Source: an uncultured Bacilli bacterium
GTDB taxonomy: Bacteria; Bacillota_I; Bacilli_A; RF39; UBA660
Direction: 5' to 3'
Assembly (NCBI GenBank): GCA_947626215.1
Contig: CANQRJ010000001.1
Span: 1 to 33,991, forward strand
DNA length: 33,991 nt
The notes under the pieces: generated by a model
The model's input: the letters and a program-made list of their open reading frames with translations, nothing else
Database searches by the model: none
What the model was told of the DNA's origin: nothing
Shown here: positions 1 through 33,991 of the stretch, piece after piece
How the letters are laid out: each line of letters begins with the position of its first letter
Numbering within the stretch: position 1 is the first letter of the stretch
Program-made: the position numbers and the translations under genes

Positions 1-103
1 ATAATCCAACACTTTTTATTTTGCAATAATTTTTTGCCAAAGTTAAAGACTTTTCGTTAGAAATTTGGTACAATATTTATAGAAACAAAGAGAAGGTGAC
101 ATC

Positions 104-1714
104 ATGAATTATAAGGTTTTATATCGGAAGTATCGTCCATCTACTTTTGCAGGGATTGTCGGACAAGATTATACGGTAGAAATGTTACAGAATGCTATTA
201 TTCATAATAAAATTTCACATGCTTATTTATTTACTGGTCCTAGAGGAACAGGAAAAACTTCTACTGCAAAGATATTTGCAAAAACAATTAATTGTTTAAA
301 TCCTGTAAATGGAGAAGCATGTGGTCAATGTTCTAATTGCTTATCTTTTGCAGATAGTCCTGATATTATTGAAATAGATGCCGCATCTAATAATGGTGTG
401 GATGATATAAGAGAACTTATTAATAATGTAAAAATTGCTCCAAGTGAAGGAAAATATAAAATTTATATTATTGATGAAGTTCATATGATGACGACTAGTG
501 CATTTAATGCTTTATTACTTACTTTAGAAGAACCTCCAAAACATGCCATTTTTATTATGGCTACTACTAATGTAGAGAATGTACCGATTACTATTTTATC
601 AAGATGTCAAAGATTTAATTTTCAAAAAATTTCTAATGATAATTTAATAAAACAAATTCGATTTGTGTGTAGTGAAGAAAACATAAATATTACCGATGAT
701 GCAATAGAAGAAATTGCTTATTTATCTGAAGGCGGTATGAGAGATGCATTAAGTCTTTTGGATCAACTTTCTTCTAATTCTGAAGAAATTACTTTAGATA
801 AGATTTTGTCTCATTATGGGTCGATTTCTTCTAAAGTTATTAAAGATTTATTAAATATGGTAGAGAAAAAAGAAATTGAAAAAGTAGAAAAAGTTTTTAG
901 TGAACTTGAAAGTTCTGCTAGTGATTATAAAGTATTTATTAAAAAAATGGTTCAAGAATTGACTAAAATTGCTACATTAATAAAGATGAACCGATATGAA
1001 GGAGAACTTACTTATCATCAGATTAAAAAAATCATTTTTGAATTTAATGAAATTTTAAATAAAGCAAATATTAATATGAATCCGTATGTTTTGATTAAGT
1101 TATCTTTATTAGATAGTTATGACGAAGATGTGACGGAGTCTCGGCGTACGATTATTTTTGAAAAAAAAGAAGAAAAACCTGTGGAGACTAAAAAAGAAGA
1201 GAAAAAAGATTCTGATTCTCAGGCTTTAAAAGAAATTTCTGATCATAAAGATAAATATCTTGTTGAATTAAAAAAGGTAAGAATTAATAATTGTTTTGTG
1301 GATGCAAAAAAAGATATTTTAAAAGAATATCAGAGTATTTGGCAAAACTTAGAAAATGAATCAAAGATTTCACCAGATTTTATTTCCTTTATTGTAGATT
1401 CTTCGCTTGTCGCGGCTTCAAAAGATTATGTTATCATATGTGCGAAGTTAGATAGTACGGCAAATTTAATGAATTCTAAGTTGGATGATTTTACGGAAGA
1501 AATTAAAAAATTCTTTCATCCTGATATTCACTTTATTGCTTTAAGTAATGGAGAGTGGGAGAAAGAAAAAGCTATGTATGTTAAAAATTTAAAAGAAAAG
1601 TATAATTATCAACTTATGGATGAAGAATCTTTAAATGCTTTAAAACCAAAAGAAGAAAAAAAAGAAAATCTTGCATCAGATGTGTTTAATTATGATAAAA
1701 TAGAAATAGTATAG
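104..1714 (+). CDS. dnaX: DNA polymerase III subunit tau (clamp-loader ATPase DnaX)
   Basis: 536-aa ORF. Walker A GPRGTGKTS, Walker B IYIIDEVH, Cys cluster CGQCSNC, SRCQRF sensor motif, K/E-rich linker and C-terminal domain. SD AGAAGGTGA lies upstream of the ATG. Confidence 0.95.
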   Translation: MNYKVLYRKYRPSTFAGIVGQDYTVEMLQNAIIHNKISHAYLFTGPRGTGKTSTAKIFAKTINCLNPVNGEACGQCSNCLSFADSPDIIEIDAASNNGVDDIRELINNVKIAPSEGKYKIYIIDEVHMMTTSAFNALLLTLEEPPKHAIFIMATTNVENVPITILSRCQRFNFQKISNDNLIKQIRFVCSEENINITDDAIEEIAYLSEGGMRDALSLLDQLSSNSEEITLDKILSHYGSISSKVIKDLLNMVEKKEIEKVEKVFSELESSASDYKVFIKKMVQELTKIATLIKMNRYEGELTYHQIKKIIFEFNEILNKANINMNPYVLIKLSLLDSYDEDVTESRRTIIFEKKEEKPVETKKEEKKDSDSQALKEISDHKDKYLVELKKVRINNCFVDAKKDILKEYQSIWQNLENESKISPDFISFIVDSSLVAASKDYVIICAKLDSTANLMNSKLDDFTEEIKKFFHPDIHFIALSNGEWEKEKAMYVKNLKEKYNYQLMDEESLNALKPKEEKKENLASDVFNYDKIEIV

Positions 1715-1729
1715 AAAGAAGGAATATTT

Positions 1730-2026
1730 ATGAATATGCAAAGTATTATGGCTCAAGCTCAAAAAATGCAAAGAGATTTACAAAAAAAGAAAGAAGAAAT
1801 TAACGCCCAATTATTTCCCGGGAAATATGAATTTGTGGAAGTGACTTTAAATGGAAAAAAAGAAATGGTTTCTTGTCATATTAATACGGAATCTATTTCA
1901 AAAGATGATATGGAAATGGTAGAAGATTTTATTGTTTTGGCTACTAAAGATGCAATTGGAAAAATTGATGCCGAATTTCAAAGTAAAATGGGTCAATATG
2001 CAGGAATGCTTGATGGTTTGATGTAA
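1730..2026 (+). CDS. ybaB: YbaB/EbfC family nucleoid-associated protein
   Basis: 98 aa. N-terminus MNMQSIMAQAQKMQRDLQKKKEE is typical of the family. It sits in the conserved dnaX-ybaB-recR position. Confidence 0.9.
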   Translation: MNMQSIMAQAQKMQRDLQKKKEEINAQLFPGKYEFVEVTLNGKKEMVSCHINTESISKDDMEMVEDFIVLATKDAIGKIDAEFQSKMGQYAGMLDGLM

Positions 2027-2027
2027 T

Positions 2028-2636
2028 ATGAATCGTAGTTATCCTGTTGTTTTAGAACAATTGATAGAGTTTTTTCAAAAGTTTCCAGGTGTGGGAGAAA
2101 AAAGTGCAGAACGGATGGCTTTAGCCGTTTTAAAGATTCCAAGTGAGGAAATTGAACTTGCAAGTAATGTTTTAGTTCAAGCTAAAAAAACTTTACATCC
2201 TTGTCCTGTATGTGGCAATTTGACAGATTTAGAGAAGTGTAATGTTTGTAGTGATTCTTCTAGAATTCAGAATTTGATTTGTGTTGTGGAAGATTATAAA
2301 AGTGCATTTGCTTTTGAACGTGCTCAAAATTTTCAAGGTGTGTATCATGTGTTGAATGGGCTTATTTCTCCTATGGATGATATTGGTGCAGAAGATATTA
2401 ATTTATCTTCTTTAGTTAAACGTGTTGATTCTTTAGAAGATGTGGAACTTATTTTAGCATTACGAAGTTCCATTGAAGGGGAGACTACAACTTTATATAT
2501 AAAGAAAATTTTTGAAGGAAAAAAGGTTAAAATATCTCGATTATCTTATGGTTTACCACTTGGTGCAGAAATCGATTATTTAGATACGACAACATTAGAT
2601 AAAGCTTTAGAAGACCGTAAACAAATATCGGAATAA
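2028..2636 (+). CDS. recR: Recombination protein RecR
   Basis: 202 aa. Helix-hairpin-helix FPGVGEKSAERMA, Cys4 zinc finger CPVCGNLTDLEKCNVC, Toprim-like C-terminus. Its start is 1 nt after the ybaB stop. Confidence 0.95.
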   Translation: MNRSYPVVLEQLIEFFQKFPGVGEKSAERMALAVLKIPSEEIELASNVLVQAKKTLHPCPVCGNLTDLEKCNVCSDSSRIQNLICVVEDYKSAFAFERAQNFQGVYHVLNGLISPMDDIGAEDINLSSLVKRVDSLEDVELILALRSSIEGETTTLYIKKIFEGKKVKISRLSYGLPLGAEIDYLDTTTLDKALEDRKQISE

Positions 2637-2677
2637 TTTCTTTTTTTTTTGCATATTTTTTACTAGAGGGATTCTAT

Positions 2678-2866
2678 ATGTTAAAAAAAATTACATTGGT
2701 TTTACGAAAAATTGTGGTGGCCTTTTTATTATTGTATGGTTTAAACTATTTTATTTCTAGTTTGCATATTTATATTCCTATTAATCTTATTACTATTGGA
2801 ATTGTGAGTTTACTTGGTTTGCCGGGGCTTTCTTCTTTAATTATTTTATTTTTTATAGTAAAATAA
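2678..2866 (+). CDS. bofA: Small 2-TM membrane protein, BofA-like (pro-sigma-K processing inhibitor family)
   Basis: 62 aa and very hydrophobic, with an LLGLPGLSSLI motif resembling the BofA LG.PG signature. bofA lies downstream of recR in Bacillus subtilis. Confidence 0.55.
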   Translation: MLKKITLVLRKIVVAFLLLYGLNYFISSLHIYIPINLITIGIVSLLGLPGLSSLIILFFIVK

Positions 2867-2882
2867 TCTTAGGTGATGTTGT

Positions 2883-3719
2883 GTGCAGGAAAGTCAGGGC
2901 ATAAATGAATTGTTCAATGAATATCATGAGAATCGACTTGCTCATGCTTTTTTGCTTGAAACAAATCATCAAGAGAAATGTTTGCATCATCTTTTAGAAT
3001 TTTTAGCTTATATTAATCGTGTTGGAGAGGAACAGGAAGATCAAAAATTAGAAAAATTAATTTTGAATCAAAGTATTCCTAGTTTAAAAATTATTGAACC
3101 TGATGGTCAAACCATTAAGAAAGATCAAATCTTAGAATTAAAAGAAAGTTTTTCAACAAAGCCTATTTTTTCAAAATATAATATGTATATTATATTAAAT
3201 GCAGAGACACTCAATTCTTCTAGTGCCAATACGATGCTTAAATTTTTAGAGGAACCAGAAGATAATATTTTAGGTTTTTTTCTTACAAATAATAAAGAAA
3301 ATATTATTCATACGATTAAAAGTCGTTGTCAGGTTCTTTTAGATTATTATTCAGATGGAGAAAAAGAAAGTATTCCTAAAGTTTGGAAATCCATCGCGAT
3401 TCGTTATATTAATGAATATGAACTTGTGAAAGATGAGGCATTGCTATATAATAAAGATGTTTTAATTCCTTTGATTCATGACCGAAAAGAACTTCTTTAT
3501 TTATTTCAAAGTATGTTTTCTATTTATGAAGAGATATATTTTGCAAAAAGAAATGAATGTGATCTTGAAAAGGATTTAGAACCATTAAAATTTTTATTAA
3601 AAAAAGATTCTTTATATTTTCAGAAAGAATTAAAATATTTATCTGTTCTTATTGAAGAATTAAATTATAATGTGAATATCGCATTGTTATTGGATCGGTA
3701 TGTTTTAGAAAATAGGTGA
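2883..3719 (+). CDS. holB: DNA polymerase III subunit delta prime
   Basis: 278 aa with a GTG start. Motifs LAHAFLLE, NTMLKFLEEP and SRCQ are typical of the degenerate clamp-loader ATPase delta prime. It ends in TGA. Confidence 0.85.
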   Translation: MQESQGINELFNEYHENRLAHAFLLETNHQEKCLHHLLEFLAYINRVGEEQEDQKLEKLILNQSIPSLKIIEPDGQTIKKDQILELKESFSTKPIFSKYNMYIILNAETLNSSSANTMLKFLEEPEDNILGFFLTNNKENIIHTIKSRCQVLLDYYSDGEKESIPKVWKSIAIRYINEYELVKDEALLYNKDVLIPLIHDRKELLYLFQSMFSIYEEIYFAKRNECDLEKDLEPLKFLLKKDSLYFQKELKYLSVLIEELNYNVNIALLLDRYVLENR

Positions 3720-3725
3720 TGATTT

Positions 3726-4517
3726 ATGAATATTTATGAAGTTACTTTTAAAGATAAGGGAAAAGGTTATTATTTCAATGGCCATGATTTAAAAATTCCT
3801 AATAAAGTTACGGTGATTGTTGAAACAGAAAGAGGACTTCAGTTTGGTCGAGTTGTTGATAACACGAACCTTGAAGAAATTCATATTGACATGGCCAATT
3901 TGAAAGATATTGTTCGTATTGCTACTCGTAAAGATTATGAACAATATTTGAAAAATTGTAAGGATGGAGAAAATGCTTTAAAGGACGCTCGTAAGATTAG
4001 TGAAGAATTAGGTTTAGATATGAGATTTTTAGATGCTAGTTTTACCTTTGATCGAAAGCAACTTTTATTTAATTTTTATGCCGATGAAAGAGTGGATTTT
4101 CGTGAACTTGCTAAACGCTTAGCGAATATTTATAAAACTCGTATTGAACTTCGACAGGTAGGTGCTCGAGATAAGGCCGAACTTATTGGTGGTATTGGTA
4201 TTTGTGGTCGTAAACTTTGTTGTTCTTCTTGTCTTAAAAATTTGGAATCTGTTTCTATGAATATGGCAAAAAATCAAAATTTAGCTTTAAATCCATCTAA
4301 AATCAATGGTGCTTGTGGAAGATTACTTTGTTGTCTAGCTTATGAAGATGATGAATATGTTCGATGTGGTTATGGAATGCCTAGTGTTGGTGATAAAGTA
4401 AAAACTGTAGACGGAGAGGGACAAGTTTTAAGTGTTGATATTTTGAATCGAAAGTATAAAGTCATTGTTAATGAAGAATTAAGGGAGTTTTGTTTAGACG
4501 ATGAAAAAGACTCTTAA
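3726..4517 (+). CDS. ricT: PSP1-domain protein (RicT/YaaT, stage 0 sporulation family)
   Basis: 263 aa. Cys-rich stretches GICGRKLCCSSCL and GACGRLLCCLAYE are characteristic of the PSP1 C-terminal domain. It follows holB as in Bacillus. Confidence 0.85.
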   Translation: MNIYEVTFKDKGKGYYFNGHDLKIPNKVTVIVETERGLQFGRVVDNTNLEEIHIDMANLKDIVRIATRKDYEQYLKNCKDGENALKDARKISEELGLDMRFLDASFTFDRKQLLFNFYADERVDFRELAKRLANIYKTRIELRQVGARDKAELIGGIGICGRKLCCSSCLKNLESVSMNMAKNQNLALNPSKINGACGRLLCCLAYEDDEYVRCGYGMPSVGDKVKTVDGEGQVLSVDILNRKYKVIVNEELREFCLDDEKDS

Positions 4518-5217
4518 TTGGTTATTTGATTACCCTAACTTGAAGGTTTATCAATATGAGGAAGGATTTAAGTTTTCGATAGATTCTATTTTACTTTTTG
4601 AATTTGCACAGATTAAGAAACAGGATCGTTATATTCTAGATTTTTGTACTGGAAATGCCGTGATCCCTATTTTGATTAATTATAAATATCAAAAGAAAGT
4701 TGTTGGTATTGAACTTCAAGAAGAAGTGTTTCAGTTAGCTAAAGATTCTGTTTTATATAATCATATGGAAAATTTTATTACATTAATTCATGATAATATT
4801 TTGAATGTTAGAAATTATTTCCCGGGAAATAATTTTGATGTTCTGCTTTGTAATCCTCCTTATTTTAAATGGAATGAAACCAGTTATGTGAATCAATCGG
4901 AAATTAAAAAAATTGCTCGACATGAAGTGGAGATTCATTTACAAGAAATTATGGAACTTGCTCGATATGTATTGAAATCGAAAGGAAGATTTTATTTGGT
5001 TCATACTCCTGAAAGAATGGATGAGGTTATTGTTTATGCAAATCAATTTGGTTTTGGTGTAAAAGAGATTCAATTTGTTCATTCTAAGATAGAGGAGAAA
5101 CCTATTGTTGTTTTGTTTACTTTAGTTAAAGATGGTAAATTTGGTACAACTGTGTATGCTCCTAAAGTAATTCGAAATCGAAATAGTTATCAAGGAATTT
5201 TTGATAGAAAGAAGTGA
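4501..5217 (+). CDS. SAM-dependent methyltransferase, tRNA (adenine-N6) TrmN6/YabB-like
   Basis: 238 aa. It has an FKFSIDSILL N-terminus, the LCNPPYF (NPPY) catalytic motif and a Rossmann DFCTGNA motif. It overlaps the upstream gene by 17 nt. Confidence 0.75.
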   Translation: MKKTLNWLFDYPNLKVYQYEEGFKFSIDSILLFEFAQIKKQDRYILDFCTGNAVIPILINYKYQKKVVGIELQEEVFQLAKDSVLYNHMENFITLIHDNILNVRNYFPGNNFDVLLCNPPYFKWNETSYVNQSEIKKIARHEVEIHLQEIMELARYVLKSKGRFYLVHTPERMDEVIVYANQFGFGVKEIQFVHSKIEEKPIVVLFTLVKDGKFGTTVYAPKVIRNRNSYQGIFDRKK

Positions 5218-5786
5218 TTGATGTGAAAATGATTGTAGGTCTTGGAAATGTGGGAAAAGAATATGAAAATACTCGCCATAATTTAGGTTTTATGGTGCTA
5301 GATTCCTTTCATTATGATTTTTCTTTAGAATCTAAGTTTCAAGCGTATATATATCTTACGACCATTGAGTCTCAAAAGTGTATTTTTGTAAAACCAACGA
5401 CTTTTATGAATTTGAGTGGAAATGCAGTTTTAAAAATTCAACGTTATTATGATATTTCCTCTCAAGATATTTTCGTTATTCATGATGATTTAGATTTACC
5501 TTTTGGTCATTTTAAGATAAAAAGTAAGGGTTCTTCTGGTGGTCATAATGGAATTCAGTCAATTATTGATTCTATAGGAACTAATGAATTTGGTCATTTA
5601 AAGGTTGGAATTGGTCGTGATGAAAATATTTTTACTGTGGATTATGTATTGGGTAAATTTTCTAAAAGTAATTTAGATTTTTTGAATAATCAGTATAGTT
5701 TTTATCAAGATATTATCTATTCTTTTATTAAAGATGGAATTCAAAAAACAATGAGTCAATTTAATGGTAAGGATGAACGTGTATGA
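5214..5786 (+). CDS. pth: Peptidyl-tRNA hydrolase
   Basis: Motifs IVGLGNVGKEYENTRHNLGF and GHNGIQSI. The ORF-track GTG at 5214 overlaps the upstream TGA. ATG 5229 (MIVGLGN) is an equally plausible start. Confidence 0.9.
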   Translation: MIDVKMIVGLGNVGKEYENTRHNLGFMVLDSFHYDFSLESKFQAYIYLTTIESQKCIFVKPTTFMNLSGNAVLKIQRYYDISSQDIFVIHDDLDLPFGHFKIKSKGSSGGHNGIQSIIDSIGTNEFGHLKVGIGRDENIFTVDYVLGKFSKSNLDFLNNQYSFYQDIIYSFIKDGIQKTMSQFNGKDERV

Positions 5787-8700
5787 ATTTATGGGATAAG
5801 TTTATTTTTGAAGACGGGAAGATTATTGAAGGGTTAACTAATGAGTTATCTTGTTTTTACATGCTTTCTTGTTTTCAAAAGTTTCATAAATCTGTTCTTG
5901 TTGTTACGAGTAATTTGTATGATGCAAATCGTATTTATCGATCTTTAGAAACTTATACGGATAAGGTTCTTCTTTTTCCTATGGATGACTTTTTTACGTC
6001 TATCGCGTTAGCCGTATCTCCGGAGTTAAAATTAAAACGGCTAGAAACGTTAGAAAAATTAGGTCATGAACCCTTTTTGGTGGTTACTAATTTAATGGGT
6101 TATTTGAAATTTTTACCGTCTTTTCAAGATAAAGAAAATTTTAAGTTTTCTTTAAGTAAAGATATTTCTATTTCTCGAGATGATTTAATTAATAAGTTTG
6201 AAACTTTAGGGTATCATAGAGATTCCATGGTCACGACTACGGGAGAATATGCGGTTCGAGGTTTTGTGGTGGATGTTTTCCTTGTAAATGAGGAACATCC
6301 AATTCGAATTGAGTTTTTTGGAGATGAGATTGATTCGATTCGTTATTTTGATGAAAATACTCAAAGAACGATTTCTTCTGTTTCTTCTCTTACTTGTTTT
6401 CCAATTTCTGAAATGGTTAGTGAAGAACATACTTCGTTACTTACTCTTTGTGATTCACCTATTGTCATTTTTCAAGATTATTCTCAGATTGAAGCATCTT
6501 ATAAGAAGTTAATGGAAGAAGTTCTTCTATATAATAAAGAAAAAGATATGGTGGGTATGAAACATTTCTTTTCTTTGGAAGAATTATGTCCTTCTTTTGT
6601 TATATACCTTAATTCAATTACTAATCATGTACCTTCTAAAAATCTTATGCGTTTTTCTTCTAAAGAAATTGATAATTTTAGAGGAAACTTTCAAAAATTA
6701 AAGGAAACGGTGGAAGGTTATCTTTTTCAACATAAAAAGGTTGTTTTTTGTCTTTCTTCTAAGCATCAAATTGAAGAAATTAAAGAGTTATTTGATGGAA
6801 ATGTGGTTTCTATTCAAAAAAATAGTGATGTTCCTATTGGAGTTGTTGCAATTTATCATGGAAAAATCAATAAAGGATTTCTTTTTGAAGATTATGTGGT
6901 GATTTCAGAATATGATGTGGAAGAAGTAAAACAGGAAATTAAGTATAAGAATAATATTCGAATTGGAAAAAAGATTCATGATATCGATTCTTTAAAAACA
7001 GGGGATTATGTGGTTCATCGAGCACATGGGATTGGTGTTTATGCCGGCGTGGTGACTTTGCAAACGTATGGTATGAAAAAGGATTATATCGAGATTCGAT
7101 ATTTAGGCAATGATAAGGTTTATATTCCTGTTGAAAAGATTTCTACTATTTATAAGTATAGCGATAAGGATGGTGTGAAACCTCAAATTAATAAATTGGG
7201 ATCTACGAATTGGCAAAAGAAAAAACAAGCCATTCAAAAGAAAATTCATGATATTTCTCATGAACTTATTCAATTATATGCTAAACGTAATAATACAAAA
7301 GGGGATGCTTATCAAGATTATGCCGAAGAAAATGCTTTTGCTAGTGAATTTATTTATCAGGAAACAAAAGATCAAACAAGAGCCATTGAAGATATTTTAA
7401 GGGATTTGGATTCTTCGGTACCAATGGATCGGCTACTTTGCGGTGATGTGGGATTTGGTAAAACAGAGGTGGCATTTCGTGCGATGTTCAAGGCCGTTTG
7501 TAATAATAAACAAGTGTTGTATTTATGTCCTACTACGATATTATCTAAGCAACAGTATGAATCGGCTTTAGAAAGATTTAAAAATTATCCTGTTGAAATT
7601 CGTTTATTTAATCGTTTTACTTCGATGAAAGAATCGACTCAAATTTTAGAAGGACTTGAAAATGGTACGATTGATATTGTGTTTGGAACTCATCGACTTT
7701 TGAGCGATAAGCTTGTTTGCAAAAAACTTGGTTTACTTGTTATTGATGAAGAACAAAGATTTGGGGTGATGCATAAAGAAAAAATAAAACAATTAAAAGA
7801 AGATGTTAATGTTCTTACTCTTTCTGCTACTCCTATTCCTCGTACTTTAAAGATGTCTTTGTCGGGGTTAAGAGATTTATCTATTATTGATACGCCACCT
7901 GTGAATCGGTATCCTGTTCAAACTTATGTGATTGAGGAAAGTGATGTTTTAATTCGAGATGCTATTTATAAAGAGCTTGCACGTGATGGACAGATTTTTG
8001 TGTTATATAATCGGATTGATTCTATTGAGGAAAAGCTTTATCAACTTCAAAAGTTGGTTCCAGAGGGACGTATTCGATATGCTCATGGTAGGATGTCTAA
8101 AGCTCAGCTAGACGATATTATGGAAAGTTTTATTCGACATGACTTTGATATTTTACTTTCTACTACTATTATTGAAACGGGTATTGATATTCCAAATGCC
8201 AATACTTTAATTATTTATGATGCCGACTATTTTGGTTTAAGTCAATTGTATCAACTTCGTGGAAGAGTAGGACGGAGTGACAAGATTGCGTATGCTTATC
8301 TTTTATATAATAAATCTAAGATGCTAAATGATATAGCAATTAAAAGATTACAGGCGATTCGTGATTTTACAGAACTTGGAAGTGGCTATAAGATTGCTAT
8401 GCGAGATTTATCTATTCGTGGAGCAGGCGATATTTTAGGAAGTGAGCAGGCAGGATTTGTTGATACGGTTGGAATTAGTCTTTATATGAAAATGATTGAA
8501 GAAGAAATGATGCGATTACGAGGAGAAGAAGTGGAAAGTGACGAATCTAAAGAGGCTTTAATTAATGTTTCGACTCATATTGAAGATAGTTATGTTTCTG
8601 ATGAGACGATTAAAATTGAAATTCATAAAATGATTAATGAAATTGATTCTTATCAAAAATTAGAAGAAGTCAAAGAAACTTTGGAAGACCGTTTTGGTAA

Positions 8701-9004
8701 AGTTTCAGATGAGCTAGAAGTCTATATGTATGAAGAATGGTTTGAAAAAATAGCAAATGAAATGAATATTACAGAGGTCAGTCAAAATGATAGAATGATT
8801 TCTGTTTCTATTCCTCCTCAACTTTCTTCTTTGATAAAGGGAGATAAACTTTTCTTGGAGGCGTATAATATTCATCCTAAATTTAAGTTAAAATATGAAA
8901 ATAAGAAAATTGTGATTTCTTTACCTTTATTTCATCTAGAAAAACATTTTATCTATTATATTGTTCCTTTATTTCAAAAAATTCATGATGATTTAGAAGT
9001 ATAA
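5783..9004 (+). CDS. mfd: Transcription-repair coupling factor Mfd
   Basis: 1073 aa. RNAP-interaction domain DYVVHRAHGIGVY, helicase motif I GDVGFGKTEVA, DEEQRFG box, TRG motif region. ATGA overlap with pth. Confidence 0.95.
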   Translation: MNLWDKFIFEDGKIIEGLTNELSCFYMLSCFQKFHKSVLVVTSNLYDANRIYRSLETYTDKVLLFPMDDFFTSIALAVSPELKLKRLETLEKLGHEPFLVVTNLMGYLKFLPSFQDKENFKFSLSKDISISRDDLINKFETLGYHRDSMVTTTGEYAVRGFVVDVFLVNEEHPIRIEFFGDEIDSIRYFDENTQRTISSVSSLTCFPISEMVSEEHTSLLTLCDSPIVIFQDYSQIEASYKKLMEEVLLYNKEKDMVGMKHFFSLEELCPSFVIYLNSITNHVPSKNLMRFSSKEIDNFRGNFQKLKETVEGYLFQHKKVVFCLSSKHQIEEIKELFDGNVVSIQKNSDVPIGVVAIYHGKINKGFLFEDYVVISEYDVEEVKQEIKYKNNIRIGKKIHDIDSLKTGDYVVHRAHGIGVYAGVVTLQTYGMKKDYIEIRYLGNDKVYIPVEKISTIYKYSDKDGVKPQINKLGSTNWQKKKQAIQKKIHDISHELIQLYAKRNNTKGDAYQDYAEENAFASEFIYQETKDQTRAIEDILRDLDSSVPMDRLLCGDVGFGKTEVAFRAMFKAVCNNKQVLYLCPTTILSKQQYESALERFKNYPVEIRLFNRFTSMKESTQILEGLENGTIDIVFGTHRLLSDKLVCKKLGLLVIDEEQRFGVMHKEKIKQLKEDVNVLTLSATPIPRTLKMSLSGLRDLSIIDTPPVNRYPVQTYVIEESDVLIRDAIYKELARDGQIFVLYNRIDSIEEKLYQLQKLVPEGRIRYAHGRMSKAQLDDIMESFIRHDFDILLSTTIIETGIDIPNANTLIIYDADYFGLSQLYQLRGRVGRSDKIAYAYLLYNKSKMLNDIAIKRLQAIRDFTELGSGYKIAMRDLSIRGAGDILGSEQAGFVDTVGISLYMKMIEEEMMRLRGEEVESDESKEALINVSTHIEDSYVSDETIKIEIHKMINEIDSYQKLEEVKETLEDRFGKVSDELEVYMYEEWFEKIANEMNITEVSQNDRMISVSIPPQLSSLIKGDKLFLEAYNIHPKFKLKYENKKIVISLPLFHLEKHFIYYIVPLFQKIHDDLEV

Positions 9005-9052
9005 AAAGTACATAAAGAACCAAACTATTTATTAGATTGGAGTGTATTTTTC

Positions 9053-9568
9053 GTGAAAGAAACAGGTATTATTCGAAAAATTGATGAGTTAGGTAGAATT
9101 GTCTTACCTAAGGAAATTAGAAGGTCTTTAGGTATTAAAGACGGAGAAGATTTAGAAATTTTTGTTGATAACCAAGGTATTTATCTTCAAAAACATTCAA
9201 GACTTCTTTTATATCATGATTTAGTTACCAAATTGTGTGAACTTGCTCATGAGGAAATGAATCTAAATTTATTTGTGACCGATCGAGAGAAGGTTTTAGC
9301 AAGTAGTGAAGAAAGGTTTATTGGAAAGGAAATTCCTCAAAAGTTTTTATCTTTAATTGATGAAAGAAATAGTTATGAATCGAGTGTGTCTGAGCAGATT
9401 TTTGATGATATTGATTCTAATGGGTATTTTCTTGCCGTGCCTATTTTGGTTTCTTCTGATGTAATTGGCTTTGTGGTTTTAGTAAGTCAACAACCTTTTT
9501 TGTCCTATATGAGAGATTTTGTGAATTTTTTTATTAAAATTATTGGAAATAAAATTGACATTCTTTAG
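9053..9568 (+). CDS. spoVT: AbrB-family transcription regulator SpoVT
   Basis: 171 aa with a GTG start. SpoVT/AbrB swapped-hairpin N-terminus GIIRKIDELGRIVLPKEIRRSLGI plus a GAF-like C-terminal half (AbrB itself is only about 95 aa). It lies downstream of mfd as in Bacillus. Confidence 0.85.
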   Translation: MKETGIIRKIDELGRIVLPKEIRRSLGIKDGEDLEIFVDNQGIYLQKHSRLLLYHDLVTKLCELAHEEMNLNLFVTDREKVLASSEERFIGKEIPQKFLSLIDERNSYESSVSEQIFDDIDSNGYFLAVPILVSSDVIGFVVLVSQQPFLSYMRDFVNFFIKIIGNKIDIL

Positions 9569-9582
9569 TTTTATGGTAGAAT
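9555..9582 (+). promoter_or_regulatory. Sigma-A type promoter for the metG leader
   Basis: TTGACA (9555-9560), 16-nt spacer, TGgTAGAAT extended -10 (9574-9582). It lies within the last codons of spoVT. Confidence 0.55.
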
Positions 9583-9589
9583 TAGGTTA

Positions 9590-9790
9590 TTCAATGACGA
9601 AGGAAAGAGTATATAATTGAGCTTTTTAAAGAGAGTTTACGAATGGTGGAACGTAGATAAAAGACTTTTATAGAAGATGGCTCTGGAGTTGAAACGGTTA
9701 CTCCGTTATCGTAAAATGAGTGCATGTTAAGTCATGAAGAAAGGTGGTACCACGGGAATACCTCGTCCTTTTGTTCATGGCTTTTTTTTA
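9590..9790 (+). promoter_or_regulatory. T-box riboswitch leader (methionine) with terminator/antiterminator
   Basis: Conserved T-box sequence AGAAAGGTGGTACCACGGG at about 9738-9756. Terminator helix is CATGAAGAAAGG (9733-9744) with CCTTTTGTTCATG (9767-9779), followed by T8 (9782-9789). AGAGAG stem-I-like element is near 9631. Candidate AUG specifier is at 9677-9679. Confidence 0.8.
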
Positions 9791-9808
9791 GTGAAAGGGA
9801 TGGAAAAC

Positions 9809-11353
9809 ATGGAAAAATATTATATTACAACGGCTATTGCTTATGCTTCTGCCAAACCTCATATAGGGAATACTTATGAAATTGTTCTTGCCGATGCCAT
9901 TGCGAGATATAAAAGGAGTAAGGGTTTTGATGTCTATTTTCAAACAGGTACGGATGAGCATGGAGAAAAAATTGAATTAAAAGCAAAAGAAAATGGAATG
10001 AATCCTCAAGAATATGTAGATTTTATTTCCCGGGAAATAAAAAGAATTTGGGATATTATGAATACAAGTTATGATAAGTTTGTAAGAACAAGTGATCCTC
10101 ATCATAAGGAAGTAGTAGGTCGTATTTTTGAAAAACTTTATCAACAAGGGGATATTTATTTAGATAAGTATGAAGGACTTTATTGTACTCCTTGTGAGTC
10201 TTTTTGGACGGAGACTCAACTTGTGGATGGAAAGTGTCCTGATTGTGGTAGAGAAGTTGAAATGAGAAGTGAAGAAGCTTATTTCTTTAAGTTATCTAAA
10301 TATCAGGAGCGTTTGATGGAGTACATTGAATCTCATCCTGATTTTATTGAGCCTGTTTCTCGTAAGAATGAAATGATTCAAAATTTTTTGAAACCTGGTT
10401 TACAAGATTTATGTGTTTCTCGTACAACTTTTGACTGGGGAGTGAAGGTTCCTTTTAATGATAAACATGTTGTTTATGTTTGGATTGATGCTTTATCCAA
10501 TTATATTACTAATATTGGGTATGATGTAGATGGTGGAAGTGAGGAATTTAAAAAGTGGTGGCCTGCCGATTTACATTTGATTGGAAAAGATATTATTCGT
10601 TTTCACACGATTTATTGGCCTATTCTTTTAATGGCTCTTGATTTACCTTTACCAAAACAAGTTTTTGGGCATCCTTGGCTTTTGTTTGGCTCTGATAAAA
10701 TGAGTAAAAGTAAAGGAAATATTATGTATGCCGATGATTTAGTTCAGTTATTTGGAGTTGATGCGGTTCGTTATTATGTGTTACATGAGATTCCTTTTCA
10801 AAATGATGGAACGATTACTTATGAACTTATTATGGAACGTATTAACAGTGATTTAGCAAATGTTTTGGGTAATTTAGTGAATCGGACACTTGCGATGGCA
10901 AAGAAATATTTTGATGGAAAAATAACGTATTCTAATATTTGTGAACCTGTGGATCAAGAACTTCTTACTTCTATTCATAGTTTAAGTAAAAGATTGGAAG
11001 AAAAAATGGATGGTTTAGAAATTGGTCTTGCTATTGATGAAATTTTTGATACTCTTCGTAAGTGTAATAAATATATTGATGATACGATGCCTTGGTCTTT
11101 AGCAAAGGAAGAGGAGAAAAAAGGTAGATTAGAAACCGTTTTATATCATTTACTCGAAGCGATTCGTCTTTGTGCGATAGAAATTACACCATTTTTGCCT
11201 GATACAGGAAAAGAAATGATGAGACAATTAGGAAATCAAGATAACACTCGCGACTTTGTCGATGAATTTATTTATGAAGTAATGGATCCAACTCCAATAT
11301 TTGCGCGTATCGATATTCCAAAAAAATTAGAAGAAATAGAGAGTTTAAAATAA
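9809..11353 (+). CDS. metG: Methionine--tRNA ligase (short form, no C-terminal tRNA-binding domain)
   Basis: MEKYYITTAIAYASAKPHIGN (HIGH-type motif), KMSKS motif, zinc knuckles CTPCES and CPDCG. The start was moved from the ORF-track 9734 because 9734-9808 is the T-box terminator region. ATG 9800 is an alternative. Confidence 0.93.
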   Translation: MEKYYITTAIAYASAKPHIGNTYEIVLADAIARYKRSKGFDVYFQTGTDEHGEKIELKAKENGMNPQEYVDFISREIKRIWDIMNTSYDKFVRTSDPHHKEVVGRIFEKLYQQGDIYLDKYEGLYCTPCESFWTETQLVDGKCPDCGREVEMRSEEAYFFKLSKYQERLMEYIESHPDFIEPVSRKNEMIQNFLKPGLQDLCVSRTTFDWGVKVPFNDKHVVYVWIDALSNYITNIGYDVDGGSEEFKKWWPADLHLIGKDIIRFHTIYWPILLMALDLPLPKQVFGHPWLLFGSDKMSKSKGNIMYADDLVQLFGVDAVRYYVLHEIPFQNDGTITYELIMERINSDLANVLGNLVNRTLAMAKKYFDGKITYSNICEPVDQELLTSIHSLSKRLEEKMDGLEIGLAIDEIFDTLRKCNKYIDDTMPWSLAKEEEKKGRLETVLYHLLEAIRLCAIEITPFLPDTGKEMMRQLGNQDNTRDFVDEFIYEVMDPTPIFARIDIPKKLEEIESLK

Positions 11354-11354
11354 G

Positions 11355-12104
11355 ATGTTTACTGATACACATTGTCATTTATATTCAGAAAATTATGATT
11401 CTCTTTCTTCTATTTTAGAAAATGCTAAGAAGTCTCATGTCTCTTTCTTTTTTGTTTCGGGATGTGATCAAAAGTCTAACGAAGAGGTTTTGCGTGTTTT
11501 ATCTTTTGATCCTTCTATTTATGGTTGTTTAGGAATTCATCCAGAGGAAGCAGATTCCTATAAAAATGAAGATCTTCTTTTTTTAAAAAGTCATTTAAAA
11601 GATGAAAAAGTGATTGCCATTGGAGAAATTGGCCTTGATTATCATTATACAAAGGAAAATAAAGAAAAACAAAAAGAGTTATTTTGTAGGCAACTCGAAA
11701 TAGCATCAGAAAATCATTTACCCGTCGTGATACATTCTCGTGATGCGACAGAAGATACAATTCAAATTTTAAAAAAATACCCAAATGTGAAAGGAGTCAT
11801 TCATTCTTTTTCTGGTAGTTTAGAGACGGCCCGAATATATATTAAAATGGGTTATAAATTAGGAATTAATGGAGTAGTTACTTTTAAAAATAGTCATTTA
11901 ATTCAAGTGGTGAGGGAAGTCATGGATTTCATTGTTTTAGAAACCGATTGCCCTTATCTTACACCGCATCCATACCGTGGAACAAAAAATGAACCTAAAT
12001 ATATTTATGAAATTGCCCAGTTTATTAGTTTGGAGACCGGGAAAAGTTTAGAAGAAATCTCAGAAATTACCAATAAAAATATTGCTCAAATTTTTGACAA
12101 ATGA
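11355..12104 (+). CDS. tatD: TatD-family metal-dependent DNase/hydrolase (YabD)
   Basis: 249 aa. Motifs DTHCHL, IGEIGLDY, VIHSRDA and ETDCPYL. It follows metG as in Bacillus. Confidence 0.9.
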   Translation: MFTDTHCHLYSENYDSLSSILENAKKSHVSFFFVSGCDQKSNEEVLRVLSFDPSIYGCLGIHPEEADSYKNEDLLFLKSHLKDEKVIAIGEIGLDYHYTKENKEKQKELFCRQLEIASENHLPVVIHSRDATEDTIQILKKYPNVKGVIHSFSGSLETARIYIKMGYKLGINGVVTFKNSHLIQVVREVMDFIVLETDCPYLTPHPYRGTKNEPKYIYEIAQFISLETGKSLEEISEITNKNIAQIFDK

Positions 12105-12142
12105 TAGCTTTTTGTGTTATGATGTTTGCGTAAGGTGATAGT

Positions 12143-12679
12143 ATGAGACATCGAAAAATTTTGATTCCATTACAGATTCTTATTTTGGGATTCCTAGTAT
12201 TGATTGCCAATATTAGTACCATTAAGGATTATTCTAGTGTTTCTAGTAATGCTAGTAATAGAGTTGTAAATTTAACTACGATGGCTTTAAAATTAGAAGA
12301 AGATATTAAAAATGATTTATATAGTGCGAAAGATGAATTTGTTGGTGACATTACAGGATATGGTGCCGATTGTCCTTTGTGTGGTGGAACTTTAGCTTGT
12401 AAACCTAGTTATTATGTGAAAGATGGAACAACTACTTATCCAGATTTAGATTATGGAATGGTACGTATTGTAGCCTCTAGTCAAAGTCTTCCTTGTGGTT
12501 CTATTGTACGTTTTCAATTACCTAAAATTTCAAGTGAACCTATCATCGCGATTGTATTAGATCGTGGAGTTTTAGGAAATGATTTGGATTTACTAATGGA
12601 AAGTGAAAATTATGCCAATTTGTATGCGGGAAGAACTACGACTAGTTATGATGTTTTAAGAACTGGATGGACTCGTTAG
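12143..12679 (+). CDS. 3D-domain (RlpA-like barrel) cell-wall-associated protein, YabE-like
   Basis: 178 aa. N-terminal TM/signal anchor, CPLCGG motif, and a C-terminal IAIVLDRGVLGNDLDLLM segment typical of 3D domains. It occupies the yabE position after yabD. Confidence 0.7.
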   Translation: MRHRKILIPLQILILGFLVLIANISTIKDYSSVSSNASNRVVNLTTMALKLEEDIKNDLYSAKDEFVGDITGYGADCPLCGGTLACKPSYYVKDGTTTYPDLDYGMVRIVASSQSLPCGSIVRFQLPKISSEPIIAIVLDRGVLGNDLDLLMESENYANLYAGRTTTSYDVLRTGWTR

Positions 12680-12693
12680 AGTCTTTTTTTTTT
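12669..12693 (+). terminator. Rho-independent terminator
   Basis: GGACTC-gtta-GAGTCT stem overlapping the TAG stop, followed by T10. Confidence 0.55.
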
Positions 12694-12725
12694 GCCTTTT
12701 CTATGATATAGTACAGGAAAGGAAG

Positions 12726-13511
12726 ATGGCTATGGATTTTATAAGAGCTAAGAAAAGTTTTGGACAAAATTTTTTAAAGGATGAAAATGTTTTAAAAAAA
12801 ATTGCTACTAGTTTTAATGTTACAGAGAAGGATTTAGTCATTGAAATTGGCCCTGGTATGGGTGCTTTAACCAAATATTTAGTAAAAGCACCTAGTCATT
12901 TACTTTGTTATGAGATTGATACAAGATTTCAAGAGCTTTTAATGGGTTATCAAAATGAAAAGTGTCGGGTTATTTTTGATGATTTTTTAAATCGAAATTT
13001 AAAACATGATATAAAAGAAAATTATGAATGTATTTATGTGATTGCTAATATTCCTTATTATATTACCACTCCTATTATTGAACATATTTTGGAAAGTCAT
13101 GTAGAAATTTCTGGAATGACTTTACTTGTACAAAAGGAAGTTGCATCTCGATTTGCAGCTAAGCCAAAATCAAAAGATTATGGCTATTTTACGGTTTACC
13201 TTAATCATTTTTTTGATATTCAAGTGTTATTTGATGTACCAAATACGGCTTTTAATCCTCCTCCTAAAGTTACTAGTTCGGTGGTTTTAATGAAAAGAAA
13301 AGAAGCTCAAGAAATAGATATTTTGAAGTTTCAAAAATTTTTAAAAGATGCTTTTTCTCAAAAGAGAAAGACTTTAAAAAATAATTTAAAAGATTATGAT
13401 TGGGAAAAAATTCGTTTATTATTACAAGAACGGGGACTAAAAGAAGAAGTTCGAGCAGAGGAAATTTCTTATGAAGATTTTGTTTGGATTTTTAAATATT
13501 TAGGCTTATAA
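12726..13511 (+). CDS. rsmA: 16S rRNA (adenine1518/1519-N6)-dimethyltransferase RsmA/KsgA
   Basis: 261 aa. Motifs KKSFGQNFL, EIGPGMGALT and ANIPYYITTPI. Confidence 0.95.
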   Translation: MAMDFIRAKKSFGQNFLKDENVLKKIATSFNVTEKDLVIEIGPGMGALTKYLVKAPSHLLCYEIDTRFQELLMGYQNEKCRVIFDDFLNRNLKHDIKENYECIYVIANIPYYITTPIIEHILESHVEISGMTLLVQKEVASRFAAKPKSKDYGYFTVYLNHFFDIQVLFDVPNTAFNPPPKVTSSVVLMKRKEAQEIDILKFQKFLKDAFSQKRKTLKNNLKDYDWEKIRLLLQERGLKEEVRAEEISYEDFVWIFKYLGL

Positions 13512-13619
13512 ATTTTAAAATGTAAATTTTTTGTCAATTTTTTTTACTTGGAGTTTTCTTTTTTTTCCTTTAATGTTACAGTTATGATGTAAGTATATAG
13601 CATTAAAGGAGGAATTTAT

Positions 13620-14276
13620 ATGGCTTTTGTTTACAATCCAGAGTCTGTTAAATCTTGGTCTAACAGTCTGGTAAAAAGTATTAATGGAGAGGAAGATAGT
13701 GTTTCTAGTTGTACTAGAAAGTTTTCTGAATTAATGAGTGAACTTGTAAAACCTGCAGTATGGACTGGATCTGCGGCTTATCAAAATTATCAAAATTTTT
13801 TAGAAACTCACAATGCTTTAGTGGCTTTCTCTAATGAATTTGGTGAGGCTTTTGCAACCACTATGAATGAAGTTGCTAAAAATGTTGCAGGATTAGAAGT
13901 TGCTAATTTAGGAACGGATACTAATGTTGCTACTACTTTTGGAGAACTTAGTTTTAATCAATTATCTCAAATGGCAGCCGAAAATATAAACAAAGAATTA
14001 GTTACTTATGATTATGAAGTAATAAGTAGCATCGGAAATTCTTTAAAGCAAATTAAAGAAGTTTTGGATGGAGTAAAAGTTAATTTGCTTTCAACTATTA
14101 ATCGTTTAAATAGTGGAGAAGGAATTTGGGATGGCGATGCGGCAGAAAGCGCAAAGACAACTTTATCAAACACTGCTAATACTAATATGACTAAAATTTA
14201 TAGTAACTTAGACATTTGTATTAGTAATATTTCTGAAGCTGCTATCGCGGCACAAAATGCAGATAAAGGAATGTAA
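13620..14276 (+). CDS. Tandem (fused) double WXG100-like protein, putative T7SS substrate
   Basis: 218 aa, about twice the WXG100 length. Two W-x-G motifs are each embedded in helical context: VWTGSAA (W48, nt 13761-13769) and IWDGDAA (W170, nt 14127-14135). Strong SD AAAGGAGG. First gene of the T7SS operon. Confidence 0.7.
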   Translation: MAFVYNPESVKSWSNSLVKSINGEEDSVSSCTRKFSELMSELVKPAVWTGSAAYQNYQNFLETHNALVAFSNEFGEAFATTMNEVAKNVAGLEVANLGTDTNVATTFGELSFNQLSQMAAENINKELVTYDYEVISSIGNSLKQIKEVLDGVKVNLLSTINRLNSGEGIWDGDAAESAKTTLSNTANTNMTKIYSNLDICISNISEAAIAAQNADKGM

Positions 14277-14317
14277 AAGTTTCTTTTTTAAAGAAAAGAT
14301 TTGAGAGTATTATTCTC

Positions 14318-14346
14318 TTTCTTTTCTTTTTTTTGTGTGTTATAAT
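14318..14346 (+). promoter_or_regulatory. Candidate extended -10 promoter upstream of essC
   Basis: TGtTATAAT at 14338-14346 with a weak -35 TTTCTT 17 nt upstream. It lies in the 95-nt gap after the double-WXG gene. Confidence 0.4.
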
Positions 14347-14371
14347 TTCTATAGAATAAGAGGGAAGTGAT

Positions 14372-17300
14372 TTGATGAAGTTACTTATTTTTTTAGAATC
14401 AACTAGAACTTATCAAATATTCTCTTTACCAACTGTTATTGATGGAAATTATTGGGTTCATATTTTAGATGAAAATGGTCAAATTAAAAACATTTTAAAT
14501 GTGTATGCTTTAGATGGACGTTGGGTTTATCAAGAAAATGGTCAAATTATTCCTTTGGAAGTTTATCGATTTTATTCTATTTCTTTTAAAGAAAAAATGT
14601 TATCTATTTATACATTACCTTTATATAATTCTAATTTGGAAATTTTTTTCTTTAAACAAATGAATCAATTTTGTTTAGGAAAAAAAGATTCTGATATTCT
14701 TTATGAAGATTATAATGGAGTTCTTACTTTTACAAAGAAGAATGAAAAATGGATTATGCAGTGCGATAAACCTGAAAATGCTATTTATGTAAATCAAAAA
14801 TTAACTTCTGGAAAATTATTGGAAACCGGAGATCATTTATTTGTTCATGGATTAAATTTATATGTTTTAGGTTCATTTTTTGCAATAGATAATCCGAATC
14901 AAAAACGAAAAATTATTTCTTCTACTATTCAATTGGTTCAAGTTCCTATGTTAAAAGAATCTTTAGATGATGATTTGGATGTTCTAAGTATATATGATAA
15001 AAAAGATTATTTTTATCGTTCTCCTAGATTTCGAAATGTTATAAATGAAGTTTCTGTGGTTATAGATGCTCCACCAAATAGTTCTATTAGGGAAGAGATG
15101 CCTTTTTTACTTCAAATGGGATCTATGCTTACCATGGGTATGAGTTCTATGGTAACTTTATTTGTTTCTGTAAGTGGAATTGTTAGTGGTGAAAAAACGA
15201 TTCAAAATACTTGGCCTAGTTTAGTTATAGGTGTTTCTATGATGGTAGGTATGTTATGCATTCCATTGTTTACGAAACGTTATCAGAAAAAACAATCTTT
15301 AAAAAATGAAAAAATTCGACAAGAAAAATATTTAGAATATTTAGCATTGAAAAAGAAAGAAATTTATCAAGTAATTGAAGATCAACAACAAGCTTTTAAT
15401 GCGAATAGTGTATCATTAGAACAATGTGAAGACATTATATTACATCATAGAAGAAATTTATGGGAAAGAAAGATTGAACATGATGATTTTTTAAGTGCTC
15501 ATATTGGAATTGGTGAAATACCTGCCAAAATTAAAATTCAGTTTCCAGAGGAACATTTTTCTTTAGATAATGATAATTTAAAAGCAGAAGTTCAAAAAAT
15601 GGCAAAAGAACCAAGAACTCTTAAAAATGTTCCAATTAATGTTTCATTTGTTCAAAAAAATATATGTGCTATTTTAGGAAACTTTGAATTAATTCCTTCT
15701 TTTTTGAATACCATTTTATTGCAATTTATTGCTTTTCAATCTTATGAAGATGTGAAATTTGTAATTTTTACTACTAAAGATTCTAAAGAAAAATGGGAAA
15801 GTTTTAAAAAAATTCCTTATTTATGGAATAATGAGAAGACTTTTCGATATTATGGAGAAACAAAAGAAGATATTTTTTCAATCTGTACTTTATTAAATGA
15901 AGAATTTCAAAATCGTGCGATGAATGAAGATACAAAATCTACGGATAAAGATTATAAAAATTTTTTACCTTATTATGTCATTATTACTGATAATTTTGAA
16001 GAAATAAGAGATTTTGATTTTATTAAAAATGTTTTAAAGTCGAAAGTAAATTATGGATTTAGTTTTCTTATTATTAATGAGCGACTAATGGGATTACCTA
16101 ATGAATGTAATTCTTTTATTAATGTAGATGCAAATCAATCAGGTATGATTGAAAATGAGTTATCATCAGATCGCCAACAAGTTTTTCAAGCAGAGTTTTT
16201 AAATAAATCCTTAGATCCATTGTTTCAAGAAATTTGTAATATTCCTATTGAGTTTACGAAATCAAAAGGGAACATGCCCGAAAGTATTAGTTTTTTGGAA
16301 TTATATAATGTTGGAAAAGTAGAACAGTTAAATGCTTTGAATCGATGGAAAACAAATCATTCTTATGAAACATTAAAAGCTCCTGTTGGAGTAGATCAAA
16401 ATGGGGGACTTTTCTTTTTGGATTTACATGAAAAGGCTCATGGGCCACATGGTCTTATAGCAGGGATGACAGGTTCTGGTAAATCTGAATTTATTATTAC
16501 CTATATTTTATCTATGGCACTTAATTATCATCCATATGATGTTTCTTTTGTACTTATTGATTATAAGGGTGGTGGACTTGCAGGTGCTTTTGAAAATAAA
16601 GATTTAGGAATTAAACTTCCTCATTTAGCAGGGACTATTACCAATTTGGATACGGTAGAAATTGGTCGTAGTTTAGCTTCTATTGAAAGTGAATTAAAAA
16701 GAAGACAAAAGTTATTTAATGAAGCAAGAGAACAAACGAATGAAAGCACGATTAATATTTATAAATATCAAAAATTATATCATCAAGGAATTGTAAAAAC
16801 TCCTGTACCACATTTGTTTATTATTAGTGATGAATTTGCAGAGTTAAAAAGTCAACAACCAGAATTTATGGCTCAGTTAATTTCTACGGCTAGAATAGGT
16901 CGTTCTTTAGGAGTTCATTTAATTTTAGCAACTCAAAAACCAAGTGGAGTAGTCGATGCTCAGATATGGAGTAATTCTAAATTTCGTGTTTGTTTAAAAG
17001 TTCAAGATCGTAGTGACAGTATGGATATGATTAAGGTTCCTGATGCGGCGGCTTTATCTACCGTTGGAAGGTTTTATTTACAAGTTGGATATAATGAATT
17101 TTTTGCAATGGGACAATCTGCTTGGGCAGGAGCTCCATATTATGAAATGGATGAAAGAAAAACAAAGATTGATTCATCGATTCATTTTGTAGATAATGTG
17201 GGGAAAGTAATTAAGTCTGTAGAACAGGAAAATCAAAAAATGAAATCATCTTTTAAAGGTGAGGAATTACCAGCTATTTTAAAATATATTTCTGATTTAG

Positions 17301-18931
17301 CTAAAAAAGAGCAGATTCATGTGGATCCTTTATGGCTTTCTAGTATTCCTGAATTTATTACGATTGGGACTTTGGAGAAAAAATATAGTTATAAAAGTAT
17401 TCCTTTTGTTTTGAATGAAGTAATTGGTGAATATGATTCTCCTTCTACACAAAGTCAACATTTACTTACTCTTCCTATTTCAAAAGATGGTAATGTTTTA
17501 CTTTATGGTGCAAGTGGAAGTGGAAAAGAAAACTTTCTTACAACTTTTATACTTTCAACTATTTTACATCATACTCCAGAAGAAGTTCAGTTTTATTTAT
17601 TAGATTTTGGAGCAGAAACCCTTACAATGTTTCAGGATGCTCCTCATGTTGGAGATGTCGTTTTTTCTTCTGATAATGAAAAAGTAACCAATTTATTTAA
17701 AATGATTAATGAAATGGTACAAACTCGTAAATCAAAATTTATGAATTTTGGTGGTACTTTTGAATCTTATAATGCTAAAAATGATAAAAAAGAAGCTAAT
17801 GTAATTATCGTTTTAAATAATTATGAGAATTTTAAAGAATTATATGAAAATTTTGAAGAAGATTTGATTTCTCTTACTAGAGAAGCTACAAAATATGGTA
17901 TTTATTTTATTTTAAGTGTTTTGAGTTCTAATAGTATTCGTATTAAATTGTTTCAAAACTTTAAATCGATTTATTCTTTACAATTAAACAATGAAGATGA
18001 ATATACAAATATTTTAGGAAATGTACATAAAACTTTTCCTTCTAAGAAATTTGGTAGGGGCATTACTCGCATACAAGGAGAAATTTATGAATTTCAAACG
18101 GCTTATGTATGTGAAAAAGAACATATTGTAGACACTGTCCGAGATTTTTGTTTAAAACTTAAAAAATATTATTCTAGTTACGCTAAAAAAATACCAGTGT
18201 TGCCTCAAAAAGTTACTTATTCTGCTCTTTCACCAATACAATATTCTTTGGAAGATTTTGTAGTGGGTGTAGAAAAAGATTCTTTAGAATTATCTAGATG
18301 TAATTTTAAATCTAAAACAGTTTCTTTTGTTACGGCTTTAGAATTAGATAATTTAGAAAATTTTACTTACGGATTAATTGATTTCTTTCAACCTTTATCT
18401 AATCATTTACTATATGTCTTAGATATGGGTTCTTCTCTTGATCCTAGAAAAGTTCATTCTAAATATTACTATTCTAAAAAAGTTTCTGATGTATATCAAA
18501 GTGTCTGCGATTATATTGATAAACTAGCTCTTGATTTTGCAAATAATCAAAAAGATGAACAACGATTAGAAAAGTATACCCATTTAACTCTTATTATTTA
18601 TGGTATTGAAGACTTTTTCAAACTTATAAAAGAAAATATGGAAAAATTTGAAAAGTTGTTACAAAATGGTCATGATCTAGAAAAATTAAATATTATTTTA
18701 GTCGATGCAAGTTACTCCATTAAGAAATATGAAATGGATTCATGGTATCGTAATTTTGTGATGAGCAATCATGGTATTTGGGTAGGAAGTGGTATTACGG
18801 AGCAATTTGTTTTAAAACTTGCTAAAACTCCAAAATATTGTTATGAAGAAATTTCAAATCAATATGGTTATGTTGTCAAAAATGGAGTGCCTGTTCTTGT
18901 AAAATTATTAGAAGGTGATAAGAGTGAATAA
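14372..18931 (+). CDS. essC: Type VII secretion FtsK/SpoIIIE-family ATPase EssC/YukB
   Basis: 1519 aa. FHA-like N-terminus, two TM helices (about aa 245-305), D1 Walker A GMTGSGKSE (nt 16463-16486) with Walker B LFIISDEFAEL, D2 Walker A GASGSGKE (nt 17507-17530). No GxxGxGK[ST] is recognisable in the last ~300 aa (degenerate D3). ATG 14375 is an equally likely start (TTG 14372 in the track). Confidence 0.93.
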   Translation: MMKLLIFLESTRTYQIFSLPTVIDGNYWVHILDENGQIKNILNVYALDGRWVYQENGQIIPLEVYRFYSISFKEKMLSIYTLPLYNSNLEIFFFKQMNQFCLGKKDSDILYEDYNGVLTFTKKNEKWIMQCDKPENAIYVNQKLTSGKLLETGDHLFVHGLNLYVLGSFFAIDNPNQKRKIISSTIQLVQVPMLKESLDDDLDVLSIYDKKDYFYRSPRFRNVINEVSVVIDAPPNSSIREEMPFLLQMGSMLTMGMSSMVTLFVSVSGIVSGEKTIQNTWPSLVIGVSMMVGMLCIPLFTKRYQKKQSLKNEKIRQEKYLEYLALKKKEIYQVIEDQQQAFNANSVSLEQCEDIILHHRRNLWERKIEHDDFLSAHIGIGEIPAKIKIQFPEEHFSLDNDNLKAEVQKMAKEPRTLKNVPINVSFVQKNICAILGNFELIPSFLNTILLQFIAFQSYEDVKFVIFTTKDSKEKWESFKKIPYLWNNEKTFRYYGETKEDIFSICTLLNEEFQNRAMNEDTKSTDKDYKNFLPYYVIITDNFEEIRDFDFIKNVLKSKVNYGFSFLIINERLMGLPNECNSFINVDANQSGMIENELSSDRQQVFQAEFLNKSLDPLFQEICNIPIEFTKSKGNMPESISFLELYNVGKVEQLNALNRWKTNHSYETLKAPVGVDQNGGLFFLDLHEKAHGPHGLIAGMTGSGKSEFIITYILSMALNYHPYDVSFVLIDYKGGGLAGAFENKDLGIKLPHLAGTITNLDTVEIGRSLASIESELKRRQKLFNEAREQTNESTINIYKYQKLYHQGIVKTPVPHLFIISDEFAELKSQQPEFMAQLISTARIGRSLGVHLILATQKPSGVVDAQIWSNSKFRVCLKVQDRSDSMDMIKVPDAAALSTVGRFYLQVGYNEFFAMGQSAWAGAPYYEMDERKTKIDSSIHFVDNVGKVIKSVEQENQKMKSSFKGEELPAILKYISDLAKKEQIHVDPLWLSSIPEFITIGTLEKKYSYKSIPFVLNEVIGEYDSPSTQSQHLLTLPISKDGNVLLYGASGSGKENFLTTFILSTILHHTPEEVQFYLLDFGAETLTMFQDAPHVGDVVFSSDNEKVTNLFKMINEMVQTRKSKFMNFGGTFESYNAKNDKKEANVIIVLNNYENFKELYENFEEDLISLTREATKYGIYFILSVLSSNSIRIKLFQNFKSIYSLQLNNEDEYTNILGNVHKTFPSKKFGRGITRIQGEIYEFQTAYVCEKEHIVDTVRDFCLKLKKYYSSYAKKIPVLPQKVTYSALSPIQYSLEDFVVGVEKDSLELSRCNFKSKTVSFVTALELDNLENFTYGLIDFFQPLSNHLLYVLDMGSSLDPRKVHSKYYYSKKVSDVYQSVCDYIDKLALDFANNQKDEQRLEKYTHLTLIIYGIEDFFKLIKENMEKFEKLLQNGHDLEKLNIILVDASYSIKKYEMDSWYRNFVMSNHGIWVGSGITEQFVLKLAKTPKYCYEEISNQYGYVVKNGVPVLVKLLEGDKSE

Positions 18932-19175
18932 GGTTTTAGTTTCTATTTATGTGATTAAATTAGATCAGGAGTATGAAATATTTTTGCCACCTAATAAAAA
19001 AATTGTTGATGTTATTTGTATGATTGCAAAATCAGTTCATGAAATAAGTAATGAAGTGTTTCCTTTAAATTATCAAAATTTGTTATATGATTGTGAACAA
19101 AATATTTTTTATGATCCTCAAAAATCGGTGAAAGAGGCCGGCTTAAAAAATGGAAAACGATTGATTTTCTTTTAG
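18924..19175 (+). CDS. esaB: YukD/EsaB-like ubiquitin-fold T7SS accessory protein
   Basis: About 83 aa, overlapping the essC stop. SD AGGTGA lies 5 nt before GTG 18924 (the track starts at GTG 18915). Small beta-grasp-like sequence ending GLKNGKRLIFF, in the conserved position after essC. Confidence 0.6.
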   Translation: MNKVLVSIYVIKLDQEYEIFLPPNKKIVDVICMIAKSVHEISNEVFPLNYQNLLYDCEQNIFYDPQKSVKEAGLKNGKRLIFF

Positions 19176-19208
19176 TTTCATGTTATCTTTATAAGGGAGA
19201 ATCGAAAT

Positions 19209-19511
19209 ATGGACATTAAAATAGATGAAGTAGAAATGAAAAATTTAAGTAGTAATATTCATAGACAGGCCGAAAGTATTCGAAAACTTTGTCAGTCTTT
19301 AAATTCTGTTACTACTTCTCTTACACCTTATTGGAAAGGCGAGACTTTTGTTCAATTTTCTTCTAAAGTAATTGGTGATAGTGATTCTTATCAAGCGAAT
19401 CTTACGAAATTTTCTAAAGAGTTGGACGATATTGCGACGTATATGGAACAATCTATTGCTCTTTATGAAAAAATGGATTCTACGTATCATTCTAAAAAGA
19501 TAGATTTGTAG
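19209..19511 (+). CDS. WXG100 family protein (EsxA-like)
   Basis: 100 aa, helical, with central YWKGETFVQF (W-x-G at aa 42-44) as in EsxA NWEGQAFSRF. Confidence 0.8.
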   Translation: MDIKIDEVEMKNLSSNIHRQAESIRKLCQSLNSVTTSLTPYWKGETFVQFSSKVIGDSDSYQANLTKFSKELDDIATYMEQSIALYEKMDSTYHSKKIDL

Positions 19512-19519
19512 GTGAGATT

Positions 19520-19816
19520 ATGGATTTTTTTGATTATAATTATGTAGAAAATGCTTTATTGGAGTATCAATCTTTAAAAAATCAATTAGAACAAATTTTA
19601 GATATTTTAGAAAATCTTGAGAAACAGTTAAGTGAAGAACTTTATTGGTCTGGTGTTGGTTGTGATTTTGTAAAACAAAAATATTCTTCTTTACTTCATA
19701 ATGCATCCGATTTAAGAAGTGCAATGACTAATTTATGTGCATATGTTTCAGGTGTGATTGAAAATCATCGATTAAGTGAAGAAAAGATTGCTAGTTTGTT
19801 TGGAGGTTTTTCATGA
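19520..19816 (+). CDS. WXG100-like small helical protein (possible Lap1/DUF3130-type effector targeting factor)
   Basis: 98 aa, helical, with YWSGVG (W-x-G at aa 43-45). It starts 8 nt after the preceding gene and lies upstream of the giant substrate. Confidence 0.6.
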   Translation: MDFFDYNYVENALLEYQSLKNQLEQILDILENLEKQLSEELYWSGVGCDFVKQKYSSLLHNASDLRSAMTNLCAYVSGVIENHRLSEEKIASLFGGFS

Positions 19817-20205
19817 ATGATGTGGATGCAGATCGTCTAATAGAAAGTCTTACTTTGATGAAAGAGTCTCTTACAACTTCTATGGAAGAAAGTATTTTAA
19901 AAGAGATTCAAGATTCTCAGTCTTTTCAGGTTCAAGCGGCTAGTGTTTTAATTTCTGCAAATCAAAATTTGATATCTAAATATGAAGATTTAAGACAATT
20001 AATTCAAAAATATATTGGTGTTGGAAATGATATAAAAAGTTACCAAAATTTGGATAAAGAAGTTGCCAGACTAGAAAGAGCCATTGATAGGGAATTAAGT
20101 GAAGATGAACCAAGTTATAGTTATATTCGTTCTTTAAGAAATAAAGTTCGTTCTTGTGAAAAACAAATGAGAGAATTAAAGTTAAAAATAGAATCTAGTA
20201 TTTAA
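19813..20205 (+). CDS. Small coiled-coil protein (possible Lap2-type effector adaptor)
   Basis: 130 aa, all-helical and charged, with no W-x-G. ATGA overlap with the upstream gene. It sits immediately 5' of the giant substrate gene, as LXG-associated helical proteins do. Confidence 0.4.
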   Translation: MNDVDADRLIESLTLMKESLTTSMEESILKEIQDSQSFQVQAASVLISANQNLISKYEDLRQLIQKYIGVGNDIKSYQNLDKEVARLERAIDRELSEDEPSYSYIRSLRNKVRSCEKQMRELKLKIESSI

Positions 20206-20221
20206 ACAATAGGAGGTATTT

Positions 20222-23200
20222 ATGAAAATTATTCATTATAATTATTTAAATAATTCTTATAAAAATTTTGTAAATGCCTCTAGAAGTTTTGAAACAGATA
20301 AGTATTCTAAGTTTTCCAATAGTTATGTTACTACGTGTTCTAATGTCTATGTTTCTAGGATGAAGTCTGTTTTATCTAATAAGTATAAAGAAATGCTTGA
20401 AGCTTATCAAAAAATTGATGAGTGGTGGCTTCATTATCTTAATGATGTTCGTGCGGTTGAAAATGCAATTTCTCAAAGTTTCTATGGCTTTGAAGAATCT
20501 TCTCTTGCTTCTTTTGTTGGTGGTAAACTTTTGAATCCTACTGTTACAAAAACATCATTATCTGGCAAATTAACGCTTGCTACAGTGAATTCTGAACTCT
20601 ATTCTAACGCTTTTATGAGTATGGGTTCTGCTAGTCCTTTTTTAGCACAGTCCATGTTTGAACAGAAAGTTTTGTTTTCTAAACAAGAAAAAGAAATGAT
20701 TTTAAATAAATTTTTTAATGGATCTAATTTAACGGCAAGTGAAGTCAATAAAATTCAAAGTACTCTTACTCATATGTATGATGAAGACATGCAAAAAGCA
20801 AATCAAAAGTGTGAAGCATCTCAAACAAAATATAATGATATGGCTAAGGTATTTTCTAAATTAACGGGTTCATCTTTTGACATAGATAAAATGAAATCTT
20901 TAAAAAGTGAAGCTCAACAAGAGGCTCTTCGTATGGCAAAAGAGTATAAAAGTAAATCTTTTAGGTGGAATGATTTTGATTTTGATGAAAAAGGAATTCA
21001 TTTAACTAGAGATCAATTTGAAAAAATGTCTGTGACAGAGTTAAGTGAAGTTCTTTTGAAAAATGATATGACTATCGGAACTCAATATAAACGTTTCAAT
21101 TCGATTTTAAGTGGTACACAGTATGGCAGTTTAGAAAATTTTTTGAAAAAAATGTCTACTCTTCAAGATAATTATTCTAAAGATTTAGAGGCAAAAAATA
21201 AAATTGAGGCTCAAGTGAAAGGATTGTCCTATGCTTTAATGAGCCAGACAGAAGATTATAAGAATTTTAAACCTAAAAGTGTTTCTAAAGATGGTATAAC
21301 AGATGTCACGACTGTTATTCAAAATGATCAAAATATTGCTACTCAACAAACGATTGTAGATTATTCTAAGTATGTGAAAACTTATGGGGAAGTGGATCCT
21401 CTTAGTTTTACCTCTCTAGCAATGCAAATGTATGGAGACAGTATTGAAGTACAAGGGGTAACCAATCCTGAATTATTAAAAGAACTTGCTAAAGTTCAAG
21501 GAATTCAAAGTTTAAGTGATATGGGTAAATATTATCAATTTGCTTATCAAAATTTTGGCTCAGAAAAAGCAAATAAATATCTTACAGACTATGAAAGTGA
21601 AATTCATCAATACTGTGGAGAAGTCAATGCAAATGAGTTTTTAAATCATTTATCTAGTTTAAATGAAGTAAATAGAGTTGAGGCCGTGACCAATCATTTA
21701 AAGGTTACTGGAAAAGGTTTATCTGAAGGTATGATGGGATTTTTTTCAAATTTGGGATATCTTTTAGAAAGTCCTTTAGAGGAAAATCGTACTGTGAGTG
21801 CAAAAGAATATGAAAATATGTATATCGTTCAGGCATTGTCTAGTAAAGAATCAAAAATGAAAAATGGTCTTCTTACGAAAAATTTAAAGGGAGATGTTTT
21901 TAGCACATCTGATATTATTGATTATACAAAAGATTATGGAGCTTTAACGGAACATAATTACCAAATTAGTGAGTCGATTGGAAATATGTTACCTAGCATT
22001 GCCGTTTCGGCTATTAATCCTTTTGTAGGATCTCTTGCTTTGGGAGCGAGCGCGGCAGGAGGTTCTTATCACAGTGCAATGACGGAAGGGTATTCTGTTC
22101 AAAAGTCTATGTTATATGGGGTTGCATCCGGTGCAAGTGAAGTCTTAATGGAGAAGGCATTAGGAGGTTTACCATTATTAAGTGATACGAAAGTAGTTAG
22201 TTTAAAAACTATGGCTCAAGCTATGGGTAAAGAATTTAATGAAGAATTTATTCAAACTTATGTCGATGCAGGTGCAAGTTCTCTTATTTTACAAAAAGAT
22301 TTTGATTTAGCAAGTACTTCAAAAGAAGCTTTACAATCTGGGATTTATGGGGGTATTACAGGTGGAATCATGAATCTTCCTAGCTTAGCTATTAATAGTA
22401 GTAGTATTAAAATGATTGATAATCAGATAAAAGCTGGTAAAGTTTCTCAAGAAGAAATTGTTCAAAGTTTTCATGAATTAATTCCAGAAACACAACAAAT
22501 GAATTATGATGAAATTTTGCAAGAATATACAACTACGGCAAAAGATGTTACTTTAAGTCTTGTACAAGCTAACGGTAAAACAGTAGCCTCTTCTGGAGTA
22601 AGTACTTTATTAGGAAATATGCTTAAAAATTCTCAAAATGCTTTGCATGTAAAAATGAATCAAATAAGGGATAAAAATATTGTTTCACTTAATTTAAATC
22701 CTATTCAAAATTTAGAACCTGCTTTTGTTGGAGTTCAAAATATTACTGACGTGGAGCAAGTTATTGTAAATAATTCTGATGTGAATAAATTATTAGGGAA
22801 GACTGCTTTGTCTTCTTTACCAAAGGCAGTTGTTGGTATCGCGACTTCATTTGCATCTAGGCCATTTTTCTTTCGATATACGCCAGTTACAACGTCTAAT
22901 AGTTTTTCTCAGAAAATATTAAATGAAGGATTATATCATTTTACAAGTGAAAAAAGTATTTCTAAAATTCAAGAATCTGGATATATAAAAGCCTCTGATT
23001 ATTTTACTTCGTATGGAAATAAAAAAAGTTTTTTCTTTGCAGGTATTCCTGATATAGAAGATGTTGCTATGAATACAAGTAGTTTGGCTGATAAACGAGT
23101 AGCTGTCAAATTGAAAATAGATCCAAGTGAATTACAACAGTTTCGTTATAGAGATTTAGTAGATAAGGCTGTTTCTCATGATGGAAATTATGTATTTAAT

Positions 23201-26200
23201 CCAGATCATTTTTCAATTGCTTACTTAGGGCTTGCTGAAGAAAATGGAAAAGTAGTTTATAAAGAAATATCAAAATCAGAGTATGATCAATATCAGTCTA
23301 ATGTATCTAAGGCAAAAAAAGAGTCTTTAGTGAAGAAAGCGGAGACGTTTATTATAGGGGTTGCTTCGGACTGGACATATACAAAAAATAGATTTCAAAG
23401 AATAGCAAGTGCCTTTAAAAATACAAATATTGATAAAACGGGAGCAATCTATGCTAATAGTACATCAATGCTTTTAGAGAATATTCAACAATTTAATTTA
23501 GAAGATACCTTAGATTTAGAAGAAGAAGGTCTCCCAATTAGAGATTCAGATCATTTTACTAATTTAGAAGATACCCTAGATTTAGAAGAAGAAGGCCTTC
23601 CAATTAGAGATTCAGATCAAATTACAAATTTAGAAGATACCCTAGATTTGGAAGAAGAAGGTCTTCCAATTAGAGATTTAGACCAATTTACAAATTTAGA
23701 AGATACCCTAGATTTGGAAGAAGAAGGTCTTCCAATTAGAGATTCAGATCAATTTACAAATTTAGAAGATACTCTAGATTTAGAAGAAGAAGGCCTTCCA
23801 ATTAGAGATCCAGATCGAATTACAAACTTAGAAGATACTTTAGATATGGAAGAAGAAGGTCTTCCAATTAGAGATTCAGATCAAATTACAAACTTAGAAG
23901 ATACTTTAGATATGGAAGAAGAAGGTCTTCCAATTAGAGATTCAGATCAAATTACAAATTCAGAGTCGTTAATAACTAATAGAGAAAAAGCTATATTTAA
24001 AAATGATGAGTTGTTATCTACTTCGAAGTTTTTAGAATTATCTCTGGAAAATAAAAAAGAATATATTCAACGTGCAAGTATTGGGCAAATTAATGAATTA
24101 ATATCGTCTGATATTTCTTATGATGATGAAACAAGTCAATTATTTTATACAAAAATATTTCATAATCAGGAAGAGATTTTTTATGATAAAATTTTTGGAA
24201 AAGAAAAATATTCTAATATTGAAAAATATGTTTGTAAACATCCAGAATTATATTCTGATTTACATGATGAATCTTTAATAACATTAATCGATCATAATTC
24301 TAAAAATACAGATTTACTAAATGAATTATATAGACGTATTGATGAAGGTTCTCCTATTTTTATGAAAAATTATGAAGTAGAGGAATTTTATGGAAGGAAA
24401 AGAAGAATTATTGGTAGTGTATTTAATGCTATGTCACAAGAATATCAAAAAAAGGTAAGAGATTCTATCATTGAATTATCAAAAAAGATTTCTCCTGATT
24501 TAAAGAAATTAAGTTTAAGTGGTTATGATATGTTTGATCAAGCTCAATTCTTTTATGCTCTTCAAAACAATACAATAGATGAAGTTGGTATTCAATTTTT
24601 AAATAAATTGTGTTCTGAAAATAAATATAAATTTAAAGGAATGAATTATTCCTTGCTTAATTCTTCTTACTTAAATGATTTAGGAGAAGATTTTGTAAAA
24701 TCTATTATTAATAAAGCTACTTTAGCTAATCAAATTGTTTATTTGCATAATTACAATCCTAGTTTATATCAAGCTTTTGTTAAGTTTGTTCAAAATAGCT
24801 ATTCTGATAATTCATTATATACATTTTATCCGAAAGTTACAAACATGCTATCTTTTTTTATTAAAAATGAACATGCTTTAGTAAATTTAGATTCAAAATT
24901 ATTATTAAGTGATTCTTTTACAAATTATGTATTATATCTTGCATCAAATGCTTATTCAAATTCAATAAAGTTATCTGCATTTTCATCTGATTATAATACA
25001 AAATTTTATGAATTATGTGATGATAAATTTTTAAATTTATATCTAAATTCGTTTACAGATGTCAACGATTTGAAAAAGATTTTTTATAATAAATATTTTT
25101 CAAGTGATGTTTTAAATATTAAATCTTTTATTACTAAATATGAAACTAGTCTAGATTCTATTTCAAAATATGATGAAGAAAGTGTTGCTATTATAAAATA
25201 TTTAAAATTTATTGAATCTATAAATGATAAAGAAACATTAAAAAATTTATATGACGAGTGTAATATTCGAATTTCTTCAGAAGAACTTTTATATATTGAT
25301 GATGCTTTAAGGAAAGCTTACGTAAAAACCTATATTGAAAGTTTAGAAAAAACTAATCATACTATAGAGTCTTTAATAAAATCTGGTCAAAATACTTCTA
25401 CAATTAATTTTGAGGGTAAAAATGTTACGGTTGTTGATGTTGGTAATCAGTTTTCTTTTATAGTTCGTAGTAGTGATTCTGGACTTGTTACGAATGGATT
25501 AGAACATGTATCTTCTTATAAAGATGCTTATTTTCAAGCGGATGATCCAACTAATCATATATTGGCGGCTACCTATATAAATGAAAGAAATATTGGAAGT
25601 TGCCCGGTTAATAATGAAGGCGTTTTATATGGCTTTACTAAGTTGAATGACTCTCAAATAGTTATGATGGCACCTAATGATATTAATTCTAATATTAATA
25701 GTGTAGGATATTCTTCTGGGGCAAATCAACGTTTTGTTACGGCTGATGATATGTCTAGTTATACAAGAAGAATTTATAATGAAGTAGATTTAGAAAAAAA
25801 TGGAACTTTACCGGATTATGTTATTATATATAATGATTCTACTGATACACAGATTCAAAGTGCTTATAAAGCGGCTATAGAATGGAATATTCCAGTAATA
25901 CGCATTGATAAAGTTGATGTGGCTACTCATCAGTCCAATTTTATTAATTCTCTTATGGAAAATTTTAAGGAAACAAAGGATGTATCTTATTTAGATCAAG
26001 CTTTGGACTTATATGAATCTAATTGTAGTGGATATAAATTTAATTCTTTTGTAAAAGAAGGAAATGAAGATCGAACAAGTGGAATTAATAATCAAACTAT
26101 TTATGATTTAGGACTATTTAATTCTGTTACTATTGAGGATGATATTTTGGATTATATTCATGAATTAACGACGATGGATTCTAATCAAAAAGAAGTGGAT

Positions 26201-26338
26201 GAATTAATAAAAGTACTTGATAATGTTAAATATAAATATGATTTAGCAAACGAATCAAATAACAATTTATTGGCTAATACTAAATCGAATTTAGATTTAG
26301 AGTCTTTAGAAGCCATATTAGAAGAAATTAGGAGGTAA
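20222..26338 (+). CDS. Giant (2038 aa) multi-domain putative T7SS substrate / polymorphic-toxin-like protein with non-canonical LXG-like N-terminus
   Basis: Uninterrupted 6.1-kb ORF with SD AGGAGG and no signal peptide. It has a helical N-terminus and lies in the operon behind essC, WXG and adaptor-like genes. Internal Gly/Ala/Ser-rich segment at aa 588-726, LYHFTSE..I.ESG signature at aa 904-920, 7x22-aa acidic repeats at aa 1092-1245, and unassigned C-terminal domains. Confidence 0.6.
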   Translation: MKIIHYNYLNNSYKNFVNASRSFETDKYSKFSNSYVTTCSNVYVSRMKSVLSNKYKEMLEAYQKIDEWWLHYLNDVRAVENAISQSFYGFEESSLASFVGGKLLNPTVTKTSLSGKLTLATVNSELYSNAFMSMGSASPFLAQSMFEQKVLFSKQEKEMILNKFFNGSNLTASEVNKIQSTLTHMYDEDMQKANQKCEASQTKYNDMAKVFSKLTGSSFDIDKMKSLKSEAQQEALRMAKEYKSKSFRWNDFDFDEKGIHLTRDQFEKMSVTELSEVLLKNDMTIGTQYKRFNSILSGTQYGSLENFLKKMSTLQDNYSKDLEAKNKIEAQVKGLSYALMSQTEDYKNFKPKSVSKDGITDVTTVIQNDQNIATQQTIVDYSKYVKTYGEVDPLSFTSLAMQMYGDSIEVQGVTNPELLKELAKVQGIQSLSDMGKYYQFAYQNFGSEKANKYLTDYESEIHQYCGEVNANEFLNHLSSLNEVNRVEAVTNHLKVTGKGLSEGMMGFFSNLGYLLESPLEENRTVSAKEYENMYIVQALSSKESKMKNGLLTKNLKGDVFSTSDIIDYTKDYGALTEHNYQISESIGNMLPSIAVSAINPFVGSLALGASAAGGSYHSAMTEGYSVQKSMLYGVASGASEVLMEKALGGLPLLSDTKVVSLKTMAQAMGKEFNEEFIQTYVDAGASSLILQKDFDLASTSKEALQSGIYGGITGGIMNLPSLAINSSSIKMIDNQIKAGKVSQEEIVQSFHELIPETQQMNYDEILQEYTTTAKDVTLSLVQANGKTVASSGVSTLLGNMLKNSQNALHVKMNQIRDKNIVSLNLNPIQNLEPAFVGVQNITDVEQVIVNNSDVNKLLGKTALSSLPKAVVGIATSFASRPFFFRYTPVTTSNSFSQKILNEGLYHFTSEKSISKIQESGYIKASDYFTSYGNKKSFFFAGIPDIEDVAMNTSSLADKRVAVKLKIDPSELQQFRYRDLVDKAVSHDGNYVFNPDHFSIAYLGLAEENGKVVYKEISKSEYDQYQSNVSKAKKESLVKKAETFIIGVASDWTYTKNRFQRIASAFKNTNIDKTGAIYANSTSMLLENIQQFNLEDTLDLEEEGLPIRDSDHFTNLEDTLDLEEEGLPIRDSDQITNLEDTLDLEEEGLPIRDLDQFTNLEDTLDLEEEGLPIRDSDQFTNLEDTLDLEEEGLPIRDPDRITNLEDTLDMEEEGLPIRDSDQITNLEDTLDMEEEGLPIRDSDQITNSESLITNREKAIFKNDELLSTSKFLELSLENKKEYIQRASIGQINELISSDISYDDETSQLFYTKIFHNQEEIFYDKIFGKEKYSNIEKYVCKHPELYSDLHDESLITLIDHNSKNTDLLNELYRRIDEGSPIFMKNYEVEEFYGRKRRIIGSVFNAMSQEYQKKVRDSIIELSKKISPDLKKLSLSGYDMFDQAQFFYALQNNTIDEVGIQFLNKLCSENKYKFKGMNYSLLNSSYLNDLGEDFVKSIINKATLANQIVYLHNYNPSLYQAFVKFVQNSYSDNSLYTFYPKVTNMLSFFIKNEHALVNLDSKLLLSDSFTNYVLYLASNAYSNSIKLSAFSSDYNTKFYELCDDKFLNLYLNSFTDVNDLKKIFYNKYFSSDVLNIKSFITKYETSLDSISKYDEESVAIIKYLKFIESINDKETLKNLYDECNIRISSEELLYIDDALRKAYVKTYIESLEKTNHTIESLIKSGQNTSTINFEGKNVTVVDVGNQFSFIVRSSDSGLVTNGLEHVSSYKDAYFQADDPTNHILAATYINERNIGSCPVNNEGVLYGFTKLNDSQIVMMAPNDINSNINSVGYSSGANQRFVTADDMSSYTRRIYNEVDLEKNGTLPDYVIIYNDSTDTQIQSAYKAAIEWNIPVIRIDKVDVATHQSNFINSLMENFKETKDVSYLDQALDLYESNCSGYKFNSFVKEGNEDRTSGINNQTIYDLGLFNSVTIEDDILDYIHELTTMDSNQKEVDELIKVLDNVKYKYDLANESNNNLLANTKSNLDLESLEAILEEIRR
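23495..23956 (+). repeat. Seven tandem in-frame 66-bp repeats encoding NLEDTLD[LM]EEEGLPIRDSDQ[IF]T
   Basis: Read directly from the sequence. Units start at 23495 with period 66. Units 6 and 7 are identical and the others differ at a few mostly synonymous positions. Confidence 0.98.
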
Positions 26339-26340
26339 AA

Positions 26341-26499
26341 ATGAATAAAAAAGAATTATTATCCATGAAAGTTAAAGTTTTTAAAGAAATGATGAAACAA
26401 CCCAAAAATAGTATCAATGTTTTAAAAAAAATGGAAAAAGAAAATCCGAAGATTGTAGATAATAATATAGTTATTACAAAAAACGGAAGAAAACAATGA
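26341..26499 (+). CDS. Unannotated 52-aa lysine-rich ORF coupled to the giant gene (candidate immunity/antitoxin or chaperone)
   Basis: MNKKELLSMKVKVFKEMMKQPKNSINVLKKMEKENPKIVDNNIVITKNGRKQ. The ATG lies 2 nt after the giant gene's TAA stop, and AGGAGG (spanning its last codons) ends 7 nt upstream of the ATG. It falls below the ORF-track length cut-off. Confidence 0.45.
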   Translation: MNKKELLSMKVKVFKEMMKQPKNSINVLKKMEKENPKIVDNNIVITKNGRKQ

Positions 26500-26718
26500 A
26501 AATAATGTTTTTTTTCTATGTATTTTTTGATAAAATGTTTTATAGAAGGAATTTATCTTTTTGAAATTTAGAAATGAGAGATAATAATGAAAGTTTGGTA
26601 TTCTAATTAAAAAATGATATCGAGGTATTATTTATCGAAAAATAAGGAATAGCTACAAGTATTAAGTCATAAAAGTATTTTAAATTTCAATTTACGAATA
26701 AAAAGGAGAAAGTTTTAT

Positions 26719-27030
26719 ATGAAAAAAATATTATCAATTGGAAGTGTTGTTCTTTTAAAAGGAGGTACAAAAAAGGTTATGATTATTGGTTATTTTGGAG
26801 TAAGCAATGAACACCAAAACCAAATGTATGACTATAGTGGGTGTGTTTATCCTGAAGGCCTTTTAGATAGTGAACAGACATTGTTATTTAATGATGATCA
26901 AATTCAAGAAGTTTGTTTTGAGGGATATGCTTCTGATGAACAAAAGGAGTTTTTTCAAAAATTAAATCAATTTTATCAATCTTTAGAAAATGATGATATT
27001 GAGTTATTAGATACGGATGAACAAGATTAA
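26719..27030 (+). CDS. DUF4176-family protein (T7SS-locus-associated)
   Basis: 103 aa. LSIGSVVLLKGGTKKVMIIGY...YDYSGCVYPEGL...FNDDQIQEVCFEGY matches the DUF4176 pattern. SD AAAGGAG. Confidence 0.7.
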   Translation: MKKILSIGSVVLLKGGTKKVMIIGYFGVSNEHQNQMYDYSGCVYPEGLLDSEQTLLFNDDQIQEVCFEGYASDEQKEFFQKLNQFYQSLENDDIELLDTDEQD

Positions 27031-27039
27031 AATATAATT

Positions 27040-27774
27040 TTATTTTAATTTTTTTTCAGGTTTTATATCTTCTGGTTTAAATCCACAAGCAATGAATAGA
27101 TTTAATATTCGACTAATTTGAAATATATCTCCATGACCTTCAAAGATAGTTCTTGGTATAACCATAATTTTTTTATCTTCTAAAATAAATATGACTGTGA
27201 TTTGATCATATTCTTTTCTTGGTAGTTTTAATACTTCTATATAGTTTTCCCAAAAATAAGAGTTACTCTTTTTTAATTTTATAATTAGGTATTGTGCAAA
27301 CCACATGCCATCTTGCCTTAAATCTTTTAAAAACTCTAATTGCATATATAAATACGAATAAAGAAATTCGTCATATTCTGTAAATTCATAAAAAGAATAT
27401 ACTTCTCTAAATCTATTAGGAGTACGTCTGCTAAAATAGGTTTGTGTTCTCGCAAAGATAACTTTATTTGGTATATTAGGAAGACTTATTATATCTAAGT
27501 TTAAATTAGCAATTTTTTCATATAATGAATCATTAATTAAAAATTTTTGAGCTTGTGGAAAATAATACATTTTAGATTTTCCAATGTTTTTTTCAAAAGG
27601 TATGTTATATAACATTATTCCTGGGATAATCATAAGTAGTAAACCGAGTAATCTAATAGTAAAGATGTATGGATCTAAGTTTGATTGAATGTATGCAAGC
27701 ATTACAAAAAGAATCATCAGTAAAAACGTAATAATGAATAAAATTTTACAAATATTATATCTTTTCTTTTTCAC
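27040..27774 (-). CDS. Hypothetical membrane protein (2 N-terminal TM helices plus ~170-aa soluble domain)
   Basis: 244 aa. Hydrophobic segments ILFIITFLLMILFVMLAYI and LLGLLLMIIPGIMLY. Convergent with the DUF4176 gene, with 9 nt between the stops. No family recognised. Confidence 0.5.
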   Translation of the reverse strand: MKKKRYNICKILFIITFLLMILFVMLAYIQSNLDPYIFTIRLLGLLLMIIPGIMLYNIPFEKNIGKSKMYYFPQAQKFLINDSLYEKIANLNLDIISLPNIPNKVIFARTQTYFSRRTPNRFREVYSFYEFTEYDEFLYSYLYMQLEFLKDLRQDGMWFAQYLIIKLKKSNSYFWENYIEVLKLPRKEYDQITVIFILEDKKIMVIPRTIFEGHGDIFQISRILNLFIACGFKPEDIKPEKKLK

Positions 27775-27882
27775 TCAAACGTATTCTCCTAATTTTTTTT
27801 AATATTTTTATGTTGTTATATATCAAGTATAACACCGTGTTAGTTTTGCTTTCAAGTATAGATTTCTTTTTAAAAGATCTTT

Positions 27883-27900
27883 AAGTGTAACTATTCAGAC
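27883..27900 (+). repeat. Copy 1 of the recurring AAGT(G)TAACTATTC(AGAC) motif
   Basis: AAGTGTAACTATTCAGAC. The 14-mer GTAACTATTCAGAC is identical to 33917-33930, and the 13-mer AAGTGTAACTATT is the exact reverse complement of 29298-29310. Confidence 0.85.
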
Positions 27901-27914
27901 TAAGACATATTAAG

Positions 27915-27974
27915 ATTAATTTCCTTTTTTTCCTAACTCCACCTTGCTACTGCAATAACTTTGCAATTCGCCAT
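27915..27974 (-). pseudogene. Possible relic of a ParA/Soj-type P-loop ATPase N-terminus
   Basis: The minus strand reads MANCKVIAVA, then after a 1-nt frame slip GGVRKK (compare KVIAVAnqKGGVGKT). It is truncated at the repeated GAATAGTTAC motif. Only about 20 codons remain, so the call is weak. Confidence 0.25.
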
Positions 27975-28033
27975 GTCTTTTCTTCTTTTTTTTCTAGATA
28001 ACTATACTTAAATAAAATATAGCTATGTATGGC

Positions 28034-28062
28034 AAAAAAAAGAACTGAATTTTTTTCAGTTC
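28034..28062 (-). terminator. Rho-independent terminator (minus strand)
   Basis: 8-bp stem GAACTGAA/TTCAGTTC with a 5-nt loop. A run of A8 on the plus strand (28034-28041) gives U8 after the hairpin on the minus-strand transcript. Confidence 0.55.
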
Positions 28063-28271
28063 GTTGTTATGTTTCATTAGTTAAAATTATCAATTTTAGT
28101 TACTTAAGGTGCGTCACCTACTTCTTTTTTATCATAAACTTTTGAGAATTTTTGGCGATTTTTATCATTTTTTGAGTTTTTAAGAAAAACAAAATATTAC
28201 GTTTTTCCCCTATTTTATGGGCTTTTTTAGGTTGTTACTTAAGAATACATCAGTATTTACTGATATTTACT

Positions 28272-28283
28272 AAGTAACTATTC
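28272..28283 (+). repeat. Copy 2 of the motif (AAGTAACTATTC)
   Basis: It lies 3 nt beyond the stop of the recombinase relic. Confidence 0.7.
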
Positions 28284-28286
28284 GAT

Positions 28287-28680
28287 TTAATATAACCTAA
28301 TTTTTTTAGGTTCTCCTAACCCAAACTTAAAGGACAACTTTAATGTATGATCTTTATAAACAATAATTTTATCTATTAGTTCTCGAATAACATTGTTCAC
28401 ACATTCATATTATTTATAAATGCCATTATATTTTTCAAGCAAATATATTTTTATACTTTCCATATTTTTTGATTCTTCAAGTTTTTTTAATAATATTTCC
28501 GATTTTTCTTTTAACTCAGTTTCTTTTTCTTTCATTAACATAAATTCATCTAAACTAATTTCTTCAAATGTTTTTTTAAATATAGATTTCTAATATTAGT
28601 ATTATGCAATTTAATATCTTCTTTTAAATTTGTAATTTTCACATTATTCTTTCATTATTTAATATATCTTTTGTTGCAAT
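28287..28680 (-). pseudogene. Degraded C-terminal fragment of a (large) serine recombinase
   Basis: Minus-strand translation gives IATKDILNNE, then a coiled-coil KTFEEISLDEFMLMKEKETELKEKSEILLKKLEE...YK*YECVNNVIRELIDKIIVYKDHTLKLSFKFGLGE. This resembles recombinase C-terminal tails. It is interrupted by stops and frameshifts, and no catalytic N-terminal domain is present. Confidence 0.45.
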
Positions 28681-28696
28681 GGAAACAATATCATAT

Positions 28697-28915
28697 TTAT
28701 CGACATATATCCGTTTTTGTGGTTTTGCCATCAGATCCATGTTCTACTATTGATCCCTTTCCAGTATCTGTATTAATGTTAATATGAATAGTTGAATGAT
28801 CTTTTTCAGATGGATTTTTATCATATACTGAATATGATGCATTACTTTCGTTCCCTGTCATTTTTGAATAATGACCATCATCGTGTTTGTAACCATACTT
28901 ATCTTTTTCACTCAT
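28697..28915 (-). CDS. Hypothetical small hydrophilic protein (72 aa, His/Asp/Lys/Gly/Thr-rich)
   Basis: ORF only. Its ATG directly abuts the TAA of the upstream ORF in the same frame. No family recognised. Confidence 0.35.
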   Translation of the reverse strand: MSEKDKYGYKHDDGHYSKMTGNESNASYSVYDKNPSEKDHSTIHININTDTGKGSIVEHGSDGKTTKTDICR

Positions 28916-29236
28916 TTATAATTTTCCCTCTTTGACTTTTTGCTCTAACATAAATTCAAACGCATAAAATTCATTACTAATGTGATCAGTTAGTTCAGAA
29001 AATGTATTATCTATATTTAGTTGATAAATAATTTTTGATATCATTTTAACTTTTTCCAAATCTATTTTTTCCTCAAGTTTCATTTTTAGTTCAACAATAC
29101 AATTTTCTAAAAAAACGATATCAACATGCTCTAAATTATATTTATTTGTTTTTTTTATTAAAGCAATATCATTAATTATATTTTCTAAATGCTCTAACAC
29201 ATCATTACCTTCTTTCTTAAAGAATATTATATACAT
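28916..29236 (-). CDS. Hypothetical helical protein (106 aa)
   Basis: ORF only. All-helical and acidic. Immediately followed by the 72-aa ORF (TAA-ATG). Confidence 0.35.
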   Translation of the reverse strand: MYIIFFKKEGNDVLEHLENIINDIALIKKTNKYNLEHVDIVFLENCIVELKMKLEEKIDLEKVKMISKIIYQLNIDNTFSELTDHISNEFYAFEFMLEQKVKEGKL

Positions 29237-29297
29237 AAAATTTACTCATATAAACATAAATTCGATTTTATACTATATTTTTAATTATCACCTTTAA

Positions 29298-29310
29298 AAT
29301 AGTTACACTT
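29298..29310 (-). repeat. Copy 3 of the motif, inverted (AATAGTTACACTT on the plus strand)
   Basis: Exact inverted match to 27883-27895. Confidence 0.8.
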
Positions 29311-29316
29311 GTAGTT

Positions 29317-29343
29317 TTCATTTGTTATAACATAACAAATGAA
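29317..29343. promoter_or_regulatory. Perfect 12-bp inverted repeat (candidate operator or hairpin)
   Basis: TTCATTTGTTAT-aac-ATAACAAATGAA, about 80 nt upstream of the 106-aa ORF start and downstream of the Fic-like gene. It is followed by TTTTTCTTT on the plus strand. Confidence 0.4.
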
Positions 29344-29454
29344 TTTTTCTTTAACTTTCTAAATAGTTATAACATTTAATATTACCTACATAAGTTTCCT
29401 TTTTAAATAATCTTAAACAAAAATATGTGCATCTTTTTTCACCTCATATAATAT

Positions 29455-30132
29455 TTATTTTTTATTATTTAAGTCAATACCATCAATGCTAGTTTTATAA
29501 ATCCATTCTTTTAAATCAGAATTATTTCCTGTTTCATAAAACTTAATTAATTTTTCAAAAAAAGTTGGTTGATTTTCTTGAGAAATTGTTATGATTCCAC
29601 AACCATGATCAATCATTATTTTATTTGCAAATAGCATAGCAACTCTTTTGTTGCCATCAATAAACATTTGTTTTCTCATAATTCATAGCATGATCTCAAT
29701 AGCTACTTCAGTTTTAGTTTTTTCCTGTTGATTTAATAATTCTTGTAGTTCTTCTTTAATTTGACTTTCAATTGGAAACATTGGTTTCCATGAAGTTCCA
29801 CCAATATTTACAGGTGTGCTTCTTAATTTTCCTAAATTTTGTTCTAACACTAACTTATCACAAGTTAATTTGTGTAAATGACATAATAGCTTAAAATCAT
29901 AATCAATGCTTTCATTTTCTAATATAAATTGCCAAGAGTATTTTAAATTGTTGATGGCAATTATTTTATCAACAGTTAGTCCATTTACAATACCACCATC
30001 ATATATAGCTTGTATTTCTGAGCATGTAACATCAATACCTTCTAAATTAGCACTTTTCCAAATATAATCTACAATATTTCTTTTTGCTATAAATATGTTT
30101 TGTTCTCTTGTTAGATTAAATTTATTTTTCAT
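29455..30132 (-). pseudogene. Fic/Doc-family gene interrupted by an in-frame TGA, with a degenerate active-site motif
   Basis: Two same-frame ORFs separated by TGA (29683-29685): ...TEVAIEIML*IMRKQMFIDGNKRVAMLFANKIMIDHG. QMFIDGNKR aligns to the Doc-type HxFxD[GA]NKR motif with His replaced by Gln. The likely start is ATG 30132 (MKNKFNL) behind AAGGA. Confidence 0.6.
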
Positions 30133-30374
30133 AATAATTTTTCCTTTTACTATATGATAAGATAATAACAAATTGTTCTATTATGTCTTTCATATGAATT
30201 AAAATTTCTTATAATATAAATATAACACTTTTTAAATCATTTTGTAACTTTTTGGTTTTACTGAAAAATGTTGACATATTTTTTAGTATTTTAATAAATA
30301 ATGTAGATTTTGTCTACACTTTTTAGTTAGTTTTAAATTTTTATTTTTTTCATATACTTTTTTAGGTGAAGCTT

Positions 30375-31145
30375 ATGTCCTTTCAGGTTGGAGACTTAGT
30401 CACTCGAATTAAATATAATCATGATGTTGTTTTTAAAATTCTTTCCATTAAAGGAGAAGTTGCTTATTTAAAAGGGATTCAAGTACGGCTTTATGCGGAT
30501 GCTCCTTTAGAAGATTTGGTTCTTTATCAAAATGAGGAAAGAGAAGAAGAAGAGGATTCTTTAGAAATGTTTTCTGGAGATCGAGGAGACTTTTTTTACT
30601 TACCTGGGAAGGTATTACATATTGATGCCGATGAGGAATATTTAAGTCGATGTATGAAATTTTATCAAAAACATAAAGTTATGGCAATTGGTAAAAAAAT
30701 TCCAGAAAGTGATGTTGCTAAAAATATTCAAAATTTACTCAGAGAATATCAACCTGATATTGTAATTATTACGGGTCATGATGCTTATTATCCTAAAAAA
30801 GGAAGTAAAAGTGATAGTAAGAATTATAAGAATACTGAAAATTTTGTAAAAGCCGTGAAAGAAGCTCGTAAGTTTGAAAAAAGCCATGAAAAATTAGTCA
30901 TTATCGCCGGTGCTTGCCAAAGCAATTATGAAGAATTGATTCGGGCCGGTGCTAATTTTGCAAGTTCTCCAAAAAGAGTGAATATTCATGCTTTAGATCC
31001 TGCTATCATCGCGACCGTGGTTGCTATGACTGAGAGAAATAAACAGATTGATTTGGTGTCTTTATTATCGAAAACAAAGTATGGAGCGAATGGAATGGGC
31101 GGGATTATTAGTAATGGTATGATGTATGTAGGCTTCCCTAGGTGA
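30375..31145 (+). CDS. yabG: Sporulation-specific protease YabG (peptidase U57)
   Basis: MSFQVGDLVTRIKYNHDVVFKILSI parallels B. subtilis YabG MQFQIGDMVARK... It also has ITGHDA and GACQS motifs. AGGTGA is the SD for ATG 30375, and the track's GTG 30366 lies inside that SD. Confidence 0.88.
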   Translation: MSFQVGDLVTRIKYNHDVVFKILSIKGEVAYLKGIQVRLYADAPLEDLVLYQNEEREEEEDSLEMFSGDRGDFFYLPGKVLHIDADEEYLSRCMKFYQKHKVMAIGKKIPESDVAKNIQNLLREYQPDIVIITGHDAYYPKKGSKSDSKNYKNTENFVKAVKEARKFEKSHEKLVIIAGACQSNYEELIRAGANFASSPKRVNIHALDPAIIATVVAMTERNKQIDLVSLLSKTKYGANGMGGIISNGMMYVGFPR

Positions 31146-31153
31146 GGAGGATT

Positions 31154-31366
31154 ATGAATTTAGATATCATTCGTGAAAAAATGAAGTCTTATTTAGATAA
31201 AGAAGTGTCTGTTGAAGTTTATGGAATGCGTAATAAAAATTTTCAATATTATGGGAAAGTTTCGGGAGTTTATCCTTATGTTTTTACGGTTTTAGTGAAT
31301 GGTGTTGAAAAAAGTTTTAACTACGCAGACGTGATTATTGGCGATGTTGTAGTAAAACTTGCGTAA
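31154..31366 (+). CDS. veg: Veg (biofilm/sporulation-associated small protein, DUF1021)
   Basis: 70 aa. The GVYPYVFTV core is typical of Veg. AGGAGG lies 4 nt before ATG 31154 (the track GTG 31142 is inside the SD). It follows yabG as in Bacillus. Confidence 0.85.
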   Translation: MNLDIIREKMKSYLDKEVSVEVYGMRNKNFQYYGKVSGVYPYVFTVLVNGVEKSFNYADVIIGDVVVKLA

Positions 31367-31437
31367 AAGACTTGAAAAGTTTAAAATGTTGGGTTAAAAT
31401 ATATGTATAAGTTAGGTTTAACTTTAGGAGGAGTTAT

Positions 31438-31701
31438 ATGAAGATTACATCTGTAAGTGTTCGTAAGATTACGAAAGAAAATTCAAGATTGAGAGGAATT
31501 GCATCTGTTCTATTAGATGATGCTTTTGCAATTCATGACATCAGAATTATTGAAGGAGACAATGGTTTATTCATTGCTATGCCTAGTAGAAAGACTGCAA
31601 CTGGAGAATATAAAGATGTTTGTCATCCAATTAATCCAGAAGTAAGAAATGATTTTACAGAGGCTATTTTAGAAGAATATAATAAAATATCTGAAGAGTA
31701 A
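31438..31701 (+). CDS. spoVG: Septation/sporulation regulator SpoVG
   Basis: 87 aa. MKITSVSVRKI...LRGIASVLLDDAFAIHDIRIIEGDNGLFIAMPSRK is the canonical SpoVG N-terminal domain. SD AGGAGG. Confidence 0.95.
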   Translation: MKITSVSVRKITKENSRLRGIASVLLDDAFAIHDIRIIEGDNGLFIAMPSRKTATGEYKDVCHPINPEVRNDFTEAILEEYNKISEE

Positions 31702-31703
31702 AA

Positions 31704-31731
31704 GTTCTAGTTTTATCTAGAATTTTTTTTT
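31704..31731 (+). terminator. Rho-independent terminator after spoVG
   Basis: GTTCTAG-ttttat-CTAGAAT stem followed by a T9 run. Confidence 0.7.
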
Positions 31732-31747
31732 GATTAAAAATTCTTAT

Positions 31748-31792
31748 TTATCGACAAAAATTAGGCTATTTGTTCTTTATTTTTGTCGATAA
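31748..31792. repeat. Perfect 14-bp inverted repeat with 17-nt spacer
   Basis: TTATCGACAAAAAT (31748-31761) and ATTTTTGTCGATAA (31779-31792). TTGACT and a T7 run lie just downstream. It is immediately 5' of the ATPase gene. Confidence 0.9.
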
Positions 31793-31837
31793 CTTGACTT
31801 TTTTTCTGAATTCATGTATGATTTTATTGGTGATACT

Positions 31838-33070
31838 ATGAATAAAGTTTATAAAAGAGAAATATATTTAAAGAAAATTCGTGGTTTTTATCATGATTCT
31901 GAAATGATTAAAGTGATTACAGGAATTAAAAGATGTGGCAAGTCTAGCCTATTAGAATCTATTATACAGGAATTACTTGATAATGGAGTGAAAGAAAAGG
32001 ATATTATAGATATTAAATTAGATGCGAATCCATATAAAAGTGTTAAATTACCTTTAGAATTACAAGCAACTATTGATGAAAAAATCAAAGATAAGAGCTT
32101 TAAATATTTATTTTTGGATGAAGTAGAAAATGTAAAGGGTTTTGAAGAGGTTATAGAATCTTATCGGATAGAAGGAAATATGTCTATTTTTATTACAGGC
32201 TCTAATTCATATTTATTATCTGGGGAACTTGTCACTAAATTAACTGGTCGAAAAATTGAAATTGAAATGTTTCCTTTAAATTTTTATGAATATATTGAAA
32301 TGAAAAAATTTTTTCATAAAGAGATTCATGATAATATTTATTTGGAATTTGAACAATTTGTAAGAAATGGAGGATTTCCTGGAGCTTTAAAATACGATCA
32401 AATTGAAGATCAAAAAAGATATACTCAAAACATTTTAAATGATATTTTTGTAAAAGATATTAAACGTAATGAAAAAATTAAAAATCCGGATATTTTTCAA
32501 CTTGTTCAAACTTTTGTTATTAATAATTTTGGCTCTAGGATTTCCGCCGGTAGTATTCGTAAATATTATGAATCTCAAAATCAAAAAATTGATACTAGAA
32601 CGATTTATCGTTATTTGAATGTCTTAGAAAATGCAAAAATCATATATCCTTGTGAAATGTTTGATTTGAAATCTAAAAAGGTTTTGAAAGGTGAAAAAAA
32701 ATATTATTTGGCTGATTTGAGTATTTATTTTGCTTTTCAAACTGATCAAAGAATAAATTATGGACCTGTTTTGGAAAATATTCTTTATAATTATTTGGTA
32801 AGTAAAGATTATGATTTAAGTGTTGGTAAAATTGGAAATTTAGAATGTGATTTTATTGCTAGAAAAGGTTCTCTTGATTATTATTACATACAGGTTTCTA
32901 AAAATATTGATGATGAAAAAACTAATGAAAGAGAATATAAACCTTTTTATATGATAAAAGATTTGTATCCTAGATATTTGTTTTTGCTTGATATGGTTTT
33001 ACAAGATAATATTAATGGGATTCACAATGTGAATATAGTCGATTTTATTTATCAGAATAAAGATTTATAA
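31838..33070 (+). CDS. AAA-family ATPase with DUF4143-type C-terminal domain
   Basis: Walker A GIKRCGKSS, Walker B YLFLDEVE, and a C-terminal ECDFIARKG...YYIQVS nuclease-fold-like segment. The probable start is ATG 31838 (MNKVYKREIYL) behind GGTGA. The track starts at 31814. Confidence 0.75.
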   Translation: MNKVYKREIYLKKIRGFYHDSEMIKVITGIKRCGKSSLLESIIQELLDNGVKEKDIIDIKLDANPYKSVKLPLELQATIDEKIKDKSFKYLFLDEVENVKGFEEVIESYRIEGNMSIFITGSNSYLLSGELVTKLTGRKIEIEMFPLNFYEYIEMKKFFHKEIHDNIYLEFEQFVRNGGFPGALKYDQIEDQKRYTQNILNDIFVKDIKRNEKIKNPDIFQLVQTFVINNFGSRISAGSIRKYYESQNQKIDTRTIYRYLNVLENAKIIYPCEMFDLKSKKVLKGEKKYYLADLSIYFAFQTDQRINYGPVLENILYNYLVSKDYDLSVGKIGNLECDFIARKGSLDYYYIQVSKNIDDEKTNEREYKPFYMIKDLYPRYLFLLDMVLQDNINGIHNVNIVDFIYQNKDL

Positions 33071-33126
33071 TGTTTTAAGATGTATTATTTTTTAATTTTT
33101 TACATATAATTTGTTAGGTGAAAAAA

Positions 33127-33420
33127 ATGGAACAGGCAAATATTGAATTAATTCCAAGTAATCATGAAGTAAAGATTATTGATCGTAGAGAGATTCATTT
33201 AACGGGTGTTAAAAAAATTACTAGTTTTGATCATGAAGAGTTTTTATTGGAAACTACGATGGGTGTTTTGTTATTAAAGGGTAGTGGACTTGAAATATTA
33301 AGACTTGATACCCATGATGGAAATGTTCGTATTAAGGGGAAGATTAACAGTTATCAATATTTAGAAAATGGGAAAGGAAAATCTAAGGAAGAAACTTTCT
33401 TAGCTAAATTGTTTAAATAA
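33127..33420 (+). CDS. yabP: Sporulation protein YabP
   Basis: HEVKIIDRREIHLTGVKKITSFDHEEFLLETTMGVLLLKGSGLEI matches the YabP family. AGGTGA is the SD for ATG 33127 (the track GTG 33118 lies in the SD). Confidence 0.85.
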   Translation: MEQANIELIPSNHEVKIIDRREIHLTGVKKITSFDHEEFLLETTMGVLLLKGSGLEILRLDTHDGNVRIKGKINSYQYLENGKGKSKEETFLAKLFK

Positions 33421-33734
33421 TGGATGAAATCACTCAGTTAATTTCTTTTTTTGTTTCTTTTCTTTTTGGAATGGGATTTCATTTTTTTTCTGATTATCAT
33501 TTTAAAATCATTTCAAAATATTCTATGTGGTTTCAGTATTTGATTACTTTTCTTTTTATTATAGATACGGTGCTAAGTTATATTTTACTTATGTATCACG
33601 TAAATTATGGAGTTTTTCATGTTTATTTTTTAGCTTTTGTTTTTTTGGGCTTTTTTATGTTTTCATTTTTACAAAAAAATATTAAATTGAAAACTTTTTT
33701 TCAAAACCAAATTACGAAGATATTTCATCGATGA
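33420..33734 (+). CDS. yabQ: Spore cortex biosynthesis membrane protein YabQ
   Basis: 104 aa with 3-4 TM segments. TAATG overlap with yabP, in the conserved yabP-yabQ pairing. Confidence 0.75.
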   Translation: MDEITQLISFFVSFLFGMGFHFFSDYHFKIISKYSMWFQYLITFLFIIDTVLSYILLMYHVNYGVFHVYFLAFVFLGFFMFSFLQKNIKLKTFFQNQITKIFHR

Positions 33735-33914
33735 TATAATCCTGAATGTTTATCATATAAAATATTCTATTTTTGTTACGAAAATATTGTAAATCTACAT
33801 TAGAGATAAAAAATCAGAATTAATATTAGGTACGTCTAATAAAATGGCTTCAACGTTATCATTTATAAAGTTTTACGATTATAACTGTCAAAGATTGGTC
33901 TAAATCCATGTTTA

Positions 33915-33930
33915 AAGTAACTATTCAGAC
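33915..33930 (+). repeat. Copy 4 of the motif (AAGTAACTATTCAGAC)
   Basis: It lies in the non-coding stretch after yabQ, outside the island. Confidence 0.8.
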
Positions 33931-33991
33931 ATAAAAAGATAGAAAAAGTAAAAACTATCTTTTTTTCATGTGAATAAGTAAAGAAATTTGC

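Follow-up and report, generated by a model that had tools for sequence, protein, structure and literature searches.

A compact type VII secretion locus of uncultured gut Bacilli without linked EssA, EssB or EsaA

[quoted passage not shown] In B. subtilis the central channel consists of YukB, which holds YukD with its FHA and DUF domains, YukC being located peripherally (bioRxiv 10.1101/2025.01.24.634720); the FHA domains bind YukC as well as YukD (10.1101/2025.01.24.634720). Nevertheless, seven Bacillota T7SS variants without EssA, EssB and EsaA have been described (Garrett, Higginson and Palmer 2024, PMC11217815), and export of a WXG100 protein in their absence is known from B. anthracis (PMC11217815). 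Every one of T7SSc-j possesses one or more additional conserved components, such as a kinase, phosphatase, FHA, beta-propeller, EspG-like or large Ig-like protein (PMC11217815). The locus described here is probably an undescribed, most-reduced T7SS variant with EssC as its sole membrane part. A preceding sequence-only reading had considered such an arrangement mechanistically new for Firmicutes, which is an overstatement, since T7SSc-j already lack the three partners (PMC11217815).

Layout of the locus and its gene products

The window comprises the whole of a 33,991-bp contig from the fragmented MAG of an uncultured gut bacterium, and negative results for the window refer to this contig. The operon at 13620-20205 runs from a fused double-WXG100 gene via essC and a YukD/EsaB-like gene to three small helical genes, followed beyond 20205 by genes for a candidate polymorphic toxin of 2038 aa and a probable DUF4176 chaperone (Table 1). 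A simple longest-ORF method placed essC at 14372-18931, 95 nt after the 218-aa ORF, and an 86-aa ORF at 18915-19175, overlapping the essC stop; a 33-nt gap precedes the 100-aa ORF and an 8-nt gap the 98-aa ORF, which overlaps the 130-aa ORF by 4 nt, and 16 nt separate the latter from the 2038-aa ORF. These ORFs, gaps and overlaps agree with the sequence-only reading, except for two start sites. The start of essC is most likely ATG 14375, because it is preceded at a distance of 7 nt by a putative ribosome-binding site (RBS), GAGGGAAG, and gives the 1518-aa length of the database copy (P0001). That of the ubiquitin-like gene is most likely GTG 18924, because the product then begins MNKVLV as in all homologues and GAAGGTGA lies upstream; the overlap with essC is then 8 nt. 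The elements in the gap before essC were read by eye, a consensus scan being uninformative in AT-rich DNA, and TGTTATAAT and GAGGGAAG may act as -10-like element and RBS, respectively.

Table 1. Features of the locus, with positions counted from the first nucleotide of the window
Feature	Position	Strand	Remarks
Fused tandem WXG100 protein, 218 aa	13620..14276	+	Two invariant WxG motifs
Intergenic gap before essC	14277..14374	+	Putative extended -10-like element TGTTATAAT at 14339-14347; putative RBS GAGGGAAG at 14360-14367
EssC-type FtsK/SpoIIIE secretion ATPase, 1518 aa	14375..18931	+	Degenerate N-terminal FHA domains, two TM helices, stalk/DUF, ATPase domains
YukD/EsaB-like ubiquitin-fold protein, 83 aa	18924..19175	+	Start overlaps essC stop; mechanical ORF from GTG 18915 (86 aa)
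WXG100 protein, 100 aa	19209..19511	+	PF06013 (Pfam WXG100), 32.5 bits, cut-off 27.3
WXG100-like helical protein, 98 aa	19520..19816	+	Faint ESAT6_2 match, E=0.057
Helical protein, 130 aa	19813..20205	+	Found in closest relatives only, 6 loci
Candidate T7 substrate, polymorphic-toxin layout, 2038 aa	20222..26338	+	Belongs to operon, beyond 13620-20205
DUF4176 protein, 103 aa	26719..27030	+	PF13780, 95.9 bits; in 20/81 loci
Two-TM protein of unknown family, 244 aa	27040-27774	opposite	Just downstream

EssC passes the NCBIfam equivalog model TIGR03928 (T7_EssCb_Firm; 988.7 bits, cut-off 778.4) and matches PF01580 (8.4e-51). A hydropathy scan located TM helices at residues 253-271 and 283-301, the only ones on this strand of the block, in line with the earlier view that EssC is its sole TM protein. 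The D1 Walker A motif, GMTGSGKS at 697, is intact. The clade profile of the N-terminal region hits the cryo-EM chain of B. subtilis YukB (9qks, E=1.1e-40), and its positions 110-180 match the FHA proteins GarA and Rv1827; Pfam FHA/Yop-YscD_cpl matches were obtained in EssC relatives, the window EssC itself giving no Pfam FHA match. The FHA, two-TM, DUF and FtsK/SpoIIIE ATPase regions of a T7SSb EssC are thus all found. Still, the T7SSb label applied by the sequence-only reading is supported by TIGR03928 but is not secure, as EssC is 32-33% identical to canonical T7SSb EssCs and equally to an FHA-less Brevibacillus EssC.

The YukD-like family aligns with EsaB (hhalign, E=1.2e-4), and 14 of its 42 members match Pfam YukD (PF08817, best 6.4e-5). 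The AF2 model (pLDDT 90.3) has a beta-grasp topology and matches ubiquitin-like folds with a Foldseek probability of 1.00. EccD Ubl domains (7npt, 7b9f, 7b7j and 4kv2; TM 0.68-0.75) are among these matches; the top query TM-scores (0.73-0.75) belong to EccD Ubl domains and the lowest E-values to other ubiquitin-like proteins. The C-terminus, ...KRLIFF, is without Gly-Gly, as expected for the free ubiquitin-fold EsaB/YukD of T7SSb.

In the 218-aa protein, both WxG motifs (W48-T-G50 and W170-D-G172) are invariant in 20 homologues, and both halves give weak PDB sequence matches to ESAT-6-like proteins; the match of the C-terminal half to TIGR03930 (WXG100_ESAT6; E=2.1e-8) falls short of the cut-off. 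Its AF2 model (pLDDT 78, pTM 0.78) consists of two helix-turn-helix hairpins and a disordered linker at 90-107. These motifs and hairpins, together with the PF06013 match of the 100-aa protein, correspond to the WXG100 core (EsxA/YukE) of T7SSb. The family is small (21 database clusters; 8 of 81 related loci), and the protein is a candidate core component of TsxA/EsxA type, in effect a covalent EsxA-EsxB-like pair.

The 100-aa WXG100 protein is only 38% identical to its counterpart in the related locus L001, with a dN/dS of 0.52, and therefore co-varies with the effector and not with the core; it probably serves the downstream toxin as a Lap-like targeting partner. The 98-aa protein (60% identical to its L001 counterpart) is, judging from position and size, a probable second Lap-like partner, and the 130-aa protein, which gave no family match in Pfam or NCBIfam, a probable third small partner; the hydropathy scan revealed no TM helix in either. 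The N-terminal 1075 residues of the 2038-aa protein are 57% identical to a 1980-aa protein of L001, with unrelated C-termini. Small helical genes before the toxin gene and DUF4176 after it constitute the layout of a "complete LXG module" (PMC13492133), and no Pfam LXG match was obtained with residues 1-293 or the full 2038-aa protein. LXG toxins are stabilised or chaperoned by DUF4176 proteins (PMC12482557), and the 103-aa protein is a probable toxin chaperone. Degraded mobile-element and Fic-like fragments lie beside the island, at 27.8-30.2 kb.

Search for membrane partners in the window and in related loci

No Pfam or NCBIfam match to YukC/EssB, EssA or EsaA was obtained in island proteins even at E<=0.1, the small ORFs included, or in other window ORFs of at least 60 aa at E<=0.01. 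The reported lack of these genes consequently holds for the whole 34-kb contig, and the alternative that a small ORF encodes a divergent EssA or EssB gained no HMM match. Specifically, the membrane pseudokinase EssB/YukC was not detected in window ORFs by PF10140 or NCBIfam, the small single-TM EssA/YueC was not detected by PF10661 in the window or among 93 TM-bearing neighbours, and the operon has no small ORF with a TM helix in the hydropathy scan. Likewise, no large multi-TM ORF of the EsaA/YueB kind is conserved beside essC in 81 loci.

The latter are 81 non-identical clade loci from species-representative genomes, all MAGs of uncultured gut Bacilli. Sequences of Listeria, B. mycoides and L. 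fermentum served to build HMMs for EssB, EsaA and EssA, which yielded zero matches at E<=1 among the 3287 ORFs of all loci (~10 kb around essC). In leave-one-out tests the EssB and EsaA HMMs recovered the omitted order at E<=1e-44. The EssA HMM failed one of three such tests, EssA being short and poorly conserved; a divergent EssA-like protein is consequently excluded mainly by the absence of a conserved small TM ORF. When 93 TM-bearing neighbour representatives were searched with Pfam together with three spiked Listeria controls, YukC and EssA were matched once each, which equals the number of spiked controls for these families. Beside essC only the YukD-like gene, immediately 3' in 81/81 loci, and WXG100-like genes (65/81) recur, and no membrane protein family is conserved there across the 81 loci.

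The sequence-only reading had considered that the partners are encoded elsewhere or, alternatively, that the architecture is a minimal one with EssC only, and had proposed a survey of related genomes. As every one of the 81 relatives keeps essC and the YukD-like gene without linked partners, the survey favours the EssC-only architecture. An ordinary T7SSb-type machine with EssB, EsaA and EssA genes, or distant homologues, at an unlinked locus would fit the TIGR03928 match, the essentiality of the partners in model systems (PMC11217815) and the retention of FHA domains, which bind YukC in B. subtilis, so that a partner might still exist; furthermore, the searches covered ~10 kb around essC and, for the window, a single contig of a fragmented MAG. 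However, the partners directly adjoin essC in the canonical loci of Listeria, B. mycoides and L. fermentum and in none of the 81 clade loci, island content is constant despite different junctions in close relatives, and at least one clade genome (L041; circular MAG, OZ006981.1) is only 1.31 Mb. We therefore regard unlinked partners as unlikely, though a serious contender.

The island is flanked by ksgA and yabG in the window and by metG and tatD in L001, and both L013 and L016 carry it after tatD; these different junctions in close relatives indicate that it behaves as a self-contained module. Many clade loci have housekeeping genes on either flank, as in L007, where rplM-rpsI is followed by a 241-aa ORF, essC, ORFs of 84, 66 and 80 aa, and spoIID on the opposite strand. 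A different kind of membrane partner, non-homologous and variable, could be provided by the 244-aa two-TM protein just downstream or by hydrophobic or Gly/Ala-rich substrate segments, and 1-3-TM proteins do occur late in the locus of some relatives (e.g. L004). Such proteins are not conserved, however: L001, a 76% relative, has an ADP-ribosylglycohydrolase in this slot and L007 is without any such gene. The position after toxin and DUF4176 rather suits immunity proteins, and there is very little chance that a partner of this kind exists.

An IS is present between the WXG gene and essC in L001. Together with the fragments adjoining the island in the window, it could be read as a sign of a decaying, non-functional remnant after loss of the partner genes. 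Conversely, essC is intact (1500 aa) in 86 of 88 loci, the YukD-like gene is always kept and the Walker A motif is preserved. The dN/dS values of the double-WXG gene (0.11, against L001), essC (0.16) and the yukD-like gene (0.16) are similar to those of metG (0.165) and mfd (0.12), and this core trio is under purifying selection like housekeeping genes. Decay is thus scarcely credible, the least probable of the explanations weighed here.

A proposed EssC-only architecture

With a probability of roughly 0.6, the locus is a compact, self-contained T7 module whose only membrane-embedded component is EssC, belonging to an uncultured lineage of gut Bacilli that are walled and form spores. The stronger statement, that EssC, a YukD-like clamp and WXG100 proteins are the whole conserved machinery and that no other membrane subunit exists genome-wide, has somewhat better than an even chance of being correct. 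An EssC hexamer, with 12 TM helices and the stalk/DUF region, would serve as the translocation channel, following the model for B. subtilis YukB. The YukD-like protein would be made by translational coupling with EssC and clamped between its FHA and DUF domains, stabilising the assembly. EssC and YukD could suffice, and the system may be active in secretion. The fused double-WXG100 protein would take an EsxA-type core role, while the three small helical proteins may bind the helical N-terminus of the toxin and with it present a composite signal to the C-terminal ATPase domain of EssC; DUF4176 would stabilise the 2038-aa toxin before export. If the stronger statement is correct, such a T7SS operates throughout a large lineage, with 81 genomes at species level and some of them only 1.3 Mb in size.

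Comparison with described type VII systems

T7SSb (S. aureus Ess, B. subtilis Yuk/Yue and Listeria) shares with the locus an FHA-bearing EssC with two TM helices, stalk/DUF and FtsK-like ATPases, a discrete YukD/EsaB ubiquitin-fold protein, WXG100 proteins, and an effector module of small helical partners, large toxin and DUF4176. It differs in that EssB/YukC, EsaA/YueB and EssA/YueC are contiguous with essC, whereas here they are absent from the window and beside essC in 81 relatives. The gene order is A-EsaA-EssA-EsaB-EssB-EssC in T7SSb and A-C-B here, and the core WXG protein is here a fused tandem. The mycobacterial T7SSa/ESX systems have in common an ATPase of EccC type, with TM helices lining the central pore, and a ubiquitin-like domain contacting the EccC DUF. 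However, EccB, EccD, EccE and MycP are absent here, the Ubl is a free protein, EssC carries FHA domains, and the WXG100 proteins that are paired in ESX are fused.

Membership of a published T7SSc-j variant, most plausibly T7SSg or the FHA-bearing T7SSf/i/j, with extra components off the contig or unrecognised, would accord with what those variants share (PMC11217815), namely the A/B/C core, Lap-like genes, and substrates of LXG-like or Rhs type. T7SSg (Acetivibrio, Paenibacillus; PMC11217815), the simplest published, resembles the locus in having few parts: two WXG100 units, here fused in one chain, a ubiquitin-like B and an ATPase C, without EssA, EssB and EsaA. It differs in an FHA-less TsgC, in the conserved beta-propeller TsgL (DUF5050) and in Tad pilus genes adjoining the locus; here an FHA region is present and window ORFs gave no DUF5050 or Tad match. 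T7SSc (B. anthracis/Brevibacillus; PMC11217815) is likewise a Firmicute system exporting a WXG100 protein without these partners, and a precedent for their being dispensable in some lineages. Its TscC is without FHA, and its membrane Ser/Thr kinase, PPM phosphatase, vWA protein and EspG-like chaperone were not found here by sequence search. Nor did the window contain the parts of T7SSc/d/e/j (kinase TsxD, PP2C phosphatase, vWA, or a large signal-peptide protein such as the Ig-like TsxI), and the T7SSf proteins (PPM phosphatase TsfF, DUF6382-FHA TsfJ and TadZ-like AAA+ TsfV) were neither found in it nor conserved in the 81 loci. The T7SSh/i parts (EspG-like TsxG, kinase-like TshM and LytR-type TsiN) gave no sequence match in the window; EspG-like proteins are recognised mainly by fold (PMC11217815), and the fold models cover two of the small proteins, the 218-aa and the YukD-like one. 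As no kinase, phosphatase, DUF6382-FHA, TadZ-like, vWA or large Ig-like family is conserved across the 81 loci either, such membership is improbable.

Relative to published T7SSc-j, compared here by description (PMC11217815), the novelty lies in the absence of further conserved components. The same layout in ~80 related species suggests that the motor EssC may form the whole membrane channel; if EssC alone is indeed the channel, the locus would represent a minimal natural T7SS and an eleventh architecture beyond T7SSa-j.

The T7SS island and related loci

The T7SS island lies within a Bacillus-like block of housekeeping and sporulation genes, which makes up both of its flanks in the window (~28% GC; coordinates in the table). 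The ORFs, their gaps of 95, 33, 8 and 16 nt and the two overlaps are exactly as the sequence-only reading had them. The most likely start of essC is the ATG at 14375 and that of the YukD-like gene a GTG, which creates an 8-nt overlap with the essC stop; this overlap, together with GAAGGTGA just upstream of the GTG, suggests translational coupling. A promoter and terminator scan of the window gave the same result as shuffles, in DNA of 28% GC. Reading by eye places an extended -10-like element, TGTTATAAT, in the 95 nt that separate the double-WXG gene from essC, a hint that these two genes are perhaps transcribed separately. At the island edge, a very AT-rich stretch with few ORFs contains an apparent C-terminal remnant of a serine recombinase as well as split Fic/DOC-like fragments, and is probably a decayed mobile element or an immunity-gene graveyard.

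Features of the window and of selected related loci
Feature	Position	Strand	Content
Upstream flank			dnaX, ybaB, recR, bofA, holB, PSP1 gene, methyltransferase, pth, mfd, spoVT, metG, tatD, 178-aa gene, ksgA
T7SS island	13512-30365		16.8 kb, ksgA (end 13511) to yabG (start 30366)
-10-like element	14339-14347		TGTTATAAT
essC	14372/14375-18931	+	NCBIfam equivalog T7_EssCb_Firm, 988.7 bits (cut-off 778.4)
Second EssC P-loop	about 17470-17500		residues ~1033-1041
YukD-like gene	18924 (most likely start)		GTG
Tandem repeat	23495-23964		7.1 copies of 66 nt, 93% matching
244-aa gene	27040-27774	-	convergent with DUF4176 gene
AT-rich stretch	27775-30200	-	few ORFs
Recombinase remnant	28287-28400		serine recombinase C-terminus (apparent)
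Fic/DOC-like fragments	29455-30171	-	split
Downstream flank			yabG, veg, spoVG, DUF4143 ATPase, yabP, yabQ
L001 (closest relative, 76%)			metG, double-WXG, IS, essC, 83, WXG100, 100, 130, 1980 aa, ADP-ribosylglycohydrolase, 73, DUF4176, tatD
L002 (48% relative)			essC-84, then directly ftsY
L002, 152-aa gene	7391-7849		upstream of essC
L007 (rplM-rpsI context)			rplM-rpsI, 241 aa, essC, 84, 66, 80, then spoIID on the opposite strand
L007, ~240-aa gene	9130-9855		just upstream of essC
L091 (Agathobacter rectalis NZ_CP143948.1)	4609-11854		WXG100, EsaB/YukD, separate FHA-domain protein, FHA-less EssC

The EssC relatives, with identities of 76%, about 62%, 55% and 44-48%, are without exception from uncultured 'Bacilli bacterium' MAGs, and their contexts hold essC with an 83-84-aa gene and no member of the YukC, EssA or EsaA families. 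When species-representative genomes were scanned with an alignment of the EssC N-terminus, 80 loci emerged; scanning the same collection with a single EssC protein gave no match. All 80 are from gut MAGs (rabbit, ruminants, chicken, humans), labelled Bacilli, Tenericutes or Mycoplasmatota, or mislabelled, and they include Clostridium sp. CAG:417 and the circular 1.31-Mb chromosome OZ006981.1. The proposed survey of relatives bore out the stripped-down layout. With ORFs called by a simple longest-ORF procedure and TM segments predicted from a hydropathy window, the YukD-like gene directly follows essC in 81/81 non-identical loci, and WXG100-like genes lie near essC in 65 of the 81. Every other neighbour family (SpoIID, a CwlD-like amidase, tRNA synthetases etc.) occurs in at most 29 of these loci and represents local synteny.

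The essC gene is intact, at ~1500 aa, in 86/88 loci. Between the window and L001, dN/dS of the core T7 genes (double-WXG 0.11, essC 0.16, yukD-like 0.16) is like that of housekeeping genes (metG 0.165, mfd 0.12). Among close relatives the island is found at different junctions of one housekeeping block, namely ksgA/yabG in the window, metG/tatD in L001, behind metG in L012 and behind tatD in both L013 and L016, with its content unchanged each time; it thus behaves as a self-contained module.

Neighbours of essC include a D-Ala-D-Ala carboxypeptidase, MreC, an amidase, SpoIIR and a germination protease. These wall and spore genes indicate that the hosts are walled spore-formers, and loss of the wall does not account for the lack of the wall-spanning EsaA. 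Neither of two recurrent upstream genes proved to be a conserved partner. The ~220-aa genes are not one conserved partner and instead fall into three unrelated families (the double-WXG protein, the CwlD-like amidase of the rpsI context and an M23-like protein), and the 1032-aa gene clusters with MetG-like class I tRNA synthetases, thus belonging to the housekeeping context. In the rplM-rpsI subclade a ~240-aa protein is encoded just upstream of essC (L007, L024, L026, L031 and 7 more loci). Its motif GNHCHIECG is M23/LytM peptidase-like by eye, it has no signal peptide and no Pfam match at 0.01, and it is a possible T7-associated wall hydrolase, S. aureus EssH being the analogue. The 152-aa protein of L002 combines WXG100 and LysM (peptidoglycan-binding) Pfam domains.

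EssC and its membrane partners

Models for YukC/EssB, EssA and EsaA matched none of the ORFs of the window, and a hydropathy window detected no TM helix in any protein other than EssC on the same strand of the block. The model and hydropathy searches thereby confirm, for this strand of the block, what had been read from the sequence, namely that EssA, EssB and EsaA are absent and that EssC is the sole TM protein. HMMs for EssB, EsaA and EssA were in addition built from annotated canonical loci of Listeria, B. mycoides and L. fermentum, each with esxA-esaA-essA-esaB-essB-essC in one contiguous run. In leave-one-out runs the EssB and EsaA HMMs detect the order withheld from their training at E<=1e-44; the EssA HMM is weak. 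Applied to 3287 ORFs (>=50 aa, six frames, all loci), the three HMMs gave no match at E<=1. Likewise, a Pfam scan in which Listeria EssB, EsaA and EssA were added as spikes to 93 representatives covering all TM-bearing neighbours returned YukC once and EssA once, in each case the single spiked control of the family.

The Brevibacillus locus L092 was considered as an independent positive control for EssB and EsaA and was rejected, as it also lacks both, consistent with T7SSc. In L091, from a cultured Lachnospiraceae, the annotation shows none of EssA, EssB and EsaA over about 8 kb, and essC is immediately followed by an integrative element. The locus may represent either a further layout without EssB or one that has been disrupted.

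The B. subtilis cryo-EM structure shows YukB (EssC) forming a central channel of ~13 Å via lateral DUF and stalk contacts, with YukD clasped by the FHA domains and DUF of YukB together with a hairpin from its ATPase domain 1, and with YukC dimers placed peripherally on FHA2 (10.1101/2025.01.24.634720). The N-terminal profile of the clade EssC aligns with the YukB chain of this structure from FHA2 through the DUF (E=1.1e-40); thus, the channel-making and YukD-holding parts are present. The two predicted TM helices of the window EssC (residues 253-271 and 283-301) are ~11 residues apart, leaving essentially no extracellular part. Their absence from the essC neighbourhoods searched makes it fairly unlikely that the partners are encoded elsewhere in the genome, an alternative favoured by the FHA domains that the clade EssC retains and by the fact that model organisms cannot do without these partners. 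In the proposed reading, the whole membrane machine would consist of an EssC hexamer and the YukD-like protein that clamps it.

Percent identity was discarded as a guide to EssC type, since it cannot tell T7SSb from the others: identity is 32-33% whether the window EssC is compared with canonical EssCs or with the FHA-less Brevibacillus EssC, so that 'T7SSb' here denotes resemblance, with membership not demonstrated. The second P-loop of EssC reads GASGSGKE (clade consensus GSAGSGKE), Lys-Glu replacing Lys-Ser/Thr in both, and the only canonical Walker A is that of D1, GMTGSGKS at 697.

Small proteins and the effector module

The family of the YukD-like protein (86-aa ORF) is unannotated and very large, with 2120 clusters at E<=1e-3; 14/42 scanned members match Pfam YukD. 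Profile-profile comparison with canonical EsaB gave E=1.2e-4 over nearly the whole length, and a sequence-only PDB search with the profile returned nothing meaningful. The AlphaFold2 model is a beta-grasp (pLDDT 90.3) that retrieves ubiquitin-like folds with probability 1.00, with the top TM-scores, 0.73-0.75, to the ubiquitin-like domains that EccD contributes to mycobacterial ESX-5 structures. As in YukD, a C-terminal Gly-Gly is absent.

Alignments for the structure models of the small proteins were built from database matches. The 218-aa protein contains two invariant WxG motifs 122 residues apart, and its model (pLDDT 78, pTM 0.78) shows two helix-turn-helix hairpins with a disordered linker; it is thus a fused tandem WXG100, which would act as an EsxA-type core factor. 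Foldseek returned generic four-helix bundles only (E>=0.047), probably because solved WXG100 chains are single hairpins. In L001 a DDE transposase separates the double-WXG gene from essC, and in L012 the double-WXG gene is downstream of essC. The 100-aa protein is a bona fide WXG100, and the 98-aa and 130-aa proteins are helical, with neither a family match nor a TM helix.

The first 1075 residues of the 2038-aa protein align with the 1980-aa protein of L001 at 57% identity, the C-termini being unrelated; the next gene encodes a DUF4176 protein. DUF4176 proteins chaperone LXG toxins (PMC12482557), and the standard 'complete LXG module' comprises small helical partners, toxin, DUF4176 and an immunity gene (PMC13492133). 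The 2038-aa protein gave no LXG Pfam match, and its membership of the LXG family is therefore unproven. Compared with the core genes, evolution is faster in the toxin and its three small neighbours (dN/dS 0.30-0.52, window against L001), which fits effector-specific partners; Lap-like proteins and DUF4176 would deliver the giant toxin. An in-frame tandem repeat (22 aa, NLEDTLDLEEEGLPIRDSDQIT) lies beyond the conserved first 1075 aa of the 2038-aa protein and ahead of its variable C-terminus. A candidate for the immunity protein to the giant toxin is the 244-aa protein, which gave no family match and has its two TM helices at the N-terminus; its gene is absent from L001, where an ADP-ribosylglycohydrolase occupies the slot.

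Comparison with described T7SS types

The notion that such an architecture would be new for Firmicutes is overstated, as T7SSs without EssA, EssB and EsaA were defined there by Garrett, Higginson and Palmer as T7SSc-j, and B. anthracis secretes EsxB without all three (PMC11217815). Every one of these types carries at least one further conserved component (PMC11217815). T7SSc adds a kinase, a phosphatase, a vWA protein and an EspG-like protein; T7SSd, e and j add a kinase and a large Ig-like protein; T7SSf adds a phosphatase as well as FHA and AAA+ proteins; T7SSg adds a DUF5050 propeller; and T7SSh and i add an EspG-like and a kinase-like protein. Sequence searches found none of them in the window and none conserved in the clade. 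A July 2026 review still names no types other than T7SSa-j, and according to it the sole T7SSb structure is without EsaA and EssA and the route of effectors through the wall is unknown (PMC13492133); no description of the present layout was found in the literature searched.

The translocation pore of Gram-positive T7SSs and the roles of EssB, EsaA and EssA are an open question. If the present reading is correct, a natural system of EssC, YukD and WXG proteins only, strongly selected in many species, would argue that the EssC hexamer suffices as channel and motor; the other subunits would be lineage-specific scaffolds or wall-spanning add-ons, and the system would provide the smallest construct for reconstitution and cryo-EM. 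The RefSeq survey of Garrett et al. would have been largely blind to this MAG-only lineage, a T7SS clade missed by RefSeq-based surveys that bears very large polymorphic toxins and is abundant in the gut metagenomes of animals and humans. The sequence-only interpretation of a minimal EssC system is supported in part. No linked EssA, EssB or EsaA occurs at the loci searched, and the novelty of the layout is smaller than was assumed, but still real.

Follow-up and report, generated by a model that had tools for sequence, protein, structure and literature searches.

The window that we analysed, a stretch of 33,991 nucleotides from an uncultured Bacilli bacterium, contains a gene, dWXG, that encodes two diverged ESAT-6-like (WXG100) helical hairpins in one 218-residue chain. 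WXG100 proteins are universal substrates or components of type VII secretion systems (T7SS). In the current view they are recognised as folded dimers by a composite signal, to which one chain contributes its WxG loop and its partner the C-terminal arm. We consider it probable that dWXG is the self-folded, single-chain equivalent of an EsxA/EsxB-type dimer, acting as a core component or substrate of a T7SSb-related system with one free export arm. A conserved natural protein of this kind fixes the stoichiometry and the orientation of the two hairpins and leaves a single arm free. Our full-text search of the literature for tandem, double or fused WXG100 proteins found no published description. 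The gene and its parts are arranged as follows.

13605..13612, + strand: Shine-Dalgarno-like AAAGGAGG, read from the sequence, 7 nt upstream of the dWXG ATG
13620..14276, + strand: dWXG, the tandem-WXG100 gene, 218 aa plus stop, ATG start, supported by dN/dS, family and locus evidence
13620..13910, + strand: N module, residues 1-97 (helix 7-42 kinked at 23-27, W-x-G loop, helix 51-97), ESAT-6-like by AlphaFold2 and profiles
13761..13769, + strand: W48-T49-G50 turn of the N module, from the motif and its conservation in 63 members
13893..13913, + strand: L92-E-x-x-N96-L-G at the end of helix 2 of the N module, from hhalign register and conservation
13911..14012, + strand: linker, residues 98-131 (pLDDT 54-77, short helix 117-122), ending in a conserved Y130-D-Y
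14013..14273, + strand: C module, residues 132-218 (helix 132-160, W-x-G loop, helix 173-215), CFP-10/EsxB-like by AlphaFold2 and profiles
14127..14135, + strand: W170-D171-G172 turn of the C module, from the motif and its conservation in 63 members
14250..14264, + strand: A211-Q-N-A-D215 near the C terminus, from HMMER alignment to 6j19_B and 3fav_A

The chain carries exactly two W-x-G motifs, PAVW48TGSAA and EGIW170DGDAA, spaced by 122 residues. Computed with the amino-acid composition of the window's own genes, the expectation is 0.05 per 218 residues and the probability of finding two or more is ~0.001; the only other W-x-G motifs of the window lie in essC (two in 1519 residues) and in two 100-residue WXG100-like genes. 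Among 63 aligned full-length members of the family, W48 is present in 61 and G50 in all, while W170 is present in 53, with F at the same place in 6 others, and G172 in 60. In the structure model both motifs form loops between long helices. The original prediction, which described two helix-flanked W-x-G turns 122 residues apart at W48 and W170, thus agrees with both the reading frame and the model. In fact, the WXG100 format (a ~100-residue hairpin with a central W-x-G) is found twice, once per module, and not in the 218-residue chain taken as a whole.

Each module is related to the other and to known WXG100 proteins. When profiles of the two halves, each built from 45 diverse representatives, were compared, they aligned in register over 95 columns with 16% identity (hhalign 93.7%, E 1.9e-7), and this was reproduced on repeat. 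The relationship becomes visible only at this depth: hhalign on a shallow 21-sequence alignment gave a probability of 4.5%, which lends no support, and pairwise BLAST of the halves was not significant (E 0.12). With so little identity left, the halves are divergent and not the product of a recent duplication, as had been proposed. The best natural matches of each half are solved WXG100 proteins. The C-half profile matches structures of CFP-10/EsxB from M. tuberculosis (E 6e-5 to 1e-4) and EsxB from B. anthracis (E 6e-4), its PDB matches including 6j19_B, 3fav_A and 4j41_A; the N-half profile matches HP0062 (E 7e-4) and the ESAT-6-like MAB_3113 (E 2.5e-3). Moreover, the N half, the C half and two small genes found downstream, wxgA and wxgB, provide four WXG modules that are all mutually related by hhalign.

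Searches with family models are more uneven. Of the 45 halves of each kind, 31 C halves and 8 N halves match Pfam WXG100 with E up to 0.1; 7 N halves match Pfam LXG, weakly (best E 6e-5). TIGR03930 matches the whole window protein in two stretches (E 2e-8) and its C half alone with E 6e-6; the N half alone is a weak WXG100 match (E 0.11). The window protein stays below the curated cut-offs, with 34.2 bits against 44.85 for TIGR03930; for Pfam WXG100 (PF06013) the C half scores 18.1 bits, the cut-off being 27.3, and the N half gives no match. Membership in the WXG100 superfamily is supported at the level of profiles, though not at curated thresholds. The idea that the chain holds two WXG100 modules was to be checked by profile searches on each half separately, and it is supported by the half-to-half and the WXG100 profile matches alike.

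dWXG defines a family that is under purifying selection along its entire length. Against orthologues of 85% identity, dN/dS is 0.11-0.13 overall, with 0.13-0.16 in the N module, 0.12 in the linker and 0.09-0.10 in the C module. Clustering at 90% identity yields 21 clusters, all of 217-219 aa save one fragment. At the 50% level, 70 representative clusters among 1.84 billion proteins match dWXG, most of them along their whole length and with 207-230 aa, and ~60 distinct clusters span 207-250 aa. A few longer relatives have low-complexity C-terminal tails in which no domain is recognised. The family belongs to a small group of uncultured, low-GC, spore-forming gut Bacilli. In clades where EssC identity falls to 39-41%, dWXG retains 46-58%, while the neighbouring genes wxgA, wxgB and orf130 drop to 25-38% or become undetectable. 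Judged by these identities, dWXG and EssC are similarly well conserved, whereas the single WXG100 genes next to dWXG evolve fast.

Several other candidates were discarded. The linker seemed to be the best-conserved part of dWXG; this is true only within the close subfamily and fails across the 45 representatives, where only E93 and N96 stand out. A disulfide between C31 and C200 lacks strict co-variation (both cysteines in 37 members, C200 alone in 18, C31 alone in 2), and members without C31 have hydrophobic residues in its place. The long multi-stretch matches P0080 and P0091 contain many near-identical ~90-residue repeats, which by eye we take to be poly-HAMP-like, and were treated as spurious, as were the repeat proteins P0083 and P0087.

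How might the two hairpins be arranged? An AlphaFold2 model of the monomer, run with 63 sequences, is of high confidence (pLDDT 90.9, pTM 0.86) and shows a hairpin, a 34-residue linker and a second hairpin, with helices at 7-22, 28-42, 51-97, 132-160 and 173-215. One hairpin superposes on T. curvata EsxA (4lws_A) with a target-normalised TM-score of 0.74 and an rmsd of 1.7 A. The bridge residues assigned by DSSP (4-5, 47, 130 and 170-171) fit contacts of the N-terminal segment of each module with the WxG loop of the other module, as head-to-tail packing predicts. Foldseek searches of the PDB with the whole chain of two models gave no match at E <= 0.001 (best E 0.026), the best being designed or Dps four-helix bundles with a TM of ~0.3. 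The chain therefore appears to have no solved single-chain equivalent, and its intramolecular head-to-tail four-helix packing is something that we infer. The single-chain bundle that had been anticipated is supported at the level of prediction, by the modelled pair of hairpins and by the superposition on 4lws_A.

The two modules also carry related motifs at the ends of their second helices. A211xxxD215 aligns column by column with Y-S-R-A-D, the YxxxD/E export motif of CFP-10, and within the family A211 is kept in 56 of 63 members and D215 in 47. Compared with the full motif, HxxxD/ExxhxxxH, dWXG has Ala in place of Tyr, stops 3 residues after the Asp and lacks the xxhxxxH part. CFP-10 binds EccC through a hydrophobic tail downstream of the motif; dWXG has no hydrophobic tail there. 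In the N module, L92-E-x-x-N96-L-G aligns with A211xxxD215 (L in 51, E in 55 and N in 53 of 63 members), and from this register we read it as an internalised "export-arm" motif. Since the end of helix 2 in the N module continues into the linker, only the C module would have a free export arm. In WXG100 dimers, the export arm adjoins the WxG loop of the partner protomer (PMC10765036). An effect of the fusion on how the signal is presented to EssC, as had been expected, is plausible.

The genes that follow dWXG connect it to type VII secretion.

14290..14334, + strand: A/U-rich hairpin with a U-run after it, in the dWXG-essC intergenic region (RNA fold -13.8 kcal/mol, z = -2.6)
14372..18931, + strand: essC, an FtsK/SpoIIIE-type T7SS ATPase of 1519 aa (TIGR03928; Pfam FtsK_SpoIIIE)
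18915..19175, + strand: 86-aa gene, probable EsaB/YukD-like ubiquitin-fold component, overlapping the essC end by 17 nt
19209..20205, + strand: wxgA (100 aa, WXG100), wxgB (98 aa) and orf130, three small helical genes
20222..26338, + strand: 2038-aa protein, presumed T7SS effector, with no Pfam/NCBIfam match, placed after the WXG-like genes and before DUF4176 (26719-27030)

essC starts 95 nt downstream of dWXG, and its product passes NCBIfam TIGR03928 (988.7 bits, curated cut-off 778.4). The hairpin between the two genes faintly hints at a possible leaky terminator; it is seen by folding only, the consensus terminator scan giving no terminator-like site, and the promoter consensus scan gave no more promoter-like sites than expected from shuffles. 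The 86-aa gene is syntenic with essC in 12 loci, and Pfam YukD is matched by 4 of 11 members of its family (best E 0.0017), though for the window copy itself there was no Pfam YukD match and the PDB profile search was also empty. wxgA exceeds the Pfam WXG100 cut-off (32.5 bits against 27.3). Together with wxgB, to which hhalign relates it, and orf130, it co-occurs with dWXG in 16 loci, and the three are likely Lap-like partners of the large protein downstream.

Of 19 genome loci, 15 have dWXG and essC linked, and the linkage recurs in L020, L021 and L022. The proposal that it occupies the esxA position in front of essC is correct for the window and its clade and does not extend to other clades, where the gene lies after essC or heads a longer operon ending in essC. 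Two loci, L015 and L016, combine dWXG with wxgA-wxgB-c5 and a large toxin and have no essC within 10 kb. In the window the island lies between ksgA and yabG, in L013 between metG and tatD. No EssB-, EsaA- or EssA-like gene lies within it; essC and the YukD/EsaB-like gene are the only machinery genes there, and the missing ones may be encoded elsewhere in the genome.

Could the double hairpin be illusory? In principle, adjacent genes might have been fused by a sequencing or assembly error, or the second W-x-G might be incidental; we hold this artefact to be already refuted for the window and for relatives down to ~37% identity, and its probability to be practically nil. The original prediction had named a sequencing-derived fusion as a way in which it could fail. 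In fact, all 24 complete related loci, which come from independent assemblies, carry both motifs in one unbroken ORF, as do the ~60 protein clusters, so that in place of a bicistronic pair in the style of CFP-10/ESAT-6 there is one ORF in the window and in every complete relative. Furthermore, the linker evolves under the constraint given above, and the second W-x-G is conserved and lies within a WXG100-like half. An in-frame TAA in the linker does occur, in only two very distant relatives, L021 and L022; in L021 it is followed by AAGGAG and then by a TTG restart, an arrangement that could act as a two-gene version. These two are the only informative cases among the short homologues. In L024, a contig of low coverage (1.9x), there is a deletion or frameshift; L023, a contig of 689 bp, may be chimeric (its first ~80 bases, we presume, look like the 5' end of a 16S rRNA gene in reverse complement); and most others are fragments. 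Hardly more credible is that dWXG is a stand-alone helical domain of the LXG or EspB/PE-PPE type and not a pair of WXG100 hairpins. The weak LXG matches of some N halves, a weak EspB_PPE match (E 0.064, 13.8 bits against a cut-off of 27.7) and the fact that EspB combines WxG and YxxxD in a single polypeptide (PMC9811218) speak in its favour. However, the window protein matches neither family significantly, and LXG not at all; Foldseek against EspB 4wj1 gave E 1.1 and a TM of 0.24; the dWXG helices, of 29-47 residues, are WXG100-sized, whereas an LXG shaft is ~180 A long (PMC10765036); most members have no C-terminal toxin domain; and the halves are homologous to each other.

Two further possibilities accept the hairpins and differ on what they do. 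The N module of one chain may pair with the C module of another, giving functional domain-swapped dimers or filaments. Some Esx proteins form filaments or pores. EsxE/EsxF are reported to form oligomers and filaments (PMC7810871). A flexible linker of 34-42 residues (with the low pLDDT noted above) would permit such exchange, and a monomer-only AlphaFold2 run cannot tell intrachain from interchain pairing. We nevertheless regard it as improbable: the monomer pTM corresponds to a confident relative placement of the hairpins within one chain, and the conserved linker length fits the crossing of a ~60 A bundle. Alternatively, dWXG could be a targeting factor or adaptor of the Lap/EsxB-D type, forming a pre-secretion complex with wxgA, wxgB, orf130/c5 and a large toxin, and not an EsxA-like core protein. 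In most loci wxgA-wxgB-c5 directly follows dWXG and is itself followed by a toxin or a DUF87 ATPase; L015 and L016 carry the block with a ~2000-aa toxin away from essC; and the mutual relatedness of the four WXG modules fits as well. If so, dWXG would be just another of the WXG-like helper proteins. This we find unlikely, since the neighbouring WXG-like genes and the toxins are much less well conserved than dWXG, and dWXG is present in one copy per locus regardless of the toxin and is separated from the toxin module by essC and the YukD-like gene in the window clade. Moreover, the island, bounded by housekeeping genes, offers no other candidate EsxA.

We therefore return to the single-chain core protein as the preferred reading. 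On this view, a WXG100 hairpin gene was duplicated long ago and the copies were fused, one becoming the ESAT-6-like N module and the other the CFP-10-like C module, with ~34 residues of linker between them. Most likely the two modules of the chain pack against each other, head to tail, in the four-helix bundle otherwise built from two separate WXG100 chains, with the linker running back along the bundle and the two halves held at a fixed 1:1 stoichiometry. In such a bundle the A211xxxD215 arm would adjoin the W48-x-G50 loop, and the two would therefore present one composite signal, WxG plus YxxxD-like, to EssC. In these uncultured Bacilli, EssC and a YukD-like protein would form the heart of a T7SSb-related system, and we envision dWXG as its conserved WXG100 core component or substrate (the EsxA/TsxA equivalent). 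More tentatively, dWXG may serve as the sole core WXG100 component in a minimal, hitherto undescribed T7SS subtype made up of EssC, the YukD-like protein and this single-chain EsxA/B; EssA, EssB and EsaA would be missing, and one clade would add a HerA/DUF87 ATPase. dWXG would then leave through this system as a monomeric four-helix bundle, by way of one export arm. If this were true, the "dimer" requirement of type VII secretion would be one for bundle geometry and a single composite signal, not for two chains. With the single free arm expected of it, dWXG lends itself to testing which end of the bundle is read by EssC and whether one signal per bundle suffices. Besides offering a predicted monomeric and soluble WXG100 bundle for structural work with EssC, it appears to mark a compact T7SS variant in little-studied gut Bacilli, one whose island lacks the usual T7SSb membrane partners.

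Known systems share some of these features. The layout of LXG toxins with their Lap partners recurs downstream of dWXG, in wxgA, wxgB, orf130 and the large protein, and some N halves are weakly LXG-like; compared with LXG proteins (PF04740), dWXG itself has hairpin-sized helices and no C-terminal toxin domain. In the EsxB (CFP-10)/EsxA (ESAT-6) heterodimers of T7SSa, two different WXG100 hairpins make one four-helix bundle, as predicted for dWXG. The C module aligns with CFP-10 over its full length, with AxxxD on YxxxD, and the N module matches an ESAT-6-like protein; in both cases only one hairpin would offer a free C-terminal arm, and there is linkage to an FtsK-type ATPase. However, dWXG is one polypeptide and not the product of two genes, its order (ESAT-6-like, then CFP-10-like) is the reverse of the actinobacterial esxB-esxA, it has Ala for Tyr and no tail of 7 or more residues after the motif, and its host is a low-GC member of the Bacillota with a T7SSb-type EssC.

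Like the T7SSb protein EsxA (S. aureus EsxA, B. subtilis YukE), dWXG lies in the window just upstream of the machinery genes, possibly with a leaky terminator of its own, and has core-like conservation, an EssC that passes TIGR03928 and a YukD-like gene. T7SSb EsxA is a symmetric homodimer of ~100 aa chains with two identical arms (PMC10765036), whereas the halves of dWXG are covalently joined, only ~16% identical and provided with a single free arm. Of the T7SSb core set esaA, essA, esaB, essB and essC, the dWXG island holds only essC and the YukD/EsaB-like gene. EspB, from mycobacterial ESX-1, is ~460 aa long. It sets a precedent for a T7SS substrate in which a single polypeptide forms a helical bundle and bears both WxG and YxxxD of the bipartite signal (PMC9811218, PMC10765036). 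It is PE/PPE-like, loses its C-terminal region and forms heptamers (PMC9811218). dWXG differs in being made of two WXG100 units in place of PE/PPE halves, with no significant similarity to EspB in sequence or fold. T7SSe and T7SSg have two separate core WXG100 genes each, TseA/TseA2 and TsgA1/TsgA2 (Garrett et al. 2024, PMC11217815); the minimal T7SSg gene set comprises WXG100 proteins, a ubiquitin-like protein, an ATPase and one extra protein (PMC11217815). Both subtypes also occur in Bacillota and, like dWXG, rely on two WXG100 units that are not identical; the canonical T7SSb membrane partners are missing from them, as they are from the dWXG island. They differ in that TsgC has no N-terminal region, whereas the window EssC has ~210 residues before its TIGR03928 match. 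Among the described subtypes T7SSc to T7SSj none has a fused TsxA (PMC11217815): the WXG100 units of T7SSe and T7SSg are separate proteins, and those of dWXG are fused into one.

The gene dWXG reads as the original prediction described it, coordinates included, one open reading frame with two W-x-G turns:

13620-14276, + strand: dWXG, 218 aa, ATG start, AAAGGAGG 7 nt before the ATG

Exactly two W-x-G motifs occur, VW48TGSAA and IW170DGDAA, 122 residues apart; with the amino-acid composition of proteins encoded in the window (28% G+C), 0.05 would be expected per 218 aa, and the probability of two or more is about 0.001. [quoted passage not shown] A word-indexed protein search returned 21 clusters (217-219 aa bar one truncated sequence, identity down to 51%), and a profile run against 1.84 billion representative sequences returned 70, mostly of 207-230 aa and aligned end to end, 56 of them at E <= 1e-10. 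The closest relatives come from "uncultured Bacilli" MAGs of rabbit and human gut. The two closest orthologues, from rabbit-gut MAGs and 84-85% identical, give a dN/dS of 0.11-0.13 for the whole gene, 0.13-0.16 for residues 1-89, 0.12 for the linker (90-131) and 0.09-0.10 for residues 132-218. At the DNA level, a single uninterrupted ORF with both motifs is present in every one of 24 complete loci, drawn from genome and metagenome collections, and across 63 aligned full-length members W48 is retained in 61, G50 in 63, W170 in 53 (F in 6) and G172 in 60. Thus, the fusion did not arise in sequencing and the second W-x-G is no accident; these were two ways in which the prediction could have failed.

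The expectation of a fixed single-chain design stands for these 24 loci and does not extend to two very distant relatives, each known from one contig, in which the linker is split by one in-frame TAA. In L021 (1603-2265; gene order essC, dWXG relative, wxgA) the TAA replaces the codon after ...F-E-T-G-N and overlaps AAGGAG, and a TTG 9 nt later opens a complete C module, so that its sequence could encode a functional two-gene version. In L022 (341-994) no start codon lies near the TAA and the second W-x-G is lost, which looks more like decay. Neither interruption bears on the window gene. Other half-size matches are mostly fragments or assembly problems.

How good is the evidence that each half is a WXG100 module? 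From the window protein alone it is sub-threshold: the whole chain matches TIGR03930 over two stretches (E 2e-8, 34.2 bits, cut-off 44.85), the C half alone matches Pfam WXG100 at E 3e-3 and TIGR03930 at E 6e-6, and the N half alone reaches only E 0.11. We therefore relied on families, splitting 45 diverse representatives at residue 111 into two half-protein alignments. Profile against profile, the halves match each other in register (probability 93.7%, E 1.9e-7, 95 columns, 16% identity; reproduced locally), pairing Y5-N-P with Y130-D-Y, VW48TG with IW170DG and L92ExxN96 with A211xxxD215. Individually, 31 of 45 C halves match Pfam WXG100 (best E 1e-8), as do 8 of 45 N halves (best E 3.5e-5), while 7 of 45 N halves match LXG. 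In a search of all PDB sequences, the natural proteins that the C-half profile matches best are M. tuberculosis CFP-10/EsxB (6j19_B, 3fav_A, 1wa8_A; E 6e-5 to 1e-4), followed by B. anthracis EsxB over the whole hairpin (E 6e-4 to 1e-3); the N-half profile finds H. pylori HP0062 first (3fx7, 2gts; E 7e-4 to 2e-3) and also ESAT-6-like MAB_3113 (4i0x_B, E 2.5e-3). By these profiles both halves are WXG100-superfamily hairpins related through an old internal duplication, in agreement with the earlier view of two divergent modules.

AlphaFold2 modelled the chain with pLDDT 81.6 and pTM 0.78 from a 21-sequence alignment, and with pLDDT 90.9 and pTM 0.86 from 63 sequences:

7-22 and 28-42: helix, N module
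W48-x-G: loop, N module
51-97: helix, N module
98-131: linker of lower confidence (pLDDT 54-77), with a short helix at 117-122
132-160: helix, C module
W170-x-G: loop, C module
173-215: helix, C module

One of the hairpins fits onto T. curvata EsxA (4lws_A; target-normalised TM-score 0.74, rmsd 1.7 Å). Whole-chain Foldseek against the PDB gave no significant match, the nearest being four-helix bundles, either designed or Dps (E >= 0.026, TM about 0.3). We infer that the two hairpins pack head-to-tail within one chain, because the high pTM implies confident relative placement of both, because the DSSP bridge residues of the model (4-5, 47, 130, 170-171) fit the N-terminal segment of each module touching the other's WxG loop, a contact possible only head-to-tail, as in WXG100 dimers, and because the conserved 34-42-residue linker suits a return run along a bundle of about 60 Å.

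The bipartite signal of WXG100 dimers combines the C-terminal export arm of one chain (YxxxD/E region) with the adjoining WxG loop of its partner, and in EspB both signal parts lie in one polypeptide (PMC10765036, PMC9811218). The HMMER alignment sets A211-Q-N-A-D215 residue for residue against Y-S-R-A-D of CFP-10; in dWXG only three more residues follow. The equivalent N-module position, L92-E-x-x-N96, is well conserved and offers no free tail, since it sits inside helix 2 and runs on into the linker. We envision dWXG as a polarised single-chain bundle: at one end W48-x-G would lie beside the free A211xxxD215 arm, the candidate end for recognition by EssC, and at the other W170-x-G would lie beside the N terminus and the buried L92ExxN96. 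EssC may recognise dWXG differently from the way EccC recognises CFP-10, because dWXG has neither the Tyr nor a downstream hydrophobic tail. Some members extend 55-290 residues past the tandem core in low-complexity sequence rich in G, S, T, N and A (P0034, P0041, P0044, P0047, P0050; L029 2992-4512; L013 9995-10819), so their AxxxD arm is not C-terminal; no recognised domain appeared in the five protein tails scanned.

The T7SS island (13620-27030) is flanked by ksgA, which ends at 13511, and by yabG at 30366, with metG, tatD, a 3D-domain gene and ksgA on its 5' side and yabG, yabP and yabQ on its 3' side; the latter three mark the host as a spore-forming Bacillota organism. Besides dWXG it contains:

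essC: TIGR03928, 988.7 bits (cut-off 778.4)
ub86: 86-aa YukD-like gene, GTG start 17 nt inside the essC 3' end (18915-18931); Pfam YukD match in 4 of 11 family members
wxgA: small helical gene, Pfam WXG100 above cut-off
wxgB and orf130: small helical genes
2038-aa protein gene: presumed large effector, no Pfam or NCBIfam match
DUF4176 gene

The ub86/essC overlap suggests translational coupling; related loci likewise have the two genes overlapping or closely spaced. Inside the 2038-aa gene, 7.1 tandem copies of a 66-bp unit (23495-23964, 93% matches) encode acidic 22-aa repeats (NLEDTLDLEEEGLPIRDSDQIT). Outside the island, adjacent 162-aa and 74-aa ORFs (29455-30171, minus strand) look by eye like one Fic/DOC-type gene split in two, with FIDGNKRVAML in the 74-aa ORF. 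EssB/YukC-, EsaA/YueB- and EssA-like genes are absent from the island both in the window and in L013 (2561-11246), where housekeeping genes bound it too; they could lie elsewhere in the genome. The island may be a minimal T7SS subtype outside those that Garrett et al. 2024 describe (T7SSa to T7SSj).

Gene order is dWXG-essC-ub86-wxgA-wxgB-orf130-toxin in the window clade, ub86-essC-dWXG-wxgA-wxgB-c5-DUF87 ATPase in a second clade (c5, an ORF cluster), and dWXG-wxgA-wxgB-c5-DUF87-DUF4176-toxin-...-ub86-essC in L020. Between clades, identity is 46-58% for dWXG, 39-63% for EssC and 25-38% or undetectable for wxgA, wxgB and orf130; dWXG is thus conserved as a core EsxA-type component would be, not as effector-specific partner proteins would. 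A sister clade has a HerA-type ATPase (610-710 aa; Pfam DUF87, E 6e-19) after dWXG-wxgA-wxgB-c5, with nothing in between in most loci (L003 1808-3880; L008 11738-13873; L020 11856-13721; also L005, L009, L010, L018). Missing from the window, this ATPase would add a second member of the FtsK/HerA superfamily to a T7SS locus. Genes for a soluble Ser/Thr protein kinase (about 245 aa; Pfam Pkinase, E 1e-30) turn up repeatedly near these T7SS loci (L010 6030-6773; L017 13301-14050; L016, a 236-aa ORF of cluster c19); kinases are a theme of newly described T7SS subtypes. In the closest relative's locus, a 502-aa ORF, IS transposase-like by eye (L001 10839-12347), widens the dWXG-essC gap to 1.8 kb.

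Between the dWXG stop and essC, an A/U-rich stem-loop with a five-U run (14290-14334; -13.8 kcal/mol, z = -2.6) was missed by a consensus terminator scan, which demands G-C pairs. It may act as a leaky terminator giving dWXG its own abundant transcript, and faintly recalls esxA, which is transcribed partly on its own (PMC10765036).

dWXG is neither an EspB/PE-PPE protein (Foldseek against EspB, E 1.1) nor an LXG protein. A systematic WXG100 census was limited to proteins of 85-135 aa (PMC3935865), and full-text literature searches brought up no natural protein with tandem WXG100 modules; other fusions may be catalogued in InterPro without comment. The WXG100 core proteins described in the survey of T7SS subtypes c to j are separate, numbering one or two, and a fused TsxA is not among them (PMC11217815). 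As a tandem WXG100 variant, dWXG is well supported at the level of sequence and prediction, and its function as a type VII component is putative. In the window clade it takes the predicted esxA position, in front of essC and corresponding to that of T7SSb EsxA, but is no homodimer; other clades are ordered differently. In our proposal dWXG would work like the EsxB/EsxA heterodimer, but as one chain instead of two.

Follow-up and report, generated by a model that had tools for sequence, protein, structure and literature searches.

A closest known system is that of the LXG toxins of type VIIb secretion (TelA, TelB and TelC of Streptococcus intermedius), in which Lap targeting factors and Ltc/DUF4176 chaperones also take part. 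Proteins of the DUF4176 family bind to disordered parts of type VII secretion system (T7SS) toxins (PMC12478183). The Tox-ART-HYD1 family (PF15633), with its conserved H, [RK], [FY], [DE] pattern, has been listed among T7SS-delivered toxins (Zhang et al. 2012, PMC3482391). The polyvalent proteins of phages and conjugative elements, which are giant and carry several effector-type domains in series, have few domains in common with polymorphic toxins, and the T7SS is not mentioned in their description (Iyer et al. 2017, PMC5512222).

The locus described here lies in a stretch of 33,991 nucleotides (the window) and contains an uninterrupted open reading frame of 2038 codons, a length that chance would hardly ever produce at a G+C content of about 28% (Table 1). 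Its product is probably a very large polymorphic effector that the type VII secretion system of an uncultured low-G+C gut Bacilli lineage would export; we infer both its export and its toxicity. The protein would be of interest for three parts that are absent from curated families, namely the export domain, one phage-like module and an end domain of about 400 residues. Its sole Pfam match is to Tox-ART-HYD1 (aa 904-944).

Table 1. Features of the type VII gene island and of the 2038-aa protein (window coordinates).
Feature	Position	Strand	Basis
218-aa protein in two halves, each WXG100-like (VWTG, IWDG motifs); opens the island	13620..14276	+	TIGR03930 E 2.1e-8, aa 128-216
essC, type VII secretion ATPase	14372..18931	+	TIGR03928 988.7 bits (cutoff 778.4); FtsK_SpoIIIE 8.4e-51
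YukD/EsaB-like small protein, 86 aa	18915..19175	+	assignment from position and recurrence only
WXG100 protein	19209..19511	+	PF06013 1e-7; TIGR03930 2.4e-9
Helical WXG-like product of 98 aa; candidate Lap-like targeting partner	19520..19816	+	WSG motif in sequence
130-aa helical protein; candidate second targeting partner	19813..20205	+	overlaps stop of preceding gene
2038-aa modular effector (candidate)	20222..26338	+	ATG start, no internal stop
N-terminal helical domain, aa 1-230; hairpin aa 2-86	20222..20911	+	recurrence in family; AF2
Well-folded alpha+beta domain in trunk, aa 350-480	21269..21661	+	pLDDT 88-95; kept in P0002-4, P0006
Gly/Ala/Ser-rich amphipathic helical module, aa 575-725	21944..22396	+	common to phage polyvalent proteins
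Divergent Tox-ART-HYD1-like alpha/beta domain, aa 885-1040	22874..23341	+	PF15633 E 0.055; pLDDT 91-96
Seven copies of 22-aa acidic repeat NLEDTLDLEEEGLPIRDSDQIT, trunk/cassette junction	23495..23964	+	TRF: period 66 nt, 7.1 copies, 93% matches
Helical first half of cassette, aa 1246-1639	23957..25138	+	co-occurs with end domain in most of best 150 representative matches
End domain of ~400 aa, aa 1640-2038; candidate toxin	25139..26335	+	alignment A4 conservation; AF2 model
52-aa lysine-rich ORF; candidate immunity or partner peptide	26341..26499	+	coupling to the giant gene
Small DUF4176 protein, 103 aa; T7SS toxin-associated chaperone family	26719..27030	+	PF13780 1.5e-27

The likeness to LXG toxins extends to the order of genes and of domains: essC and small partner genes, WXG-like or helical, precede the gene, a disordered region comes after the helical N-terminal domain of the protein, a DUF4176 gene is nearby, the N-terminal part is conserved and the C-terminus exchangeable, and a small downstream gene is a candidate for immunity. 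Unlike LXG toxins, the protein is 3-4 times longer, lacks the L-x-G turn and has a conserved trunk of about 750 aa with an enzyme-like domain of its own, while the DUF4176 protein belongs to the "small" class, the role of which is not as well understood as in the large class, and the candidate immunity product has just 34-52 aa.

The genes from essC through the YukD-like and WXG genes to the giant gene form a single same-strand run with gaps of 17-96 nt or overlaps, and the context of essC, WXG100, 98-aa and 130-aa genes reported in the preliminary description is in place. The first gene of the island has a homolog at the same position in locus L001, and L011 and L012 carry similar WXG100 proteins of 211-219 aa. 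Library searches (Pfam, NCBIfam) gave no match for the YukD-like and 130-aa products and a single weak one for the 98-aa product (ESAT6_2, E 0.057). Nevertheless, YukD-like homologs adjoin essC or members of the giant family at L001, L004-6, L011, L013, L016, L018 and L023, and homologs of the 98-aa ORF lie immediately 5' of trunk homologs at L001, L008, L010, L011 and L013; the 130-aa ORF is kept only in the close relatives L001 and L008. Trunk homologs with 28-57% identity adjoin homologs of essC, the YukD-like gene, the 98-aa ORF or DUF4176 at L001/L002, L003, L004-6, L008, L010, L011, L012 and L013 (DUF4176 at L001, L004-6, L008, L011, L012 and L013). Because divergent relatives of the first ~1080 residues thus recur beside essC, YukD-like and DUF4176 genes at at least eight loci besides the window, gene neighbourhood makes a strong case for the type VII link. 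Furthermore, proteins that combine the C-terminal cassette with other N-terminal regions adjoin essC or YukD-like genes (L014, L016, L018, L023) or follow a WXG100 gene (L026). EssB, EsaA and EssA were not found in the window or in related loci, and therefore the machinery may be incomplete, encoded elsewhere or of a variant type.

A non-canonical N-terminus had been proposed from the sequence, with the canonical LXG signature lacking, and this holds: the 2038-aa protein has no LXG match in Pfam or NCBIfam at E <= 0.1, nor do the scanned relatives from the recurrent family to which its N-terminal domain belongs. This domain family is separate from LXG, and about 15 family members begin with the domain. 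The AlphaFold2 (AF2) model has helices at residues 2-21 and 36-86, and this hairpin, which carries the conserved motif Y72-x-x-D75-[VI]-x-x-[LIV]-E80, is followed by a disordered stretch (aa 85-147, pLDDT < 50). The domain matches no WXG100 model, and hhalign comparison with WXG100 alignments of the local proteins gave weak, in-register matches (E 0.006 and 0.002, probability 6-13%). Neither an N-terminal hydrophobic signal peptide nor an LPXTG-type motif, both looked for as signs of Sec export or wall anchoring, was found. The hairpin domain might take the role that the LXG domain has in known toxins; it would pair with the small WXG-like and helical products of the genes just upstream, and together they would make up a composite signal for EssC. 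The DUF4176 chaperone encoded downstream would hold the disordered stretch behind the hairpin, and perhaps aa 770-881 as well.

The Gly/Ala/Ser-rich segment of the trunk is as described earlier in composition, with a hydrophobic peak at aa 589-613 and a high content of S, A, L and G over aa 601-700. It should be corrected, however, that this is a module common to phage polyvalent proteins: it has 29 invariant columns (alignment A9) and occurs in 12 IMG/VR loci (E down to 7e-21, 26-41% identity), mostly in ORFs with lengths of 2100-2630 aa; LPD38, LPD3, NTP_transf_2 or ART-PolyVal domains are present in some of these (LPD38, LPD3 and ART-PolyVal among four scanned viral ORFs). The relative P0007 also contains an LPD3 domain, and another relative has a module of RelA/SpoT type, which polyvalent proteins use as well. 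The 2038-aa protein itself has no LPD model match, and its gene stands in a T7SS locus and not in one for phage or conjugation functions. The module may aid passage through an envelope or membrane, because the polyvalent proteins that share it are thought to enter target cells with DNA.

The candidate enzymatic module that had been placed at aa ~900-1020 gained support from its relatives. The protein's own match to PF15633 lies under the gathering cutoff (14.5 versus 25 bits); E values reach 0.005-0.02 in P0002-4, and 8 of 26 scanned fragments from relatives match (best 7e-6). The Tox-ART-HYD1 pattern fits the predicted alpha/beta domain (H906, K935 or R977, F939 or Y931, D981), and H906, K935, F939, R977 and D981 are invariant. 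Unlike Tox-ART-HYD1 toxins, the domain is internal and lies in the conserved trunk, not at a variable C-terminal tip; an Imm-My6CBD-type gene was not seen nearby, and no cognate immunity gene was recognisable for this internal module. This divergent H-Y-D-type ADP-ribosyltransferase-like domain would be the first effector.

The acidic linker of seven 22-aa repeats, likewise proposed before and confirmed, has a net charge of -30 over aa 1101-1200 and marks the junction at which homology to the closest relative ends. Homology to P0002 and P0003 stops at aa ~1075-1084. P0003 is 57% identical over aa 1-1080 and has a different C-terminus thereafter, with matches to a small alarmone synthetase (8vx3, 3.1e-12) and to C3/Certhrax-type ADP-ribosyltransferases (2.4e-6), and its gene is followed by one for an ADP-ribosylhydrolase (ADP_ribosyl_GH). 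Judged by sequence comparison, retention of the trunk with exchange of the C-terminus for toxin-type modules is polymorphic-toxin behaviour, in line with the modularity that had been suggested.

The C-terminal ~790 residues are a widespread cassette, with 485 representative clusters at E <= 1e-3 and 167 at E <= 1e-30. The preliminary description had divided this part into a helical region, an alpha/beta module and a tail; all three exist, but as one conserved cassette and not as separate pieces. The AF2 model of the end domain (aa 1640-2038; pLDDT 90.9, pTM 0.90) places its beta strands within aa 1725-1895 and helices before and after them, and alignment A4 identifies S1750, D1820, E1854 and P1864 as invariant and H1779 as near-invariant. 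No significant match was obtained in Pfam, PDB sequences, PDB folds or BFVD. The cassette might be transferable. Its end domain is the main toxin candidate; the alpha/beta fold, the invariant Ser, Asp and Glu and the near-invariant His look enzyme-like, and the domain is possibly directed at NAD or nucleotides. Together with the HYD1-type domain, this widespread domain with its invariant polar residues supports the proposal of at least two candidate effector modules.

The 52-aa ORF directly downstream, absent from the preliminary description, is a conserved partner. It starts 3 nt past the stop of the giant gene, has AGGAGG 5 nt 5' of its ATG and is also among the genes of the public annotation. 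Lysine-rich ORFs of 34-52 residues are conserved directly 3' of T7SS-linked cassette copies at eight loci, the window and seven others (homologous or similar ORFs at L014, L015/L017, L018, L019, L023 and L026), where the adjoining end domains of metagenome-scan loci have just 34-37% identity to that of the window. It should be noted that such a peptide is unusually small for an immunity protein and that, where DNA is AT-rich, similarity of low complexity can be deceptive. The ORF might encode the cognate neutralising or partner peptide of the end domain.

Could the protein instead belong to the secretion apparatus of a simplified type VII system, as a structural or accessory part that spans the envelope as conduit or anchor in place of EsaA, EssB and EssA, and not be an exported toxin? 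The lack of these three components here and in related loci, a conserved trunk that is always beside essC, the hydrophobic Gly-rich segment and the description of T7SS variants with large accessory proteins (PMC11217815) would all fit. This is nonetheless improbable, as there is only a single marginal hydrophobic stretch and no signal peptide, the C-termini that relatives exchange comprise genuine toxin-type domains, with a gene for an ADP-ribosylhydrolase behind them, the cassette is also found outside T7SS loci, and phage proteins with no T7SS genes nearby carry the Gly-rich module. That module is also the starting point for an alternative in which an integrated phage or conjugative element encodes the protein as a polyvalent one, delivered with DNA and only accidentally adjacent to a T7SS locus. 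The giant multi-domain architecture, the H-Y-D-type domain after the Gly-rich module (as in L034) and mobile-DNA remnants downstream (a split Fic gene) can be cited in its favour. It is a very remote prospect, however: phage structural or conjugation genes were not found in the window, the linkage to essC, YukD-like and DUF4176 genes recurs across many divergent loci, viral loci with the Gly-rich module carry no T7SS genes, and 2.9 million viral contigs yielded no relative of the end domain.

An unlikely but more serious alternative is that several enzymes are combined in a protein which is secreted or cell-associated but is no antibacterial toxin, with the end domain as a nucleotide- or metabolite-processing enzyme and the small downstream ORF unrelated or regulatory. 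Stand-alone cassette homologs of ~800 aa lie beside DHH, SSB and lspA or other ordinary chromosomal genes, and ~1340-aa homologs (at least 20 representative clusters), in which an HD phosphohydrolase domain is fused to the end domain, are likewise found among ordinary genes, in both cases with no T7SS genes nearby; in addition, structure searches recovered no known toxin fold. Because such homologs exist, the end domain is, on sequence evidence, not exclusively a secreted toxin. Yet the T7SS-linked copies occupy the exact place of polymorphic toxin domains, sister proteins carry ADP-ribosyltransferase and alarmone-synthetase modules of toxin type, and a conserved partner gene of its own, tightly coupled, stands downstream of each subfamily, the usual toxin-immunity signature; behind the stand-alone proteins there is a different partner, which is itself conserved (40% identity, 1e-28).

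For the end domain of the putative type VII effector, the sole recurring structural match was CteC, a ubiquitin-specific mono-ADP-ribosyltransferase of Chromobacterium violaceum (PDB 8ux2, 8htf), which accounted for 5 of the 10 top Foldseek matches over ~200-235 aligned columns. These matches are not significant (E 0.09-1.4, TM 0.37-0.40, rmsd 6.5-8.3 A); sequence similarity is absent, and a conserved Arg equivalent to R65 was not found. The invariant Ser, Asp and Glu, however, follow one another in the same chain order as the essential residues of CteC, and this weak likeness of the model is the best structural lead for the domain. Base composition along the giant gene also speaks for polymorphism, with a G+C content of 0.30-0.33 for the trunk and a lower one, 0.226, for the C-terminal cassette.

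The preliminary description had placed a giant gene behind essC and WXG-type genes, and re-reading of the gene run with family-model matches agrees with this: the open reading frame is real and uninterrupted, encodes 2038 aa, and is preceded by these genes on the same strand and with tight spacing, with gaps of 17-96 nt or overlaps (see the table). [quoted passage not shown] Comparison of the whole giant protein with Pfam, NCBIfam and PDB sequences yielded only the weak HYD1 match discussed below, and a terminator scan 3' of the gene found none. Housekeeping genes flank the island: on its upstream side lie dnaX to mfd, spoVT, metG, tatD and ksgA, and on its downstream side yabG, veg, spoVG and yabP. 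Neither phage nor conjugation genes were found in the window; the giant protein is not encoded by a phage or conjugative element, as polyvalent proteins are, but by a T7SS island with ksgA on one side and yabG on the other.

Features of the island and its surroundings, and of genes next to the cassette in compared loci
Feature	Location	Strand	Remarks
Tandem-WXG100 gene, 218 aa	13620-14276	+	opens the island; two WXG100-like halves (VWTG, IWDG motifs)
essC	14372-18931	+	TIGR03928, 988.7 bits (cutoff 778.4)
YukD-like ORF, 86 aa	between essC and the WXG100 gene	+	assigned by recurrence only
WXG100 gene	19209-19511	+	PF06013, 1e-7
98-aa ORF	after the WXG100 gene	+	WSG motif
130-aa ORF	directly upstream of the giant gene	+	helical
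Giant gene, 2038 aa	20222-26338	+
Acidic repeat, 7 x 22 aa	23495-23964		period 66 nt, 93% matches
Micro-ORF, 52 aa	26341-26499	+	lysine-rich; starts three bases past the giant-gene stop, behind an AGGAGG box
DUF4176 gene	26719-27030	+	PF13780, E 1.5e-27, 95.9 bits (cutoff 25)
Opposite-strand block	27040-29236	-
Short ORF in this block	28287-28400
Split Fic/DOC-type gene	29455-30171	-	162-aa and 74-aa ORFs
Small ORF after cassette, 51 aa	L014		followed by essC
Small ORF after cassette, 52 aa	L015 and L017
Small ORF after cassette, 34 aa	L018
Small ORF after cassette, 39 aa	L019
Small ORF after cassette, 49 aa	L023
Small ORF after cassette, 49 aa	L026
Separate HD protein gene, homologous to the fused HD	L023 14064-14915		after the cassette
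Partner ORF of stand-alone cassette protein	L022 3600-4112
Partner ORF of stand-alone cassette protein	L025 4704-5138

A word-indexed homology search with the giant protein yielded few relatives. When 185,579 species genomes were scanned with an alignment of the trunk (aa 1 to about 1080), six loci were recovered, all in metagenome-assembled genomes of uncultured Bacilli or 'Tenericutes' from rabbit and human gut. In local phmmer searches, homologs of essC, the YukD-like gene, the 98-aa ORF and DUF4176 adjoin the trunk homologs of these six loci and of the loci encoding a further relative, P0004, where the trunks are just 28-37% identical to that of the window; the ORFs with these trunks reach at least 4477 aa in L010 and 2788 aa in L011. 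In the island of two closer relatives, P0002 and P0003, gene order is as in the window from the tandem-WXG gene through the giant gene, which is followed directly by an ADP-ribosylhydrolase-family gene (ADP_ribosyl_GH), then by a 73-aa ORF and DUF4176. Proteins that share the C-terminal cassette (aa 1246-2038) alone adjoin essC or YukD-like genes in L014, L016, L018 and L023, and a WXG100 gene in L026. From this gene neighbourhood, and mainly because the essC-type linkage repeats across divergent sequences, we infer that the giant protein is a T7SS substrate.

EssC and WXG100 components of type VIIb systems are encoded at the locus and the YukD-like gene is placed by recurrence only; no homologs of EssA, EssB or EsaA were found in the window or in the related loci, and at the level of the locus the type VIIb gene set is incomplete. 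The essA, essB and esaA genes may lie elsewhere in the genome. A pared-down cluster of tandem-WXG100, EssC, YukD-like and WXG100 genes was seen at 13620-19511 and in L011, L012, L013, L016 and L023, and proteins of 211-219 aa that resemble the 218-aa tandem protein are present in L001, L011 and L012. The cluster may represent a variant T7SS type (cf. PMC11217815) or an undescribed one. The two small helical genes directly upstream of the giant gene matched no Lap family model in Pfam or NCBIfam.

The reported absence of a canonical LXG signature was upheld. The giant protein has no L-x-G turn and no match to LXG (PF04740) at E <= 0.1 in Pfam or NCBIfam; the LXG model matched none of 20 cassette-bearing relatives at E <= 0.001, and it is not among the matches listed (25 of 38 families) for 26 N-terminal or trunk fragments at E <= 0.1. 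A local iterative search recovered aa 1 to about 230 as the N-terminus of about 15 otherwise dissimilar family members. In the AlphaFold2 model of the N-terminal 1095 aa (21-sequence alignment, mean pLDDT 65.7), a helix-turn-helix (aa 2-86) is followed by a stretch with pLDDT below 50 (aa 85-147) and then by long helices; Foldseek with this whole model as query returned only helical-repeat noise (exportins, transporters). The hairpin turn is conserved as F..s.Y..F..SY...CS in place of L-x-G, together with a hairpin signature Y72-x-x-D75-[VI]-x-x-[LIV]-E80. In hhalign comparisons, the domain aligned in register, weakly, with the WXG100-type proteins of the locus (pairwise E 0.006 and 0.002, probability 6-13%). 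Because of this weak match and the missing L-x-G, the domain was treated as LXG-like in working, and not as a member of the LXG family. As to LDxD, which Zhang et al. 2012 (PMC3482391) name simply as a trafficking domain, the motif of the present domain is Y-x-x-D-[VI] and not L-D-x-D, and no model recognisable as LDxD was among the matches from the libraries searched.

The protein encoded downstream at 26719-27030 has both attributes of a DUF4176 (Ltc) chaperone, a match to PF13780 and an adjoining putative T7SS toxin gene. Recent work has identified DUF4176 proteins as chaperones which bind T7SS toxins at their disordered regions; the role of the small class, into which the window protein falls by size, is less settled (PMC12478183). 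The disordered stretch and the recurring DUF4176 neighbour fit this picture, and by analogy the stretch might be chaperoned by the DUF4176 protein.

P0002 and P0003 (1980 aa) are 57% identical to the giant protein over aa 1-1080 only and unrelated beyond; homology to P0003 stops in the window at the start of the acidic repeat, and the cassette has a G+C content of only 0.226, as against 0.30-0.33 for the trunk. The window cassette is found on many other N-terminal regions. Because of the swapped C-termini and the drop in G+C, the locus resembles a polymorphic toxin locus in its behaviour, the delivery part being constant and the ends exchangeable, and the relatives combine a conserved N-terminal part with a variable, predicted toxic C-terminal part. 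Past aa ~1085, P0003 carries a small alarmone synthetase-like module (PDB 8vx3, E 3.1e-12), and it ends in a domain with matches to C3-like and Certhrax ADP-ribosyltransferases (E 2.4e-6). The ADP-ribosylhydrolase type, represented by the gene directly 3' of P0003, is listed as immunity for R-S-E ADP-ribosyltransferase toxins in Zhang et al. 2012 (PMC3482391). P0003 (L001 and L002, 10001-17090) is likely to be a multi-toxin with one recognisable immunity gene. At the P0004 locus (L004-L006), a gene for a 250-aa protein kinase and DUF4176 lie upstream of the trunk homolog, and by eye the C-terminus of P0004 resembles a transglutaminase or papain-like Cys-His-Asp domain.

Between the N-terminal domain and the acidic repeat, the trunk contains an alpha+beta domain (aa 350-480, pLDDT 88-95), a module of amphipathic helices rich in Gly/Ala/Ser (aa 575-725) and a HYD1-like module (aa 885-1040). 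The Gly-rich module is conserved in P0004, P0006 and the LPD3-bearing P0007. Related modules occur in 12 viral contigs of IMG/VR (E down to 7e-21), for the most part within ORFs of 2100-2630 aa. Pfam polyvalent-protein domains were found in two of four scanned viral ORFs, namely LPD38 (4e-30), LPD3 and NTP_transf_2 in L029, and ART-PolyVal (8e-24) in L034. These viral loci, which span 28-59% G+C, contain no T7SS genes, and T7SS is not mentioned in the polyvalent-protein paper of Iyer et al. 2017 (PMC5512222). By sequence comparison, the giant protein shares a domain typical of polyvalent proteins through aa 575-725. As both groups of proteins that share the module must enter another cell, it is a candidate device for envelope or membrane passage, and would aid entry into the target cell.

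The HYD1-like module is modelled as an alpha/beta domain (pLDDT 91-96). Tox-ART-HYD1 (PF15633) is the sole Pfam match of the giant protein, at 14.5 bits and E 0.055, below the cutoff of 25; the same family is matched by P0002-4 at E 0.005-0.024 and by 8 of 26 scanned fragments from relatives (best E 7e-6). Five residues, H906, K935, F939, R977 and D981, do not vary among 13 sequences, in agreement with the pattern H,[RK],[FY],[DE] given for Tox-ART-HYD1 in Zhang et al. 2012 (PMC3482391). The module could be an enzymatic toxin domain; its profile had no match in PDB, and no immunity candidate for it was found.

When 1.84 billion representatives were searched exhaustively with a profile of the cassette, 485 clusters matched at E <= 1e-3, 167 of them at E <= 1e-30. 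The cassette occurs as the C-terminal block of ~790 aa of giant proteins (1000-4358 aa), on its own in proteins of about 800 aa, and, with only its last ~400-450 aa, inside proteins of ~1340 aa that continue into an HD domain; homologs occur also at non-T7SS loci. Conservation is strongest in the last ~400 aa, the end domain (aa 1640-2038). Among 36 sequences of 21-49% identity, S1750, D1820, E1854 and P1864 never vary and H1779 hardly does, and AlphaFold2 models the domain confidently (pLDDT 90.9, pTM 0.90), with helical arms on either side of an alpha/beta core.

The end domain would be enzymatically toxic, and several chemistries were weighed. A Pfam scan of the 36 members matched no family, the profile matched neither PDB sequences nor PHROGs, hhalign revealed no relation to the HYD1-like module, and Foldseek returned no PDB or BFVD (viral predicted) structure at E <= 0.001. 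The sole recurring Foldseek lead is CteC, a ubiquitin-specific mono-ADP-ribosyltransferase that uses R65, S97, D134 and E220. It accounts for five of the ten best PDB matches, at E 0.09-1.4, probability up to 0.87 and TM 0.37-0.40; the end domain has a comparable S...D...E series, but without a conserved Arg, and neither structural match nor motif places it among CteC-like or R-S-E ADP-ribosyltransferases. ADP-ribosyltransferase-like chemistry is hence a lead and not a finding, and an unlikely one. A serine-hydrolase triad, a PD-(D/E)xK nuclease and RelA/SpoT-like motifs were each rejected by eye for misfits in motif spacing or secondary structure, and none of the three is among the Foldseek matches.

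The HD domain is fused to the end domain in at least 20 representative clusters, and the ~1340-aa fusions with this HD phosphohydrolase (L007 and L024; P0005 and P0014 type) lie amid ordinary chromosomal genes. This association hints at nucleotide or phosphoester chemistry, and HD may act in immunity or as a second effector. The idea of HD as a dedicated immunity enzyme was downgraded, as the giant protein P0030 also contains this domain as an inner module; the window has no HD homolog.

The micro-ORF directly 3' of the cassette is called as a gene in the public annotation, and small ORFs in the same position that share the start MNKKE.L..K...L are present in eight loci, the window and seven others; in the metagenome-scan loci, the end domains beside them are just 34-37% identical to that of the window. 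Stand-alone cassette proteins are without a micro-ORF and have a different, conserved 3' partner ORF of 144-170 aa (40% identity between two loci, E 1e-28); the two genes may form a module of their own outside T7SS loci. Such subfamily-specific, tightly coupled partners look like toxin-immunity pairs, and by this resemblance the micro-ORF product might confer immunity. It should be noted that a basic peptide of 34-52 aa would be unusual as an immunity factor, with low-complexity bias in AT-rich DNA as a caveat. If this is its role, few known immunity factors would be as small.

Taken together, the giant protein would work like an LXG polymorphic toxin and is classed here as a putative T7SS polymorphic toxin. 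It differs from LXG toxins in that it is not an LXG member, has a trunk related to phage polyvalent proteins and is three to four times larger, as had been stated. Export would depend on EssC and proceed via the N-terminal domain and the small proteins encoded upstream. The N-terminal domain, the Gly-rich module and the end domain are absent from curated libraries. The giant protein might be the founder of a family of T7SS-exported 'polyvalent effectors' that bridges phage polyvalent proteins and polymorphic toxins, with a previously undescribed non-LXG targeting domain, several effector modules per polypeptide, a new enzymatic end fold (Ser/Asp/Glu and a near-invariant His) neutralised by a lysine-rich micro-protein of 34-52 residues, and a pared-down T7SS without EssA, EssB and EsaA; that all of these parts hold jointly is somewhat doubtful.

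To our knowledge, almost all rules of T7SS substrate recognition have been drawn from LXG toxins. If the above is true, an N-terminal domain that recurs, is not LXG and has partner genes of its own would offer a second, independent system for probing what EssC reads, and the Gly-rich module bears on how large toxins cross envelopes. The end domain, in turn, offers a practical way to a new toxin or enzyme activity, as it is widespread in gut Bacilli-type metagenomes, is modelled confidently, falls in no curated family and contains invariant polar residues.

The island has evidently moved, as its flanking genes differ between the window and relatives: it lies at ksgA/yabG here (12726-13620, 30171-30366) and at metG/tatD in the compared loci L001 and L011, where TatD is 72% identical to that of the window. 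In L001, a DDE transposase is inserted ahead of essC. The two pieces of the Fic/DOC-type gene in the window (FIDGNKR motif; the short piece matches Pfam Fic at E 0.0087) are probably a pseudogene. The opposite-strand block, at which GC skew reverses, encodes a 244-aa protein with two N-terminal hydrophobic helices, ORFs of 72 and 106 aa and short ORFs; it is possibly decayed mobile DNA, or consists of unrelated immunity genes. One of its short ORFs resembles, by eye, the C-terminus of a recombinase.
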